Translations under genes and position numbers: made by a program
Part shown: in pieces, positions 1 to 64,000 of the stretch
Numbering within the stretch: the stretch's first letter is position 1
Layout of the letters: each line of letters starts with the position of its first letter
DNA from: Candidatus Omnitrophota bacterium
Lineage (GTDB): Bacteria > Omnitrophota > Gorgyraeia > JABMRN01 > RBG-13-46-9
NCBI GenBank assembly: GCA_013203315.1
Contig: JABMQJ010000007.1
Location: forward strand, 3,270-67,269
DNA length: 64,000 nt
Reading direction: 5' to 3'
The notes under the pieces: model-generated
What the model was told of the DNA's origin: nothing
The model's database searches: none
Seen by the model: the letters and a program-made list of their open reading frames with translations, nothing else

Positions 1-530
1 ATTTTTAAAATAGCTTCTTTTATTGAGAAAAGATGCATGAGGACCTGGGATAGAATTATTACATCGTATTTTTCGTCTATTTCAACATCTTCGAAAGCGC
101 CTTCATATACCTTAAAACCTTTACTCCTCAGATATTCTGCCCTTCCGTGGTTTACTTCCGCAGCATCAACTTCACATCCCCTTTTTTTTAGATAATTTCC
201 AGCTTCGCCGTGCCCCGCGCCAACATCTAATATTTTGCTATTTGGTCCTATATACTTCAAAAATTTATACACTTTCGGCATTATTGCTTTTTGTTTTACC
301 GCACCTACCATAAGTAAGAAATACTGTCGCAATGTTTCTTTTGTAACCCTCGGAAATGGGTATATAAGAGAACAATGCGAACATTTTTTGAAATCATAAA
401 AAAATGCTCTAGCTGTCTGCGGACTATCCATGATCTCCCCATCAGTTTTATCACAATATGGGCAGCCCTTATAAGTTAATTTATCAATGCTATTCATTTC
501 GTACAAAAATACTTCTTTTGCTTTATTCAT
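1..530 (-). CDS. Class I SAM-dependent methyltransferase with N-terminal Cys4 zinc ribbon (3' end truncated by window edge)
   Basis: Reverse-strand ATG at 530..528 is preceded by AGGAG 9 nt upstream. Translation reads MNKAKEVFLYEM..KGCPYCDK..CSHCSL.. followed by SAM motif I LDVGAGHGEAGNYL. It is absent from the ORF track because it runs off the window. Confidence 0.6.
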   Translation of the reverse strand, partial: MNKAKEVFLYEMNSIDKLTYKGCPYCDKTDGEIMDSPQTARAFFYDFKKCSHCSLIYPFPRVTKETLRQYFLLMVGAVKQKAIMPKVYKFLKYIGPNSKILDVGAGHGEAGNYLKKRGCEVDAAEVNHGRAEYLRSKGFKVYEGAFEDVEIDEKYDVIILSQVLMHLFSIKEAILK

Positions 531-601
531 TTTTTATTGCTCCTGTTTTTCAAAAAGAATCGCCTTACCCGGGTGTTCCACTTGTTTGTATACTTTACAG
601 C

Positions 602-637
602 TTATTCTTTGTTTAGAACGTTCTAAACAAAGAATAA
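602..637. promoter_or_regulatory. 36-bp perfect palindrome (18-bp arms, no spacer): candidate operator or hairpin in the 252-bp gap between GT-C gene and methyltransferase gene
   Basis: ttattctttgtttagaac / gttctaaacaaagaataa; 602..619 is the exact reverse complement of 620..637. No flanking T-tract, so it is not a canonical intrinsic terminator. Confidence 0.5.
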
Positions 638-782
638 CATAGCCCCCCCATATGTGTCAAGTATTATCTCGCTTCTACTTCGCCTTAGCGGAAACTCATA
701 GAAGCCATGCTTTGTGGAGATTAAACAAGAAATGGCGAGCTTTTTGTGGTATTCTTGAGGATTTTCGTGAAGAAAATAAGGC

Positions 783-2333
783 TTATAACGCGTACTCTAA
801 CCTTGGCATAAGCTTCAAAATTAGGCCCCTTACCCTATCGTTCTTGATAATCTGCACCCAGTGGCGTTTTTCCGCGGGTAAAGAGTCTATAAACTTGTTT
901 ATTTCCCCGGCAGCTACCCTAAAAAGGGTATTATTGTCAGAATCATAGACAACTATATACCGGTCTACCTTCTTTTTCCACTTGTATTTCGTATCCACTA
1001 AATACCCGTCTTCATATTTGTGCCTTTTATTGATCGGTTCCGCAGTTTTTACGCTATTTTCAGTTAAAAAATTCAATAGTGGATCTACGGCCATGTTTTC
1101 CGAAAAAAATTCAATATGGCTTATGGGGCCGTATTTTGAGTATTGATTCCCCGCAACGTAGACTATCCTTTTATCTTTATAATTTTTGAGACTTTGATTA
1201 TTTTTTATGGTTTCTATAACCCTTTGCTGCTCAGTATTCCATTCTTTCCAATGGTCCGAGATGCCCAAAATTGAGAATATTATAAGGGCGAAAAGAGCGG
1301 TTTTCCATTTGCGGGATAGGGGCATTAAAACAATAAGGTACGTCAATAATAATGAGCCAAAAATAGTAACTCTATTACCCAGGTTAAAGGCAAGTTGGGG
1401 ATAGAAACCGGTAACGGCGAACATTGCGAAAGACAGGCCCGTTAAAGCCGTTAGTCCCAACACAAGATTTCTATTGTATTTTTCCGTACGTTTTTCATAT
1501 GTTTTGTAGAAGACAACTACAAGAAGGACTCCGATTATAAGTGAGGTGATCGTCAATTGCGAAAATGAATAGTAGATCTTTAGCCACATCGAAGGGCCAA
1601 TCATGGAATCGGTAAACGTTACAATTTGAAGAATAAACTGTCTGGCTATGACCGGTATATTAATTTCGAGCGGAATTCTATTTGTGCCCGTTTTAAGAAC
1701 CTGTGTAAGAAAAACATAATAAACTGAATATATCACATTGGGAATAAGTAAAACCAGCCCTTTCTTAAGTTTTTTATCAAGCAGAAAAACAAGGAATAAC
1801 GAAAGGGCGATTACAGGTGACCCGTAAGAAACAAAAGATGCTGCCAGGGCCATTAGTAAAGCGCCCCAAAAGCGATTGCGATATGCCAGGTAATAAGCAT
1901 ATAGGTAAAAAGCCATTGATAGGGTAAGATACTGCCCCAGGAACCAGTAAGTGGTTGAGTCATGTGAAGGGAAAAATAGAAAAAGAAACGAAGCTATATA
2001 CGCATTTATTTGATTGAGATATAAACTGAAAAATTTTGTTACAAAATAAAAAGAAAGAGCGATGTAGAAAATTTTTAGGATTTCCGCAACAATAAAATTA
2101 TCGAGTCGAAAAAGCGGATACCAGATAAAGTGGGTAAAATTTTCAAATGGCGTGGTAAAACATTTGACTTCAAACAAAAGCATTTTTATAAAACTTTTGT
2201 TTTTTAAAACAACAGTGTAGGTGAAATCGTCGGATACTATCCCTGTATTAATTAAAAGATAAGCAATTAGGGCAAGAAACGAAAAAAACCATATCTTTTT
2301 CTTCGTTTGGTTTACTACGTGCATGTTCTCCAT
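783..2333 (-). CDS. GT-C fold membrane glycosyltransferase (ArnT / PMT_2-like, polyprenyl-phosphate-sugar dependent)
   Basis: 516 aa. About 11 predicted TM helices in the first ~380 aa. Acidic SDDF motif in the first predicted loop, typical of GT-C donors-site loop. Soluble ~130 aa C-terminal domain. Positioned like arnT at the end of the Arn-like module. Confidence 0.5.
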   Translation of the reverse strand: MENMHVVNQTKKKIWFFSFLALIAYLLINTGIVSDDFTYTVVLKNKSFIKMLLFEVKCFTTPFENFTHFIWYPLFRLDNFIVAEILKIFYIALSFYFVTKFFSLYLNQINAYIASFLFLFFPSHDSTTYWFLGQYLTLSMAFYLYAYYLAYRNRFWGALLMALAASFVSYGSPVIALSLFLVFLLDKKLKKGLVLLIPNVIYSVYYVFLTQVLKTGTNRIPLEINIPVIARQFILQIVTFTDSMIGPSMWLKIYYSFSQLTITSLIIGVLLVVVFYKTYEKRTEKYNRNLVLGLTALTGLSFAMFAVTGFYPQLAFNLGNRVTIFGSLLLTYLIVLMPLSRKWKTALFALIIFSILGISDHWKEWNTEQQRVIETIKNNQSLKNYKDKRIVYVAGNQYSKYGPISHIEFFSENMAVDPLLNFLTENSVKTAEPINKRHKYEDGYLVDTKYKWKKKVDRYIVVYDSDNNTLFRVAAGEINKFIDSLPAEKRHWVQIIKNDRVRGLILKLMPRLEYAL

Positions 2334-3128
2334 CTAACTACTTACCCTACCGACGGCGATTATAGAACTCCCGAAAGGGAAACTCAGGAACTTACCTATG
2401 AATAGCTCTACTTTGCCGATCAGTGTAAACAAAGCATTAAAAAATGTATTAATCTTGAATTCTCTTTTGATAAACTCCTCGCTATAAGCGTTTTCCGCAA
2501 ATTTAGGGGTTGCCCGTACTATTCTTCTTCTCAAAAACAAAAAAATACTTGTAAGAAAAAAGAAATATCTTATAAAAATACATTCCAGGCCCGAGGCCTG
2601 TATTTCCCTTTTTAGCGTATCCCTACTGTATCGCCGTTTATGGCCGCTTATAGCGTCGTATTCCGACCATAGCTTTGCCAGCGCCGGAACTGTAATAATA
2701 ATTATTCCTTTTTTTTTGCAAAAATATTTTGCGTTTCGCATAGCAAGAACCGGGTCGTTCAAATGCTCAACTATGTCTGCTAAAATTATTACCTCGTATT
2801 TTTCTTTTAAATCTTTTACTTCGGTTTTTCTGGGATCAACCCCTAGGTCATACTTAAAGACCTTTCCGGCGCGCTCGGAGATATACGAAAGTGATTCACT
2901 GTAGATATCGGATCCGTCCACGTCGAGATTTTTTGCGGAAAGAAAGGAGAGCACGTTTCCCGAGCCGGCCCCCAGCTCCAATATTTTAGGGTTTTTTTTG
3001 CGGCAGAATTGAGTTATGGTGCGATAAATTATCTCATTCCTGTGGGAATACCAGAAGTGCTTGCGGGAATAAGCCAAGCTTTTTAAGAATTCCTTGTTAT
3101 AATCACTTATCCCCATTTTTTCTTTCAA
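2334..3128 (-). CDS. Class I SAM-dependent methyltransferase with hydrophobic C-terminal tail
   Basis: Motif I ILELGAGSGNVLSFL and acidic motif II ILADIVEHL. C-terminal ~70 aa is hydrophobic (FFFLTSIFLFL..), suggesting membrane association. Confidence 0.6.
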   Translation of the reverse strand: MKEKMGISDYNKEFLKSLAYSRKHFWYSHRNEIIYRTITQFCRKKNPKILELGAGSGNVLSFLSAKNLDVDGSDIYSESLSYISERAGKVFKYDLGVDPRKTEVKDLKEKYEVIILADIVEHLNDPVLAMRNAKYFCKKKGIIIITVPALAKLWSEYDAISGHKRRYSRDTLKREIQASGLECIFIRYFFFLTSIFLFLRRRIVRATPKFAENAYSEEFIKREFKINTFFNALFTLIGKVELFIGKFLSFPFGSSIIAVGRVSS

Positions 3129-4050
3129 ATTTTTCTTTTATTATATACAGCGGTCTCTTCCTTGTTTCTATGGACATTCTGACCAAATATTCACTGACAA
3201 CGCCGATAAAAAATGTCGTGACCCCGGAAAGAAACAATAAAATCGCTACAAATGTGGTAAGCGGGCTGGGTGTGCCGAAGAAAAACCTAAAGGACAAAAG
3301 ATACCCGGTCAATAAAACGCTTATAATCAAGAATACCGCACCCACTATGCTTATCAGCTGAATGGGCACAAGCGTGTATGCGGTGATGAGGTCAAAGGCT
3401 TGGCGCAGAAAACTTAATAAATTATATTTTGATTTTCCGTATTTTCTGGGATTGTCTTTTACCGGTACTTCTATTACGCTGCCGGTAAGCCAACTTGCAA
3501 AAGCCGGTATGTACACGCATTTTTCTCCATATTGCAACAGATAATTTATTATGCTCCTTTTATAGGCCCGTAGCATACACCCGTAGTCCTTTAATTTCAC
3601 GCCGGTTAGTTTTGAAATTATAATGTTCATGACAGCTGAGGAAAACTTTCGGAGTATGCCCTCTTTTCGGCCCATACGCCTTCCTGCAACAACATCGAAG
3701 CCCTCTTCGATTTTCTCTAAAAGTTTTGGTATTTCGCCCGGAGGATTTTGGAGATCAGCGTCGAGCGTGACAACTACTTCGCCTTCGGAAGAGTTAAATC
3801 CGGCCATTACTGCGGCATGCTGACCGAAGTTTCTGCAAAATGAGATAATTTTTACGTTTTGTCCGGTGTTTTTAAACCCTTCCAGTATCTCGAGGCTCTT
3901 ATCCTTGCTGCCGTCATCGACAAAGATGATCTCATAGCTTTTGCCGATACCCTTAAGAACCGAACTCAGTTCACTATATAACTCTCGCAAGCCGTCTTCC
4001 TCGTTAAAGACGGGAACAACTATTGAAACGTATGCACCCTTATTCATCAC
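3103..4050 (-). CDS. GT2 polyprenyl-phosphate sugar transferase with two C-terminal TM helices (ArnC / GtrB-like)
   Basis: VSIVVPVFNEE..FVDDGSKDKS..DADLQNP (DXD) GT-A core followed by two TM helices (ITAYTLVPIQLISIVGAVFLI.. and TFVAILLFLSGVTTFFIGVV), the ArnC/GtrB architecture. Confidence 0.75.
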   Translation of the reverse strand: MMNKGAYVSIVVPVFNEEDGLRELYSELSSVLKGIGKSYEIIFVDDGSKDKSLEILEGFKNTGQNVKIISFCRNFGQHAAVMAGFNSSEGEVVVTLDADLQNPPGEIPKLLEKIEEGFDVVAGRRMGRKEGILRKFSSAVMNIIISKLTGVKLKDYGCMLRAYKRSIINYLLQYGEKCVYIPAFASWLTGSVIEVPVKDNPRKYGKSKYNLLSFLRQAFDLITAYTLVPIQLISIVGAVFLIISVLLTGYLLSFRFFFGTPSPLTTFVAILLFLSGVTTFFIGVVSEYLVRMSIETRKRPLYIIKEKFERKNGDK

Positions 4051-5102
4051 TTATTCACTACCTTTCTTGAAAATTTATTGTCAGCAAGATAATAGTCAAT
4101 GGTTTTACGGAGGGCTGCATCCAGGCCTATCAGGGGTTCCCAGCCCAGAACGTCCCGAGCCTTTTTGATAGACGGGACCCTGAAAGACACATCCTGATAA
4201 CCTTCCCCGTAAAAAATCTTTTCGCTGACATCTTCTATGTCGATTTTTTTGATCAGATTTGTTGATTTTATAATCGGATGTTTATAAAATATTTTCCGAA
4301 CTCTGGAGGCCAACTCTCTTATGGTAACGTTATTTTTCGGATTTCCGATATTAAAAATCATTCCGTTCGTTACTCCGCTCTTATCTCCGATAATTTTCGT
4401 TAAACATTTAATGCCGTCATCAATATAAAGAAAACATCTTTTCTGATGCCCACCATTAACCAGTTTCATGGGCTCGTTTTTTAAGACATTCCCTATGAAT
4501 TGTGTGAGGACCCTTGAGCCGCCCTCTTTGGTTGTGTAAATATCATCGAGTTTCGGCCCTATCCAGTTATACGGTCTGAAAATTGTAAATTTAAAATCTT
4601 TTTCGAATCCATAGGCCCACATGACTCTATCCAGCAATTGTTTACAGCAGCTGTAAATCCATCTCTGCTTATTGGTAGGGCCCAGTATGAAGTTGCTTTT
4701 ATCCTCATCAAAGGCCTCATCGGTGCACATACCGTAAACCTCAGACGTAGAGGGAAAAACAACCCTTGTCTTGTATTTAACTGCTTTTTTGATAATTTCC
4801 AGGTTTGTCTCAAAATCCAGTTCAAAGACCTTTAACGGATTTTTTATATAAGTCGCGGGCGTGGCGATGGCCACCAGCGGCAAAACTACGTCACATTCTT
4901 TTATGTTATGTTCTATCCACTCCTTATCTTTATCTACGGTAACGTCCCCTTTTACGAAATTAAATCGCGGATTGTCGACTATATCGCTTATTTTATTACT
5001 TTCGACGTCAAGCCCGTAGACTTCCCAATCTGTGGTTTTTAATATATTTTCCGAAAGATGACTTCCTATAAAACCGTTAACGCCTAAAATTAGTACCTTC
5101 AT
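4047..5102 (-). CDS. UDP-glucuronic acid oxidative decarboxylase, ArnA C-terminal-domain-like (stand-alone SDR)
   Basis: Near-collinear match to the E. coli ArnA decarboxylase domain: KVLILGVNGFIGSHL..YGLD..CDVVLPLVAIATPA.Y..NPL.VFELDFE.NL.II..VKY..R..FPSTSEVYGMC..RWIYS..KQLLDRV.WAYG. There is no formyltransferase domain upstream. Confidence 0.7.
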   Translation of the reverse strand: MKVLILGVNGFIGSHLSENILKTTDWEVYGLDVESNKISDIVDNPRFNFVKGDVTVDKDKEWIEHNIKECDVVLPLVAIATPATYIKNPLKVFELDFETNLEIIKKAVKYKTRVVFPSTSEVYGMCTDEAFDEDKSNFILGPTNKQRWIYSCCKQLLDRVMWAYGFEKDFKFTIFRPYNWIGPKLDDIYTTKEGGSRVLTQFIGNVLKNEPMKLVNGGHQKRCFLYIDDGIKCLTKIIGDKSGVTNGMIFNIGNPKNNVTIRELASRVRKIFYKHPIIKSTNLIKKIDIEDVSEKIFYGEGYQDVSFRVPSIKKARDVLGWEPLIGLDAALRKTIDYYLADNKFSRKVVNK

Positions 5103-5123
5103 TGGTTTTTATTATACCTTTTT

Positions 5124-5954
5124 CTACGCAACATTTGAAGCATAAAAATTAAAAGATCCCAGCCAATCATAACAGCCTAGCAATTTCTTTTCAAATTTAA
5201 TCGGAGAATCGTCAAAACCGGTTATTTCCGTTCGTTTCAGGGTAAAAATATCCGCATTTTTATCGTTTATACCGTTTACACTTGAACACGCACAGAGAAA
5301 ACCCTCTTGCTTTAAAATGTTTTTTGTCTCGTTTGTGTATTTGCCATGCGGAAAGCTAAACGCATAAATTTTATCATGTATATTCTTTTCGATTGTTTCC
5401 CTGGATCCTGCTATTTCCCCTATCAATGCTTCTCTATCGATTTCAGTGAGCCTTTTATGCGTTAGTGCATGGGAACCGATCGAAAAACCGGCCTGACCAA
5501 GTTTGATAAGATCTCCCCAATCAAGTGTCTGCCAACTATGCCAATAGACGTGTTTCGGCAGTTTTTGTTCCAGAAAATATATGTTTACAAAAAGCGTGGC
5601 TTTAAAATCGAATTTCTTTACTATTGGCATAGCATTCGTCAGGATACTTTTATACCCATCGTCAAATGTAATCACTATGGATCTTTTAGGCGGGGCTATG
5701 CCCTTTCTGAGGCTCTCTGCCAAATCAAGAAGCCCTATTACACAAAAGCCCTCTTCCTTTAAATATCTCATGTGCATTTCGAATACTGACGGCAAAACAG
5801 CAAGCCCCATAAGGTCTTTTGAAGGGTCAGAACTTTCTATCGCATGATATGCAAGGATGCGACAACTTTCTTTGTCTAATATTTTTGATTTCGCAATTCG
5901 TCGTCGGGCAAAAATAATGTTTGAGGCTATATTTTTGGAAATTCTTTTAATCAT
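5124..5954 (-). CDS. NodB-type polysaccharide deacetylase (possible ArnD-like deformylase/deacetylase)
   Basis: VITFDDGYKS motif, a downstream His (GSHALTH) and conserved LxxFxxK region. Sits in the ArnD position of the module. Confidence 0.65.
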   Translation of the reverse strand: MIKRISKNIASNIIFARRRIAKSKILDKESCRILAYHAIESSDPSKDLMGLAVLPSVFEMHMRYLKEEGFCVIGLLDLAESLRKGIAPPKRSIVITFDDGYKSILTNAMPIVKKFDFKATLFVNIYFLEQKLPKHVYWHSWQTLDWGDLIKLGQAGFSIGSHALTHKRLTEIDREALIGEIAGSRETIEKNIHDKIYAFSFPHGKYTNETKNILKQEGFLCACSSVNGINDKNADIFTLKRTEITGFDDSPIKFEKKLLGCYDWLGSFNFYASNVA

Positions 5955-7023
5955 TCAAGACACCTAAAAGCCGGTCTATGTTGCGAGTGAGTGAACATTT
6001 CTCCACGACCGTGGCTCTCCCCTTTTGTCCGACTGTTTGCCTTAGTCTTTCGTTTTCTATAAGTTCCGATAAAACGCGTATCCATTCTTCAGTTGTGACA
6101 GTGAAAAATCCGTTTTCTCCATTTTTTATCATCTCTGCGTTGGTAGGGGTATAAGACACAACCGCAGGTATGCCTACCGCCATATATTGAAGCATTTTAC
6201 AGCCTAGCTTCCCCCTGGTCCATTCATTGTCAGGCATCGGCATTATACCTATATCGCACCCTTGTAAATTACGAACCTCGCTATCATAACTCCAATCGAC
6301 CCTTTCATGTCTTACACCGGGATTTGTGTACTTTCCGAGGCCAATAAATTTAAATTTGACAAAGTCATATTTTTCACTGACACGTCTAAGGGCGTCATTA
6401 AGCATATAAAGATACGCAGTAGTAGCCGGCGAACCTATCCAGCCAACTACCACGCTTTTGTCTTTTTCTTTGGGTAGGACAAAAAAGCGTTCTGTGTCTA
6501 TGGGCCCCGGTATCTTGACGACGCGATTACAATATCTGGAAACAAATTCTCTTATATACTCATTTTCCACTATAACGGTTTTGGATACCTTAAGTATATT
6601 AATAACCTCACCCTTTTTGACATATTTTTTTATTCGCGTGACGAGATCGCGGCCTTCTTTATCAGGTAGATATATCGCGTCGTCTATATCAAATATAATA
6701 TTCTTATTTAGGATTTTTAATAGGATTTCGAGTCTGAATGGAAACGTGGTTCTTTGCAAGAAAATCGCATTAAATCTTCTCGCAATAAATATCACGTGTA
6801 TTAGGCGCAACATTCGCTCGATAGATACGTATACATAGTACAAAAGTTTCGTGAGCGGGCCAAAATCCGGTGATTTTATCATAAGTGCTGTTGAAATTCC
6901 GGAGATCGCGGAAAAAGAGCGGTATTTTATGCCGCGTTTTTCCAGCTGCGGTAAGTACTGCGATACCCTATACCGCGTAGCTGGGGCTTTTTCGGTGCCG
7001 TAAGATACAAAAAGAATTCTCAT
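5947..7023 (-). CDS. GT4-family (GT-B) glycosyltransferase
   Basis: C-terminal GT-B donor-binding region: IGIMPMPDNEWTRGKLGCKMLQYMAVGIPAVVSYTPTNAEMIKNGENGF. The likely true start is MRILFVSYG at 7023, giving an ATGA overlap with the upstream stop at 7020; the longer track ORF 5947..7122 overlaps the aminotransferase. Paralogous to 19985..21013. Confidence 0.65.
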   Translation of the reverse strand: MRILFVSYGTEKAPATRYRVSQYLPQLEKRGIKYRSFSAISGISTALMIKSPDFGPLTKLLYYVYVSIERMLRLIHVIFIARRFNAIFLQRTTFPFRLEILLKILNKNIIFDIDDAIYLPDKEGRDLVTRIKKYVKKGEVINILKVSKTVIVENEYIREFVSRYCNRVVKIPGPIDTERFFVLPKEKDKSVVVGWIGSPATTAYLYMLNDALRRVSEKYDFVKFKFIGLGKYTNPGVRHERVDWSYDSEVRNLQGCDIGIMPMPDNEWTRGKLGCKMLQYMAVGIPAVVSYTPTNAEMIKNGENGFFTVTTEEWIRVLSELIENERLRQTVGQKGRATVVEKCSLTRNIDRLLGVLND

Positions 7024-8144
7024 AATTTTTCTTCCATAAATTTCTTTACACAGTATTTTACTTTCTGCACTTGTTTTTTTGTCATATCGTAGAAAAGCGG
7101 CAAGGAGACTATCTCCTTCCATACCCTCTCTGTAACCGGTAGTTTTTTGCTGAACTCTTTAAATAACGGCTGGATATGATTTGGGATATAGTTTATGCCT
7201 ATCGATATGCCTTGTTCCTGCATAAACTGTATGAATTTATCCCTGTTTTTCTTAATTCGTATTGTATAATTGAAGGGGGCAATTTCCGAATAATTTTTTC
7301 GTAGAATCTCTATTCGCTTTACGTTTTTAAAGAAATTGTCGTATTCTTTTACTATGCTTTTACGTTTTTTTATAAAACTTCCAAATCTTTTAAGCTGTTC
7401 CAGGCCTATGGCTGCATTTATGTTGCTCATATGATATCTGTAACCCTCTGTAACAACTTCATAGAACCAACTTCTCTTATTTTTGTACCGCATCCAGGTA
7501 TCCTTGCTTATGCCCAGAAGTCTTTTTCTTCTCAAGGTTTCCGCAAGCTTTGCGCTGTTTGTGGTAACGCATCCCCCTTCCCCGCAGGTCAGGTTCTTTA
7601 TGGGGTCGAAGCTAAAACAAGCTAGCTCCCCGAAGCTACCTATTTTCCTGCCTTTATGCGAGGCGCCGAAGGCGTGCGCCGCGTCTTCTATTATATGTAT
7701 TCTTTTCTTTTTCCCTATTTTTAAAATTTCATCTATGTCGCAGGGCATACCGCCGTAATGCACCACAAGTATGGCTTTTGTTTTCTTTGTTATACGTTTT
7801 TTGGCGTCTTCTACGTCGATATTCAAGGTATCCGGCATGATCTCGCAAAATACCGGTTTGGCACCGACATTTATTATCGGCTGGATGGACCCTACGAAGG
7901 TAAGCGACGGTACTATCACTTCGTCACCCGGACCGACGCCTGCGCTTGAAAGGGCCATATGAATGGCGCTGGTTCCCGTACTTACGGCTATGGCGTGCTT
8001 TACGCCAAGATAGGCTTGGATCTTTTTTTCAAACTCATACACAAAAGACCCCATGCCGAGCCAATGGGTCTTGAAAACTTTTTCTACATTTTTCAGTTCT
8101 TTTTTCCCTATATTGGGTCTTGCGAGTGGAATCATTCTATTCAC
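7020..8144 (-). CDS. DegT/DnrJ/EryC1/StrS-family PLP sugar aminotransferase (ArnB-like)
   Basis: Fold-type I aminotransferase with internal aldimine lysine context (..SFDPIKNLTCGEGG..). Heads the Arn-like module as arnB does. Confidence 0.75.
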   Translation of the reverse strand: MNRMIPLARPNIGKKELKNVEKVFKTHWLGMGSFVYEFEKKIQAYLGVKHAIAVSTGTSAIHMALSSAGVGPGDEVIVPSLTFVGSIQPIINVGAKPVFCEIMPDTLNIDVEDAKKRITKKTKAILVVHYGGMPCDIDEILKIGKKKRIHIIEDAAHAFGASHKGRKIGSFGELACFSFDPIKNLTCGEGGCVTTNSAKLAETLRRKRLLGISKDTWMRYKNKRSWFYEVVTEGYRYHMSNINAAIGLEQLKRFGSFIKKRKSIVKEYDNFFKNVKRIEILRKNYSEIAPFNYTIRIKKNRDKFIQFMQEQGISIGINYIPNHIQPLFKEFSKKLPVTERVWKEIVSLPLFYDMTKKQVQKVKYCVKKFMEEKL

Positions 8145-9045
8145 CTCTTTCCGCTATACAAAAAATCAAATGGCCATTGCCTGTCATGCCCCCGAGCAGC
8201 ACAATAGCTTTCCGTATAAGATTTACTACCTTATTCACTAAACCCTTTCCTATAATCTTTCCGCCGCCGCATATTCCCATTATCTTGACGTTCGACACCT
8301 TAAAACCGGCCTCGTTTAATGCTCTCGAAAGAGACTTTTTATTAAATCCGTAAATCTGAAAAGTCGGAAAAAGCGGCGAAAGATGGGTAGTAATCTGTTC
8401 CCCGGAAACCAGGGTTTTAAAAAAATCTCCCATTTTAAAAACCAGGGCATCCTCATTGGTAATCTCAATAAAAAGAATGCCGGTTTTTTTAAGCAATGAC
8501 TTTGCCTTTTTCAACATCCCTAAAGGGTCCTGCACATATTGTAAAACGGAATTAAGGCATATGACGTCGAAACTTTTTTCCTGGAGTGCCAAATTATTCA
8601 CATCCCCCAGAAGCAAATCTATGTTAAATGCTTCTTTTGCATATTGCGTAAGTTTCTTCGACACCTCGATGCCTGTTGCCTGCCAGCCTTGCTTACCTGC
8701 AACATAAACAAGCTCCCCTACTCCGCACCCGATATCCAGCAAATTACCTTTTTGGGGCTTACTTTTTTCTATCATACGTATTCTCTTTTTATTTTTTCTT
8801 ATTTGCCCCTGGAGCGCTTCGCGGGAAAGACTAATTATTTCAGGATTAAAATTAAGTCTATCGCTACTTTGTGTTGAGCGCGGCATTGGGTTAGGATAAA
8901 GAAGACCGCAAGAAGAACACCGGGCTATAGTTGTATCAAGCTCCGGATTTCCCTCGGGGCTTTTCCTTTTGCCCAACGATTCTGTCGCCTCAGAGCCACA
9001 TATATTGCATTTCACATATTCAAAATTCATATCTTGGCCTCTCAA
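8137..9045 (-). CDS. Class I SAM-dependent methyltransferase with N-terminal zinc ribbon
   Basis: CNICGS..CSSCGL zinc ribbon, then motif I LLDIGCGVGELVYVA. Same architecture as the truncated gene at 1..530. Confidence 0.6.
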   Translation of the reverse strand: MRGQDMNFEYVKCNICGSEATESLGKRKSPEGNPELDTTIARCSSCGLLYPNPMPRSTQSSDRLNFNPEIISLSREALQGQIRKNKKRIRMIEKSKPQKGNLLDIGCGVGELVYVAGKQGWQATGIEVSKKLTQYAKEAFNIDLLLGDVNNLALQEKSFDVICLNSVLQYVQDPLGMLKKAKSLLKKTGILFIEITNEDALVFKMGDFFKTLVSGEQITTHLSPLFPTFQIYGFNKKSLSRALNEAGFKVSNVKIMGICGGGKIIGKGLVNKVVNLIRKAIVLLGGMTGNGHLIFCIAERGE

Positions 9046-10253
9046 GAGGAAAGACTCTTGTATATACCCTCGTATTTGTCAACGGCTGCGTTAAGTGATA
9101 AATATTTTTCTGCTGCCTGTCTACAACGCGCAGGAAGCCCTGTGTCTTTAAGCAAGTTTTTCAATTCTAAGATCGCATTTTTATAAGATTCCTTGTCGAA
9201 ACTGTTTATTACAACGCCTACTTTATCATTGCGCACAATTTCTTCCGTATCTCCTATTCCGCTGTTTATTACAACGGGCAAGCCGCATGCCAAATATTCG
9301 CCGAATTTCACCGGTGAAGACGATAGCTTTGAAAAAACCGGTTTAATAAAGAACATTCCCAGGTTAGAGCTTGAAAGATAATCAGGTATAATATCGTAAG
9401 AAACAGAATCAATTGTAAACTGTTGTGCGCCAAGGCCTTTCTTGTCAGCCATATTCTTTGCATAGTCCCTATCTTTCCCGATTAGAAGTAAAAGATGCGC
9501 ATTATCGATACATTGCCTGGCGGCTTTAAAAAAATCTATCATCTCTTCCAACATGTACCAAGTACCCACGGAACCAATATACGTAATAATAAATTTGTTT
9601 TTAAAAGCAGGTGCCTGGGATAAGCGAATACTTTCGTTCCTTTTTGGCTTAAACTTTTCTGTGTCAGCAGCGCAAGGAATAACGGAAAACTTTATGCCAG
9701 ATTCATGGTATTTATTTTTTAGGATTTCAAAAAATTTCTCTGTTAGAACAATTACATGGTCCGAGGACCTGGTTAAAACCCCTTCTAAGAAGCTGACTAT
9801 TTTGTGTTTGACTCCGTTTCTTTTCCACAAACCTGCATCTACATATTCTTCGGAATCTATTCCCCTTGTATCGAATATAAATTTCCGCGATAGCAGCCTT
9901 GCAACCGGATAGCCTATTAAAGCCGCAACCACTGCCCTTGCGTGAACGATGTTAATTCCGTTCCGACTAATAATGTAGAGGCTGTAAAAAAACCCACAAA
10001 TCACATCGAACGCAGTCGCGGGAATTGTAGGTTTTTTGTGGTATTTCAAACTGAACCATTCAATGCCGGGTATTTTGTAAATATTTTTTTCTTTTATAGC
10101 CTTTTTTTCGAATGTTAGAAGATAGAATTTAATGCCTCTTTTCGAAAGTTCCCTTAAGTATGGAATAACTTGCGATTGAACTATTGGCTCGGATATTCCG
10201 TTGTAGGATATATAAAGCGCTTTTACTATTTTATCCGGCATCTTTTCCGCCAT
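9042..10253 (-). CDS. GT4-family glycosyltransferase
   Basis: GT-B C-terminal domain with KFGEYLACGLPVVINSGIGDTEEIV (E-x7-E-like motif). ATGA overlap with the downstream methyltransferase. Confidence 0.65.
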   Translation of the reverse strand: MAEKMPDKIVKALYISYNGISEPIVQSQVIPYLRELSKRGIKFYLLTFEKKAIKEKNIYKIPGIEWFSLKYHKKPTIPATAFDVICGFFYSLYIISRNGINIVHARAVVAALIGYPVARLLSRKFIFDTRGIDSEEYVDAGLWKRNGVKHKIVSFLEGVLTRSSDHVIVLTEKFFEILKNKYHESGIKFSVIPCAADTEKFKPKRNESIRLSQAPAFKNKFIITYIGSVGTWYMLEEMIDFFKAARQCIDNAHLLLLIGKDRDYAKNMADKKGLGAQQFTIDSVSYDIIPDYLSSSNLGMFFIKPVFSKLSSSPVKFGEYLACGLPVVINSGIGDTEEIVRNDKVGVVINSFDKESYKNAILELKNLLKDTGLPARCRQAAEKYLSLNAAVDKYEGIYKSLSS

Positions 10254-11556
10254 CCACTTTACGCAACATCCTGTCGATTCCCAATCCGATGAAAATAAAA
10301 CCTATGTAATAAATAATGCACTTCTGCCGAATCAAAGTCCCCATATTAGCCTGCGTCAATCCCAGAATGCTTAACCAGCATAGAAATGTAAATAGCGGTA
10401 TAAATGTCTTTTTAAATTCTGCCTTTATCGAAATCCACATACCGCTTACAAGGAAAGGAAGAAGACACCACCATATGATTGATTCGATATTTGCCGCTAT
10501 ATGCAATGTGCTGGCCGGCAGCGCTAAAAAAGGTAAAAGTAAGGCGGCTAAAAAACCTAATGGGAAATAAAGTATTGTTGTAGCATGTGTCGATGTGGAT
10601 AACGTCCAGAGATACCCTGTATTGGTAAAAGAGCTGGAATATCTAACCTGGGAAAGCATTGCGGGAATTTGCTCCAGCTGTACATACAGATTAGATAAAA
10701 ATGGTCCTTTAAATACCTGTAGCAAAATAAGCGCTATCAGGGAAACTAATATAACAAAATTTTTATATCGCCATTTCCACAATGCGACAAAATAAAAAAT
10801 TATCGCTGGAAAGATTATGGCAAGAAACCTTTTCGTGAAATATACGACAAGAAGCGAAAGCAGTAAAAAAAGCACGTTTCTTAGATTCGGGCTTTTGCGT
10901 ATTTTCATGCATAAATAAAACGCGAGAATAAGCGCTAATACAAGCATTGGTTCCTTAAAATTGAAAAGTGACCAAAAAAATGTAGACGGCCAGAGCAAAA
11001 ACAGAGAAAGAACGAGAGTCGTAACTTCATTTCTTATATTTAGATCCTTACAGAGGAAATACACTGGTATAATAATGACGGCATAAAAAAAGCAATTTAA
11101 TATAAGAAGTATCTGCCCACCGCATGTGCCGAACAAATAAAAAATAAAAGCACTATATAACTGATAGCGTTGTACATCTTCACGGGCGCCGCCGATAAGG
11201 TTAAAATAAGAAAGCTTTTTAATTGGGAAAAATTTCCCTTCTCGCCATAAGTCTCCTACTATCGTACCAAAATCCCCGTATGTATAGTCGTCACCTTTGT
11301 AAGAAAATCCGTAAAATTTTGTATCCACTGTTTCGTTGTATAAAAAAAGACTTATCAAAACGTGTAAGAGAAAAGCCAACAAAAATAACGTTAAAATTTT
11401 TGTCCGCATGTTCTTTTCGACTTTGCGCGTAATAAAATAGATACCCGCCAAGGCAAGTCCGACAACGGCTATAAGCTGCGGCATTCTATCCATGCCTAGT
11501 AGCGCAATCACAAACGCAAACGCGGTAATTAAAATATATTTTAGCGGTCTTCGCAT
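10231..11556 (-). CDS. Polytopic membrane protein, function unknown (candidate Wzy/O-antigen-ligase-like or GT-C)
   Basis: 441 aa with about 11-12 hydrophobic helices. Periplasmic-like loop YKGDDYTYGDFG. I recognise no soluble catalytic domain. Confidence 0.35.
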   Translation of the reverse strand: MRRPLKYILITAFAFVIALLGMDRMPQLIAVVGLALAGIYFITRKVEKNMRTKILTLFLLAFLLHVLISLFLYNETVDTKFYGFSYKGDDYTYGDFGTIVGDLWREGKFFPIKKLSYFNLIGGAREDVQRYQLYSAFIFYLFGTCGGQILLILNCFFYAVIIIPVYFLCKDLNIRNEVTTLVLSLFLLWPSTFFWSLFNFKEPMLVLALILAFYLCMKIRKSPNLRNVLFLLLSLLVVYFTKRFLAIIFPAIIFYFVALWKWRYKNFVILVSLIALILLQVFKGPFLSNLYVQLEQIPAMLSQVRYSSSFTNTGYLWTLSTSTHATTILYFPLGFLAALLLPFLALPASTLHIAANIESIIWWCLLPFLVSGMWISIKAEFKKTFIPLFTFLCWLSILGLTQANMGTLIRQKCIIYYIGFIFIGLGIDRMLRKVDGGKDAG

Positions 11557-11562
11557 AACTTG

Positions 11563-13551
11563 TTATGCCTTTTTTACACTTGCTCCCACGACAACAATTA
11601 TAAGACTAAAAAGCGAAATCCCCACCCATAAAGGGTTAAAATAGTCAAAGTACAGATCCAGCCTATACAAGCCTTTCTCCGGCAGCGAAAGCTTCATGAG
11701 ATTATACTCGTCCCACATGATGCGCGCCGGCTCTCCGTTCAAGCGTGCACGCCAGAGCGGGTGGCGGGCGATTTTAACAAAAGCGACATTTCTTGGCGAA
11801 TCATTTCGTATATCGGCCTTTACACGCTGGTTCTCCAAAGATAACTTTTCATAAGCAGCTTCTTTTTCAAAGCTTATCCATTTGCCCCGAAAATCTTTTA
11901 AACGGAATATGCTGAAAATACCAAAATCCGCCTGATCAGAAAAGAATCCGGATTTGGCCAGTTTATTCTTTAAGTCCGGCTCCACGGTTACGATGTGGCT
12001 TGCGTTAAACCGATCCATTGTACTTTTGATCCGGGAATTTTCAATTTCTTTTACCGGCACACCGAATATCCTTCCCTGGTCATTACGCATGTACTTCTCC
12101 TGAGGAAAGGATGAAGCGGAGCGCGAAACGCCTATTTGCGGAATCCGTGTAAAAACGCCCGACAGGGCAAATGCGTCGCTTCTTTTTAAAATGGGGTCAT
12201 CCACATTGCCAATCGTGTTTTGATATACAATTCTGGACCGGCCGAGGGGTATATTCTCGTTAACCCAATCCCAAACCTTGTAAATGTCCGACATCTGGGG
12301 TGATTCCTCCAATGTCCGGGAAGCATCACGCGCAATATAATTGTAATGCGAGGCCGCGGAAAACATTAACAAAATTACGCATATAGCCGCCAGAATACCC
12401 CTTCTTCCGAAACGCTTGAACAATCTACCGGCGCCATAAGCCGCAAATACATACATACACAATTGTATGTACACGAAGAATCTGCTCATCTGTAGAGTTG
12501 GAACCAGAGGTATCTTGTGCCACCAATCAAAACCCGTAAAAAGATCTATAAAAAACGGGAAACATATTACCACGAACCAAAAGATACGCCATAAAGAACG
12601 CTTTGTATTTGGATTTTTTTCGCTTTTGAAAAATAGGAATGCACCCAAAAGGCTAAAGAAAATTCTTGCCATAACAGGCAAGTTTATTGCAAGCGTTGAG
12701 GCGCCGGTTACCGTTGTAAGCGGGCCAAAGAAGGATTTCGCGCCCCACCGGATGCCCTCTTCGAGGGGCGTTGCGCCACCCAATTTCTCAAAGTAATTCC
12801 CTCCGATAAAAAAACCTGCCAGATAGTAAAAAGAAATCATGACGGCTGACAAGGGTATTATATATGAACAGATTAAAGATTCCGTAAAACGAATTTTTCC
12901 TCTGTACGCATTTAGCACATAGGGAATCAAATATATAAAAAGAATGATTCCTGTGATTATCGCCGCGTAGATATGGACCAATATGATTGAAGCAAAAATA
13001 AGCCCCAAAAGAAAGGCCTTCTTTAACGTCATGGCCTTAATGTTTTTGTCCAGTAGGTGCAAAAATATGAAGAAAAGTCCGATTGCCAGAAAATTATTCC
13101 ACATGCCGACAAGAATTTTGTCGTAATAAATATCGCTTTGCAGCATAAGGCAGGCGGTAATAAGCATTGAGGGCATTTTGCCGAAACGAAACGAGGTAAA
13201 TTTATAAAATCCGGCGCCCATAAATACATAGCTAAACAGGACCATTAGTTTATAAGAAAAATTAAGCGGGAGGAAAAATACCTTGTTTAAAACGACCATT
13301 ACTAGCGACGTTAACTGGTTATAATCAATAAAAATAGGCATGCCGGCCATCCCCTGCATGCTCCAACCGCTTATCCAGTGGTATTTGGGAATGAGTGTAT
13401 TAGCTAAATAGTAGAGATCGTAATAATGGAAAGAGTTGTCATATCCTGACATAAGGCCGGGAGCAAATATGCCCCTAAACATGAAAAGCCCGAGGGCTGC
13501 GATCAGTACATAATAGATATAATATTTTGTATATTTTACCAAGATAGCCAT
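11563..13551 (-). CDS. Large membrane protein: ~400 aa polytopic N-terminal domain plus ~230 aa soluble domain and a C-terminal TM anchor (GT-C / YfhO-like architecture, unassigned)
   Basis: 662 aa. Many TM helices up to about residue 400, then a hydrophilic domain (..VTVEPDLKNKLAKSGFFSDQADFG..), ending in a hydrophobic helix LWVGISLFSLIIVVVGA. Confidence 0.35.
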   Translation of the reverse strand: MAILVKYTKYYIYYVLIAALGLFMFRGIFAPGLMSGYDNSFHYYDLYYLANTLIPKYHWISGWSMQGMAGMPIFIDYNQLTSLVMVVLNKVFFLPLNFSYKLMVLFSYVFMGAGFYKFTSFRFGKMPSMLITACLMLQSDIYYDKILVGMWNNFLAIGLFFIFLHLLDKNIKAMTLKKAFLLGLIFASIILVHIYAAIITGIILFIYLIPYVLNAYRGKIRFTESLICSYIIPLSAVMISFYYLAGFFIGGNYFEKLGGATPLEEGIRWGAKSFFGPLTTVTGASTLAINLPVMARIFFSLLGAFLFFKSEKNPNTKRSLWRIFWFVVICFPFFIDLFTGFDWWHKIPLVPTLQMSRFFVYIQLCMYVFAAYGAGRLFKRFGRRGILAAICVILLMFSAASHYNYIARDASRTLEESPQMSDIYKVWDWVNENIPLGRSRIVYQNTIGNVDDPILKRSDAFALSGVFTRIPQIGVSRSASSFPQEKYMRNDQGRIFGVPVKEIENSRIKSTMDRFNASHIVTVEPDLKNKLAKSGFFSDQADFGIFSIFRLKDFRGKWISFEKEAAYEKLSLENQRVKADIRNDSPRNVAFVKIARHPLWRARLNGEPARIMWDEYNLMKLSLPEKGLYRLDLYFDYFNPLWVGISLFSLIIVVVGASVKKA

Positions 13552-13723
13552 GCGTATTGTTCTCCTGAAACGGCTTGATTCGCACTCAACAGTTTCTCAT
13601 ATTCTTAGGCCAGCGTCAATTCATTTTTTGCAGATAGGGACGGTTCTGGCCTCGAACGTGAAATACGTTGAAATAAGCGCGAAGATGATATAAAATACAT
13701 AACCGTAATAAGGTGCTAAAAAA

Positions 13724-14103
13724 ATGGATAACAAGATTAAACACGTTTTATTTACCGTATTTTTGGCTTTACGACTACTTGAGTTCTCTTTCCGCATAAT
13801 ATATTCAATCAGGTACCGCAATTTTGACTATATAACTTATGGCTTTTTAAATATCGGGAGATTTAACCTCGACTACTTCAATGGTTATGCGAAATTAAGA
13901 ACCCCATCAAGACCGGAAGACAAGCTTAACCACGGACTAAAAGATTCCGAATATAAAGTCATCAATGCTGGGGTATCAAGTCAGACCCTCTATGGAGAGG
14001 TAAATTGGGCCTGATATTACGCGACAAGATTGTTCACATGACAGATTACGGAAAGGCGTTACTTGCAGAAATTATCGCGGAACAAATTATCGAATTACGG
14101 AAA
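13724..14103 (+). pseudogene. Possible frameshifted remnant ORF in the strand-switch region (distantly SGNH-hydrolase-like blocks)
   Basis: ORF 13724..14014 (..KVINAGVSSQTLYG..) terminates. The -1 frame then continues open to 14103 with ..LRDKIVHMTDYGKALLAEIIAEQI.. (a DxxH-type C-terminal block). The two pieces are too short to be an intact enzyme. Confidence 0.2.
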
Positions 14104-14111
14104 TAGTTAAA

Positions 14112-15665
14112 ATGGCCAACATTAGTTTTATTACACTTTATGACAAGGGATGCATGGGCACAAGATATCTATCCTCCTTGCTAAAAGCGGAGGGGCACGC
14201 AACATCTATAGTATACTTAGGAAGGCATGAGGGAAAAATCAAAAAGGGTAACGATGCCTTAAATTCCGACGAGGATCTGTGGATAAGTGTTAATGAGTAC
14301 GGGAAAGACTTGGTTCGTAGCTATTCTGACCCAATCAGCGAAAACGATATAGATATTTTACTGGATCTCCTGGCTAAAATAAAACCTGATGCGCTGGGCT
14401 TTTCCCTGCGATCCATGTTTTTAAACACAGCCACACAACTAGTAAATCGGATTCGGGAAAAGTTTGATTTCCCTATTATTTTCGGCGGAATAGCCGCGAC
14501 ATGCGATCCCGAAAAATGTATTCGTGAGGCAGACATAGTCTGCTTAGGCGATGGCGAACAGGCCATGTTAGAGATAGCCCGACGGATAGACAAGAAAGCC
14601 CCCTTAAACGACGTAAATAATCTCTGGGTGCGTTCTAACGATAATATTTATAAAAATGGGTTATACCCGCTTGAACAAAATCTGGATAAATTCCCCTTTC
14701 CGGACTACGACTCTTTAAATAAATTCTCGATTCACAATGGCGCGCTTATTGAAAACGATCCTGCCATCGGCAACATGAGTAAATATACCTACGAAATCGT
14801 AACATCACGCGGGTGCCCTTTTTCATGCACCTACTGCTGTAATGACGTGCTTAAAAATACTTATGAGGGGCAGAAATACCTTCGTCGGAGATCCGTAGAA
14901 AATGTTATCGACGAATTGAAAATCGCAAAAGAAAAGCACGGCATAAAATCCGTCCTATTCAAGGATGAAGTCTTCACGTTTGATTTGAATTGGATTAAAA
15001 ATTTTTCTGAAGCTTACAAAAAGGAAATTGCCCTCCCCTTCTGGTGTTATACGTATCCGGCGTTTGCTGATAGTCAAATTCTTAATTTGCTAAAAGATTC
15101 CGGCATGTTTAATGTAACGATGGGCATTCAGTCCGGCAGCGAAAGCATCCTTTACAATACTTTTAATCGAAGGACCTCGATAGAGAAAATTATTTCTGCC
15201 GCGGATACCCTGATACGTTTAAAATTGCCTATAAGGCCCCGTTATGATATCATAACCAATAATCCGTTTGAAACCGAGAACGATCGCCAGGCTACCCTTG
15301 AATTATTGATGCGCCTTGATAAGCCCGTAGATTTTGGATTAACCAAACTTTCCTTTATACCGGGATCCAAGATCGTCCGGATGCGGGAGGAAAAACACAT
15401 AACCGGAGTAGTCGACGAAGATCTTTATAAGTTTTGGAATACTTTATATTTATTGAATCAATATAGTTTTTTCCCTAACCGTTTCATTAGGGCTTTGAGT
15501 AGAAGTAAGTTTTTCCGGGACAAACCGCAATTTTTGCAGTTGTTGCTTGTGCCTAAATTCGCAGAAACCAAATTTCAGGGTTTTTTGGATTCATTGAAGG
15601 GATGTATACCCGGAAATGCTATCTTATTTTTGAAGAAAATCCGTTATATTGTAAAAAGATACTAA
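14112..15665 (+). CDS. B12-binding domain radical SAM enzyme (class B rSAM)
   Basis: N-terminal Rossmann-like cobalamin-binding region, then TSRGCPFSCTYC (CxxxCxxC) radical-SAM cluster motif. 517 aa. Confidence 0.75.
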   Translation: MANISFITLYDKGCMGTRYLSSLLKAEGHATSIVYLGRHEGKIKKGNDALNSDEDLWISVNEYGKDLVRSYSDPISENDIDILLDLLAKIKPDALGFSLRSMFLNTATQLVNRIREKFDFPIIFGGIAATCDPEKCIREADIVCLGDGEQAMLEIARRIDKKAPLNDVNNLWVRSNDNIYKNGLYPLEQNLDKFPFPDYDSLNKFSIHNGALIENDPAIGNMSKYTYEIVTSRGCPFSCTYCCNDVLKNTYEGQKYLRRRSVENVIDELKIAKEKHGIKSVLFKDEVFTFDLNWIKNFSEAYKKEIALPFWCYTYPAFADSQILNLLKDSGMFNVTMGIQSGSESILYNTFNRRTSIEKIISAADTLIRLKLPIRPRYDIITNNPFETENDRQATLELLMRLDKPVDFGLTKLSFIPGSKIVRMREEKHITGVVDEDLYKFWNTLYLLNQYSFFPNRFIRALSRSKFFRDKPQFLQLLLVPKFAETKFQGFLDSLKGCIPGNAILFLKKIRYIVKRY

Positions 15666-15692
15666 TCGCAGTACAGAGAGAAGGGTTAAATA

Positions 15693-16421
15693 ATGCTTTG
15701 GCTAATGTTTGCGGCCTATAACGAAAGAGAGAATCTTGCCAACCTGCTGCCCGGGCTATCAAACTTCCTGGAAGGCAAGATTAAAGACTATAAAATATTA
15801 ATCGTCGATGACGGCAGTACCGACTCGACAAAAAATATCGCCGATTCTTTGGATAAGCCCCTCCCCATCGAAATAATTTCGCATGAAAAAAATAAGGGAG
15901 TCGGTGAAGTATTTAAAACCGGCTTCTCTGCGATAAGCCGTCTCGCCGGGCAAGATGATCTCGTAGTCGTCCTGGAGGCAGATGGAACCAGTGACTACAC
16001 GTTAATACCTGAATTGGTCAGGAAACTCGAAGGCGGCATGGATATAGTCATCGCTTCTCGCTATATAAAAGGTGGTGCCTATAGGAATTTTCCGCTAAAA
16101 AGGCATTTAATAAGCCATATCGGCAATGTTATTTTAAGCATGGCATTCAGGAATAAACGCATAAAAGACTACACTATATTTTTTAGAGGCTACCGGGTCG
16201 AGCTCCTGAAGAAGGCCCTGTCGCAGTATAAGGACGGGTTTATTACATCAAATACGTTTCTTGCCAATACGGAAGCGCTTATAAACCTTACGAAACTTAC
16301 CGATAAGATAGATGAGGTCCCGTTCGTATATTCCTATGAGGTAAAAATCGGTAAGAGTAAAATGCCTCTTCTAAAGACGCTTTTTGATTATATCAAATTC
16401 CTGCTTACTAAACGCGCTTGA
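15693..16421 (+). CDS. DPM1-like GT2 polyprenyl-phosphate monosaccharide synthase (no TM)
   Basis: LIVDDGSTDST..EADGTSD (DXD) GT-A core, about 240 aa, DPM1/Ppm1-like size and motifs. Confidence 0.7.
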   Translation: MLWLMFAAYNERENLANLLPGLSNFLEGKIKDYKILIVDDGSTDSTKNIADSLDKPLPIEIISHEKNKGVGEVFKTGFSAISRLAGQDDLVVVLEADGTSDYTLIPELVRKLEGGMDIVIASRYIKGGAYRNFPLKRHLISHIGNVILSMAFRNKRIKDYTIFFRGYRVELLKKALSQYKDGFITSNTFLANTEALINLTKLTDKIDEVPFVYSYEVKIGKSKMPLLKTLFDYIKFLLTKRA

Positions 16422-17142
16422 CCGCTCGAGCACTTCGCTCGCGAAAATAAATCGCATACCACACACGCCAAACGTCCGCCATGGCGCCAAAAAGTACGCC
16501 CATCCTAATTCCGTGCGAGCGGCCGCTTCTCCTGGGAGAAGTTTCAACCGGATAGTCAATTATGCGATACCCGGCGCGGGTTGCGCGTATTAAACGTTCC
16601 GCCTCCGAAAACGGAGTTTTAGAAACCAATGTAAATTTCTCGATAATTTCACGCTTCATAAGCTTGACAGCCCCCGCGTCAAATGTATGAATCCCAAATA
16701 ATGCACGAGGCACCATATTAAAAAACCATGAAATAAATTCCCTCCATAGCCCGTAATTCTTTTTCTTCCGTCGCGCGATAACTATATCGCACTTCCTCAC
16801 CAAAGGCAACATTTTCAAAATTATCGCGGTATCCCATTGTCTGTCGGAGGCATTCACGAAAATAAAGTCCTTTCTGGATTCTTTATATAAATGTTCAAAA
16901 CTGGCGTGTATCCCGATATTGCGCGGATGGTTAATTACGCGAATGTCGGGAAAGCGTCCGACCATCTCCCTGATTTTCTCGGGTGAACGATCCGTTGAAC
17001 CGTCGTTGCAAACTAAGATTTCATAATCCAGCCCGGAATTTGCGAGAAGCCGGTGAGAACTTTCCAGTACTTCGCTTATCGTAGCTTCCTCGTTATATAC
17101 GGGAAATCCTACCGAGACACTGGGAAGATTCATGTTTTTCAT
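16408..17142 (-). CDS. DPM1-like GT2 polyprenyl-phosphate monosaccharide synthase
   Basis: VGFPVYNEE..VCNDGSTDRS..NASDRQ motifs. Its 3' end overlaps the convergent + strand GT2 by about 14 nt. Confidence 0.7.
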   Translation of the reverse strand: MKNMNLPSVSVGFPVYNEEATISEVLESSHRLLANSGLDYEILVCNDGSTDRSPEKIREMVGRFPDIRVINHPRNIGIHASFEHLYKESRKDFIFVNASDRQWDTAIILKMLPLVRKCDIVIARRKKKNYGLWREFISWFFNMVPRALFGIHTFDAGAVKLMKREIIEKFTLVSKTPFSEAERLIRATRAGYRIIDYPVETSPRRSGRSHGIRMGVLFGAMADVWRVWYAIYFRERSARAVKRV

Positions 17143-18167
17143 TTTGCTATTTTCATCGTGGTAAGTTTAATCGGACGGCCTTTGCAAGATATGGACTTAG
17201 TAGCCGCTTCCAGGATTTGCACTACCCTTAATCCTGATTCACCGTCAGTGATGGGGTGTTTCTTTTTTTCTATACAATTGACAAAATGCGCCGCCTCTGT
17301 ACGTAAGGCTTCGGTTATATCAAGTTGTGGAACCCATATATCGCCTGTTCGGTAGCTTACTAACATCTTGTATATGCTTTTAGCATCGCTCTTAACATTG
17401 ATCCCTTTGTCGTAAACCTTAACCTTCTCGCTCGGTTCCAGATCATCATAAACAATCATTTTCTGGCTTCCGCCTATTAACGTGCGGCGGACTTTCACCG
17501 GAGCCAGCCAATTGACATGTATATGGGCTATCAAACGATTCTTAAAAAACAACGTAAGATAAGCAATGTTCTCCGGCTGATTGGCAACATGACTCATGCC
17601 GGTAGCAGATACGGCGTACGGCCGCATCGGTAGTAGATAATCTATGACCGAGACATCGTGTACGGCTAAGTCCCATATAACGTTGACGTCATGCTGGAAC
17701 AGGCCAAGATTAACGCGCACCGCATCGTAATAATAGATATCCCCGAGTTCCTTGCTTTTTATTAATTCTTTAATCCTGCGAACTGCCCCTGTGTATACAA
17801 ATGTGTGATCCACCATTAGAACACGTTTTCTGCGATCGGCTTCTTTTATGAGCAATGACGCTTTTTCTTTTGTTGTCGCCAGAGGCTTTTCCAGCAAAAC
17901 GTGCTTGCCGGCCTTTAACGCCTCCATCGCTATCTTAAAATGGGTTGAACATGGCGTAGCTATTGCAACGGCGTCGAGATCCTTGTTGGTGAGCAAATCT
18001 CGATAATCATTTGTTGTTTTTACATATGGATATCTCTGCTTTACAGCACTTAGGCGTTCCGGTCGGAGATCCGTTACGGCAATAACTTTGCAGCCCGGCG
18101 TTTCAGCAAAATTCCGCACTAAATTCGGCCCCCAATAACCATAGCCAATCACACCAATGTGAACCAT
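17139..18167 (-). CDS. Gfo/Idh/MocA-family NAD-dependent sugar oxidoreductase (WbpB-like UDP-sugar 3-dehydrogenase)
   Basis: N-terminal VIGYGYWGPNLVRNF Rossmann motif and EKP motif (LLEKPLA). Confidence 0.75.
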   Translation of the reverse strand: MVHIGVIGYGYWGPNLVRNFAETPGCKVIAVTDLRPERLSAVKQRYPYVKTTNDYRDLLTNKDLDAVAIATPCSTHFKIAMEALKAGKHVLLEKPLATTKEKASLLIKEADRRKRVLMVDHTFVYTGAVRRIKELIKSKELGDIYYYDAVRVNLGLFQHDVNVIWDLAVHDVSVIDYLLPMRPYAVSATGMSHVANQPENIAYLTLFFKNRLIAHIHVNWLAPVKVRRTLIGGSQKMIVYDDLEPSEKVKVYDKGINVKSDAKSIYKMLVSYRTGDIWVPQLDITEALRTEAAHFVNCIEKKKHPITDGESGLRVVQILEAATKSISCKGRPIKLTTMKIAK

Positions 18168-18169
18168 TA

Positions 18170-18679
18170 TTACACTCCTTTTTTGCGCACGTCACCTATG
18201 ACTTTAGCCGGCACCCCGGCTACGATAGAGTAATCCGGCACATCCTGCGTCACCACGGCACCCGCGCCTATCATGGCGCTTTTACCTATGGTAACCCCGC
18301 ACATGATCGTAGCAGAGCTGCCGATTGAACAGCCGCTCTTGACACAAATTGCGCTAACCTTCCAATCGGTTTCGGTTTTCAAGCGCCCTCCTACGGCAGA
18401 TCTCGGATAGCGGTCATTAATGAACATGGCGCCGTGGCCTACAAATACTTCGTCTTCAATTGTCACGCCTTCACAGATAAATGTATGCGAAGATATCTTA
18501 CAACGCGCGCCTACTTTGGCATTTTTTTGAATTTCTACGAAAGAACCTATTTTAGTTTCATCGCCTATGCTGCAACCATAGAGATTTACAAGTTCGGGGT
18601 GCGGTATTTTTACGTCTTTCCCCAGTCGTACATCTTTTTCTATCGGCATATTATGCTCCTCTCCTCCGGCGGTCACCAC
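18170..18679 (-). CDS. Hexapeptide-repeat (left-handed beta-helix) acetyltransferase (WbpD-like)
   Basis: Repeated [LIV]G.....[IV] hexapeptide units (IGSFVEI, VGARCKI, VFVGHGA, CSIGSSATI, VTIGKSAMIGAG). Confidence 0.7.
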   Translation of the reverse strand: MVTAGGEEHNMPIEKDVRLGKDVKIPHPELVNLYGCSIGDETKIGSFVEIQKNAKVGARCKISSHTFICEGVTIEDEVFVGHGAMFINDRYPRSAVGGRLKTETDWKVSAICVKSGCSIGSSATIMCGVTIGKSAMIGAGAVVTQDVPDYSIVAGVPAKVIGDVRKKGV

Positions 18680-20004
18680 AGTCCTATGCGTTCGGCGAAT
18701 CCTTTAACAAAACTTTTTGTTATGGCGGAATATTTAAATAAAAAATATGTGAAAATAAAATATCCGCTCACATATAGCAGGGAATATATTTTTTGTCCTC
18801 CCTTATTTACAAACCCGTAGATACCGTAAGAACCCAGAAGGATAATATAGCCGTCTATCGGCATCCTGTAACGCGAGAACCCCGGGAATAATAAGGTAAA
18901 CGACATAAAATATAAAATTACAATAAGTATGTTCCAAATTTCTTTATTCTCTTTAAACGCGAAAAAAGTGCCTAAAAAAGCGAAGGGTAACATAAAAATA
19001 TACTGAAAATTAATAACATTCCCTCCCAAGATTTCCCAATCAATGATATTCCAGAAAAATAAAAATCTTATGGCAAACATTTTAAGCGCAAATAAGGGTT
19101 GTGTTCTATAAATTTTTATCGCCTCGTGCATGAAAAAATTATTACGTTCGGCCTCATTCGACATAGTATCATAGTTAATCGACATCGGGCTGCCCGGAGG
19201 GAAAGTAAATATCATGCCGTCCGCGGGCTTGCAGAGCCCTTGGTACATATTGATCCCGCCGTTTGTCGAGACTAATACAAATTTTCCATGGGCCCTGTAG
19301 TTTCGGACCGTCCAGGGCACTATTAGGATTAAAAAACAGAGGGCGAGCGCTAAAGAAAAGGCCGCGATTTTCGTCCATGGTAACTTGTTTTTACGCATTT
19401 TTGGAAGTAAAATAAAAAGTACTATAAAAGGCAGGAAGACGGCTGCTGATCTTGTGAGAGTAGCAATGCCGCATAATATACCCAACAGACAAAACCATTT
19501 CACGCCCGGTTTCTTGGCGATAATAGCCAGATAGATTATGGAAACCAAAAGAAACGTAAAAAGTGTTTCGGTGTATAGCATTTTTGAGCAAATAATAAAC
19601 GTCATGTAAAGGGATGAAAAAATACCCGTGATTATCGCCGTGGGCTTGTTAAAAATTTTCTCTGCCGTTAGATAAAGGATGCATACCGTGATAGAAGATA
19701 TGATAACTTGGATAACCCGAACGGCAAAATAACTGTGGCCGAATATGGCGTAAATAAACGCCAGGAAGCCTGCGTAAAACGGCGGTCTGTACGAAGTTGC
19801 GGCACCATCGGAATCCACATAGGCCCTTTCCTCCAAAAGCCTCATAGCTAGATTATCATGCTCGATTTCGTCCGTTTCTATTCCGGTGGGGCTACCCGCC
19901 AAATACAGGACCCGGATCGAAAATGCCGCAGCAAAGATAAGCAGAACTATTAGTAAACCTTTGTACTTGTTTCCCATAATAATATTACGTTTTGTTGGCC
20001 GCAA
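18673..20004 (-). CDS. GT-C fold membrane glycosyltransferase, ArnT/PMT (GT39/GT83-like) family
   Basis: N-terminal TM helix then loop with IETDEIEHD acidic motif (the DE motif of PMT/ArnT enzymes). YRPPFY and about 11 TM helices over 443 aa. Confidence 0.6.
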   Translation of the reverse strand: MRPTKRNIIMGNKYKGLLIVLLIFAAAFSIRVLYLAGSPTGIETDEIEHDNLAMRLLEERAYVDSDGAATSYRPPFYAGFLAFIYAIFGHSYFAVRVIQVIISSITVCILYLTAEKIFNKPTAIITGIFSSLYMTFIICSKMLYTETLFTFLLVSIIYLAIIAKKPGVKWFCLLGILCGIATLTRSAAVFLPFIVLFILLPKMRKNKLPWTKIAAFSLALALCFLILIVPWTVRNYRAHGKFVLVSTNGGINMYQGLCKPADGMIFTFPPGSPMSINYDTMSNEAERNNFFMHEAIKIYRTQPLFALKMFAIRFLFFWNIIDWEILGGNVINFQYIFMLPFAFLGTFFAFKENKEIWNILIVILYFMSFTLLFPGFSRYRMPIDGYIILLGSYGIYGFVNKGGQKIYSLLYVSGYFIFTYFLFKYSAITKSFVKGFAERIGLW

Positions 20005-21013
20005 CCCCTGCCAGTATATCCGTCATCCTTGGCCCGCACACATTGTAAGAATAATATTCTTTCACCCGCTGCCTGCCCTGCTGCCCCATTCTCTCCCGCA
20101 ACGAACGATCTTCAATCATTCGAGAAAGTTTATCAAACCACTCTTTGTCGGTTTCTGCTAAATATCCGTTTGTGCCGTCAGTAATTAAACTGGCGTTTAT
20201 GCCTACGGGGCTTGCAACGCAAGGGATCCCTCTGGACATGTAAAGTAATAATTTATATCCGGCCTTTTTACAGGACCACTCGTTTTGCTCCAGAGGCATG
20301 ATGCCTATATCGATCTCATCGAGAAATTTATTTTGTTTTTCGATAGACCATTCTGGTATCGTTACACCCAAAGCCTCAAGGCCTTGATTCCTTTCGGCGC
20401 CCATGAATTCTATATTCAGATTTTTAAATTTGTCTTTTAAATCTTTTAAAACAGGCAAAATAATGGAAAGATATTTGGAGGTTTCCGGGGAACCCACCCA
20501 TCCTAAAGTAGCAAAGCTTTTCCTTTTCGGCAAAACTTGATTACTTACATCAACCGGGCTAATCAAGTAATGTACGTTTCGATTGTGCTTGCATGCGAAT
20601 TGCCCAAATTCTTTATGTGAAACGATAACAGAAGCTGCATCTTTTAACATATATCCGATATCCCTATCGAGGTAAATTGCGTCGTCAAAGTCGAACACAA
20701 TGTTTTTGTTTAAGGCTTTGAGCATCTTCAGTATTATTTTAGGCAGTATTACTTTTTGCACAAAGATAATATCGTATCTTTTCGATAATATAAAAACAGC
20801 CATAAAGATGTATATTTTATAGAAAGTTTCTAAAATATATTGCCATGCGCTGTCCTTCTTTAAGTTCAGTATCCGCCTGCATTTAGCGTGCGTGGTAAAA
20901 GAAAGAACGTTATAAGCTATGCCCTTTTCTTTCAGAAAAGGCAGATATCCATATACCCTAGCCCTTGTGCTTGCAACAGTTTTATCGCCTATGGTCAAAA
21001 AAAGTACTTTCAT
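19985..21013 (-). CDS. GT4-family glycosyltransferase (paralog of 5947..7023)
   Basis: N-terminus TRARVYGYLPFLKEKGI versus TRYRVSQYLPQLEKRGI in the other copy. C-terminal GT-B motifs IGIMPLEQNEWSCKKAGYKLLLYMSRGIPCVASPVG. Confidence 0.65.
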   Translation of the reverse strand: MKVLFLTIGDKTVASTRARVYGYLPFLKEKGIAYNVLSFTTHAKCRRILNLKKDSAWQYILETFYKIYIFMAVFILSKRYDIIFVQKVILPKIILKMLKALNKNIVFDFDDAIYLDRDIGYMLKDAASVIVSHKEFGQFACKHNRNVHYLISPVDVSNQVLPKRKSFATLGWVGSPETSKYLSIILPVLKDLKDKFKNLNIEFMGAERNQGLEALGVTIPEWSIEKQNKFLDEIDIGIMPLEQNEWSCKKAGYKLLLYMSRGIPCVASPVGINASLITDGTNGYLAETDKEWFDKLSRMIEDRSLRERMGQQGRQRVKEYYSYNVCGPRMTDILAGVAANKT

Positions 21014-21026
21014 TATAAAATTGGGT

Positions 21027-22151
21027 TTATTTGAATTCCTTGCATTTACCTTTTCGAATTACATCTACAATTCTTTTGGCAGCCATTCCGTCGCCGAAAG
21101 GATTTTTTGCAAATCTTCCACTGCTGCTTTTTGCTTTCAACGCCTTGTTAACATGCTTATTTATTTTACGCGGGTCCGTCCCTACAAGAATCGAGGTACC
21201 TGCCCTAACAGCTTCCGGGCGCTCGGTACAGATCCTGGTCACAAATACTTTTTTCTTTAAGAACGGCGCTTCTTCCTGAACCCCTCCGGAATCGGAAATA
21301 ATAAACTTGGAACGGTCCATTAAATGCACAAATTCTTTATATGGCGGGGGCTCAATAAGCTTAACATTTTTTAATCCGCTTAAAGTCCTAAAAACGACTC
21401 CTCTTGCGTTCGGGTTAAGGTGAGCTGCCCAGAGCCAGCGAAAATCGGGATGTTTCTTTGCCAGGGACTTGATAGTAAGGCATATGTTTTTCATTCCGCC
21501 GTTAAAGTTTTCCCGTCTGTGGCCTGTAATAAGCGCGTAAGGTATCTCTAAAAAGGTTTTGTTAACACCTGTCACGTCAGGCGCATTTCGCCTTACTTTC
21601 TTTAAGACCCCTTTTAAAGCATCTATCACGGTATTGCCGGTTACAAATATTCTTTTCGGGTCCGTGCCCTCTTTCAGTAAGCTAAGTTTTGCGTACGGTG
21701 TAGGGCAAAAATTAAATCTCGCTACAAGTGAAACAAATTCGCGGTTTACCTCCTCGGGAAAAGGATTTCTGTTATCCCCGGAACGCAAACCCGCCTCAAT
21801 ATGGCCCACATCTATGTTTTCGTAATAAGCGGCCAGCGCTGCAGCAAAAACCGTAGAGGTGTCCCCTTGTAGAAGAACAAGATCCGGTTGTACTTTGCGG
21901 TATATTTTTCCTATTGCCTTCATAACACCTGAGGTAACATCGTAAAGTGTCTGTTTCGGCTTCATTAGGTTAAGATCTATATCGGGTTTAATGCCGAATT
22001 CGGCTAAGGCTTGGTCCAATAGATACCGATGTTGGGCCGTAACGCAGACGATGGGCTTTAAGCCCTTAGTTTTTTTTGCAAGCTCGATTACCGGAGCCAT
22101 TTTTATGGCTTCCGGCCGCGTTCCGAAAACAAATAAGATCTTTTTCGGCAT
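21027..22151 (-). CDS. UDP-N-acetylglucosamine 2-epimerase, non-hydrolysing (WecB/WbpI-like)
   Basis: KILFVFGTRPEAIKMAPVI N-terminus and HIEAGLRS catalytic-region motif. Confidence 0.8.
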   Translation of the reverse strand: MPKKILFVFGTRPEAIKMAPVIELAKKTKGLKPIVCVTAQHRYLLDQALAEFGIKPDIDLNLMKPKQTLYDVTSGVMKAIGKIYRKVQPDLVLLQGDTSTVFAAALAAYYENIDVGHIEAGLRSGDNRNPFPEEVNREFVSLVARFNFCPTPYAKLSLLKEGTDPKRIFVTGNTVIDALKGVLKKVRRNAPDVTGVNKTFLEIPYALITGHRRENFNGGMKNICLTIKSLAKKHPDFRWLWAAHLNPNARGVVFRTLSGLKNVKLIEPPPYKEFVHLMDRSKFIISDSGGVQEEAPFLKKKVFVTRICTERPEAVRAGTSILVGTDPRKINKHVNKALKAKSSSGRFAKNPFGDGMAAKRIVDVIRKGKCKEFK

Positions 22152-22153
22152 AA

Positions 22154-22717
22154 TCAGATTTTCCTTTTACATGAAGTGCATCGGCTATTCTTACTTTTCA
22201 ACGGTTGTCCGCAATAGCATGCATATCCTTTTACCACAGCCGGCACACCGTAAACAAGCGCATGAGGCGGCACATTTTTAGTTACTACCGAGCCCATTCC
22301 TATCATGCAATATTTTCCCAGGGTTATGCCGCACCCTATGACTGCGCCGGCGCCTATGGTTACGCCTTCCTCGACTAGGGTTTCTTCTGTTTCCTCGGTG
22401 GGTCCGGACGTGTAGAGCTTGTTCCCCGGGCCCTTAACTGATCTTGGAAATCTATCATTTGTAAAAATTGTACCTGCCGATATCATGACCTTGTCTTTTA
22501 TTGTAACTCCGGCACATATGTAAGCGGACGAGTTTATCTTAACTAGATTTCCGATCTTGACATCATAGGCGATGTAGGTTTTACCTCCTATTATGGAATT
22601 TTTACCTATCTCGGCGTTTTTTCTTATGTGAACGTTATCCCAAACACTTGTGCCCGCGCCGATCTTGACATCTTTTTCTATGATTGCTGTTTTGTGTATA
22701 AAAACGTCCTTACCCAT
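22154..22717 (-). CDS. Hexapeptide-repeat acetyltransferase (second WbpD-like copy)
   Basis: Tandem hexapeptide repeats (IGKNSIIGGKTYIAYDVKIGNLVKI..). C-terminal CxxC pair. Confidence 0.7.
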   Translation of the reverse strand: MGKDVFIHKTAIIEKDVKIGAGTSVWDNVHIRKNAEIGKNSIIGGKTYIAYDVKIGNLVKINSSAYICAGVTIKDKVMISAGTIFTNDRFPRSVKGPGNKLYTSGPTEETEETLVEEGVTIGAGAVIGCGITLGKYCMIGMGSVVTKNVPPHALVYGVPAVVKGYACYCGQPLKSKNSRCTSCKRKI

Positions 22718-22718
22718 A

Positions 22719-23705
22719 TCAACCTACCTTTATCCATTTATTCATTCTGCCAGATTCATAGGCCTTTTCAATAACCTTTACGGATTCAAACCCGTCCACA
22801 TCTGTTATTATGGGTTTTATACCCGTTGTTATGCATTCTATGAAGTGCTTACCCTGGTTAGAGAAAGCCCTTTGTTTATCATAACCGCTTCCAAAAACCT
22901 GCCAGTTATCTTTTCCGTGCAGTTTATACTGTGACGACTTCCACCCTATGAGAAGCGTTCCTTCGGTCCCATAAATGCTTATGTAGCTGGGCATGTCTTT
23001 ATTTAAACTCCAGCTTAAGTCAATGGTTCCCATCACTTTGGATTTACTCTGGAAATATATACGCGCGGTATCTTCTACCGGTACCCTCTGTATCTGGCAA
23101 CCGAATTGCGCCTGCGTAAGGGCTATGGGGCCCAAGAGGAATCTTGCGATATCAACCGAATGCGCGCCGTTATCGATCAATACGCCGCCACCTGAGATTT
23201 TTTTATTCGAGTTCCATCTTTTTGTCATATCAACCCTGCTGCAAAAAACATTTTCAAAAAGCACAAGCTTACCGAGAGTCCCTGATTCTATTATGGCTTT
23301 CGCCTTAACTACGTCGTCGGTAAACCTGAACTTTGATGCCATCATGAGCACTACACGATTTTTCTTAGCTGACTCACGCATCTTTTGCGCCGCGGATCTA
23401 TTTAAGGCAAACGGTTTTTCACAGAGTACGTGGATCCCGTTTGACATCGCAAAAATCGATATTTCCGCATGCACATTAGGCGGAGCGCAAATAACAATGG
23501 CGTCGAGCTCTTCTTTTTTTATCATTGTCTTGTAATTTGTGTAGGCGCTACATTTGTATTGCTCGGCAAAGCTTTTTGCTTTCGTCTCTTCCTTGTCGGC
23601 AACGGCTTTTATGTTTACGTTCTTTATTTTAGCAAAAGCCCTTAAATGGTCCTGGGCTATTCTGCCGCAGCCTACAATAGCTAAATTTATTGTCTTTTTC
23701 TTCAT
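22719..23705 (-). CDS. Gfo/Idh/MocA-family sugar oxidoreductase (second WbpB-like copy)
   Basis: LAIVGCGRIAQDHL Rossmann motif and EKP motif (LCEKPFA). Confidence 0.75.
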   Translation of the reverse strand: MKKKTINLAIVGCGRIAQDHLRAFAKIKNVNIKAVADKEETKAKSFAEQYKCSAYTNYKTMIKKEELDAIVICAPPNVHAEISIFAMSNGIHVLCEKPFALNRSAAQKMRESAKKNRVVLMMASKFRFTDDVVKAKAIIESGTLGKLVLFENVFCSRVDMTKRWNSNKKISGGGVLIDNGAHSVDIARFLLGPIALTQAQFGCQIQRVPVEDTARIYFQSKSKVMGTIDLSWSLNKDMPSYISIYGTEGTLLIGWKSSQYKLHGKDNWQVFGSGYDKQRAFSNQGKHFIECITTGIKPIITDVDGFESVKVIEKAYESGRMNKWIKVG

Positions 23706-24931
23706 CGCACCCCCTGTTTTTTCTTATTCAGAAAAGATTCGGTGACTTCTTTTATGTTTTTCGCTATGTAATCTACGTGCTCTGTGGTATAGAACTCATT
23801 CCACGGTAAAACCAGGACCTGCTCAAGAGCCTTCATCGTGCCGGGATATTCGGCAGTATCGTAAACAACTTCTTTTTCACCTTTCCTGCTTGAGCAATCG
23901 TATGGACAATGGCTCTTGCCGTAGGTTACCTTGTCTTTTAAAACTTTGCACATAAAGGCCGGTTTCTGTATATATCGCGGTACCGAAAAAATGTCTTTTT
24001 CCTTAAGTACCTTAGAGATTTCCGTTACACCTACGCCGAATAAATCGGTATCAACGATAAGGGCGTATTTCCAGAAAACATGCTCGCTATCTTTCGTAGA
24101 TTCCGGCAAGGTTATACCGGGCGTACCCCGAAGACGCTCTGTAAGCAATTTTGCTGTATCCTGTCGTCTTTTCACAACGCCTCTTACTTTCCTAAGCTGC
24201 GCCAAGGCTACTGCGCCCTGAAGATCGGTCATTCTATAGTTTAAAGCGAGGAAATAGTGATCCGGATTCGGGTCTCCGTATCCCCAGGCTTTATCGATGA
24301 ATAGCCTTATCCTTCGCTCGAGTGCGGCGTCTTTTGTAATGATTATACCGCCCTCGCCTGTTGTCATGTGCTTACCCTGTTGCAGGCTAAAACAGCCTAT
24401 GTCGCCTATAGTTCCAACGTTTTTGCCCTTGTAAGTGGCAAAATAGGCCTGACAGCAATCCTCTATTACAGGAATTTTATGTTCTCGCGCAAGATCCATT
24501 ATAGGATCCATTTCAGCGGGTTTTCCGAACAAATGCACAACTATTATGGCTTTGGTGCGTTTTGTAATCTTCGGTCTTATGGTATCAGCCGTAATGTTGA
24601 GTGTTACAGGATCCGTATCCGCAAAAATAGGTATCGCATTTTGATAAAGTATGGGTGTTATGCCTCCCATGTCCGTTATAGGGGTTGAGATGATTTCATC
24701 CCCCGGATCAGGGTTTACAGCAGCAATCGCTGTGTGGAGCGAAGATGTTCCGGAGGTCGTAGCATGAGCAAACCTTACACCGCATTCTTCGGCAAACTCC
24801 TTTACGAGTTTCTTAACCATAGTCCCCTTTGTCGCGTTTAGCGTACCGGATTCGATCACCTCTTTTAAAAGAGCTATTTCTTCTTTTCCTAAATCCCTTC
24901 CGGTTGAATTAGAATCGTTTGGCAGTTTCAT
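23702..24931 (-). CDS. DegT-family PLP sugar aminotransferase (WbpE-like)
   Basis: Fold-type I aminotransferase. The likely start is MKLPNDS at 24931 (ATGA overlap with the upstream gene) rather than the track start at 24970. Confidence 0.75.
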   Translation of the reverse strand: MKLPNDSNSTGRDLGKEEIALLKEVIESGTLNATKGTMVKKLVKEFAEECGVRFAHATTSGTSSLHTAIAAVNPDPGDEIISTPITDMGGITPILYQNAIPIFADTDPVTLNITADTIRPKITKRTKAIIVVHLFGKPAEMDPIMDLAREHKIPVIEDCCQAYFATYKGKNVGTIGDIGCFSLQQGKHMTTGEGGIIITKDAALERRIRLFIDKAWGYGDPNPDHYFLALNYRMTDLQGAVALAQLRKVRGVVKRRQDTAKLLTERLRGTPGITLPESTKDSEHVFWKYALIVDTDLFGVGVTEISKVLKEKDIFSVPRYIQKPAFMCKVLKDKVTYGKSHCPYDCSSRKGEKEVVYDTAEYPGTMKALEQVLVLPWNEFYTTEHVDYIAKNIKEVTESFLNKKKQGVR

Positions 24932-25641
24932 GCGTTCTCCTTTCTTAACAATGTTCTCATAATAAAACACAAATGTTCCCTTATTAACTTTAAGCTTTTT
25001 GCGTGAGAAGATCCGAATTGTCTCACCTTTAAGGTAGCCGGGTATTCCACTATCTTCAGACCTTTCTTTCGCGCTTTTATCAATATCTCCGCCATTGCGA
25101 GAAACCCGTCAGACCTAAAATATGAATTTTTCAGGGCTTCTCTTTTATATATCCTAAACATGCTAGTATAGGTATAAAACTTGGATTTTACCACAATATT
25201 GTATAAATTTGAAAGATTTCTGCTCAAAAACAGCCTATAAGCCGGCACGTTAAGCGTCGAGCCCTTTGGGTGATAAGGAGAAGCTGTGACAATATCAGCG
25301 TTTTCGTTTTTGATAATGTCTAGCATTTTAACTAAATAGCTTGGTTCGTAAGTACAATCTGAGTCTATTGTTGCTATATAATCCCCGCGCGAATTCGATG
25401 CGCCTGTCTTAATAGCAGCGCCTACGCCCGTATTTTTAGCGTGCTTTACGACCTTGACATCATTTCCGATTCGATCTCTATAGAGGCTGCGCAAGCGATC
25501 GTACGTAGAGTCTGAACTTCCGTCATCAACAAAAACAAACTCATGATCCTCGCGCAGATCCTGCTCCAGGTCTTTAAGCTTGGAGGCAAGATGTTCCAGG
25601 CCTTCTTCTTCATTAAAACATGGGATAACAATAGATATCAT
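24928..25641 (-). CDS. DPM1-like GT2 polyprenyl-phosphate monosaccharide synthase
   Basis: ISIVIPCFNEE..FVDDGSSDST..IDSDCTYEP motifs. 237 aa, no TM. Confidence 0.7.
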   Translation of the reverse strand: MISIVIPCFNEEEGLEHLASKLKDLEQDLREDHEFVFVDDGSSDSTYDRLRSLYRDRIGNDVKVVKHAKNTGVGAAIKTGASNSRGDYIATIDSDCTYEPSYLVKMLDIIKNENADIVTASPYHPKGSTLNVPAYRLFLSRNLSNLYNIVVKSKFYTYTSMFRIYKREALKNSYFRSDGFLAMAEILIKARKKGLKIVEYPATLKVRQFGSSHAKSLKLIREHLCFIMRTLLRKENA

Positions 25642-25650
25642 TTTGAATTC

Positions 25651-27045
25651 CTATTTTATCATTGCCTTTAAAAGATTTTTTCCGGCGTCAAAATTAAGTT
25701 TTAATCGATGAATGGATTTTAATCTGCGTGCCTGTTTCAGAAAAATGCCGGGCCTCAAATAAAATTCTCTGTAGGCACGTTTTTGCAAATCCCTGATCTC
25801 CTCTGCGGTTAGATCTTTTAATCTGTGCACCGGTGAAGTATGTATGCCGTAATTATCAAAATTATGTTCGAAAATGAGGTTGTTGCCAAGCAGTTCATCG
25901 TAAACCTCTGTACCGGGAAAAGGCTTCAATATATGAAATTTTGCGATATCAGGATTGATTTTCTTCGCAAATTCAATGGTTTTCCTTATATCATCGGCTG
26001 TTTCGCCGGGTAAACCCATTATAAAAAATGCCCATATTTCTATGCCATATTTGCGCGTTATCTTAAAAACCTCCTCAATCCGTTCAAGCTTAATGCCCTT
26101 TTTGATTCTGTCCAGTATTTTCTGGCTACCCGATTCAATCCCGAAAGCGATGCTATAGATACCCATCTCCTTTAGAGCGCTAAGAAGCTCCTCGTCGACA
26201 GAATCGATCCTCATGCCGTCCGGTACTGCAAAGTTCAGGCGTAAATTTCTCTTTTTTATTTCATCCTTGATCCGGATGACCCTCGATTTTATAAGCGCGA
26301 AATTATCGTCCCAGATATGTATTTCTTTAGCTCCGAATTCTCTGACCAGGTATTCTATTTCATCAACTATATTCTTAGGCGATCTTGTCCTGAATTTTCG
26401 TTTAAAAATACAGCTTCCCGCGCAATAGGTGCAACGGGCAGGACAGCCTCTGCTTGTAATAATCGGAAATACAGGGGTAGCCAATGTATCGGGATATGTA
26501 TAGTTGCGGTTGTTGCAAAGGTGCCTTGCCGGAAAGGGAACTTCGTCGAGATTGTCAATGAGTTCCCTATCTTTATTTTTATGTACCTTCCCGTTCTTTC
26601 TATAATAAATGCCGTCTATCGATTCCGGGCCACGACGGCCTTCCAGATAATCGGCGAGTTCAACTATTGTCCTTTCCCCTTCGCCCTTAACGATAAAGTC
26701 GACTGAATCAAACTTCATTGACTCTTCCGGTAGCGCCGTTACGTGAATGCCGCCTAGGACTGTAAGTGCTTTGGAATATTTTTTAACCAGCTTTGACAGG
26801 GAAATGGCTTCGTTAAAAGTAGGCGTAGTCGTGGTTATCCCTACCAGATCATAATTATGTTCTTCTAATTTTTTTATAAAATCCTTTTCAGAAATCTTAT
26901 CGGCATCCATATCGATAATGTTAACTGTACGGCCCGCCGCCTCCAGGACCGAGCCGATATATCCAAGCCCAAGGGGCGGAAAATCCGGAGCCGAAAGCTT
27001 TCCGTATATTTTTGACTGTGAGGGAGCGGCTAATAAAATTTTCAT
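25651..27045 (-). CDS. B12-binding domain radical SAM enzyme
   Basis: PLGLGYIGSVLEAAGRTVNIIDMD cobalamin-domain-like N-terminus, then TSRGCPARCTYC. Confidence 0.75.
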   Translation of the reverse strand: MKILLAAPSQSKIYGKLSAPDFPPLGLGYIGSVLEAAGRTVNIIDMDADKISEKDFIKKLEEHNYDLVGITTTTPTFNEAISLSKLVKKYSKALTVLGGIHVTALPEESMKFDSVDFIVKGEGERTIVELADYLEGRRGPESIDGIYYRKNGKVHKNKDRELIDNLDEVPFPARHLCNNRNYTYPDTLATPVFPIITSRGCPARCTYCAGSCIFKRKFRTRSPKNIVDEIEYLVREFGAKEIHIWDDNFALIKSRVIRIKDEIKKRNLRLNFAVPDGMRIDSVDEELLSALKEMGIYSIAFGIESGSQKILDRIKKGIKLERIEEVFKITRKYGIEIWAFFIMGLPGETADDIRKTIEFAKKINPDIAKFHILKPFPGTEVYDELLGNNLIFEHNFDNYGIHTSPVHRLKDLTAEEIRDLQKRAYREFYLRPGIFLKQARRLKSIHRLKLNFDAGKNLLKAMIK

Positions 27046-28076
27046 CGTAACAATGTCCTTGCCATTACGCCGGGGTTAAAAAGAGAATTTATCAGGTAAA
27101 CGCAGGAGTGGGTACAAAAGCAACTCTTGATCTTTTGCCTGATCTGGTCAGCTTTTTTTGATGTCCACAATTTATTAAAATCGTATCCAAAATCCCTGAG
27201 ATTGCCTATTTTTTCATTTATCAATTCACATGCATAGACATCGCCGTACGGGTTTATCACAGCACTTAAACGGCCTGCAAAACAATCTATCTTCTTTTTG
27301 TTTCTTTCCAAAGTTTCCAAAATCAAATCATGTTCATAAAGCTTGGTTTTTTGCAGTATTTTTCCTTTCCATCCGCCGCCATAGCCGTAGGAGCTTATGC
27401 ACCCCTTTATTACCGGAAACAGTTCCCTGCACCGGGCTATATCGGGTAAAGAAACAGATAGAGAGCGTGGCTGTCCCCTTAAAAACTCGAAGCTGTGCAT
27501 ATCCGCACGAAATGAACGCTTAACATAATCTATAATCTTTGTGATTTCGGATTCATTTTCTTTCATTATTACTGTATTAAAACTGATCTTAAAATTTGGG
27601 TGCTTCTCCCTTAGCCTGCTAACTCTTTGGTATGTTTCGGTTACTTTGTCAAAATTGCCGCCAACGCCCCGTATCGCATCATGCGTATCCCGGAGACCAT
27701 CCAGAGAGAGTGATAGTAATAGGCTTGACCTATTATTTTTCAATATTTCTTTAAGGGCCTTCTCAATCCCCTCGGGATCAAGGCAGTTAGTAGGAATTGC
27801 TGTGGTATTTACTTTTCCGAACGCATCACAGATCCCGGGTAAATCTTTCCTTAAAAAAGGTTCTCCCCCGCCGATTTGTAGCCAGATAATATCATCGAGG
27901 TGCTTTCGAATTTTCCTTATTTCATCGACTGTCAATTCATTTTCTACGGCGCTTTCGTCAATTTCCTTCCATAAAAAACAGCTCCTACATTTAGAATTAC
28001 ACCTATAAGTACAATGAAACATGATATGAATCGGAAGCCCATTTTTATTCCACATTTTCGCTAAATAATTTATCAT
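27042..28076 (-). CDS. Radical SAM enzyme with C-terminal Cys-rich SPASM/twitch-like auxiliary-cluster domain
   Basis: CNSKCRSC (Cx3Cx2C) near the N-terminus, GGGEP motif, and C-terminal cysteines (CFAGR..YACE..CFCTHSC). Confidence 0.65.
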   Translation of the reverse strand: MINYLAKMWNKNGLPIHIMFHCTYRCNSKCRSCFLWKEIDESAVENELTVDEIRKIRKHLDDIIWLQIGGGEPFLRKDLPGICDAFGKVNTTAIPTNCLDPEGIEKALKEILKNNRSSLLLSLSLDGLRDTHDAIRGVGGNFDKVTETYQRVSRLREKHPNFKISFNTVIMKENESEITKIIDYVKRSFRADMHSFEFLRGQPRSLSVSLPDIARCRELFPVIKGCISSYGYGGGWKGKILQKTKLYEHDLILETLERNKKKIDCFAGRLSAVINPYGDVYACELINEKIGNLRDFGYDFNKLWTSKKADQIRQKIKSCFCTHSCVYLINSLFNPGVMARTLLR

Positions 28077-28900
28077 CGCTTCCTCTTTATTAAAAAAGCT
28101 ACAAACCTCGATACTACCCCGAGTGAGTAACTTAAAAAATGTAGCGTGATAGGTAATAAGGCTAGACCTATTATTACGGCGAGCTTAAAGTGAAAAATAA
28201 GCATCGCGAAACTCACAGAAATCAGGATAAAAGATCCCCATATATCCGGTCTTTTAAAAACAAACGGGTAATCCAGAACCATCTGCATGTTTCCGTATCC
28301 CCACAAAAATACCTGCTTCATATGCGCGAAAGGAAAAGTGCGGCGCTTATGGTAAAGAAAGAAGTCCGGTGAATTGTAAAGGGAAAGCCCTTTAATCTTG
28401 CATTTCAAAAAGAATTCCATGTCCTCGGTGTATTTATAATCTTCATTAAAATATCCTACTTTTTCAAAAACACCTTTACGCATCATTATGTTGCATGTAG
28501 CAAAATGTTTATAATCGCAAAAAGCGGCGCGCTTGGCCTTTTTGAACTTTTTTCTGAAACCGCTGAATATGCTGGTCGAGATCAAAAAATCACTTATTCT
28601 TTCACTGATTGAGGCCTGTGGAAAAATAAGATTCGGCCCGCCCACAATATGCGCGCCGCTTCTCTCCAGGAGCTCTACGCCCATAGATACCCATTCTTTA
28701 GGCAGCACGACATCGTCATCGATGAAAGCAATTATGTTTCCCTTCGCCCTTCTGACTCCTATATTCCTCGCTTCGGCTGCCTTATAGCCCTTTACAAGGA
28801 TCACTTCATAATTGGGATACTCCTGTTTCTTTAATGACTCCTCGTAAAGAGGGTTATCCCTACCGACAGCTATTATTACGGAAACCTTCGGGTGATCCAT
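28073..28900 (-). CDS. GT2-family glycosyltransferase with C-terminal TM helices
   Basis: VSVIIAV..FIDDDV GT-A motifs. Last ~60 aa hydrophobic (SFILISVSFAMLIF..IIGLALLPITL). Confidence 0.65.
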   Translation of the reverse strand: MDHPKVSVIIAVGRDNPLYEESLKKQEYPNYEVILVKGYKAAEARNIGVRRAKGNIIAFIDDDVVLPKEWVSMGVELLERSGAHIVGGPNLIFPQASISERISDFLISTSIFSGFRKKFKKAKRAAFCDYKHFATCNIMMRKGVFEKVGYFNEDYKYTEDMEFFLKCKIKGLSLYNSPDFFLYHKRRTFPFAHMKQVFLWGYGNMQMVLDYPFVFKRPDIWGSFILISVSFAMLIFHFKLAVIIGLALLPITLHFLSYSLGVVSRFVAFLIKRKR

Positions 28901-29632
28901 TTATCTATCCCTTATTTCATCCTTCAAAAGAAGCTTTTCCAGCCATGCGTATAAAACCGTAAAAAGATATTTTCTACCCATTTCCTTGACGCTTAGTTTT
29001 GAGACACCGCTTTTTCTGCCGTACCAGTTTATGGGTATTTGAACAAACTTAAATTTTCGCGCAATCGCCTTTAAAGGGAGCTCTACAGTAATATTGAAAT
29101 ATAGCGCCTGAATAGGCTGGATTTTTCTTATAACCTTTGTCCTGTAAAATTTAAAGGCATTTGTGATGTCGTTGGCTCTGGTAAGAAATAAAACCTGTAT
29201 AAAGGTATTGGCTAATCTATTTATGAACAATTTGAGCGGTGGGTAGTCTTTTACAACGCTGCCTTTCATGAATCTTGAACCAAATACACAGTCGTATCCT
29301 TCTTCTATTTTTCGGAAACACTTCACAATGTCCCTGGGGTCATCGGAGAGGTCACCCATAACAATTCCCACAACATCACCTGTTACCTGGTTTAAACCGT
29401 CTTTTATTGCCCGTCCGAATCCGGAAGGTTTCTGACGATTAATCAGTTTAATTACCGAGTGCGTTTTCATGAGATCCGCGACGATCCCAATAGTATTGTC
29501 AGTGCTATTATCATTTACAACGATAATCTCGTATTCAATACCTTCTTTATTAAGGACAGTTATAATATCACAAATTGTCTGACCTATACAGTCTTCTTCG
29601 TTGTGTGCCGGGGTAACTATCGATAACTTCAT
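28901..29632 (-). CDS. DPM1-like GT2 polyprenyl-phosphate monosaccharide synthase
   Basis: LSIVTPAHNEE..VVNDNSTDNT..MGDLSDDP motifs. 243 aa. Confidence 0.7.
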   Translation of the reverse strand: MKLSIVTPAHNEEDCIGQTICDIITVLNKEGIEYEIIVVNDNSTDNTIGIVADLMKTHSVIKLINRQKPSGFGRAIKDGLNQVTGDVVGIVMGDLSDDPRDIVKCFRKIEEGYDCVFGSRFMKGSVVKDYPPLKLFINRLANTFIQVLFLTRANDITNAFKFYRTKVIRKIQPIQALYFNITVELPLKAIARKFKFVQIPINWYGRKSGVSKLSVKEMGRKYLFTVLYAWLEKLLLKDEIRDR

Positions 29633-29634
29633 AC

Positions 29635-30615
29635 TTACTCCTTTGCGGATGAAATAGCTTCTTCTTCACCAAACAAACTAAATAGCCCTAGCGGAATTAT
29701 AAACACATAAAAAGGTATGAGAATCCTTACCTCGCTTATGGCGCCTCCTCTTGAAAAACCGTAAAGCAAAAAAAGCGTCATGGGTATTAATGCCCTTTTC
29801 AGTATGCTGGGTTTCTTGCGAAAATTCATAAACGCCAAAAACCAATAAAAACCACATAAATATAATATAAAATAAAAATGATTATATGGGTTCGGCGATT
29901 CAAATATTTTTAATAACCCTGCCACATTAACCCGGAAATGGTGAAAATAGCCCGGTAAATCCCTGATACCGAAAATTGAAATGAGTATTGCCGAAGGAAT
30001 AAGCCATAGCAAAAAGTAAATTGCCGTCCTTCTTATTAGGACAAACCAATTTTCTTTTCCGATCTCGTTGAAGAAATAAATAAGAACAAGTGCTATCGAG
30101 GTTTCCCTGTTAAGTGAGGCCAACGGTATCAGAATAAACAAGTTCTTATGTTTCCCATCCCGAATCCACATTACTCCTAGGATAAACATTATGAGCTCCG
30201 GCATATCCGTAGGTACCGAATACCAGTTAGTAAGGGTTAAAGGCAAAGAGGCTATTAGTGACAGCGTCCCTATCATTGCCGTTTTCTGGCCAAACCATTT
30301 TCGTAGATACATATGAAAAAGCGCAAAAGCCAGAAAGTAAAAAAGGAATCTGAACAATGCATATGAGTATTCTAATGAGATATGCGAAACCTTATGAAAG
30401 AAATAGACCGTATAAGGAACTAATATGCGATGATTCATGGGAGGATTAAAGTCACCCTTCACAACACTCTCTAAGGCTTGGGTAGATCTCTCAAAAGTAA
30501 GCACCCTCCGATCAAAATCGATATATCCCATTACAAAGGTGAGAAAGAAATATATCAATAAAATCTTTACTAAATCCCTGTTATTTTCTAGGTATCTACG
30601 CATTTTGTTTAACAC
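29635..30615 (-). CDS. Polytopic membrane protein, unknown function (tandem paralog 1)
   Basis: About 9 TM helices. Shares YFFLTFV.GYIDFDRRV.TFE.ST..L......G......RILIPYTV and C-terminal NPYNH.YF.LYLCGFYW.LAFM motifs with the upstream neighbour. Confidence 0.45.
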   Translation of the reverse strand: MLNKMRRYLENNRDLVKILLIYFFLTFVMGYIDFDRRVLTFERSTQALESVVKGDFNPPMNHRILVPYTVYFFHKVSHISLEYSYALFRFLFYFLAFALFHMYLRKWFGQKTAMIGTLSLIASLPLTLTNWYSVPTDMPELIMFILGVMWIRDGKHKNLFILIPLASLNRETSIALVLIYFFNEIGKENWFVLIRRTAIYFLLWLIPSAILISIFGIRDLPGYFHHFRVNVAGLLKIFESPNPYNHFYFILYLCGFYWFLAFMNFRKKPSILKRALIPMTLFLLYGFSRGGAISEVRILIPFYVFIIPLGLFSLFGEEEAISSAKE

Positions 30616-31573
30616 GCTTTTTTCCTTCAGTGAAGAGACTCGATAATCCCAATGGTATCACAAAAACATAAAACGGCATAAATATTCTCGTCTCATTTAT
30701 AGCGCTGACTCTTATAAAAACATAAAGGAAGTAAAGTATCATAACAATAACGGACCTCTTTAGTAGCGGGTCTTTCTTATGAAAATCCATGAACGCCAGT
30801 ATCCAGTAGAAACCACATAAATAAAGCAGAAAATAATAGTGGTTGTACGGATTGGGATTCTTAAATACGTGCAGAAGCCCTGCTACGTTATGTTCCAAGG
30901 TGACAAAATTCGAAAACTTCTCAAAACCAACCATGGCAATCATGATGCCAAATGGTATTGCCCACAAAAGACCATATATAATAGTCCTCCTGATTAAAAT
31001 AAGTGGTTTTTCCCTGCCTATACCGTATAGAAAATAAAGCAGAACAAGCGCAAGCGTTGCTTCCTTGTTAAATGTCGCAATCGGTATTAATATATAAAGA
31101 AGTTTATATTGATTTTTTTTGATCCACATCATCCCAAGGATGAAGGCTATAAAGTTTGGCATATCGCTCGAGATACAATACCAGTTAGTGAGAAATAACG
31201 GCAAAGAGGCAATCACCGATAACGTACCGATCATGGCACGCTTATCGTCAAACCACATTTTGAGATATATGTGAAAAAGGATAAAGGCCAGCAAAAAGAA
31301 AATGAACCTAAAAAACGCATAACTGTATGTGAGCGGTATGTGCGTTACCTTGTGAAAAAGATCTACCGTATAGGGAATCAAAATACGCCGCCCAAGAGGA
31401 GCACCAACTTCTCCGGTAATTATGTTCTTTAACTTCTCGGTAGATTGTTCAAACGTAAACACCCGCCGGTCAAAATCTATGTACCCTATTACAAAAGTAA
31501 GGAAAAAATATACCATGAAAATCTTGAGCGTGGTTTTATTATTGTGGGAATATTCGCGTATACGGTTTAACAT
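30596..31573 (-). CDS. Polytopic membrane protein, unknown function (tandem paralog 2)
   Basis: Collinear with 29635..30615 along its whole length, overlapping it by 20 nt. Confidence 0.45.
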   Translation of the reverse strand: MLNRIREYSHNNKTTLKIFMVYFFLTFVIGYIDFDRRVFTFEQSTEKLKNIITGEVGAPLGRRILIPYTVDLFHKVTHIPLTYSYAFFRFIFFLLAFILFHIYLKMWFDDKRAMIGTLSVIASLPLFLTNWYCISSDMPNFIAFILGMMWIKKNQYKLLYILIPIATFNKEATLALVLLYFLYGIGREKPLILIRRTIIYGLLWAIPFGIMIAMVGFEKFSNFVTLEHNVAGLLHVFKNPNPYNHYYFLLYLCGFYWILAFMDFHKKDPLLKRSVIVMILYFLYVFIRVSAINETRIFMPFYVFVIPLGLSSLFTEGKKRVKQNA

Positions 31574-32856
31574 GACATCACTTCTTTTGCTTCGTTACCA
31601 AGCTTAATACGCCAAACCCATGCCGCTGCGGCCAAAAATGATAAGAATAGCGCCCGCGCCAGAACTTTATACACTATCTCGATATTTACGAAACGGCCCA
31701 CGATCTCCTGGATAGTGGGTAAGCTTGAAAAATATACCGGATTAAGCGGGGCGAACAAGCCCAATTGCAGGTCTCTCTGATACAACCACTGGAATCCTAG
31801 CATTGCTATTATCGCAAACACCAATATACCAAACTTCTTATAGTACGGGATGATCAAGGCTAAAAGTGGTGTTATAAAAATGAAATATCTGAATCGTATC
31901 GGTAATGCCGCATAACTTATAAACATCACGGTTATGAAATAGTATAAAAGTTTTCCGGCCGGGTTTGTTTGGCGGGAGTCTTTTACGGCGTTTATGCAAA
32001 GCAAAGAAAACAAAACCATAAATATACCTCTTAGTACCCATTTTGTGATGCCGGAGTATTGTACGTGTGACAACATAAAAATACCAAAAACCGCATCTCC
32101 GGAAGATAGATAAAACGGCACATATGGTAAGATTGCAGCTACAGTCGCTACCAACAGAAGTAAAAATCTTTTTCGCCAATTATCGCCTAAAAGTAGACAC
32201 GCGGGCAATATCAAAATATACGGGAATAATACCGTACCCCCGCCCAAGCCTAAAAGAATAACGCAAAAAAACGGCTTTTTCTTCCAGGCCGCATATAAGG
32301 CAGCTGCTATAAAAAACGTAGGGATTAAATACGCGCCGCCTACCATATATACGCTATGTAAAACTACGATGTTAAGCATCCAGAGTTTATAGGTATCTAT
32401 TGCAAATTTTTGTGACGTTGCTAATTTGAGCAAAATTCCGCCTATCAAAAAATCGAAAATAAGATATGGGATCTTCATTATAAATAAATTCTTAACTAGT
32501 CCGAGATTTGCAAAGGCGTGTACATAATCAACTGTAGTAAAATGCTTCCCCATCATTGTACCCGAAAGCTCTAACATCGCGATAAGCGAAGCGGGATTAG
32601 ACAATTTTATAATTATAAAGTCTGTGATAGACATGATGAAAAATAAAACGGGACCGTAGTATGTAAAATTAAAATGTGAAAAATTGGTAGCGATCAAAGC
32701 ATATGGATCCCAAATACCCTCTGTTATGAACTTCATCGGGAAATAATTTAAAAAGAGTAGATCCTGGCCATGCATGGTAAACGGTACTAAGGTTAGCCTG
32801 AGCGACAAACCGATGCATGTCCATAAAGCGATCTGTATGTAGTATTTTTTTACCAT
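31567..32856 (-). CDS. Polytopic membrane protein, unknown function (candidate GT-C / Wzy-like)
   Basis: 429 aa, at least 10 hydrophobic helices, no soluble domain. Confidence 0.35.
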   Translation of the reverse strand: MVKKYYIQIALWTCIGLSLRLTLVPFTMHGQDLLFLNYFPMKFITEGIWDPYALIATNFSHFNFTYYGPVLFFIMSITDFIIIKLSNPASLIAMLELSGTMMGKHFTTVDYVHAFANLGLVKNLFIMKIPYLIFDFLIGGILLKLATSQKFAIDTYKLWMLNIVVLHSVYMVGGAYLIPTFFIAAALYAAWKKKPFFCVILLGLGGGTVLFPYILILPACLLLGDNWRKRFLLLLVATVAAILPYVPFYLSSGDAVFGIFMLSHVQYSGITKWVLRGIFMVLFSLLCINAVKDSRQTNPAGKLLYYFITVMFISYAALPIRFRYFIFITPLLALIIPYYKKFGILVFAIIAMLGFQWLYQRDLQLGLFAPLNPVYFSSLPTIQEIVGRFVNIEIVYKVLARALFLSFLAAAAWVWRIKLGNEAKEVMSC

Positions 32857-32866
32857 TTTGTTTCAG

Positions 32867-34711
32867 TTAAAAGTCTTTAATCAATTTTCTTACGCGCTCC
32901 CGGCATTTGCCGTCAAGCTTGTAGACAAAATCGTTAACAAAATCCTTCCTTGCTAATTCCATGCTTTTCTTTACTTCCTTGTCATGCAGGGCCTTTTCAA
33001 TGGCATTTTTTATGTCGTCGCCCTTGTAAACGCCAAGGGCTACCCCGTTTTCCGTAAAAGGCAGCAAGCTCGGTCTTTTGCCTAAATTAATCGCAACAAC
33101 CGGTTTTTGCATAATCACTGCCTCGAGCCCCACTGTCGAATCAGGCGTCATTACTACGTCTGATGCCGCTATTAGCTTATGTAAATTTGTTTTGTGGACA
33201 AAGATTACGTAGTTCTTATCTTCTTTCTTAAATAACTCCATAAAAGCGCGGATATTCTGGTTTGGATGAAGCTTAACAACCAAATTCATCTCACCGATTG
33301 ATTTGACTGCTTTAATAGCGTGTTTTATCAGATTATAAGATACATCATCGGTTTCAAAAGAGGAAAACCTATGCACTTCCGTACAAGGTGTTATAAGCGT
33401 CGAAAGATATTTCTTTCTGCTAAGTTTAAGCGCGTTCTGAATGTACTTATTTTTGTCGAGACGCATGGGTTTGGTTAGTGCGTCAAAGCTCGGGTTTCCT
33501 ATTGCTTCGGTTTTAGAGGGGCCGTTGTCAAATTTTTCGTACCAAGATACGGCACGATTTCCCCATACCGCAATCTTATCTGCGAGAATAACATTGTGTC
33601 CATTGGGTTCGGCAAGTATGCCGTGTTGAATAACCAGCGTCGGAATGTCGTTTTTCTTTGATACCGATACAAGGGTTTTTTCAAGTTCTCTTATGTCATT
33701 CCTAAGTATAGTAGCCTTTATATTATAGGCGTTCTCGACCATAAGAAAAGTGTCGATATTTCTTCTGAATCTTACAAAGTCATGGAATATTAAAGTTATT
33801 ATTTTATCCTCTACCAACGCCCAGTAATTTACGCCGTCCAAAAAAAACAGTTTTGCCAGAGACTGAGTGTCAAAATCTTTAAACTCCACCGGTGGAACCG
33901 CTAATCTTTTTCGTTCTGATTCACCCATGCGAAATGAAATATAGCCACGGTTTTTAAAAAGACACTTCAGCCTTAACCTCATCCCTTCTTCTATCGGGGC
34001 TAAAATGAACCCTTTCTTTTCCTTTATGCCAAGTTCGCCATACAACCTCGCATCAATAAGTTTTATCGGGCCTTTTTTTCTGATAAAATATCCCGCAAGT
34101 TTATCAAGGACATTTGAAATGGATTCGGATATTTGCATTTTTACAAAGTTTCTGACTGAACTTTGTTTTTGAATTTTGACAAGATCGGCCCGGATGTGAT
34201 AATGTGCGCTTAGGAAGCTATCAAAACCGTTAAGCTCGCCGGTTGAGTCCATGATAAAAAATGCCTTATAATTTTCTTTCTTCATCGCCCTTTCGAACAC
34301 CAGAGAGGCCTTTACCTTTAAAAGCAAAAACAGTTGAAGATCATAATCTGCAAATCTCGCCAATTCGACACCGCGATACGTGAATAATTCTCGGTATTCG
34401 CCAGAGACGGCCTTATCCCAGTTTTGCGAAACTTCATTGAAAACGTGATGGTCTATTCCGGTGTAATCTTCATCGGCTAGATAGTCTTCTGAAACCTTAA
34501 CATAATCCGAAAAACCGGCAAATTCTTCGGGGATACGTGCTTTGAAACATAAAATTTCCGTATTATTTCCGAAGTGATCCAAATTATCTTCTATTGCCGC
34601 GGCAAATTCGCCTATCTTGTCGAAGCCATTTATGACCAGGACCTTTTTTTGCGAAGAATTTTGCGCCAAAAATTTCTTTAGCTTACTTTTTAAAAATATT
34701 AAATCCTGCAT
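32867..34711 (-). CDS. Soluble GT-B-like transferase of the Capsule_synth (KpsS/KpsC) / TagF-like class: candidate nonulosonic-acid or glycerophosphate transferase
   Basis: C-terminal region VVKLHPNQN..LIAASDVVMTPDSTVGLEAVIMQKPVVAINL resembles the HP motif and donor-binding half of capsule Kdo-transferase/TagF-type enzymes. No TM segments. Confidence 0.4.
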   Translation of the reverse strand: MQDLIFLKSKLKKFLAQNSSQKKVLVINGFDKIGEFAAAIEDNLDHFGNNTEILCFKARIPEEFAGFSDYVKVSEDYLADEDYTGIDHHVFNEVSQNWDKAVSGEYRELFTYRGVELARFADYDLQLFLLLKVKASLVFERAMKKENYKAFFIMDSTGELNGFDSFLSAHYHIRADLVKIQKQSSVRNFVKMQISESISNVLDKLAGYFIRKKGPIKLIDARLYGELGIKEKKGFILAPIEEGMRLRLKCLFKNRGYISFRMGESERKRLAVPPVEFKDFDTQSLAKLFFLDGVNYWALVEDKIITLIFHDFVRFRRNIDTFLMVENAYNIKATILRNDIRELEKTLVSVSKKNDIPTLVIQHGILAEPNGHNVILADKIAVWGNRAVSWYEKFDNGPSKTEAIGNPSFDALTKPMRLDKNKYIQNALKLSRKKYLSTLITPCTEVHRFSSFETDDVSYNLIKHAIKAVKSIGEMNLVVKLHPNQNIRAFMELFKKEDKNYVIFVHKTNLHKLIAASDVVMTPDSTVGLEAVIMQKPVVAINLGKRPSLLPFTENGVALGVYKGDDIKNAIEKALHDKEVKKSMELARKDFVNDFVYKLDGKCRERVRKLIKDF

Positions 34712-36185
34712 TTTTTACCCGATTGTATAAATCCATTTTTTTATTTACATGCATCAAAAGCGGAAATGTCAGCGCTAAAAAAATGAGCATTTGCCATATC
34801 GCCCTTCCGATATCCGACGGCAAATCTTTGAAGCCACCGTAAAACATGCGGCCTACGACATAGAAAGCAAAAATGCTCCATATGATCGGCGCATTGAGGT
34901 TTATGAAAAAAGTTATTCTCTTATAGAGATTAGGTATGTGATATTTTACGGCGTATCCTATTGTAAAACTGCTGTATAAGAAATAGGTGACTGCTGTGCC
35001 AAGGGCTATTCCCCTGATCCCTAGATTAAATACCTTCACAAACAAGAGATTTAGCCCTGCGCTGATAGCAATACATAATACGCCAATTATCAGGATCAGG
35101 TGTTGTTTCTTCAGGGCAATTAAGAGATACCTTGACATGTACCCTATCGATATAAAAAAGGTGCCAAAGAGCAGTATCGACGCAGCCGTGATCCCATTTG
35201 TATATTTCGGCAGCACATAATTTACGAAAACAGGCATTGTTATTGCCGCTAATCCTATTATAACGGGGAATAAATACGCGAACGCGAGCGTTGGTTTTTC
35301 GACATAGTTCTTTATTTTGCTGACATCGTCTTTTGAGTCGCCAAAGGCTTCGTAAAAACGCGGAAACAAAACAACGTAAATCAAATTAGGTAGCTGAAAA
35401 AGGAAAGAGTGCACCATAATGGCAATGCTGTAATACCCCAGGTCGTTCTTCGTGAGAAGAGATAATATCATGATCCGATCTATGTTCCTTAGGGCCATAA
35501 AAGTAAAGCCTCCCAAGAATATAGGAAAGCCTATGGCTAAAAGCATTTTAAGGGTCTTGGCGGATATTTTAAACGTTATCCTGAACCGCACCTTAGTCTT
35601 TTTGAATAGATACAGAAGCCCCACCGTAAGGCTTAAGATCGTCGCCCAGAGGACTCCTATTACTCCGAATTTTATACCCAATAAGGCCTTAAAAAGAACA
35701 TCACATAGGGCCAGGATAATAATGTATTTGCTCAGAACCCCGAACAAGTGGTGGGTCCGAGCCAGGGTAACGTAAAAAGTATTCATGGACTGTATAACCA
35801 CCAGTGCGGCAATTACCTTTATCCCGATAGACATCACCGGCGTTAGCGTGTTCCTGAAAACGTAGGATATAACCAGTATAATTAAAGCTGAAGCGAGCGC
35901 GGTAAAAAGACCAAAGCTTATGCCCACATTTTTTGCTTCTTCCACCTTTTTGGTTTCTTTTTTTCCGTTATAATACGGTATTTGCCTATCCAGGGAATCG
36001 TATATACCCACGTGGCTATATTTGGCGTACTCAAAGATCAGCAATAATTCCAGATACACGCCCATAAAAAAAGAATCCAGCACCTTGCGGACAATGGTTG
36101 CGCTTATAAATGAGCAAAAACTCGATATATAACCGCTTATGCTAAATCTGGTTGCGTCTTTTAATATCTCTTTGGATTTACTCAA
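34683..36185 (-). CDS. MOP-superfamily polysaccharide flippase (Wzx-like)
   Basis: 500 aa, about 12-14 TM helices, Polysacc_synt-like arrangement. Confidence 0.6.
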   Translation of the reverse strand: MSKSKEILKDATRFSISGYISSFCSFISATIVRKVLDSFFMGVYLELLLIFEYAKYSHVGIYDSLDRQIPYYNGKKETKKVEEAKNVGISFGLFTALASALIILVISYVFRNTLTPVMSIGIKVIAALVVIQSMNTFYVTLARTHHLFGVLSKYIIILALCDVLFKALLGIKFGVIGVLWATILSLTVGLLYLFKKTKVRFRITFKISAKTLKMLLAIGFPIFLGGFTFMALRNIDRIMILSLLTKNDLGYYSIAIMVHSFLFQLPNLIYVVLFPRFYEAFGDSKDDVSKIKNYVEKPTLAFAYLFPVIIGLAAITMPVFVNYVLPKYTNGITAASILLFGTFFISIGYMSRYLLIALKKQHLILIIGVLCIAISAGLNLLFVKVFNLGIRGIALGTAVTYFLYSSFTIGYAVKYHIPNLYKRITFFINLNAPIIWSIFAFYVVGRMFYGGFKDLPSDIGRAIWQMLIFLALTFPLLMHVNKKMDLYNRVKNAGFNIFKK

Positions 36186-37608
36186 CGCCTATTTTCTCCT
36201 TCACCTTGCCTAATGACCAGCCAAAGGTCTTCATTGCGCCCTCGGCTTTTATTCGTTTTTTAAGGTCTTCGAATATCCTTTTTGATTCTTCGGTCGCAAT
36301 TTCAATCCTGGAACGCAGGCTAAAGTTTTCTCTTATTTTCGCTTCCGCTCTTTCTTTCAAACTCTTAAGCTCCTTATCGGACATCGTGGTTAAATTCACC
36401 AGAAGCGTGTTATACATCTCGCCTAGCGAGCTTACATATTTATTTTCGTCATCCGGTATTTTCCGCATTTCTTTCGCCATCTCATAAAGCGGGGTATTGG
36501 GATAAGGCGTTGTGTAGAAAAACCGGTGAAGCGTTAGGCCCGTTCTTTTTATAAACTCTACGGTTTCATTAACACTTTCCTCGGTTTCGCCGATCATTCC
36601 TATCATGAAAGAGCCCTCTATGCCGATACCCGCTTTTCTTGTAAATTCCACCGCTTTTTCCGCCTGTTCTACTCTTACCCCTTTCTTTATGCTATCCAGC
36701 ATTCTTTGGCTCCCCGACTCAAATCCATAGCTTAAAGCCTCGCAGCCCGCTTTTTTCATCTTTTTAAGTAAGTTCAGATCCACCAGATTTACTCTTGCTG
36801 AAGCGCCCCAGCCGATTTTAAGTTTTTCTTTTATCAGGGCATCGCAAAACTCCTCTACCCAGGACCTGTCGATCGTAAAGAGGTCGTCGGTAAAGCCTAT
36901 GAACTCTATATTATAACACCGTTTAAGCTCTTTTATTTCGGCGACAATGCTTGCCGGTGAGCGTTTATATACACGGGGACCAAAGGGCCTGGAGCAATAG
37001 ATGCATTGAAACGGGCACCCCCGCACCGTGGAGATATTCATGCTTCTTCTACCGTATTCAGTGTGGATCGGATTATTAATATAAGTTTCCATTTGAAAAA
37101 GATCCCAAGCCGGAAAGGGAATTCTGTCCAGGTCTTTTATTCTCTCTCTGGGAGCCGTAGAGACAATCCGATTTCCTTTCTTAAAAACTATTCCTTTGAC
37201 GCTATCTATTTCAGGAAAATCTTTTATTCTTTGCATTAGCTCTCTTATTGTTTCTTCGCCCTCGTCAATCACGCATATATCAATCTGTGAATGACGCAGC
37301 AATAACTCCGGAGATGAGGTTGAAACCATGTTGCCCGCGATCATCATGACATTCGGTTTTACTTTTTTTGCAATGTTGGAAAACTTTTTTACAAAGTCAT
37401 AAGTTGTAGTTAACCCACCGATACCTATGGCATCACAATCTACTGTTTCAAGCTCCCTCTCAATGGCTTCGTATGGCTTCTTGCTCACGTTGAAATCCAT
37501 TAAAGACACGTTGTGACCTTCCTGCCTCAGCACGCTTGCGACATATCCCAGTCCCAGAGGAATAAGGGAAGGCGTTCTGCACGGCGGATTAACCAAGAGA
37601 ATATGCAC
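36178..37608 (-). CDS. B12-binding domain radical SAM enzyme
   Basis: LIPLGLGYVASVLRQEGHNVSLMD N-terminus and TVRGCPFQCIYC motif. Confidence 0.75.
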   Translation of the reverse strand: MHILLVNPPCRTPSLIPLGLGYVASVLRQEGHNVSLMDFNVSKKPYEAIERELETVDCDAIGIGGLTTTYDFVKKFSNIAKKVKPNVMMIAGNMVSTSSPELLLRHSQIDICVIDEGEETIRELMQRIKDFPEIDSVKGIVFKKGNRIVSTAPRERIKDLDRIPFPAWDLFQMETYINNPIHTEYGRRSMNISTVRGCPFQCIYCSRPFGPRVYKRSPASIVAEIKELKRCYNIEFIGFTDDLFTIDRSWVEEFCDALIKEKLKIGWGASARVNLVDLNLLKKMKKAGCEALSYGFESGSQRMLDSIKKGVRVEQAEKAVEFTRKAGIGIEGSFMIGMIGETEESVNETVEFIKRTGLTLHRFFYTTPYPNTPLYEMAKEMRKIPDDENKYVSSLGEMYNTLLVNLTTMSDKELKSLKERAEAKIRENFSLRSRIEIATEESKRIFEDLKKRIKAEGAMKTFGWSLGKVKEKIGVE

Positions 37609-37621
37609 ATTTACCTCTTTT

Positions 37622-38638
37622 TCATTTAATCAAACTTAATTTAAGGGGACTGCCTTTTGCAATGGACTTCGTTGCTCTTTTGTTTAATATGGATTTTAAA
37701 TGCTTGGGCGGCAGCCCGAATCCGGGCCTGACAGACCTCACATTTTCGTGTGTAAAAATCTCTCCTTTTTTTATGCTTTTAGCTGCGAAGAGAGAGCGCC
37801 TGAAAATAAGATTCTTCTTTTCCTCTTCTGATAGACCGCTATGCGTATCCCCTATCGCCTCTTCAACGATCCTTATGTCATCTACGAGTTCTTTGAGTTC
37901 CTGCGGTTCGATAGAGAAAAAACTGTCCGGAGTTTTAATTTTTCGCGATAATGTAAAATGTTTCTCGATAACTTCCGCCCCGAGGGCAACGGCTGCTATT
38001 GACACGCCTATCCCCATCGTATGATCCGAAAGCCCCACAGGGCACTTAAATGTCTTTTTCATGCGCGAAATACCTTTTAAGTTCATTTGAGTCGGTTTGG
38101 CCGGATAGCTACTTACGCATTTCAGTAAAGTTATGTTCTTTGCGCCCGCGGATTTGGCTGTTCGGACAGCGTCATTTATCTCTGAATCGGTTGCCAATCC
38201 GGTCGATAGGATGAGGGGTTTTTTTGTTCTGGCCGCATGTTCAACAAGAGGCAAATCCACTAATTCAAAGGAAGCGACCTTGTGAATGGGCACATTGAGT
38301 TCCTCTAAAAAATCAACACTTGTTTTATCAAACGCTGTCGAAAAAAATAGTATATCTTCTTCCTCGGCAACTTTTTTTAGTTTTTTAAACCAGCTCCATG
38401 GCGTATATGCCTTCTTATATAATTGATACAGCGTTCGCTTGCCCCATTTGGGGTGTTTTACCTGGAAGTACTTGTTGTCTACATTTAGGGTTAGCGTATT
38501 GGCTGTGTAGGTTTGAAATTTTATCGCGTCGGCACCGCATGCTTTTGCTTTTCTTATCATGGAAACAGCTTTTTTAAAATCCTGGCCGTGGTTGGCCGAA
38601 ACCTCCGCAATAATAAAAACTCTTTTGGATTTAGGCAT
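37622..38638 (-). CDS. pseI: Pseudaminic acid synthase (NeuB family)
   Basis: VFIIAEVSANHGQD..AKACGADAIKFQTYT..LKCVSSYP..GLSDHT..EKHFTL, plus a C-terminal SAF domain (RSLFAAKSIKKGEIFTHENVRSVRP). Collinear with Campylobacter PseI. Confidence 0.8.
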   Translation of the reverse strand: MPKSKRVFIIAEVSANHGQDFKKAVSMIRKAKACGADAIKFQTYTANTLTLNVDNKYFQVKHPKWGKRTLYQLYKKAYTPWSWFKKLKKVAEEEDILFFSTAFDKTSVDFLEELNVPIHKVASFELVDLPLVEHAARTKKPLILSTGLATDSEINDAVRTAKSAGAKNITLLKCVSSYPAKPTQMNLKGISRMKKTFKCPVGLSDHTMGIGVSIAAVALGAEVIEKHFTLSRKIKTPDSFFSIEPQELKELVDDIRIVEEAIGDTHSGLSEEEKKNLIFRRSLFAAKSIKKGEIFTHENVRSVRPGFGLPPKHLKSILNKRATKSIAKGSPLKLSLIK

Positions 38639-38639
38639 T

Positions 38640-40106
38640 TTATTTTCCTCTTGCGTAAAACTTTGTTTTATATCGATTAATTTTAATGTTCTTCTGAAAA
38701 TTAAACCCGGCCTTTTTGAAAGCTCTTATGGAAGGTATATTTTTTTCTCTTATATATGCGTTTATGCTGTTTATGTCCGGCCTCTCGGCAAAAAAAGTAT
38801 TTACGGCTATATTCAAAATATATGAAGAAAGATTCAAGCCGCGTGCGCTCTTTACCAGGCTAAAACTGATTGCGGCTTCATTTTTTGGTTTGTCAATATC
38901 AAATCTTATTTGACCATAAAATTGGTTTGAAACGGAAATTATAAAAAGTACGCAATCTTTATCTTTCATTCTTTTCTTCATCCATCCAAGATGATGGTCC
39001 CAGCTTATTATTTTAGGATCAAAGGAACCTTCCCTGACCCTTCTTTCGTTAAATAAGTTAAGTATATCTCGCGCATCTTGAATGCGGGCTTTCCGTAACG
39101 AAAGATTGTTTTCAAACCACTGCGATAAAATTGCCTTTACAGCCGTTTGGCTGCCGCTGCCGCCTATAAGAAGTTTGGCTATTTTCGATCTTTGTTTTCT
39201 TACTTTTACGCTTTTAAATCTTTCTATCGATCTTTTAACTCTTTTTTTAAGATTTCCATCATTGAACCGGCCTGCGTATTCCAGAAAACCGGCCTTTTCC
39301 CAACCCTTGGCGTTCTTAAGTTGATTTTTCGCGACACATACGCCTATTGTCGGAATACCAACACGCGCGAGCTCATAAAGAGTTTGCCCCGCAGCGGAAA
39401 TCGCTATGTCTGATCTTATCATTATTCTTTTCATCTTTTCTGAACTCGGATTATGGATAAATTTTGTTTTCGAATCTTTCAAACTATCTATTTTTTCTAT
39501 GCTCCGAAACCCTCCGCCTATGACCACAAGTTTCCTGAATTGTGGGTACTCATTTTTTAACAAATTAAGTATAAGCGGGGTCATTTGTCTTTTATCGTCT
39601 CCTCCAAAAGTAACCAATACGCGGTTTACAGCTTTCTTTATTTTTATATTCGGCATATTCCAAAATTCTCTTCGTATGAGGGTGTAGTTTGTTCCGAGAA
39701 GATATGAAATCTCTCTATCTTTGGCATAATTAAGCGTCGTAGCGTACACAGATCCATTAAGAACAACCCCCTTGTCATACTTTAGTCTATTATTGTCATC
39801 GACATAAACAGCAAGGTCAACATTGTTAGAAATTTCCTTATAGAATCTCTCATCACACATGTAGGAATCTACAATACAAATTGCAGATCCCCGAACGGTC
39901 TCAAGAAGCCTCTTTTTCTCTTTTAACCAATCAAAAATAAAGTATTTTCTTTTCCCGAGAATATTGCATACGCTTTTATCGCCGTTTATTATAAATACAG
40001 GGCTGATGCTGCGTTCCTCAAAGGCCTGAGAAAGAGAAACACACCTTGCTAAATGACCGAAGCCCACATTCTTACCACCCTCTGTTATTATGAAAACTTT
40101 TCTCAT
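38640..40106 (-). CDS. Fusion protein: PseG-like UDP-sugar hydrolase (N-terminal) plus GNAT N-acetyltransferase PseH-like (C-terminal)
   Basis: N-terminus KVFIITEGGKNVGFGHLARCVSL matches the PseG GFGH signature and MurG-like fold order. The C-terminal ~160 aa have GNAT-like motifs. Confidence 0.65.
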   Translation of the reverse strand: MRKVFIITEGGKNVGFGHLARCVSLSQAFEERSISPVFIINGDKSVCNILGKRKYFIFDWLKEKKRLLETVRGSAICIVDSYMCDERFYKEISNNVDLAVYVDDNNRLKYDKGVVLNGSVYATTLNYAKDREISYLLGTNYTLIRREFWNMPNIKIKKAVNRVLVTFGGDDKRQMTPLILNLLKNEYPQFRKLVVIGGGFRSIEKIDSLKDSKTKFIHNPSSEKMKRIMIRSDIAISAAGQTLYELARVGIPTIGVCVAKNQLKNAKGWEKAGFLEYAGRFNDGNLKKRVKRSIERFKSVKVRKQRSKIAKLLIGGSGSQTAVKAILSQWFENNLSLRKARIQDARDILNLFNERRVREGSFDPKIISWDHHLGWMKKRMKDKDCVLFIISVSNQFYGQIRFDIDKPKNEAAISFSLVKSARGLNLSSYILNIAVNTFFAERPDINSINAYIREKNIPSIRAFKKAGFNFQKNIKINRYKTKFYARGK

Positions 40107-40843
40107 ATTTTCTTTTGAATCACTTTATTGTTTAGCGATTTAAGCCACGGATTTTCGCGTAATGTCTTGACCACATCAAAAGCTGTAAATTTAGCCTTCT
40201 TTTTAAAAAGAAGGCTAAATATCGCATTGATGAATGAGTAATCCTCTTTGGTATCAAGCACAAGCCTTATATCCGGGCCGTAAAGCTCCCGCGGTGCTTT
40301 AACTTGAGTAATCTTAAAAGCCTTTGGCCTTTTGTAAATATAAGGAGTTACATGCTCTTTTTCACTTGGTTTCTTGGCATTTTTATACGCCTTTTCAAGG
40401 ACGCTAAAGTTAAAAACTTCGGTATCAAATCCGCGGGGATAGCTTCTCGTGAGTGTGTTTGAAGTATAATCGGACTTTGACTTTATGTGCCTGGTGATTA
40501 TTGAATCTACTATCTCCGGATCTATGCATGGGCAATCGCTACAAATTCTCACTATCACATCCAGTTCGTTTTCCTTTGCGCAAAAATAATACCGGGACAA
40601 AACATTCTCTTCGCTCCCCCTAAAAAGGGTAACCTTTTCTTTTTTTGCGACATTAGCGATTTCATCACTATCCTTTTTATTGACTGTCGCGACTATAATT
40701 TCGTCTAATCGCTTTGATTTTTTCAGTCTTCTTGTGACATGTTCGAGCACTGTAATGCCGCTTCCGGCAGGGACCTCTTTCAAGACCTTACCCGGAAGTC
40801 TGGTCGAAGAAAATCTCGCCTGTACTATAGCGCCTACCTTCAC
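40103..40843 (-). CDS. Acylneuraminate cytidylyltransferase-family enzyme (PseF/SpsF-like CMP-sugar synthetase)
   Basis: N-terminal AIVQARFSSTRLPGK nucleotidyltransferase motif. 246 aa. Confidence 0.6.
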   Translation of the reverse strand: MKVGAIVQARFSSTRLPGKVLKEVPAGSGITVLEHVTRRLKKSKRLDEIIVATVNKKDSDEIANVAKKEKVTLFRGSEENVLSRYYFCAKENELDVIVRICSDCPCIDPEIVDSIITRHIKSKSDYTSNTLTRSYPRGFDTEVFNFSVLEKAYKNAKKPSEKEHVTPYIYKRPKAFKITQVKAPRELYGPDIRLVLDTKEDYSFINAIFSLLFKKKAKFTAFDVVKTLRENPWLKSLNNKVIQKKI

Positions 40844-40902
40844 CTTGGCGTTCTCCTTTAAAGCCTAACGTTTATAAGGCATTTCTTTGTCAATTACATG
40901 AA

Positions 40903-42108
40903 TTAACGACGGCTACTCTTTTCATACGCTGCCTTAACAACGTTGTCATCGTTTATTCTTGTGAGGTTACCGGACTTATCCTTTAGGAGGCTTCCTCTTG
41001 AATCGCAAACAAAAAGTTTTTTGTTCGTAAAACGGTCGCAAATCTTTGTAAATTCCTCTATAGTCATGTCCATCTCTCCCAGTATCTCCTCAAGGGAATA
41101 CCCCAGATAGGTCCAGGGGAATTTACCGTCAAGCCTTTTTACCGCATCAAGCCCTTCTTCCCTCGTAAGACGCCCCCGACGTATGTTCAAAGATGCGTAG
41201 TCCGTTACTCGTCCAAAACCAAATTTCAAAAATTTGAAATAGTCGTGTATGCGCATCTGGCAATTATCGAGATTCTCGTAGTTTACGAGGTTGCCTTCTA
41301 CATTTTTGGGATATGTCTCAAGGCCGTGCGCCTGTGCTACCAGCGCGTTGCTATAGCTGTCCCATGGCGTATAATGACCCAAGAAAAGCCCTGTAACGCC
41401 CACGCGCTTTAGTTCTTCATCTTTGGGATAGGTAAACTGGATGAGATGCTTTGCTTCAATTCCATCTTTCCCTATTAAATCGGACACTTTCAAGCCCAAT
41501 AAGCCGCCGAATTTCTCAAGCCACGGCCGGTCCAAAACGTTATTTTCGGCTGCCGCTGCCGGGCCGCCATACTCGTTTTGGGAGTTCTCTCCCCATATGA
41601 TCAATGGGACATTGAACTGCACTGCTATCCTAACGGGAATCGTAAATATGGTCAAATGTTCCGGCCACGAAATATCGCCTACTTCGGACATGGCGAAGCG
41701 GTTGATCTTTCTCCTGACCACACGATTTGTGGTAACTTCGATATAGTCGACGCCTAGTTTTTTTAAATTCTCGATATTGCGCCGCCCTATGTCAGATAGC
41801 TTACAGGTTGTAGCCGTAACACATAAAGGATTCATTCCTAATTCCAACATTTTTAGGGTCTGAAAGTGGCTATCCTTACCTCCGCTAACCGGAATAATGC
41901 AATCATAGTTACTGTTATTTTTTGAGCGGTAGCGATCGAGTATTTTTACCAACTCCTCTTTCCGCTTGTTCCAGTCTATGCTTTTTCTCTCTGTGAATGA
42001 GCGGCATGCGTTACAAACCCCTTCTTCATCAATATAAAGATCCGGTCTCGTTTCAGGCATAACACAGCGTTTGCAATATTTTATGCTTTTCTCCGTCATA
42101 CAGTACAA
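40903..42108 (-). CDS. N-acetyl sugar amidotransferase (PseA/WbpG family, PP-loop ATP pyrophosphatase)
   Basis: N-terminal Cys4 (CKRCV..CNAC), then PP-loop IIPVSGGKDSHFQ. Confidence 0.7.
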   Translation of the reverse strand: MYCMTEKSIKYCKRCVMPETRPDLYIDEEGVCNACRSFTERKSIDWNKRKEELVKILDRYRSKNNSNYDCIIPVSGGKDSHFQTLKMLELGMNPLCVTATTCKLSDIGRRNIENLKKLGVDYIEVTTNRVVRRKINRFAMSEVGDISWPEHLTIFTIPVRIAVQFNVPLIIWGENSQNEYGGPAAAAENNVLDRPWLEKFGGLLGLKVSDLIGKDGIEAKHLIQFTYPKDEELKRVGVTGLFLGHYTPWDSYSNALVAQAHGLETYPKNVEGNLVNYENLDNCQMRIHDYFKFLKFGFGRVTDYASLNIRRGRLTREEGLDAVKRLDGKFPWTYLGYSLEEILGEMDMTIEEFTKICDRFTNKKLFVCDSRGSLLKDKSGNLTRINDDNVVKAAYEKSSRR

Positions 42109-43118
42109 CTCTCCTTTTCCGTTCGTGTTTCTTTTTTGTTAATTTGTAAACTTTTTTTAATTAATGCTTCCATCTCTTTTCCTGTTAACCATTCGGGATT
42201 ATTGTTGCTCGCGTATCGAAAACCGTCCTTTAGCTTCTTGCCGCCCTTAAAGTTATCATCTGACCACCAGTGAAATTCCGGTTCAATTACAAAGAAATCG
42301 CTAAATTCTTTCGCGTGTCTTGCCTCATCTTCGGTAACCAGAACCTCGTCTATTTTTTCGCCGGGCCTTATGCCTATCTCTTTAATCCTGCAACCCTTAA
42401 CCATTAATTTCGCCAAATCTACGACCTTCATGCTAGGAATTTTAGGCACAAATATCTCTCCTCCCTGCATGAGATCTACGGACTTTACTACAAATTCAAC
42501 GCCTTTTTCCAGAGTGATCCAGAATCTTGTCATGCGCTTGTCAGTAACCGTAACGGTGCCTTTTTTTTCCTGCTCTTTAAACTTATGCACGACGCTCCCA
42601 CGGCTTCCTATTACGTTCCCATATCGGGCGCAACTAAATCTTGTACCGCTTTTGCCGGAATAGGAATTGCCCTGGATGAATATTTTCTCCGCGCACAATT
42701 TCGTCGCCCCGTACAGATTAATTGGGTTTACGGCTTTGTCGGTACTGATCGCCATTACCTTTTTGACGCCGGCATTTATTGCAGTATCTATTATGTTTTG
42801 CGCGCCTAAAATATTTGTCTTTACGGCTTCGAAGGGATTGTACTCACAGGCTGGAACCTGCTTTAGCGCGGCGGCATGAACTACCAGGTCCACACCCTGC
42901 ATGGCCCTTTCGAGCCTCTCTTTATCGCGAACATCGCCTATAAAAAATCTTACGGGCCCTTTATTCCCGTAACGGTGTTCCATTTCGGACTGCTTGAGCT
43001 CATCCCGGCTATACACCCTTATAACCTTAGGCTTATACTTTTTTAACATGATCTCGATAAATTTCTTTCCGAATGAACCGGTTCCGCCCGTAACAAGAAT
43101 TGTCTCGTTATTTAACAT
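42096..43118 (-). CDS. pseB: UDP-N-acetylglucosamine 4,6-dehydratase (inverting), PseB/FlaA1-like
   Basis: ILVTGGTGSFGKKFIE N-terminus, short-chain dehydratase with YGATKLCAEK catalytic motif. About 340 aa, as for PseB. Confidence 0.8.
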   Translation of the reverse strand: MLNNETILVTGGTGSFGKKFIEIMLKKYKPKVIRVYSRDELKQSEMEHRYGNKGPVRFFIGDVRDKERLERAMQGVDLVVHAAALKQVPACEYNPFEAVKTNILGAQNIIDTAINAGVKKVMAISTDKAVNPINLYGATKLCAEKIFIQGNSYSGKSGTRFSCARYGNVIGSRGSVVHKFKEQEKKGTVTVTDKRMTRFWITLEKGVEFVVKSVDLMQGGEIFVPKIPSMKVVDLAKLMVKGCRIKEIGIRPGEKIDEVLVTEDEARHAKEFSDFFVIEPEFHWWSDDNFKGGKKLKDGFRYASNNNPEWLTGKEMEALIKKSLQINKKETRTEKESCTV

Positions 43119-43127
43119 TGTATCCTC

Positions 43128-43487
43128 CTAGACTATGTTCTCTGTCTTTTTGTTTTCTTGTGTTTTCGCCGTGTACTTCTCATACTCTTCTTTTAATCTT
43201 CTATACTCTTTTTCCTTTGCTTTCAAAAAATAGAATGTGAGCGTCATCTTCTCCTCAATACCTTTTTGAGTAAGAATATACTTTAGTTTTTTGCTTTTTT
43301 CGGGATTCTTGGAAAACGCACCCATCATGATCATGCCCTTTTTGACAAGCTCTTTTAAAAGATAATTGGTTTTTCCCAGGGAAATGTTGAGCTTCTGGGA
43401 AAGGAGGCGCTGGTTTAAGGATGGATCATCCTCCAGTTCCCTTATAAGGCGGAGTGTCTCTTCTTTAGAAAAGCTATGTTCATTCAT
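43128..43487 (-). CDS. Small winged-helix regulator (MarR-like, EPS-locus-associated type)
   Basis: 119 aa. LNQRLLSQKLNISLGKTNYLLKELVKKGMI helix-turn-helix-like segment. Lysine/glutamate-rich C-terminal tail. Confidence 0.45.
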   Translation of the reverse strand: MNEHSFSKEETLRLIRELEDDPSLNQRLLSQKLNISLGKTNYLLKELVKKGMIMMGAFSKNPEKSKKLKYILTQKGIEEKMTLTFYFLKAKEKEYRRLKEEYEKYTAKTQENKKTENIV

Positions 43488-43495
43488 TGAACATC

Positions 43496-43524
43496 ATTGT
43501 ATACTCTGACGTGTTCTAAGTCAA
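43496..43524 (-). promoter_or_regulatory. Sigma70-like promoter (TTGACT-17 nt-TACAAT) placing the predicted transcription start 1-2 nt upstream of the regulator ATG (leaderless mRNA)
   Basis: Minus-strand reading: TTGACT (43524..43519), 17-nt spacer, TACAAT (43501..43496). ATG at 43487. No Shine-Dalgarno. Located in the only sizeable (132 bp) gap of the long array. Confidence 0.35.
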
Positions 43525-43619
43525 CAGAAAAGTAGTATCAGCGGGGTGAGGGGCAGTAATCAGATAGCGTCTCTTTTCCGTAATCGCTTAACTTGCCGTT
43601 CATACATTTTTATCTTCGG

Positions 43620-44714
43620 CTAAACTTTTTTAATCGTGGCTACGATATAATCTTTTTCTTCTTTTGTCAATTCGGGGTAAACGGGAATTGCGAAACTTTC
43701 TTTGGATAGTTTCTCCGATTCCGGAAAATCACCCGGTTTGTGTCCCAAGGATTTGAAGCATTCCTGCAAGTGTAACGGCAGAGGATAATACGTTCGCGAT
43801 TCTATTCCGCTATCAAGGAGATGCTTAACGATTTTTCCCGCATCTTTGCTTCTTAGAACGTACTGATGATAGGAATGTCGATAGCCCTCGGGAACGTGGG
43901 GCGTTGTAATAGAACATCCTGCAAGATTCTTGTTAAAGAATGCGGCATTCTCGATCCTTTGATCTATCCATTTATCCAAATAAGTAAGTTTTATGTTCAG
44001 AACGGCTGCCTGAAGATTGTCGAGACGGCTATTGTATCCTACAATTTTGTGATAATAACTTTTTTCCGAGCCGTGGTTTCTAAGTAGCTTGACTTTCTTG
44101 TACAGAGCCTCCTCGTTGGTTACCACCATACCGCCGTCACCGAAGCAACCCAGGTTTTTGCCCGGATAGAAGCTTATAGCTCCTGCTACTCCTAAACTAC
44201 CGGCCTTTTTCCCTTTATACGTAGAGCCTATTGCCTGCGCGCAGTCTTCGAGCACCGGGAGCTTGTGTTTCTTCGCAATGCTTGAAATAGGGTCCATGTC
44301 CGCGCATAAACCATACAAGTGGACCGGCACTATGGCCTTGGTCTTCTCGGTTATCTTTGCTTCTACGAGGCCCGGATCTATATTGTAAGTTTTAGGGTCT
44401 ATATCGACAAAAACCGGTTTCCCTCCCACCAGGGAAATAGCTTCCACTGTAGCTACAAACGTAAAAGGCGTAGTAATTACTTCGTCACCCTTGCAAATGC
44501 CCATAGCATTTAAAGCCAATATCAGTGCGTCTGTGCCGGAATTTACACCTATCGCATATTGTGTGTTACAATATTCGGAAATATTTTTTTCGATCAGGGA
44601 AACCTCTTCCCCTAACACAAATGACTGATTGTCGCATATCTTTGATATACGTGCTTCTATTTCTTTTTTTAGCCCCTTGTACTGTTTCTTTAAGTCAAGT
44701 ATAGGTATTTTCAT
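43620..44714 (-). CDS. pseC: DegT-family aminotransferase, PseC-like (UDP-4-keto-6-deoxy-hexosamine 4-aminotransferase)
   Basis: Fold-type I PLP enzyme immediately upstream of pseB in the Pse block. Confidence 0.7.
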
Positions 44715-45643
44715 AGTTCTCCAATATGTTCAATGGTTTTTGTTAATCCTTTTTTCAAGTCTATCTTTGGCTTCCATTTAAGTTTAGATTTAGCGAGCGT
44801 TATATTCGGCCTTCTTACTTTAGGGTCGTCTATAGGCAGTGGTTTATGAATAATTTTGCTTTTACTTTTTGTGAGTTTGATTATAAGGCGTGCCAACTGC
44901 ATGATAGAGAATTCGCGGGGATTTCCTATGTTAACTGGATAATTTATATTTGATTTCAGCAATTTGTAAATTCCTTCTATCAAATCGCTTACATAACAAA
45001 AGCTCCTGGTTTGAGTGCCGTTTCCGTATACGGTTATGGGACTACCCTTAAGGGCTTGATCCAGGAAATTCGGTATTGCCCTGCCGTCACGCTTTCGCAT
45101 CCTTTCACCGTAAGTGTTAAAAATACGGATTATTCTCGTATCTACATTGTGAGCGTTATGATATGCCATTGTTATCGCTTCGGCGAATCTTTTCGCTTCG
45201 TCATAGACACCGCGCGGGCCAACAGGATTAACGTTGCCCCAATACGACTCTTTCTGCGGGTGAACAAGAGGGTCTCCATAGATTTCACTCGTAGAGGCAA
45301 GCATGAATTTGGCCTTTTTTGCTTTGGCTACTCCCAGGGCATTATGTGTACCGAGAGAACCCACTTTTAAAGTTTTTATGGGATACTTCAGATAGTCAAT
45401 GGGGCTCGCCGGAGAAGCGAAATGTAAAACATAATTTATGCCGCCTTTTATCTCGATGCGCTTCGATACATCGTGCTTTACGAATCTAAAATTCTTGTGT
45501 TTCAGGAGGTGTTCAATGTTGCCCTTGGAACCGGTTATCAAATTATCCATGCAGATAACAGAGTAGCCTTCTTTTATAAAAAAATCACATAAATGCGAAC
45601 CGATGAAACCCGCTCCGCCGGTTATTAATATTCTTTTTTTCAT
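44711..45643 (-). CDS. uxs: UDP-glucuronate decarboxylase (UDP-xylose synthase)
   Basis: [47 protein letters not shown] collinear with UXS enzymes. YDEAKR catalytic motif. Confidence 0.8.
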
Positions 45644-45645
45644 TT

Positions 45646-46557
45646 TTATTGATCCCCCTTTAACATTGTTCTTAATCCATGTTCAAAACCAATGGGCTTG
45701 AAACTCAATTCACCCTGGGCAGAGCCGATGTCCGCCAGTTTATCCTGGTCTATGCTTAAAATTTGCTGACTATGAGTTCGCAGAAAACGGTTAATTTTCC
45801 CTAAAACCAGGCACAGCCTTTTAACCGGGGCTATGGGTAAATGAACTATCATCCTTTTTTTACCCAATACCCTTAGGATAGTCTGTACAATCTCGTTCAT
45901 GGTCAATGCAGAAGGTCCGGCTATGTCATAAATCTTTCCGGTAGTTCCTTCAAGCTCTATACATTTTTTTATGGCATAGATTAAATCGCCTACATATACG
46001 GGTTGCCGCTTGTAATACCCGTCTCCGAATATGGGCACTAAAGGTGAATGTCCTATAAACTTTATGAGAGAAGATATGTGTTTGTCGTCGGACTGGCCGT
46101 ATACAACGGTTGACCTTAAGATCGTATAATTTAAAGAGCTTTCCTTTAGTTTTTTTTCGGCGGCCAATTTGGTACCGCCATACAAAGAATGCGGTACCAG
46201 TTCTGCATCAATTGAGCTTACATAAACAAACTTTTCTATATTCGCGCCCAACGATACATCTATCATGTTTGACATGCCGCGAACATTTACGTCTTCGAAT
46301 TCAGCCTTATTCTTAGAATTTATTACAGAGGCCAGGTGTATGCAAAAATTTGCATTGCCGATTGCATTTTCCAGTGAGTCTCTATCCTGCAGATCGCCCA
46401 GAACTGTGGTTATGTTCTTTGACTTCCACAAATCCTTATGTCTGTCACGGCGAACAAGGCATCGAACGTGAGAGCCCTCTTTTGCGAGCTTGTCTACCAA
46501 ATGCCTCCCGATAAAACCGCCGGCTCCGGTTACAAAGTAGATATTATTTTTTTTCAT
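45646..46557 (-). CDS. NAD(P)-dependent epimerase/dehydratase-family SDR (nucleotide-sugar reductase/epimerase, specificity unknown)
   Basis: [15 protein letters not shown] Rossmann motif and [10 protein letters not shown] catalytic YxxxK. Confidence 0.6.
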
Positions 46558-48064
46558 GCCGCCTATGCTTATAAAGCATCTCCTGCAATACCCGGTCTAC
46601 TTTCGTTTCCTGTTTTCCGGTAAATAGGTTAACCAAAAGTCTTACGAACCTCCAGGGTCTAATAGCAAAGGAAATAGCATAAAACATAATCAATCCGCGT
46701 ATCTTAAAGCCTAAAAGCTCACTTTTGCTCAAGCTGGAATTCCAGGAATCTGTTTTATTCAATGACAACGAAGAAAATAGCGCAAAATAAAATTCATTGG
46801 TTAATTCAAAACGTTTTGGATCTTTTTCCTTGAGCTCATCAAATACGGAAGTACCCGGAATCGGGATAAAAGTCGAGATGGCAATCTCGTGTACCCCTAT
46901 AAGGGCCATCTTTCTTATTAGTTTAAATGTCTTTTTAATATCCTCGACGGTTTCGCCCGGGAAACCGATTAGAAAGAAAAGGCAGACGGTCATTTTGGAA
47001 CTTATGGCGGCCTTTATCGAATTTTCTAATTGACGAAGGTCAATCGTTTTACCCATTTTATCTAATACATCTTTACTGCCGCTCTCCGGCGCAAATGTGA
47101 TATCCCTGCAGCCGGATTTCACAAGCAGCTCGGTAACCTCCTTGTCGATAACAACGGTCCTAGTACCCACCGGCAGCTGCCAGCGTATTCCAAGATTACG
47201 GCGTAATATTTCGTTCGCAAAACGCACTATCCAGTCCTTGCGTATAATGGCTGTCAGATCCATAAGGTGAAAATCATTGGTTTTATATTTATTCATATAA
47301 AATTCGATTTCGTCGACAACTTTTTCAACGCTCCTCGGCACCCAGACGGAACCCCACATGTTCCGGGCCGTGCAAAAACGGCATCTATAGGGGCATCCGC
47401 GGGTTGCGATTATGGGCATCGTGCGCCCTTTGCTCGCACCCATAAAAAGTCCTCTTTCGATATACTTTTCCACATCTATCAAATCCCACGCAGGGGGCGG
47501 GATAGAATCTAAATTTCTTATGCGCGGACGCGGCTTATTTGCAATAGGTTTTTGCCCGTCCATATAAGCAATGCCGCTTATGTCATTTAAACGATCGCCT
47601 TTCTTTATTGAATCGGTTAATTCCTCAAATGTAATTTCGCCCTCGCCCAAAACACAGAAATCCACGGGGGAACTCGACAAAACTGCTTCCCACATACCGG
47701 TAGCATGTTCGCCTCCCATGACAAGGGGTATGTCCGGAAAACGCTTCTTTATTGCTTTTACCAATTCGCGCACATACGGCCAAACGGGTGTAAACATGCA
47801 GGTAATACCGATTACGTCCGATTCCGCCGGAATATTATTGACTATTTCATCTGTAGCTAATCCCTGCACGACGATATCTCTGTTAAGCGAGTGACCTGAC
47901 CGTTTGTCCATGGCCTGCCCCACAGCATCTATAACGTGCACATTATGGCCCTTCTCGCGCATATATGAAGCTATGTAACATAGTCCCAGCGGTGGATGGA
48001 AAATAGATGAGTAATTTAATTTTAACTCGAAATGCGGGGGATTAATCAACGTTATGTTATTCAT
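46544..48064 (-). CDS. B12-binding domain radical SAM enzyme
   Basis: PPLGLCYIASYMREKGHNVHVIDA N-terminus and ATRGCPYRCRFC motif. 506 aa. Confidence 0.75.
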   Translation of the reverse strand: MNNITLINPPHFELKLNYSSIFHPPLGLCYIASYMREKGHNVHVIDAVGQAMDKRSGHSLNRDIVVQGLATDEIVNNIPAESDVIGITCMFTPVWPYVRELVKAIKKRFPDIPLVMGGEHATGMWEAVLSSSPVDFCVLGEGEITFEELTDSIKKGDRLNDISGIAYMDGQKPIANKPRPRIRNLDSIPPPAWDLIDVEKYIERGLFMGASKGRTMPIIATRGCPYRCRFCTARNMWGSVWVPRSVEKVVDEIEFYMNKYKTNDFHLMDLTAIIRKDWIVRFANEILRRNLGIRWQLPVGTRTVVIDKEVTELLVKSGCRDITFAPESGSKDVLDKMGKTIDLRQLENSIKAAISSKMTVCLFFLIGFPGETVEDIKKTFKLIRKMALIGVHEIAISTFIPIPGTSVFDELKEKDPKRFELTNEFYFALFSSLSLNKTDSWNSSLSKSELLGFKIRGLIMFYAISFAIRPWRFVRLLVNLFTGKQETKVDRVLQEMLYKHRRHEKK

Positions 48065-48104
48065 CGTCTCTTTCTTTGATAAAAAAATACAAGCCGCGCT
48101 TCTT

Positions 48105-49430
48105 TTAAAAAGGTAAAAATTTCCTCCATAGCTGTACCAGATGTTTAAATTGTTTTCTTATGTATGAAAATCTGAAATAATAGTTAAGAAAAGCCCATTC
48201 CTTAAGGTTCTTCAGGGTCTCTTTCGACATATTTTTGTTGCGTACGACCGGGGTAAAAGAATTAAACTTCTCCCAATCGGGCTCTGTTATAAGTTTCTTG
48301 ATCCGTCTATAAAATTCTGTTCCCGGAAAAGGCGTGAGAATGTGAAATTGCGCCAAAAAAGTATTTAATTTCTTTGCGTAACTAACGGTTTCTTTTATAG
48401 TCTGGACCGTATCGTCCGGAAGCCCCAGGAGATAAAACGCTATTATTTTAATGCCTTTTTTTTCGCAGTATCTGATGATCCTTTCCTGGCGTTTTATGTC
48501 CACGGCTTTTCTGCTGGCTTTGTCCAGGAGATCCTGCCTGGCCGACTCGATTCCGAGATTAATGGCTTTTAAGCCCGCCTTGTACATGCTATCAATCAAG
48601 CTTTCGTCAAGCAAATCGGTTCTCGTCTCGCAGGCCCATTCAAGATTAAATTTATTTTTGATCATGCCTTCAGCAATTTGCCTGGATCGCTCTTTATCCA
48701 ACGTGAATAGCGGATCCCGGAATAAAAGGCCTTTTATTTTAAATCGATCTTTCAAATATTTTATTTCTTCAATTACGTTCTCCGGGCTTCTCGCCCTCCA
48801 GTTTTTCTGGTACGTGAGATATGGGCAATAATTACAGGCAAATGCGCAACCCCTGCTTGATTGCATGGAAAGGAACGGCTTCTTTCTTATCGAAGGGGAA
48901 TAATAGTAGTTACTAATATCAAAAAAATCCCATTTCGGAAAAGGTAACTTATCCAGCTCCTGCAAAGAAGGGCTATCTACCACACCTTTTGGAATAAAGC
49001 CTTTTGAAATTTCCATCGCCGCATGTTCGGGTTCGCCTTTTATGATAAAATCCCCGAATTTAAGGTATTCATCGGTTAAGTACCCCGCAAATGGCCCTAT
49101 GAAACCTATTTTAGCCTCCGGGTATTTCTTTTTTATTTCCGAGGCCCTGCGCAATTCTGACTTATAATCTACTATTGAAGAAGCCAGAATAAATAAATCC
49201 CCCTGTGGTATTTTATCGCCGTGCATAACTTCAATTTCATGCCCACCTTTCGAAAATATGCTTGCCATATACCCCAGGCTTAATATCGGAATGTTTCGTA
49301 AAACTTTTTTCTGCCGCATAATCCATCTGGCAAAAAAAGATTCTCCGACCTGGGTGTTAATTCCGTAACCCCCCATTTGGTCCTTATTTACAGCGCTATC
49401 CGAGGTTCGTTCAACTAATACTATTTTCAT
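48105..49430 (-). CDS. B12-binding domain radical SAM enzyme
   Basis: SSRGCAFACNYC motif. N-terminal Rossmann-like domain. Confidence 0.7.
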   Translation of the reverse strand: MKIVLVERTSDSAVNKDQMGGYGINTQVGESFFARWIMRQKKVLRNIPILSLGYMASIFSKGGHEIEVMHGDKIPQGDLFILASSIVDYKSELRRASEIKKKYPEAKIGFIGPFAGYLTDEYLKFGDFIIKGEPEHAAMEISKGFIPKGVVDSPSLQELDKLPFPKWDFFDISNYYYSPSIRKKPFLSMQSSRGCAFACNYCPYLTYQKNWRARSPENVIEEIKYLKDRFKIKGLLFRDPLFTLDKERSRQIAEGMIKNKFNLEWACETRTDLLDESLIDSMYKAGLKAINLGIESARQDLLDKASRKAVDIKRQERIIRYCEKKGIKIIAFYLLGLPDDTVQTIKETVSYAKKLNTFLAQFHILTPFPGTEFYRRIKKLITEPDWEKFNSFTPVVRNKNMSKETLKNLKEWAFLNYYFRFSYIRKQFKHLVQLWRKFLPF

Positions 49431-50835
49431 TGCATAAATAGGATTGAATCAATCCGTTAATTTCCGTTTTCCACATTGCATACAACGGAAACAGTAGTAT
49501 AAGAAGCGGTATAAGCGGAGAAAAATGGGTTATAACATTAAGATTTCGTATATGGTGTGTGGTTATGTTATGCAGCCATTGGGCAAGATTCGAATTTAGG
49601 CCTTTAAATGCAAATAGCCCAATGTTTATAAAGGAACTGTCCGCGTCACCGTATTGAACCCCGCACCAGTTAATAAGCATAGACAGTGCGGCTACCCAAA
49701 GTATTATTTTGTATTTAACTTTTCTATAGACAAATACAAGCGGTATCATTAGAAAGGGTACAAAACACAAAAGATACCTTGGTCCGAAATCTCCTCCCCA
49801 CGGCCATATCCAATTGGCGAACATGGCGATGACGATAAAAACAGAAAGTGAGAATGCGGATATTAAAAGTATCTCGGCCATATATTTTTTTTCCGGTTTC
49901 TTAAAAAAAAGAGCTATTCCGTAGACTGAAAAAAGCAGCACCGGCATATACATAAACATACCGCGATAAGTGCCAAAAGTAAGCTCGAATATCATTCTCG
50001 GCCGCGGGAAAGATAGCGGTACGCGCCCTACCATAGCGCTGTAAGTAGTAGCCATCGCGAACGGATTATCGAAACATCGGTAGTGATAATATGCATATAT
50101 GGCGCCGATTGATAAAGCGCCCAGAATAAGAAAAACATAATTTAATATTTTATCCTTCCTGAAGCTCAAGATACCATATGCAAAGATAAGGAAAGATCCT
50201 ATGGCCAGCATATAATCCGTAAGTACTGCTAGCCCAAGACATATCCCCGTTAAGAAAAATGAAAGGTTTCCTGATGGTGTACTCTTAGATCTAAATAGTA
50301 AATAAAAAGCGCTAAACAACGCAAAAGCCCCTAATGTTTGGGACAAAAATCTTGTTGAGCAATAAAATAAAATAGTTCCGAACGCGCATATGAAAACGGT
50401 AAGAATCCTTTCTTTCTCCTTCATATCAAATTTTTGCAGCAAATCGTACAGCAAAACCGCGATTACCGCGCCCGGTAGAACTGAAAGAAAAAAAGCGAAA
50501 AAGAGGTTTAAAATACTAAATTCGAAATTCTGGTAGATTGCTTGCGGAATAGCGCTCAATAATGGTTTGAGAATAACATAAAGCGGTGCAGCCAGCAAAC
50601 TTAAGCCGGGAGCAGCGCCTATGTAGTAGTGTCCTTTAAAGAATGCCTTATCGCGGGTATGATCAGAATACTTATCTATAACAAAAGTTCTGTCTTCAAC
50701 AATAGATTTCGTCAATATTATATAACGATTGGTACCGGCAGTTACGTAGCCGGGAGCAATATAGAACAGGTAGACAAGCAATACCGTTAAGAAGATCTTA
50801 ACTTTGGTATTCCGTAGTATCTGCATATTTTTCAT
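49411..50835 (-). CDS. Polytopic membrane protein, unknown (candidate GT-C)
   Basis: 474 aa, about 12 hydrophobic helices. Early loop with acidic residues (EDRTFVIDKYSDHTRD). Confidence 0.35.
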   Translation of the reverse strand: MKNMQILRNTKVKIFLTVLLVYLFYIAPGYVTAGTNRYIILTKSIVEDRTFVIDKYSDHTRDKAFFKGHYYIGAAPGLSLLAAPLYVILKPLLSAIPQAIYQNFEFSILNLFFAFFLSVLPGAVIAVLLYDLLQKFDMKEKERILTVFICAFGTILFYCSTRFLSQTLGAFALFSAFYLLFRSKSTPSGNLSFFLTGICLGLAVLTDYMLAIGSFLIFAYGILSFRKDKILNYVFLILGALSIGAIYAYYHYRCFDNPFAMATTYSAMVGRVPLSFPRPRMIFELTFGTYRGMFMYMPVLLFSVYGIALFFKKPEKKYMAEILLISAFSLSVFIVIAMFANWIWPWGGDFGPRYLLCFVPFLMIPLVFVYRKVKYKIILWVAALSMLINWCGVQYGDADSSFINIGLFAFKGLNSNLAQWLHNITTHHIRNLNVITHFSPLIPLLILLFPLYAMWKTEINGLIQSYLCNENSIS

Positions 50836-50842
50836 TTATTGC

Positions 50843-51784
50843 TTACGGCTTATTCTTAAACCATTCGACGGCGCGCTTAAGGCCTTCGTCGAATTGGATG
50901 AAACTTGTTATTCCCAGCTTATCCTTAAGCTTGGTGACGTCGGCAAGAGTTTTTCTGACATCCCCAGCCCTACTGGGCCCGAGCTTAGGTTTAATGTCTT
51001 TACCGAGAATCTTGTTAACCTTTTCTACTATGCTTAAAACAGTGTTCGCAGAGCCGCAAGCAATATTGAAAACTTGGCCCGATACACCACTTACGGTTGC
51101 GGCCTTTATGTTGGCCTCTACGACGTTATCAACATACGTAAAATCCCTCTCCTGTAAACCGTCTCCGTGTATGGGTGGGGATTCGTTTTTTAGAATGCAG
51201 GTAATGAATTTGGGTATAACAACGGCGTATTGATTATCCAGGGATTGCCTCGGGCCAAATACGTTGAAATATCTTAAAGACACTGTTTCAAGGCCGAAAC
51301 TATTTGAAAAGAGTTTGCAGTAATATTCGTCTATCAATTTTGTGGTCGCGTAAGGAGATATGGGATTTGTTGAATCTTCTTCCCTTTCCGGGAACGTATT
51401 CCTTTCTCCGTAAACCGAGCTTGAAGAAGCGAAAACGACTCTTTTTATCTTATGTTCTTTTGCTTTCATTAGAAGCTTCAGAGTCCCGTTTACGTTCACG
51501 TCATTGTATTCAAGCGGATATTCCATGGATTTCGGAACCGACCTTAAAGCCGCCTGGTGTAATACGAAATCGGTGCCTTTTAGAGCGCCGTCGAGATCTT
51601 TTTCGTTTCTTATATCACCTTTTATAAACGTGATTTTGTCTTTTACCAGCGACAAATTCTCCATTTTCCCCGCATAGAGGTTATCCAGGACGCGAACCCG
51701 GCAACCATTCCCAACAAGTTTTTCGACAATGTTAGAACCGATAAATCCGGCTCCGCCCGTAACTAAAAAAGTGGTTTTATTCAT
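50843..51784 (-). CDS. UDP-N-acetylhexosamine(uronate) 4-epimerase (WbpP/TviC-like GalE-family)
   Basis: [34 protein letters not shown]. Paired with the dehydrogenase upstream, as in WbpO/WbpP and TviB/TviC. Confidence 0.65.
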   Translation of the reverse strand: MNKTTFLVTGGAGFIGSNIVEKLVGNGCRVRVLDNLYAGKMENLSLVKDKITFIKGDIRNEKDLDGALKGTDFVLHQAALRSVPKSMEYPLEYNDVNVNGTLKLLMKAKEHKIKRVVFASSSSVYGERNTFPEREEDSTNPISPYATTKLIDEYYCKLFSNSFGLETVSLRYFNVFGPRQSLDNQYAVVIPKFITCILKNESPPIHGDGLQERDFTYVDNVVEANIKAATVSGVSGQVFNIACGSANTVLSIVEKVNKILGKDIKPKLGPSRAGDVRKTLADVTKLKDKLGITSFIQFDEGLKRAVEWFKNKP

Positions 51785-53106
51785 AACGTAATTATCTTTC
51801 CTTTAAGTTTCCTGCTCTTCGTGTTTACGATTTTTCGCAAGATGCCTCTCGTATCCAGTATTACCTTTGCGTTATCAATCAGGAACCTGTAGTCCAGAGA
51901 AGAGTGGGCAGCGGTTATCACAACGCAATCCTGGCTTCTTAAAAATGCCTTTGTGAACGGCGAGCGTTTAAGATTTATCCCGCTAATTTTCAAAAACGGA
52001 AAGAAAGAATCGTGGTATGATATTTTGGCATTTTGCGCCTGGAGTATTTTAATTACATCTATGGCCGGAGATTCTCTCAAATCTTTCACATCCTTCTTAT
52101 AGGCAACGCCCAAAACGAGAATTTTTGCTTTATTAAGCGTCTTTTTTTGTTTCGCTAATATCCTTTCCAATTTATCTATCGTATATTGCGGCATTAGTTC
52201 GTTTACGGATGAGGCAAGATTGATGAACTTGGTTTCAAATCCGTGTTCCTTTGCCTTCCATGAGAGATATAACGGATCCACCGGTATGCAGTGTCCTCCG
52301 CAACCTGGGCCCGGGTAAAACGGCATGTAACCGTATGGTTTACTTTTGGCGGAATCAATGATTTCCCATATGTCGAGGCCCAACTTGTCGCACAGTACCG
52401 TTATCTCGTTAACAAGGGCTATGTTTACTATGCGAAAGGTGTTCTCTAAAAGCTTCACCATTTCCGCAGCACTCGCGGAAGTTACGGGGATAACCTCGTC
52501 TATTACCTGGTCATAAAGAACCTTGGCAACGGCTGTTGATTTTGCGGAAATACCGCCTATTATTTTCGGTGTATTTTCCGTTTTATAAACCTCGTTGCCC
52601 GGGTCTATCCTCTCCGGAGAAAACGCGAGGTAGAAATCCCTTCCCTCTTTGAGTCCCGTGGATTGCAGGACGGGTAAAAGTATTTCCCTTGTAGTGCCCG
52701 GATATGTGGTAGACTCCAGAACGACTATTTGCCCTTTACGTATGTTATCCCTCACCTTGGTAACAGCCTCTCTTATGTAGGAAATATCCGGTTCCCTGTT
52801 TTTGCCAAGCGGCGTCGGGACACAGATAATTACGGCGTCCAGTTTCTTTATAAACGATGCATCCGTTGTTGCCTTAAAATTTCTACCGTTTAAAGTGCTC
52901 TTAAGCTCTGCGTTAGAGACGTCTGTAATGTAAGAGACGCGCTTTTTAAGCTGCTCTATCCTGTCTTTATCTATGTCTATCCCTATGACATTGAAACCTT
53001 TTTTGGCAAATGACAATGCAAGCGGAAGCCCGACATAGCCAAGGCCGATTACGCCTACTTTGGCTTTTTTACTCTTTATTCTTTTTTTTAAGTTTTTAAT
53101 CGACAT
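51781..53106 (-). CDS. UDP-N-acetyl-hexosamine 6-dehydrogenase (WbpO/WbpA/TviB/WecC-like nucleotide-sugar dehydrogenase)
   Basis: VGVIGLGYVGLPLALSFAKKG N-terminal NAD motif and catalytic Cys context GPGCGGHCIPVDP. Confidence 0.75.
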   Translation of the reverse strand: MSIKNLKKRIKSKKAKVGVIGLGYVGLPLALSFAKKGFNVIGIDIDKDRIEQLKKRVSYITDVSNAELKSTLNGRNFKATTDASFIKKLDAVIICVPTPLGKNREPDISYIREAVTKVRDNIRKGQIVVLESTTYPGTTREILLPVLQSTGLKEGRDFYLAFSPERIDPGNEVYKTENTPKIIGGISAKSTAVAKVLYDQVIDEVIPVTSASAAEMVKLLENTFRIVNIALVNEITVLCDKLGLDIWEIIDSAKSKPYGYMPFYPGPGCGGHCIPVDPLYLSWKAKEHGFETKFINLASSVNELMPQYTIDKLERILAKQKKTLNKAKILVLGVAYKKDVKDLRESPAIDVIKILQAQNAKISYHDSFFPFLKISGINLKRSPFTKAFLRSQDCVVITAAHSSLDYRFLIDNAKVILDTRGILRKIVNTKSRKLKGKIITL

Positions 53107-53999
53107 TTTTCCCTCCCGACATACTCCTTTAACGTTTCTTTCCAGGAGCGCATTTTAAAATTTGTTACCTTTTCGAATTTACTATTGTCCAGTACCGAAA
53201 ACGCGGGCCTTTTAGCGGGCCTGGCCAGATCCTTGCTTTTTATAGGCAACACCTTCACGTTCTCAAGTTTTGCTAATTTTACTATTTCCCTCGCGTAATC
53301 AAACCACGAAACCGCACCTTTATTGGAGACGTGGTATACTTCTTGGATCGTTTTAGATTCCCAGTTCAGCCTGTCCAGAAGCCTACCAATCGCTTCGGCA
53401 AAATCTTTCGTATATGTGGGGCACCCCGCCTGATCGTCTACAACCTTTAATTCGTTTCTTGTCTTTGCGTTATCTATTATCGTATCAACAAAGTTTTTCC
53501 CGTTTGCGCCGTAAAGCCAGCCTGTTCTAAGTATCACATATTTACGTAATGCCACGACTTTTTGCTCTGCAACAAGCTTGGTTTTGCCATAAACGCTTAA
53601 AGGATTAGGCGTATCCTCTTCTGTATAAGGGTTTTTCTTTTCTCCGTCGAACACGAAGTCTGTACTTATGTAAATAAGCGGAATATCTAATTTCGACGCG
53701 GCAAGCGCAATATTTTCGGTTCCGCCCTCGTTTATTTTTTTTGCTTTATCCGGATCTTTTTCACACCCGTCCACATCTGTCCAGGCAGCTGTATGGATTA
53801 CAAGGTCCGGTTTTTCATCTACGATAGACTTTATGGTTTTATCTATATCGGTGATATCGCATTGAATGTCGGATTTTGAAATATCTAAACCCAAGACATC
53901 ATAATTGCGCGATAGCACCTTCGAGAGGTCTACACCGAGCATGCCGTGCGAGCCGGTTACCAGAATTTTTCTTGTCTTTTTTTTAGCCTTTTCCACCAT
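53088..53999 (-). CDS. rmlD: dTDP-4-dehydrorhamnose reductase
   Basis: ILVTGSHGMLG N-terminus and YGKTKLVAEQ. About 300 aa, adjacent to rmlB. Confidence 0.75.
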   Translation of the reverse strand: MVEKAKKKTRKILVTGSHGMLGVDLSKVLSRNYDVLGLDISKSDIQCDITDIDKTIKSIVDEKPDLVIHTAAWTDVDGCEKDPDKAKKINEGGTENIALAASKLDIPLIYISTDFVFDGEKKNPYTEEDTPNPLSVYGKTKLVAEQKVVALRKYVILRTGWLYGANGKNFVDTIIDNAKTRNELKVVDDQAGCPTYTKDFAEAIGRLLDRLNWESKTIQEVYHVSNKGAVSWFDYAREIVKLAKLENVKVLPIKSKDLARPAKRPAFSVLDNSKFEKVTNFKMRSWKETLKEYVGREKCRLKT

Positions 54000-54955
54000 T
54001 TCACATTTTCTTTATACCAAAGAACGGTAGCTTCTAACGCGTCTTTGAATTTATGCTGAGGTTCCCAACCGAGTTCCTTTAGCTTCCTAAAAGTTAAAGC
54101 GTATCGTTTATCATGTCCGGGCCTGTCTTTAACAAATTTTATGAGCTTTTCGTCTTTTCCCAATATTTTTAGCACCATCTTTGTAAGATCTATGTTTCTC
54201 ATCTCGTTTTTGCTGCTGATATTGTATATTTCGCCGACTTTTCCGAAATTAAGTATAAAATCTATCGCGGAACAGTTGTCTTCCACATAGAGCCACTCTC
54301 TTACGTTGCTTCCGTCCGCATAAAGCGGAACTTTTTTATTTTCAAGCGCGTTTGTAACGAAAAGCGGGATAACTTTTTCCGGATATTGGTATGGCCCAAA
54401 ATTATTTGAGCTTCTTGTAATAATCGCGGGGAGATTATGCGTTACAAAATAAGAGCGTACAAGAAGGTCCGCGGCTGCCTTGCTTGCCGCGTAAGGGGAA
54501 TTCGGGGCCAGCATCGAATCTTCGTTAAAATGCCCTTTCACAATACTGCCGTATACTTCATCAGTGCTTATGTGAATAAAGCGGCGTATACCGTTTTCTT
54601 TTGCCGCATCAAGCAAAACCTGCGTCCCGCTGACATTGGTCCTTATAAATTCCCTTGAATCCCTAATAGAACGGTCAACGTGCGATTCGGCGGCAAAGTT
54701 TATAATTGCGTCGATACCTTTAGCTAACTCGGAAACGCACCTCCTGTCGCATATATCCCCTTTCACGAATTTATAACGCTCATCTTTTTCGATATCCTTA
54801 AGGTTCGCGAGATTACCCGAATATGTAAGCTTATCCAGGTTCACTATCTTTATTTTTTGTTTCTCGCCTTTTGTCTTCCGCAGCAAGTACCTGACAAAGT
54901 TCGAGCCTATGAACCCTGCTCCGCCTGTTATTAGTATTTTTTTGAATTTTGGCAT
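53957..54955 (-). CDS. rmlB: dTDP-glucose 4,6-dehydratase
   Basis: [44 protein letters not shown], highly characteristic. Confidence 0.85.
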   Translation of the reverse strand: MPKFKKILITGGAGFIGSNFVRYLLRKTKGEKQKIKIVNLDKLTYSGNLANLKDIEKDERYKFVKGDICDRRCVSELAKGIDAIINFAAESHVDRSIRDSREFIRTNVSGTQVLLDAAKENGIRRFIHISTDEVYGSIVKGHFNEDSMLAPNSPYAASKAAADLLVRSYFVTHNLPAIITRSSNNFGPYQYPEKVIPLFVTNALENKKVPLYADGSNVREWLYVEDNCSAIDFILNFGKVGEIYNISSKNEMRNIDLTKMVLKILGKDEKLIKFVKDRPGHDKRYALTFRKLKELGWEPQHKFKDALEATVLWYKENVKWWKRLKKRQEKFW

Positions 54956-54969
54956 TCTACACCTTTAAT

Positions 54970-56025
54970 TTAAAAATACGCGTCGGGAGATCCGGCGACT
55001 TTACTGAAATCTTCAAGCGCCCTTTCTCTGTCACCTAAGTTTGCATAAATGCTGGAGCGCAATCCATACGCATAAGGTAGCCAGGAGCTCTTATCGCGAC
55101 TCCCTATAATTTCTGTTAAAACCTCTACACTTTCATCAGGCCTTTTTTCATCCCGCAGCAAAAGAGCCAGAAAAAAACGCGTCTTATCCCTTAGAGCCGA
55201 AGAGGCGCTTTTATCCAATATTTCCAGATATAGTTCTTCCGCCGCTTCTTTTCTTCCTGCTAAATGGTAATTCCTGGCCTTGAAATACAAAAATTCGTTA
55301 GGCTCGGAGAATTTTCTTTTATTACTCAGAATATATGCTTCCTGTACGGCATAAACAAATAATTTTCGTAAAAACTCTGGAAAAAATCCGAGTGGTCTGA
55401 TACGCGACCCCTCCTTTGTAACTATGTAGCCCGGCGTCCTATAATACATAGTAAGATTTTCTTCGTTTTCCCACCATGGGTTATAACGGGCGAATTCCCG
55501 AACCCTTTCATTTTTGAGCACTATATCAAAGTCTTCGGTGATATCGGACATCGAAGCCATTTTTCCGTTTTTGTTAAGAAATTCGATATCATAAGCCGCA
55601 TCCACTAAAACCCACCTCTTGCCGTCCCAGGCTTCCGCAATGCTATGCGGCGAAGACCCTTTCGCATTGGATAAAAAAAGTAGCCTTGTGGTTATACCTT
55701 GTTTTTTCGCAAGCTGTATAAAGACCCTGCTTACCTGGTCGCACCACCCTATACCCGAAACAAGCTTGTCAATTCCAACGGTATCCAGTCTATTCTTTTC
55801 GCCGTACACCGGATGCACGTTTTCATGCGTAAAGTTTCTTAAGAGGCGCACCTTTTCCTCGAATACATCGCTTCGGCCTGCAACCTCACCTGATATGTAT
55901 TCCATAAGAATTGAATTATAATTTTTTTCCTTTACCAGTTGGCTAAATAGCACAAAAGAAAAAATTAAAATTATCGCTAAACTTACGAAGAAAATCGGCC
56001 TTTTAATATTGCTAATCGGAAACAT
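54970..56025 (-). CDS. Membrane-anchored transglutaminase-like Cys-protease-fold protein with C-terminal TPR repeats
   Basis: N-terminal TM helix. Cys/His/Asp triad context GIGWCDQVSRVF..HSIAEAWDGKRWVLVDAAYD. The C-terminal ~130 aa are TPR-like. Confidence 0.55.
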   Translation of the reverse strand: MFPISNIKRPIFFVSLAIILIFSFVLFSQLVKEKNYNSILMEYISGEVAGRSDVFEEKVRLLRNFTHENVHPVYGEKNRLDTVGIDKLVSGIGWCDQVSRVFIQLAKKQGITTRLLFLSNAKGSSPHSIAEAWDGKRWVLVDAAYDIEFLNKNGKMASMSDITEDFDIVLKNERVREFARYNPWWENEENLTMYYRTPGYIVTKEGSRIRPLGFFPEFLRKLFVYAVQEAYILSNKRKFSEPNEFLYFKARNYHLAGRKEAAEELYLEILDKSASSALRDKTRFFLALLLRDEKRPDESVEVLTEIIGSRDKSSWLPYAYGLRSSIYANLGDRERALEDFSKVAGSPDAYF

Positions 56026-56034
56026 ATCTTGTAG

Positions 56035-56778
56035 CTACTTTTTTTTGATTTTTTTCGTCACCAGGATATTGGCGCGATGAAGCGAATCAAAGGTTCCGCT
56101 ATCGGTCCACCACCCTTTTAGAATACTGTACGTAAGTTCGCCTTTTTTTAAATACGCGTTATTTACATCGGTAATTTCGAGCTCCCCTCTCCCGGAGGGC
56201 TTTAGCGTCTTTACAATGTCGAAAACCTGATTGTCGTACATATAAATACCTGTAACAATATAATTTGATTTCGTTTTTTTTGGTTTCTCTACGATCCCAG
56301 ATATGCGCATTTTATCATCGAATTCAACGACACCGAAACGCTCAGGATCTGGAACCTTCTGCACCATGACCTTCGCCCCTCTAGGTTGTTCCCTGAAATC
56401 TTCCACTGCCTTTTTTATGCTTTTTTCTATAATGTTGTCTCCGAGAATAACAACTATTTTGTCGTTGTCTGCAAAATGTTCCGCCAGCCCTAATGCCTCG
56501 GCGATACCGCCTTCTCCCTCCTGATAAGTATAATTTATGTGTTTTAGCCCGAACTGATGCCCGTCACCCAAAAGGCGCAGGAATTCGCCCGCGTGATTGC
56601 CGCCTGTAACGATCAAAATATCTTTTATGCCTGCCTCGACAAGGGTTTCTATGGGATAATAGATCATGGGCTTATTGTAAATCGGCAATAAATGCTTATT
56701 TGTAATTTTTGTCAAGGGATACAGTCTTTTACCTAAACCACCTGCTAAGATTACGCCTTTCATGTTTATTTCCTCCAA
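56035..56778 (-). CDS. rmlA: Glucose-1-phosphate thymidylyltransferase
   Basis: MKGVILAGGLGKRLYPLTKITNKHLLPIY N-terminus. Confidence 0.8.
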   Translation of the reverse strand: MEEINMKGVILAGGLGKRLYPLTKITNKHLLPIYNKPMIYYPIETLVEAGIKDILIVTGGNHAGEFLRLLGDGHQFGLKHINYTYQEGEGGIAEALGLAEHFADNDKIVVILGDNIIEKSIKKAVEDFREQPRGAKVMVQKVPDPERFGVVEFDDKMRISGIVEKPKKTKSNYIVTGIYMYDNQVFDIVKTLKPSGRGELEITDVNNAYLKKGELTYSILKGWWTDSGTFDSLHRANILVTKKIKKK

Positions 56779-57212
56779 TCGAACGGTATATCGTTTTTAT
56801 AAGGATCTAACCTGTGTTCATCCGGACTCTTGTGATTATATATCTCTGTCGGTGTGTTTATTACAACTGACTCCTCATCCGCTACCCCTTTGAACCCGTG
56901 ATACACGTTATTCGGAATAGAGACGAGCTTCGGATCCTCGAGGCTAAGTGCGATATCCATTGTTTTCTTAAAAGTAGGAGAGCCTTCTCTTGCGTCATAC
57001 AGCCCTAAACGGATTTTTCCTTTAACACAACAGAAATTATCCCTCTGGAGTTTGTGATAGTGCCAGGCTTTTACAACGCCCGGTTTCACTGTTGTCATAT
57101 AAACCTGTCCGAATTTTTCAAAAAGTTCATCGTCGGAGCGCAATATTTCCATGAGTCTTCCGCGCTCATCAGGAATAATCTTTAATTTTTTTATCTTTAC
57201 ACCCTCTATCAC
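56766..57212 (-). CDS. rmlC: dTDP-4-dehydrorhamnose 3,5-epimerase (short cupin form)
   Basis: IPDERGRLMEIL, SPTF and IPNNVYHGF motifs. 148 aa. Confidence 0.65.
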   Translation of the reverse strand: MIEGVKIKKLKIIPDERGRLMEILRSDDELFEKFGQVYMTTVKPGVVKAWHYHKLQRDNFCCVKGKIRLGLYDAREGSPTFKKTMDIALSLEDPKLVSIPNNVYHGFKGVADEESVVINTPTEIYNHKSPDEHRLDPYKNDIPFDWRK

Positions 57213-58514
57213 TTAAATCCTCCTCCCCATTCCAATATAAACAAATCCCATCTTTTTCATCCTTCTCGGGTCATACATATTCCGGCCATCAACTATAATC
57301 GATCGTTTTAATAGTCTTTTTAACTTCTTAAAATTGAGCTTTTTAAACTCATCCCATTCTGTAACAACGGCTAAACAATCACTTCCCTTTGCAACAGCGT
57401 ATGGATCGCTGCAAAATCTCAGTTTCTTATTTTTAATTTCTTTTTTCGTGTTTTCCATTGCCTGCGGATCATATACCTTTACAAAAGCTTTTTCGTCCAG
57501 TAATCTTTTTATTATACCAAGCGAAGGAGCGCTCCTTATATCATCCGTATCAGGTTTAAATGAAAGGCCAAGCACACCGATTGTCTTACCCTTGACTCCA
57601 CCAAGTGATGCATGGATTTTGTTGAAAAATACTACCTTCTGCTGTTCGTTGATATCCCCCACATTCTTCAACAATTTAAAGTCATAGCCCAATTTCTTAC
57701 AGATATGTATAAAAGCGGCGACATCTTTCGGAAAACATGATCCGCCAAAGCCAATACCGGCATTAAAAAAACTCTCATTTATTCTCTTATCCATCCCAAT
57801 GCCTTTGGCTACCTCAACCACATCTGCCCCTGTGCGTTCGCAGATATTACTGATTTCGTTGATAAATGAGATTTTTGTGGCAAGAAATGCGTTTGAGGCA
57901 TGTTTTACTATTTCCGCACCCTTAATATCGGTTATGATGATGGGGGCATTAAGTGGTTTATAAAGTTTTGTCATCAATCTTTTCGCTTTTTCCGTTTCAA
58001 CGCCGACCACAATCCTGTCAGGATGCATGAAATCCTTTATTGCGGAGCCTTCCCGTAAAAATTCCGGATTACAGGCAATATCAAAGTCCACGCGTTTTTT
58101 CTTTAAAAATCTGATTGTATCCTTTACCCATTCACCGGTTTTTACCGGAACAGTGCTTTTTTCGACTATAAGCTTATATGACTGCATATGGCGTGCTATT
58201 TCGTGGCAGACTTTCTCGATATTCGAAAGGTCGGCTTCGCCGTTTTTTCGGGCCGGTGTTCCCACGCAAATAAAGATTATCTCGGATTTTTTAATGCTGT
58301 CTTTAATATTTGTTGAAAAAGAAATCCTGCCTTCTTTTATGTTGCGCTTGACCATTTCCGCGAGGCCGGGCTCGTATATGGTAATCTTTCCTTTTTTAAG
58401 GGAAATGACCTTTTTAGGGTCGCTGTCTACGCAGTAAACACGATTACCCAAGTTCGCAAAACAAGCCCCTGTTACAAGGCCAACATATCCTGTACCGATT
58501 ATAGTAATCTTCAT
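57213..58514 (-). CDS. ugd: UDP-glucose 6-dehydrogenase
   Basis: MKITIIGTGYVGLVTGACFANLGNRVYCVDSD and catalytic GFGGSCFPKD. Start taken at 58514 (AGGGAGAG 6-8 nt upstream) rather than the track start at 58577. Confidence 0.8.
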   Translation of the reverse strand: MKITIIGTGYVGLVTGACFANLGNRVYCVDSDPKKVISLKKGKITIYEPGLAEMVKRNIKEGRISFSTNIKDSIKKSEIIFICVGTPARKNGEADLSNIEKVCHEIARHMQSYKLIVEKSTVPVKTGEWVKDTIRFLKKKRVDFDIACNPEFLREGSAIKDFMHPDRIVVGVETEKAKRLMTKLYKPLNAPIIITDIKGAEIVKHASNAFLATKISFINEISNICERTGADVVEVAKGIGMDKRINESFFNAGIGFGGSCFPKDVAAFIHICKKLGYDFKLLKNVGDINEQQKVVFFNKIHASLGGVKGKTIGVLGLSFKPDTDDIRSAPSLGIIKRLLDEKAFVKVYDPQAMENTKKEIKNKKLRFCSDPYAVAKGSDCLAVVTEWDEFKKLNFKKLKRLLKRSIIVDGRNMYDPRRMKKMGFVYIGMGRRI

Positions 58515-58597
58515 TTTCTCTCCCTTTATATGGCTTGATAAGATTATTATTATACCAATAAAGGGGGTCTTTGACAACGAAAAATAGAGGAAAAACC

Positions 58598-60766
58598 TTA
58601 GCGTTGAATGCCAGGTCGGGCCCTTTGGTAGGTTGTTCTGAAAAGCCCTATAGGTATCTTTGGGAATGCCTTCAACCTAAATACGAGCCATGTGGTATAT
58701 TCGTCGCCTCGCTTATTAAAGGTGACTTCGGCTTCCCAGCAGTGAAGATCTTTAAATACGGTGTATTCCTGCTCTTCCCATTTCTCATTTGAAAAATCAA
58801 AACGCTGGTAAACTTTGACTTTCCACTCATCGTTAATCCTGTAGAACAATTCTCCGGTAAGCTGGTTTGTCTTGCCTGCATCAGTAGCTTCATACCGTTG
58901 TCCCAAACCGAGCGAAAAATCCTTGCTCATGTCGATATACACGTCTATGTTAGCGGAATTGAGGTCATTGTCCTTGCTGTCCAGGGTCATGTTGGAATCT
59001 ATTGAAAGCCCAGGATACGGGTTAACTTCCAGGTCGAATCTTATGTCGCCGAATTTACCTACCCCCTTAGGCCTGAAGCCCCCCTTTTTCAGCCTGAAGT
59101 CATAATTCGTGCTCACGATAAAAGTTGCAAGATCCACTGTTTTCATGTCACCATTCTCGGATCTTTTGGTCTGGAGTTTGTTTTCCAGTGAAAAATCGAA
59201 ACCGTTGTGGTATTCAATGTCGTCTATCTCGTCAAACTGATATAGGTTATCCGGCGATATGGTCGGCTGATGCCTGAAAAGGTACCCGACTGTCGGGGTT
59301 ACGACGTGGCGCAAGCGGTTTAAGTCCAGCCCTAAGATATTCGAGTTCACGTCAAAAATGTTGTAGAATTTCGTGCTTAAATCAATGCCTTCTTCGTAAA
59401 GGCTCCGAAGTTGCGATTTCACTTTCCATCTATTTTGGGAATAAAATGTCTGTCGCGTCGCCATAAAGGGTGTCGCATATAAAAAGTTAAAAAGCTTCGC
59501 TGCATAAGAAAGCTTGTAGTAATTATCCATTCTCACGCTTTCTTCGCGCGATTGATTGGTGTCATTGTCGTATCGTTTAACAAAGTTTGTCATGGAATTT
59601 TTACTAAAATAATAAAAATTGGTATCCCAAAGCCTTTGATTGTTTATCTCCAGGTTCAGCTCCGGAAGCCTTTCTACGACGGTAAAAAAGTTGTTCATCC
59701 TCTTACGCGTGAGAACGTTTATTATATAATTCGGTTTTCTTGTTTCCACAAGAATATAGTTGTCGGGATTGGGGTCTTCTTCATACTCGCGGTAAAAATA
59801 ATCCTTGATAATGTTTCTATCGCTTAGCTGGTTATACTCCATGGTTAGGTAGGTATCTTCCGGGAGCTCGAGGTTATGCATGAACTGTATTCTCCAACGA
59901 TCGTCTTTTGATCCGCTGGGATCAATAGCAAAGTCATCGTTTTCGTGGGCATAATAAAATCTTGCTACACCCGTTCCCAGCTCCTTGGTGTTATACTTGT
60001 AGTCGAAGCCTTCGCCAAATCCTTTCTTTTCCCTGTAATCAATATGTATATTTCCTTTTGCATTTTCGTTAAGATAATATCTCCACGCCGTAAGAGCGTA
60101 ATATCCCCAGTCGCTGGTCCGTCCGGGCACTATGGTAACTTCCGGCCTCTCTTCCCAAAGCGGCTGAACATAATACGGCATAAAAAGAACGGGCAAATTT
60201 CCTACGTAAAGGCGAATGTTCCTGGCAACTACTTTATCATCAAGAAAAATCCGAACTTCTTTTGCCTGGACCCTGTAATGGGGTTTTTCTAAATCGCAAG
60301 TCGTTACGTAGCCTTTTTCTAGCTCGAATTCCTTGTCACCTTTTTGCTCCACCCGTTCGGCCTGGCCGTATAAAGGTTTCGCTTTTATCTTGCTATCTAT
60401 GGCATATCCTCTCTTTGTCGCAAAATTATAATGAATCTTCTCGCCCTCCATCGACATGCCTTCCTGGCTGATTTTGACATTCCCTTCGCATATGGCTTCT
60501 TTGGTATCCATGTAAACAACGATTTTGTCGCAGCGAAGTTCTGTTTCGCCGTAATCAACGGAAACGCCTCCGTGGCCCGTAACTTTTTTCTCCTCATGGA
60601 AATATTCGACCTTATTCCCTTTAACAATAATGGGCTCTTTGGATTTTTTAACGCTATCGAGAATATCTTTCTGGATAGCGTATGTCTGCGACGCAGGAAC
60701 CTGCGTCAATATAAGGGATAATACAATGGAGAGGATTATATATTTTCTAATTTTGAACATATTCAC
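58598..60766 (-). CDS. LptD-like outer-membrane LPS-assembly protein (OstA N-terminal domain plus large beta-barrel)
   Basis: Signal peptide ..LTQVPASQTYA. N-terminal OstA/LptA-like beta-jellyroll (IVKGNKVEYFHEEKKVTGHGGVSVDYGETELRCDKIVVY), then ~550 aa rich in alternating aromatic beta-strands. C-terminal aromatic residue. Confidence 0.55.
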   Translation of the reverse strand: MNMFKIRKYIILSIVLSLILTQVPASQTYAIQKDILDSVKKSKEPIIVKGNKVEYFHEEKKVTGHGGVSVDYGETELRCDKIVVYMDTKEAICEGNVKISQEGMSMEGEKIHYNFATKRGYAIDSKIKAKPLYGQAERVEQKGDKEFELEKGYVTTCDLEKPHYRVQAKEVRIFLDDKVVARNIRLYVGNLPVLFMPYYVQPLWEERPEVTIVPGRTSDWGYYALTAWRYYLNENAKGNIHIDYREKKGFGEGFDYKYNTKELGTGVARFYYAHENDDFAIDPSGSKDDRWRIQFMHNLELPEDTYLTMEYNQLSDRNIIKDYFYREYEEDPNPDNYILVETRKPNYIINVLTRKRMNNFFTVVERLPELNLEINNQRLWDTNFYYFSKNSMTNFVKRYDNDTNQSREESVRMDNYYKLSYAAKLFNFLYATPFMATRQTFYSQNRWKVKSQLRSLYEEGIDLSTKFYNIFDVNSNILGLDLNRLRHVVTPTVGYLFRHQPTISPDNLYQFDEIDDIEYHNGFDFSLENKLQTKRSENGDMKTVDLATFIVSTNYDFRLKKGGFRPKGVGKFGDIRFDLEVNPYPGLSIDSNMTLDSKDNDLNSANIDVYIDMSKDFSLGLGQRYEATDAGKTNQLTGELFYRINDEWKVKVYQRFDFSNEKWEEQEYTVFKDLHCWEAEVTFNKRGDEYTTWLVFRLKAFPKIPIGLFRTTYQRARPGIQR

Positions 60767-60795
60767 CGGTTAATTATGCGACAGTATAACATACG

Positions 60796-62034
60796 TTACC
60801 CGGCAAGACAAGTCTTATCTCTTCCGGTTTTCTTTGCCTCGTAAAGCGCAAGGTCGGCTTTTTCGATGAGCCCTGCTAATTCCTTAGAATCCTCCGGGAA
60901 AGAACTTATACCTAAACTTATGGTTATTGTTACGGATTCGTCATAAGCCTTTATGGCGTGATCCTCAACCGCTTTTCTGATTCTTTCTCCTACGGCATAC
61001 GCGCCCTGTTTACTAGTTTCCGGAAGAAGTATGCAAAATTCTTCTCCGCCATATCTGGCCACAAGATCTATTTCTCTCACACCTTTTTTTAAAATAGCTG
61101 CCACATTTTTTAGAACGACGTCTCCGGTGAGATGCCCGAAATTATCATTGCACTTCTTGAAATAATCCAGGTCCGCCATGATAAAAGAGAGATTTGTCTT
61201 CGAATGGCTTGCCCTTTCCATTTCTTCTTTGAGCCTTTTTAGAAAGGATCTGCGCAAGAAGCAACCGGTAAGCCCGTCGGTTACGGAGAGTCTTTCCACT
61301 TCGTCGAAAAGGCGCACCCTCTCCATCTCTAAAGCAATCTGCGGGGCAAGTATTAAAAATTTGTCATATTCTTCTTTTTGAATATCCTCGGCTAAAATTA
61401 CAGAAATTACATTTTTCTGCACGACTAGCGGCAGGGCTAATATATTATTTATCTTTAAGTCGAATCCGTATTTTAAAAGACTGTCTTTTTCTTCAAGGAA
61501 CAAAGGTTTTCTTGATTTTGCAACAACCCCGGTTAAAGCGCTAATTGTTTTATCCGGCGCTACAAAACCGGATGACTTCGCCCCTATTTCATAAGCCTTA
61601 TCAATCGATGCTTGATTATCTTTGCGTGTCAATAAAACGGTAGTAAATTTTTTAAATCGGAAGTTATCTTCTAGAAAGTTTTTTAACGAGCCAAATAGCT
61701 CACTCAATCTTATATCAGAAGACATCTCCTTTGTCACGGTGTAGAGCCTTGAAAGGTTCGTAAGTTTTTTTTCTAAATATGCCCTCTCGCGTTTTACGTT
61801 TTCCAGGTTACCTGTTAAAAGACTACGCTCCCCATTTCTTTTATCTAATTTATCTTCGAGTGCCGTTATTTCTTCTCTTCCCACATCACTTCCAAGCCGG
61901 ATAAAAATCGGTAAAAGCCATATGAGGCCTATGAAAAAAATTATATTGTTTGTGCTTACTTTGTAAAAATGCGAGGTCGCAATCGTTGCTGCCGTTGCTA
62001 ACACAAGTATTAAAAGATATCTTATTTCGCGCAT
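60796..62034 (-). CDS. Membrane-anchored GAF-like / GGDEF diguanylate cyclase
   Basis: Two N-terminal TM helices, coiled coil, sensory domain, then RYGGEEFCILLPE (GGEEF active site) and DGLTGCFLRRSF. Confidence 0.8.
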   Translation of the reverse strand: MREIRYLLILVLATAATIATSHFYKVSTNNIIFFIGLIWLLPIFIRLGSDVGREEITALEDKLDKRNGERSLLTGNLENVKRERAYLEKKLTNLSRLYTVTKEMSSDIRLSELFGSLKNFLEDNFRFKKFTTVLLTRKDNQASIDKAYEIGAKSSGFVAPDKTISALTGVVAKSRKPLFLEEKDSLLKYGFDLKINNILALPLVVQKNVISVILAEDIQKEEYDKFLILAPQIALEMERVRLFDEVERLSVTDGLTGCFLRRSFLKRLKEEMERASHSKTNLSFIMADLDYFKKCNDNFGHLTGDVVLKNVAAILKKGVREIDLVARYGGEEFCILLPETSKQGAYAVGERIRKAVEDHAIKAYDESVTITISLGISSFPEDSKELAGLIEKADLALYEAKKTGRDKTCLAG

Positions 62035-63440
62035 ACCCTGTTTCTTCCTTTTTGCTTTGCCCTATAAAGTCGCGAATCGGCCAAGGTCAAAAGTTCTTCA
62101 TGTGTTTTCTTTTCCGACGGGCAAGCTGCGATTCCGATGGAAACGGTTATTTTTGTTTTTTCTTGTCTCAAAACAAGCGGTGTCTGGTTCACTTTCTTTC
62201 TTATGTTTTCTGCGATTTCGTAGGCGGCATCTTTTTTGCTATCTAACAAAAGAAGCGCGAATTCTTCCCCGCCATACCGGCAAAGGATGTCGTCAGGACG
62301 GGCAAAGGATTCAAGTATCGAGGAAACGCGTTTCAGCGCAAGGTCCCCCGCATTGTGGCCATAGGCATCGTTATAAGCCTTGAAGTGGTCCAAGTCCAGC
62401 GTTAACACAGAAAAATCTTTACCGGATTGCTCGGACCTTTTTGACTCCTGGGTAAGCCTTTCAACAAAATAATTATGCACATAAAGCCCTGTCAGGCCGT
62501 CATGGAGAGCAAGGTTTTGCACTTTCTTATAAAGGGCGGCGTTTTGGAGAGAGATACTTGAAAGATCCGCTACAATATTCAGAAGCCGGAGATCTGATTG
62601 TGTAAATTTTCTGCGCACAGCACTTCCGATACGCAATACACCGATAATTTTTTGTTCACTTGTAAGTGGCATGCTGATTATCGAGGCGGAACCTTCGTCA
62701 AGTTTTTCTTTTACGGAAAATCTGAAGTCATTCTGGGTATCTCCTACCAAAAGCGGCATTCTGTGTTTCAGAATCCAGCGATCGAATATGTCACCTTTTT
62801 TTGCTTTTACAGCGCCGCCCGTTTTCTTTTTTGACCGCGCAAGCGCTAGCTCCTGCTTCTCAGTATCAACCAGGTAAAGCAACACCCGATCCGCCTCACT
62901 AAACAGCTCGAAAGTATCTTTTGTTATAGAATCTAAAATTTCTTCTTCGGAAAGAGTCTGACCGTAGTCTTCGATTACGTTCTTTAAGTATGTGATTTTC
63001 TTTAAGCTGTCCCTCATCCTCAAATTATCTTTTTCTGCGGATACAATCGCATCTTTCAGCACGTTGAATTCCATGTAGGACTTTTCCATATCAACCTCCA
63101 GGCGCTTTTTTTCGACCGCAAGTGAGGCGTTTAGCCGGTAACCTACAAAGCTTGTTACGGTAAAAGAAATAACCGGAAAAATAAAAATGCCGTTTTTAAA
63201 GGAGATTGCTATAAAAAGGCTGGTCAAAAGTGTGGCCGGAAACGCGAAAGCAGCGCTCGATAAAAGCCAGATAAAAAGAATAGGAATATTAAAATAGAGA
63301 AGTAAAATTCTAATGGTCTCCTGGAAGCGAAGCTCGTCTAAGTTAAACGTTGTTTTTAGGTATTTGACAAGAAAGAGAAGAAAGATCCATGTGAAGAGCG
63401 AAGCAACACTTATCGAAGTTTTAAGTTTCGCGTGGCCCAT
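62022..63440 (-). CDS. Membrane-anchored GAF / GGDEF diguanylate cyclase (tandem paralog)
   Basis: N-terminal TM helices, coiled coil, GAF-like segment, then RYGGEEFALLLLD and HDGLTGLYVHNYF. Overlaps the downstream DGC gene by 13 nt. Confidence 0.8.
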   Translation of the reverse strand: MGHAKLKTSISVASLFTWIFLLFLVKYLKTTFNLDELRFQETIRILLLYFNIPILFIWLLSSAAFAFPATLLTSLFIAISFKNGIFIFPVISFTVTSFVGYRLNASLAVEKKRLEVDMEKSYMEFNVLKDAIVSAEKDNLRMRDSLKKITYLKNVIEDYGQTLSEEEILDSITKDTFELFSEADRVLLYLVDTEKQELALARSKKKTGGAVKAKKGDIFDRWILKHRMPLLVGDTQNDFRFSVKEKLDEGSASIISMPLTSEQKIIGVLRIGSAVRRKFTQSDLRLLNIVADLSSISLQNAALYKKVQNLALHDGLTGLYVHNYFVERLTQESKRSEQSGKDFSVLTLDLDHFKAYNDAYGHNAGDLALKRVSSILESFARPDDILCRYGGEEFALLLLDSKKDAAYEIAENIRKKVNQTPLVLRQEKTKITVSIGIAACPSEKKTHEELLTLADSRLYRAKQKGRNRVCAK

Positions 63441-63455
63441 AAAAATTGTGGCTTG

Positions 63456-64000
63456 TTAAATAATAGCCTGGCCTGTATCTTTATCGAAGAAGTGGACTTT
63501 ACTCATATCAAAAACAAGGCTCATATCCTGGTTCAAGGGGGGGTTATCGTGTCCGCCTACTTTCGCTATAATCGTCCGTTTTCCCGTGGAAAGGTACAAG
63601 AATACCTCGCTACCCGTGGGTTCCACTACTTCGCACGCCAGTGTTACAGTGTTTTCAGGAGCGGCCTCTGAGGCAAAAAGCTTATCATATATGTCTTCGC
63701 TCCGGATACCGAATGTGATCTCTTTATTTACGTAAGATTCAAGCTTTGGCATCATTTCATCGACAACCTTTACCTTTACCCTGCCACCGGGTTCGATAAA
63801 GAAAAACTTTGAATCTTTCTTTACTATTCTGCCTTCGACAAAATTCATTGGTGGGCTTCCTATAAAACCGGCGACAAACTTGTTAACCGGTTTATCATAA
63901 ATGACTGTAGGGGTATCGATTTGCTGAATTGCGCCGTCGTTCATGACAACGATCCTGTCCCCCAGGGTCATTGCCTCGGTCTGGTCATGTGTGACATAAA
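63456..64000 (-). CDS. ABC transporter ATP-binding protein, MalK/UgpC-like with C-terminal TOBE regulatory domain (5' end beyond window)
   Basis: ..[21 protein letters not shown].. (H-loop/D-loop region) continues to the window edge. C-terminal domain typical of carbohydrate-importer ATPases. Confidence 0.7.

Follow-up and report, generated by a model that had tools for sequence, protein, structure and literature searches.

A gene module for a pseudaminic-acid-type sugar within a large polysaccharide locus of a Candidatus Omnitrophota bacterium

In a MAG of an uncultured Candidatus Omnitrophota bacterium (GCA_013203315.1, contig JABMQJ010000007.1), a polysaccharide locus exceeding 50 kb encloses a block of genes related to those for pseudaminic acid (Pse), which raises the question of whether this block encodes a complete route to the activated sugar and the transferase that would use it. 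The canonical CMP-Pse pathway comprises PseB, PseC, PseH, PseG, PseI and PseF, with PseA for the acetamidino form. We examined 64,000 nt of this contig, referred to here as the window, and judged profile scores against the curated cutoffs of NCBIfam (TIGR/NF models) and Pfam. Every ORF named in an initial annotation was found exactly at the coordinates assigned to it; all features described below are located on the minus strand. Judged from its sequence, the block holds a set of genes for a surface sugar of the pseudaminic acid type, and this module probably also attaches the sugar to a glycan. The observations of the initial annotation were thus partly confirmed, and its interpretation was partly supported.

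Pathway genes of the module

The product of 42096..43118 is PseB, the inverting UDP-GlcNAc 4,6-dehydratase (TIGR03589 502.6, cutoff 407.75); an identity as FnlA was rejected (245 versus 730). ORF 37622..38638 passed the model for the pseudaminic acid synthase PseI (TIGR03586 468, cutoff 340.25) but failed as NeuB (NeuB_NnaB 338, cutoff 399.65), and by sequence its product groups with PseI and not with the NeuB/Leg synthases. An N-acetyl-sugar amidotransferase of the WbuX/WbpG/PseA family (acetamido to acetamidino) is encoded at 40903..42108 (TIGR03573 349.8, cutoff 203.2). Its orthologue in the related locus L005 (48% identity) is followed by HisH/HisF-like genes, and no such partners were found within the window. 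These three assignments had already been proposed and they hold.

Two genes inside the block had been absent from the initial annotation, namely a B12-binding radical SAM gene (36178..37608) and a MarR_EPS regulator (43128..43487). The latter, a MarR-family EPS-associated regulator (TIGR04176 97.3, cutoff 88), is the first gene of the module. Homologues with 64-75% identity are located ahead of module genes in L005, L091, L100 and L102, and immediately before PseB in the first three of these. A promoter-like TTGACT-17-TACAAT (43524..43496) is present in the 132-bp gap upstream of the MarR gene, in a scan that overall did not rise above shuffles.

ORF 38640..40106 encodes a 488-aa protein in which PseG (aa 1 to about 327) is joined to a GNAT of the RimL/MccE/PseH type (aa about 335-488). 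The PseG model was passed over aa 3-267 (TIGR03590 164.6, cutoff 153.55), in agreement with the original call, and the stand-alone PseG of L004 aligns with aa 1-327. The second half is a true GNAT that by structure falls in the RimL/MccE/PseH subgroup: aa 335-469 matched Pfam Acetyltransf_3 (45.8, cutoff 25.4), and the AF2 model of aa 320-488 (pLDDT 95.6) resembles SpeG, RimL and MccE (TM about 0.8). For H. pylori PseH, RimL and MccE have been reported as the structurally nearest proteins (PMC4363471). The designation of this half as a GNAT stands; the PseH model itself scored far under its cutoff (TIGR03585 34.7 versus 93.1). The domain is well conserved, with 10 invariant residues and a serine at the catalytic position, and its CoA-pyrophosphate loop reads R-G-L-N-L-S as opposed to RxxGxG/A. 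The fusion, which had been regarded as notable, is real but common and already known. Homologues fall into at least 632 clusters, and almost every one of the 120 best is a full-length fusion; proteins of this architecture (~487 aa) already carry an NCBI name ('bifunctional ...'), and one occurs in the canonical flagellin-glycosylation cluster of a cultured bacterium.

The remaining pathway gene, 40103..40843, encodes a cytidylyltransferase (CTP_transf_3, PF02348 109.6 bits) that is a predicted CMP-nonulosonate synthetase. It had been described as PseF-like; it is not a PseF equivalog, with no PseF model listed among its matches at E<=1e-3, top NCBIfam matches to KdsB subfamilies (about 57 bits) and 6oew ('Cytidylyltransferase', 150 bits) as best PDB match, but judging by its sequence it is the same type of cytidylyltransferase as that of canonical Pse clusters. 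It shares 54-56% identity with the sole cytidylyltransferase of the PseB-PseC-CTPt-PseG/GNAT-PseI clusters in L006 and Thermodesulfatator indicus (L090), and the scanned cytidylyltransferases of L004, L005 and L006 did not match the PseF model either.

An aminotransferase beside the module

Whether the pathway is complete depends on ORF 43620..44714, a DegT aminotransferase that had been annotated as PseC. If it acted as PseC, the block would encode the whole canonical route to CMP-Pse5Ac7Ac (or 7Am). This enzyme is the nearest aminotransferase, with only the MarR gene between it and PseB, the PseC model is formally its top NCBIfam match (TIGR03588, 248.8 bits), orthologues (66-71%) lie upstream of (MarR-)PseB in L011/L004, L091 and L100, and the GNAT of the fusion is orthologous to those of canonical clusters, which implies that there must be a 4-amino intermediate. 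We nevertheless consider this reading doubtful. The score is 175 bits under the cutoff of 423.5, while the true PseC of L006 reached 532, and identity to PseC-clade proteins is 31-36% (35% to the clade), compared to 47-66% among the clade members themselves. The best PDB matches were 7b0d (378 bits), QdtB (348) and WbpE (293), with DesV also within this range (293-378), as opposed to 125 bits for H. pylori PseC, and QdtB, DesV and WbpE, the nearest solved relatives, are C-3 aminotransferases.

The genomic context points in the same direction. The start of the aminotransferase gene overlaps by 4 bp the stop of 44711..45643, which encodes a UDP-glucuronate decarboxylase (UXS)-like SDR (human UXS1, 4gll, 349.6 bits), the two genes being translationally coupled. 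A UXS orthologue likewise precedes the closest orthologues (61-71%), directly in L011, L029, L091 and L100 and at a distance of about 4 kb in L012. The association is also seen in Planctomycetia loci devoid of Pse genes: none were present in L012 and L029, and in L012 the aminotransferase has a GFO oxidoreductase and a hexapeptide acetyltransferase as neighbors, with which it forms a WbpB/D/E-type trio. No PseI-like match was present within 10 kb in 78 of the 80 genome loci holding relatives, one of the two remaining matches being weak (27%), and L102 retains PseB (77%) and UXS yet has no aminotransferase of this type. More likely, the ORF encodes an enzyme of the QdtB/WbpE type that serves a separate, UXS-linked pathway, with the product of 44711..45643 as its partner outside the Pse pathway. 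Since none of the three DegT aminotransferases of the window belongs to the PseC clade, neither the PseC assignment nor the claim of a complete pathway was supported.

A PseC-clade aminotransferase was also missing from all six cassettes of the Omnitrophota type, which would fit a non-canonical Pse-like nonulosonate made without the usual PseC step, such as a 7-hydroxy 9-deoxy acid, or one that draws its amine from a borrowed or elsewhere-encoded aminotransferase, the module then being a variable 'tailoring cassette'. Consistent with this, the tailoring genes differ among cassettes: L004 encodes a stand-alone PseG, an RmlD-like reductase, a carbamoyltransferase and an O-acetyltransferase-like protein but no GNAT, L091 an aldo-keto reductase and a cytidylyltransferase-Aminotran_3 fusion, and L100 a cytidylyltransferase-methyltransferase fusion. 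Such a product is quite improbable, however, as the well-conserved GNAT of the fusion is difficult to account for unless an amine is the substrate, and the window covers 64 kb of the genome, so that PseC may lie elsewhere.

A candidate nonulosonate transferase and its membrane-protein neighbors

ORF 32867..34711 encodes a soluble 614-aa GT-B protein with no TM segment, a candidate CMP-nonulosonate (Pse-type) transferase. It had been interpreted by analogy with KpsS, which was not supported: the closest family is that of Tannerella forsythia Tanf_01245/TFUB4_00887/BFO_1060 (NF046086), matched by the C-terminal ~245 residues with 78.3 bits (cutoff 200), while TIGR04396 (57.9), KpsS (29) and wecB (26) scored lower and the Pfam Capsule_synth-type match (29.7 bits, cutoff 20) spans about 67 residues only. 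BFO_1060 was the top family in 19/19 members of the protein family. Knockout of the Tannerella founders of this family led to loss of the terminal Pse or Leg derivative, whose acceptor is ManNAcA (PMC5420450). The 614-aa protein shares with these transferases its solubility, the GT-B/TagB-like architecture, the HP motif and a gene position beside CMP-Pse/Leg genes, and the locus has in addition a pathway for a ManNAcA-type sugar, like the Tannerella acceptor. Unlike them (about 445 aa), it carries about 280 extra N-terminal residues and a conserved QHG motif in place of D/E-D/E-G, with no conserved DXD seen. Invariant positions in its family are QHG (362-364), H482-P483 and S525; the HP motif is common to several GT-B clades.

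The protein could instead be another GT-B enzyme, for example an ordinary glycosyltransferase, a TagF-like polyol-phosphate transferase or, as its NCBI name suggests, a hydrolysing UDP-sugar 2-epimerase. All matches to specific families, BFO_1060 included, fall under their cutoffs, whereas Pfam Epimerase_2 (43.7 bits) exceeds its own and Glyphos_transf reached 27.1, and a Foldseek search with the AF2 model (pLDDT 84.8, GT-B fold) returned the generic fold only, headed by UDP-GlcNAc 2-epimerases, TarL and TagF. Like KpsS/Capsule_synth (GT107) and TagF/TagB, to which its profile matches are weak (27-30 bits), the protein carries a His-Pro phosphate-binding motif in a C-terminal lobe of the GT-B type. 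An identity of this kind appears rather unlikely all the same, given the higher BFO_1060 score throughout the family. No TagF-type NCBIfam model was listed, no PT[WFY]R motif was present, and the locus has no Kdo or CDP-glycerol pathway and already encodes PseG along with a 2-epimerase at full score (354.9 bits). Genes for CDP-glycerol or CDP-ribitol synthesis were absent from the annotated ORFs of at least 150 aa in the window, and CMP-nonulosonate is thus the only cytidine-activated donor encoded there. Moreover, a NeuB/PseI gene is located within 10 kb of the homologues in 9/11 loci, these homologues ranging down to 22-30% identity. On these sequence and neighborhood grounds, a role as nonulosonate transferase is plausible.

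This gene is flanked by two genes for membrane proteins. ORF 34683..36185 encodes a Wzx-type flippase (Polysacc_synt_3 and Polysacc_synt, about 10 hydrophobic segments) with orthologues in L005, L091 and L102. ORF 31567..32856, conserved immediately after the 614-aa gene, encodes a 429-aa polytopic protein with about 9 hydrophobic segments and no Pfam or NCBIfam match of its own; its orthologues in L004, L005, L100 and L102 share 52-64% identity, two orthologues match GT87 weakly, and it is possibly a GT-C enzyme or polymerase. Upstream of Wzx, the B12-binding radical SAM enzyme (PF02310 and PF04055) reached no NCBIfam equivalog (best BchE, 225 versus 481). This accessory gene is conserved in 4/6 related modules, with orthologues (63-70%) in L004, L005 and L102 between PseI or the cytidylyltransferase and Wzx or the 614-aa homologue, and it is absent from L091 and L100.

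Related loci and a proposed route

The module gene order was also observed on independent metagenome contigs. In the related loci L004, L005, L091, L100 and L102, the cassette recurs as MarR - PseB - CTPt - PseI - (B12-rSAM) - Wzx - ~600-aa protein - 429-aa membrane protein. Compared to the CMP-Pse pathway of Campylobacter jejuni and Helicobacter pylori, PseB, PseG, PseI and the PseA/WbuX-type enzyme all pass curated thresholds, and the PseH and PseF roles would be taken by the GNAT and the cytidylyltransferase. In contrast to that pathway, no PseC-clade aminotransferase and no HisH/HisF-like partners were found, PseG is fused with the GNAT, the cytidylyltransferase falls in another subgroup of CTP_transf_3, and MarR, B12-radical SAM, Wzx and glycan transferase genes replace Maf and flagellin genes. 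Clusters of the PseB-PseC-CTPt-PseG/GNAT-PseI type, found in L006, T. indicus DSM 15286 (CP002683.1) and many Methanobacterium and other MAGs, have the same fusion architecture (42-43% identity for L006 and T. indicus, 42% for T. indicus-type clusters; about 487-489 aa), cytidylyltransferase type (54%), PseI and PseB. These hold a true PseC beside PseB, unlike the window, and the T. indicus cluster, next to Maf and flagellin genes, serves flagellin glycosylation via Maf, whereas the cassette of the window lies in a Wzx-dependent glycan locus.

In the route that we infer, PseB would convert UDP-GlcNAc to the 4-keto-6-deoxy-L-sugar, a 4-amino group would come from an aminotransferase without identifiable gene in the cassette, the GNAT half of the fusion would acetylate this amine and the PseG half free UDP. 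PseI would condense the hexose with PEP to the Pse-type nonulosonic acid, the WbuX/PseA-type enzyme would turn one acetamido into an acetamidino group, and the SpsF-like cytidylyltransferase would yield the CMP-sugar, with the conserved B12-radical SAM enzyme probably adding a further modification. The 614-aa protein would then transfer the sugar to a lipid-linked glycan on the cytoplasmic side, possibly onto a residue of the ManNAc(3NAc)A type produced by other genes of the locus, before Wzx flips the glycan. On balance, we favor reading the 32.9-43.5 kb region, this route from PseB to Wzx included, as a self-contained nonulosonate cassette inside a very large Wzx-dependent, O-antigen-like surface-glycan locus.

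A predicted pseudaminic-acid-type cassette and its locus

The window is a single huge surface-polysaccharide locus in which all genes from about 16.4 to 64 kb lie on the minus strand. Besides rmlA/B/D, two nucleotide-sugar dehydrogenases and a UDP-glucuronate decarboxylase of the UXS type, it holds many GT2, GT4 and GT-C-like genes, six radical SAM genes, one LptD-like gene, a WbpB/E/D/I-like set (21027..24970, minus strand) and an ArnA/B/C/D-like set (3103..8144, minus strand). The latter, of the Ara4N type, comprises a GT2 protein, an ArnA-decarboxylase-like protein (NF008872, 529.5 against a cutoff of 294), a polysaccharide deacetylase and an ArnB-like aminotransferase. Within this Omnitrophota glycan locus, the region from 32.9 to 43.5 kb is a cassette for the biosynthesis and probable transfer of a pseudaminic acid (Pse)-type nonulosonate. 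Its 614-aa protein (32867..34711) and its 488-aa fusion protein (38640..40106) match proteins of a 'Candidatus Omnitrophica bacterium' MAG with 100% identity, and they occur on metagenome contigs as long as 158 kb.

All named ORFs are present where the initial annotation had placed them, and families were called with NCBIfam models at their curated cutoffs, with Pfam in addition for the GNAT domain. PseB (42096..43118) passed TIGR03589 with 502.6 against 407.75, and PseI (37622..38638) passed TIGR03586 with 468 against 340.25. An assignment of the latter as a legionaminic acid (Leg) or neuraminic acid synthase was rejected, as it scored 338 against 399.65 with NeuB_NnaB but passed the PseI model; the reservation that this synthase might prove not to be a PseI was thereby removed. 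The N-terminal half of the fusion (aa 3-267) passed the PseG model TIGR03590 (164.6 against 153.55), and the amidotransferase at 40903..42108 is a full-length member of the WbuX/WbpG/PseA family (TIGR03573, 349.8 against 203.2, aa 10-357). The proposed core of PseB, PseG-GNAT, PseI and amidotransferase together with a plausible transferase was borne out.

The C-terminal half of the fusion (aa 335-469) passed Pfam Acetyltransf_3 (45.8 against 25.4), and an AlphaFold model of aa 320-488 (pLDDT 95.6) superposed in Foldseek at a TM of about 0.8 on SpeG, RimL, AAC(6')-Ib and MccE; the family match and the fold match to RimL/MccE therefore settle that this half is a GNAT, a point left earlier to a profile search. 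For H. pylori PseH, the structures reported as most similar are those of RimL and MccE (PMC4363471). PseH itself was absent from the top 50 Foldseek matches, which place the domain in the RimL/MccE subgroup only, and the score with the PseH model TIGR03585 was 34.7 against a cutoff of 93.1. The domain is orthologous, at 42-43% identity, to the sole acetyltransferase of the two canonical Pse clusters compared (L006 and L090). Its CoA-pyrophosphate loop reads R-G-L-N-L-S, versus R-G-L-G-L-G/S in most homologues; the closest homologue (P0021) has RGLNFS and another (P0022) RGLKLA, with the other invariant residues kept. When aligned with the fusion, a stand-alone PseG from a related genome covers aa 1-327, which puts the domain junction at about aa 327-335, and a PDB sequence search with the whole fusion gave no significant match.

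An origin of the fusion as an assembly or frameshift artefact was rejected, since 7 contigs from several samples carry the identical 488-aa ORF and homologues of equal length number in the hundreds. Among the candidates scored, at least 632 protein clusters match at E<=1e-10, and the best 120 of them are nearly all full-length proteins of about 487-500 aa. Homologues were found in Methanobacterium, Ignavibacteriales, Euryarchaeota and the cultured Thermodesulfatator indicus DSM 15286, where the fusion lies in a textbook cluster (PseB-DegT-cytidylyltransferase-PseG/GNAT-PseI-Maf-flagellin), and one homologue already has an NCBI name of the type 'bifunctional ...'. The fusion is real but not unusual, and its novelty had been overstated.

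The gene at 40103..40843, previously termed PseF-like, is a cytidylyltransferase (CTP_transf_3, 109.6 bits) that matches no PseF model at E<=1e-3. Its best NCBIfam matches are KdsB subfamilies (at most 57.5 bits) and its best solved relative is 6oew, an uncharacterised 'cytidylyltransferase' (150 bits). With the sole cytidylyltransferase of L006 and L090 it shares 54-56% identity, and the cytidylyltransferases scanned in L006 and in two related cassettes (L004 and L005) likewise match no PseF model. Because the same enzyme type sits in the canonical clusters, we accept it by context as a putative CMP-nonulosonate synthetase, without the PseF family name. Elsewhere, cytidylyltransferases are fused to a class-III aminotransferase domain (L091, 7295..9361; L007, 8586..10604) or to a methyltransferase domain (L100, 5564..7471, in a locus with two cytidylyltransferases).

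Aminotransferases and the PseC step

The main error of the initial annotation was the naming of the DegT aminotransferase at 43620..44714 as PseC. With TIGR03588 this protein scored 248.8 against a cutoff of 423.5, while the genuine PseC adjoining PseB in L006 scored 532.4. The other two DegT proteins of the window reached 188.3 (23702..24970, with a GFO oxidoreductase, a hexapeptide acetyltransferase and a 2-epimerase as partners) and 328.9 (7020..8144); the latter was rejected as PseC despite the best score, as it belongs to the ArnA/ArnB/ArnC/ArnD-like set. Compared all against all, the PseC-type proteins from four loci (L006, L090, L007 and L009) share 47-66% mutual identity, and the window's three DegT proteins are 31-36% identical to them. 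The closest solved relatives of 43620..44714 are 7b0d (378 bits; a literature search on this aminotransferase found nothing), QdtB (348), DesV (297) and WbpE (293), compared with 125 bits for H. pylori PseC. QdtB, DesV and WbpE are C-3 aminotransferases. Because no identifiable PseC is present among the three DegT proteins of the 64-kb window, the complete pathway claimed earlier is not established.

The genomic setting points in the same direction. The aminotransferase gene overlaps by 4 bp its upstream neighbor 44711..45643, a UDP-glucuronate decarboxylase (UXS; 349.6 bits to human UXS1), and is separated from PseB by a 132-bp gap with a promoter-like site and then a MarR_EPS regulator gene; the promoter/terminator scan did not rise above shuffled expectation, and the site upstream of MarR is only suggestive. 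When relatives of 43620..44714 were collected by scanning one genome per species (80 loci), 78 had no PseI-like match within 10 kb of the aminotransferase relative, and one PseI-like match in the remaining two was weak (27%). A UXS orthologue (72-80%) precedes every one of the closest orthologues (61-71%): in L011, L029, L091 and L100 the two genes are immediate neighbors, and in L012 the UXS gene lies some 4 kb upstream. In the Planctomycetia loci L012 and L029 the association occurs without Pse genes, and in L012 the aminotransferase adjoins a GFO-type oxidoreductase and a hexapeptide acetyltransferase as a WbpB/D/E-type trio.

The association of UXS with a QdtB/WbpE-like aminotransferase is conserved in Omnitrophota and Planctomycetia across these five loci, and the pair may form a pathway to an amino-pentose or 3-amino sugar. 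A second GFO/Idh/MocA oxidoreductase and hexapeptide acetyltransferase pair, without its own aminotransferase, lies at 17139..18679 (minus strand) and could be the partner of the 43620..44714 enzyme. Against these neighborhoods and the C-3 relatives stands the reading that 43620..44714 does carry out the C4 amination after all, for which the UXS-aminotransferase pair lying just upstream of PseB or MarR-PseB in four related cassettes can be adduced, as can the conserved GNAT, which implies an amine substrate; we regard this role as doubtful.

A candidate nonulosonate transferase family

The 614-aa protein beside the Wzx flippase (34683..36185) has no predicted membrane segment, and its AlphaFold model is a GT-B fold (pLDDT 84.8, pTM 0.84). 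Foldseek returned generic GT-B matches only (UDP-GlcNAc 2-epimerases, TarL, TagF and GT4 enzymes), and a PDB sequence search gave no significant match. Its best specific family is the BFO_1060 family glycosyltransferases (NF046086), with 78.3 bits over aa 370-613 against a cutoff of 200, followed by TIGR04396 (57.9 bits), KpsS (NF050054, 29 against 600) and wecB (TIGR00236, 26 against 210). All 19 homologues from a word-index search likewise had BFO_1060 as their best match, each below the cutoff (best E 7.9e-29), and shorter relatives of 355-460 aa behaved alike.

The earlier analogy with KpsS/Capsule_synth (GT107) proteins was imprecise, given the KpsS score, 29.7 bits over 67 residues with PF05159 and matches to Capsule_synth/KpsS in only 5 of the 19 homologues. 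Assignment to TagF/TagB (Glyphos_transf) was not supported: PF04464 gave 27.1 bits over the C-terminal lobe only, and PT[WFY]R occurs nowhere in the protein, so the PTWR-type motif that would have pointed to a TagF-type enzyme is absent. The window's annotated ORFs of at least 150 aa revealed no CDP-polyol pathway. Nor was a non-hydrolysing or hydrolysing UDP-GlcNAc 2-epimerase supported, in view of the wecB score and of NeuC matches in just 2 of the 19 homologues; Pfam Epimerase_2 (43.7) covers the C-terminal lobe alone. The NCBI name 'UDP-N-acetylglucosamine 2-epimerase' is probably wrong, because it rests on such a C-terminal-lobe match. One close homologue bears the name 'CDP-glycerol glycerophosphotransferase family protein'.

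The family takes its name from BFO_1060, the 92A2 allele of Tannerella forsythia Tanf_01245 and TFUB4_00887. When these two are knocked out, the O-glycan lacks its terminal Pse or Leg derivative; the acceptor is ManNAcA, and HP, D/E-D/E-G and DXD are the motifs reported for the family (PMC5420450). The invariant residues of the 614-aa family include Q362-H363-G364 (the conserved QHG motif), W383-G384, H482-P483 (the HP motif) and S525. The protein's only EEG (aa 241) and its DXD triplets are unconserved in its own family's alignment, made of sequences from outside Tannerella. The HP motif is common to several phosphate-binding GT-B clades and is not diagnostic. The window's WbpB/E/D/I-like set and an NDP-sugar dehydrogenase (51781..53106, minus strand) predict a ManNAc3NAcA-type sugar, which would resemble the Tannerella acceptor.

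Genomic linkage to NeuB/PseI is the strongest evidence for the role of the 614-aa protein. In 9 of the 11 loci examined, including those of relatives with only 22-30% identity, the homologue has a NeuB/PseI gene within 10 kb. The two exceptions are a contig that stops 6.8 kb downstream, past PseB-like and PseC-like genes, and a contig of just 7 kb. We therefore hold with moderate confidence that the protein is a nonulosonate transferase, and it may be likened to the Tannerella enzymes in role rather than as a demonstrated member of their family. The conserved core of its own family spans aa 285-612, and an exhaustive phmmer search found 4758 representative clusters at E<=1e-3 and 127 at E<=1e-30, all unnamed; the relatives in the family search are called 'hypothetical' throughout.

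Cassette variants and the radical SAM accessory

The Omnitrophota-type module, as seen in the contexts of homologues, has the order MarR - PseB - cytidylyltransferase - PseI/NeuB - (B12-radical SAM) - Wzx - ~600-aa protein - 429-aa membrane protein, and none of six such cassettes contains a PseC-clade gene. Their tailoring genes differ: the window has WbuX by itself, and L005 pairs WbuX with HisH/HisF-like genes; L004 encodes a stand-alone PseG together with an RmlD-like reductase, a carbamoyltransferase and an O-acetyltransferase-like protein; L091 has an aldo-keto reductase and the cytidylyltransferase-Aminotran_3 fusion; and L100 has the cytidylyltransferase-methyltransferase fusion with two ~600-aa paralogues. 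The L004 cassette (CP070780.1, 197329..219194), which also has a methyltransferase and neither a GNAT nor PseC, possibly yields a 7-hydroxy, O-carbamoylated nonulosonate. Following the 614-aa gene, 29635..32856 (minus strand) encodes a 429-aa polytopic membrane protein and a tandem pair of paralogous membrane proteins, each about 325 aa long; these three have no Pfam match, their position immediately behind the 614-aa gene is conserved in L004, L100 and L102, and two orthologues show weak GT87 (GT-C) matches.

The gene at 36178..37608 (minus strand), missed in the initial annotation, lies between PseI and Wzx. From its B12-binding domain (PF02310, 74.1) and radical SAM core (PF04055, 95.5) it is predicted to encode a cobalamin-dependent (class B) radical SAM enzyme; no NCBIfam equivalog model was reached. 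Orthologues of 63-70% identity occupy the same position in L004, L005 and L102, and the gene is absent from L091 and L100. A metagenome scan with this protein returned 28-36% relatives only, in GT2-rich loci without PseI, and was uninformative on orthologues. We speculate that the enzyme may modify the nonulosonate by C-methylation or another radical modification; no literature link between cobalamin radical SAM enzymes and Pse was found in the library searched, and a literature search for nonulosonic acid in Omnitrophota found nothing. The six radical SAM genes are located at 14112..15665 (plus strand) and at 25651..27045, 27042..28076, 36178..37608, 46544..48064 and 48105..49430 (minus strand); four have a detected B12-binding domain, one is SPASM-type, and the sixth matches B12-type radical SAM models over the core only. 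Six such genes in one locus suggest unusually heavy radical chemistry on surface sugars.

Taken jointly, a reading in which the ~600-aa GT-B proteins are widespread unrecognised CMP-nonulosonate transferases, the B12-radical SAM enzyme leads to an undescribed (e.g. C-alkylated) Pse derivative and the cassette operates without a PseC-clade enzyme, by non-orthologous replacement with a QdtB/WbpE-like enzyme or by a 7-hydroxy route, appears improbable as a whole. The current understanding of the Pse pathway is unchanged by these findings, and what modest interest they have comes from the unnamed transferase family, the absence of an identifiable PseC in the window and the radical SAM accessory. 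For annotation, PseG–GNAT fusions are to be regarded as ordinary, and adjacency to PseB does not by itself make a DegT gene a PseC. Pse glycans attract interest as antigens and in glyco-engineering, and to our knowledge few Pse or Leg transferases are known; the large unnamed GT-B family found beside NeuB/PseI provides concrete candidates. As this locus shows, bacteria of the candidate phylum Omnitrophota have genes for elaborate surface glycans, with radical SAM enzymes well represented among them.
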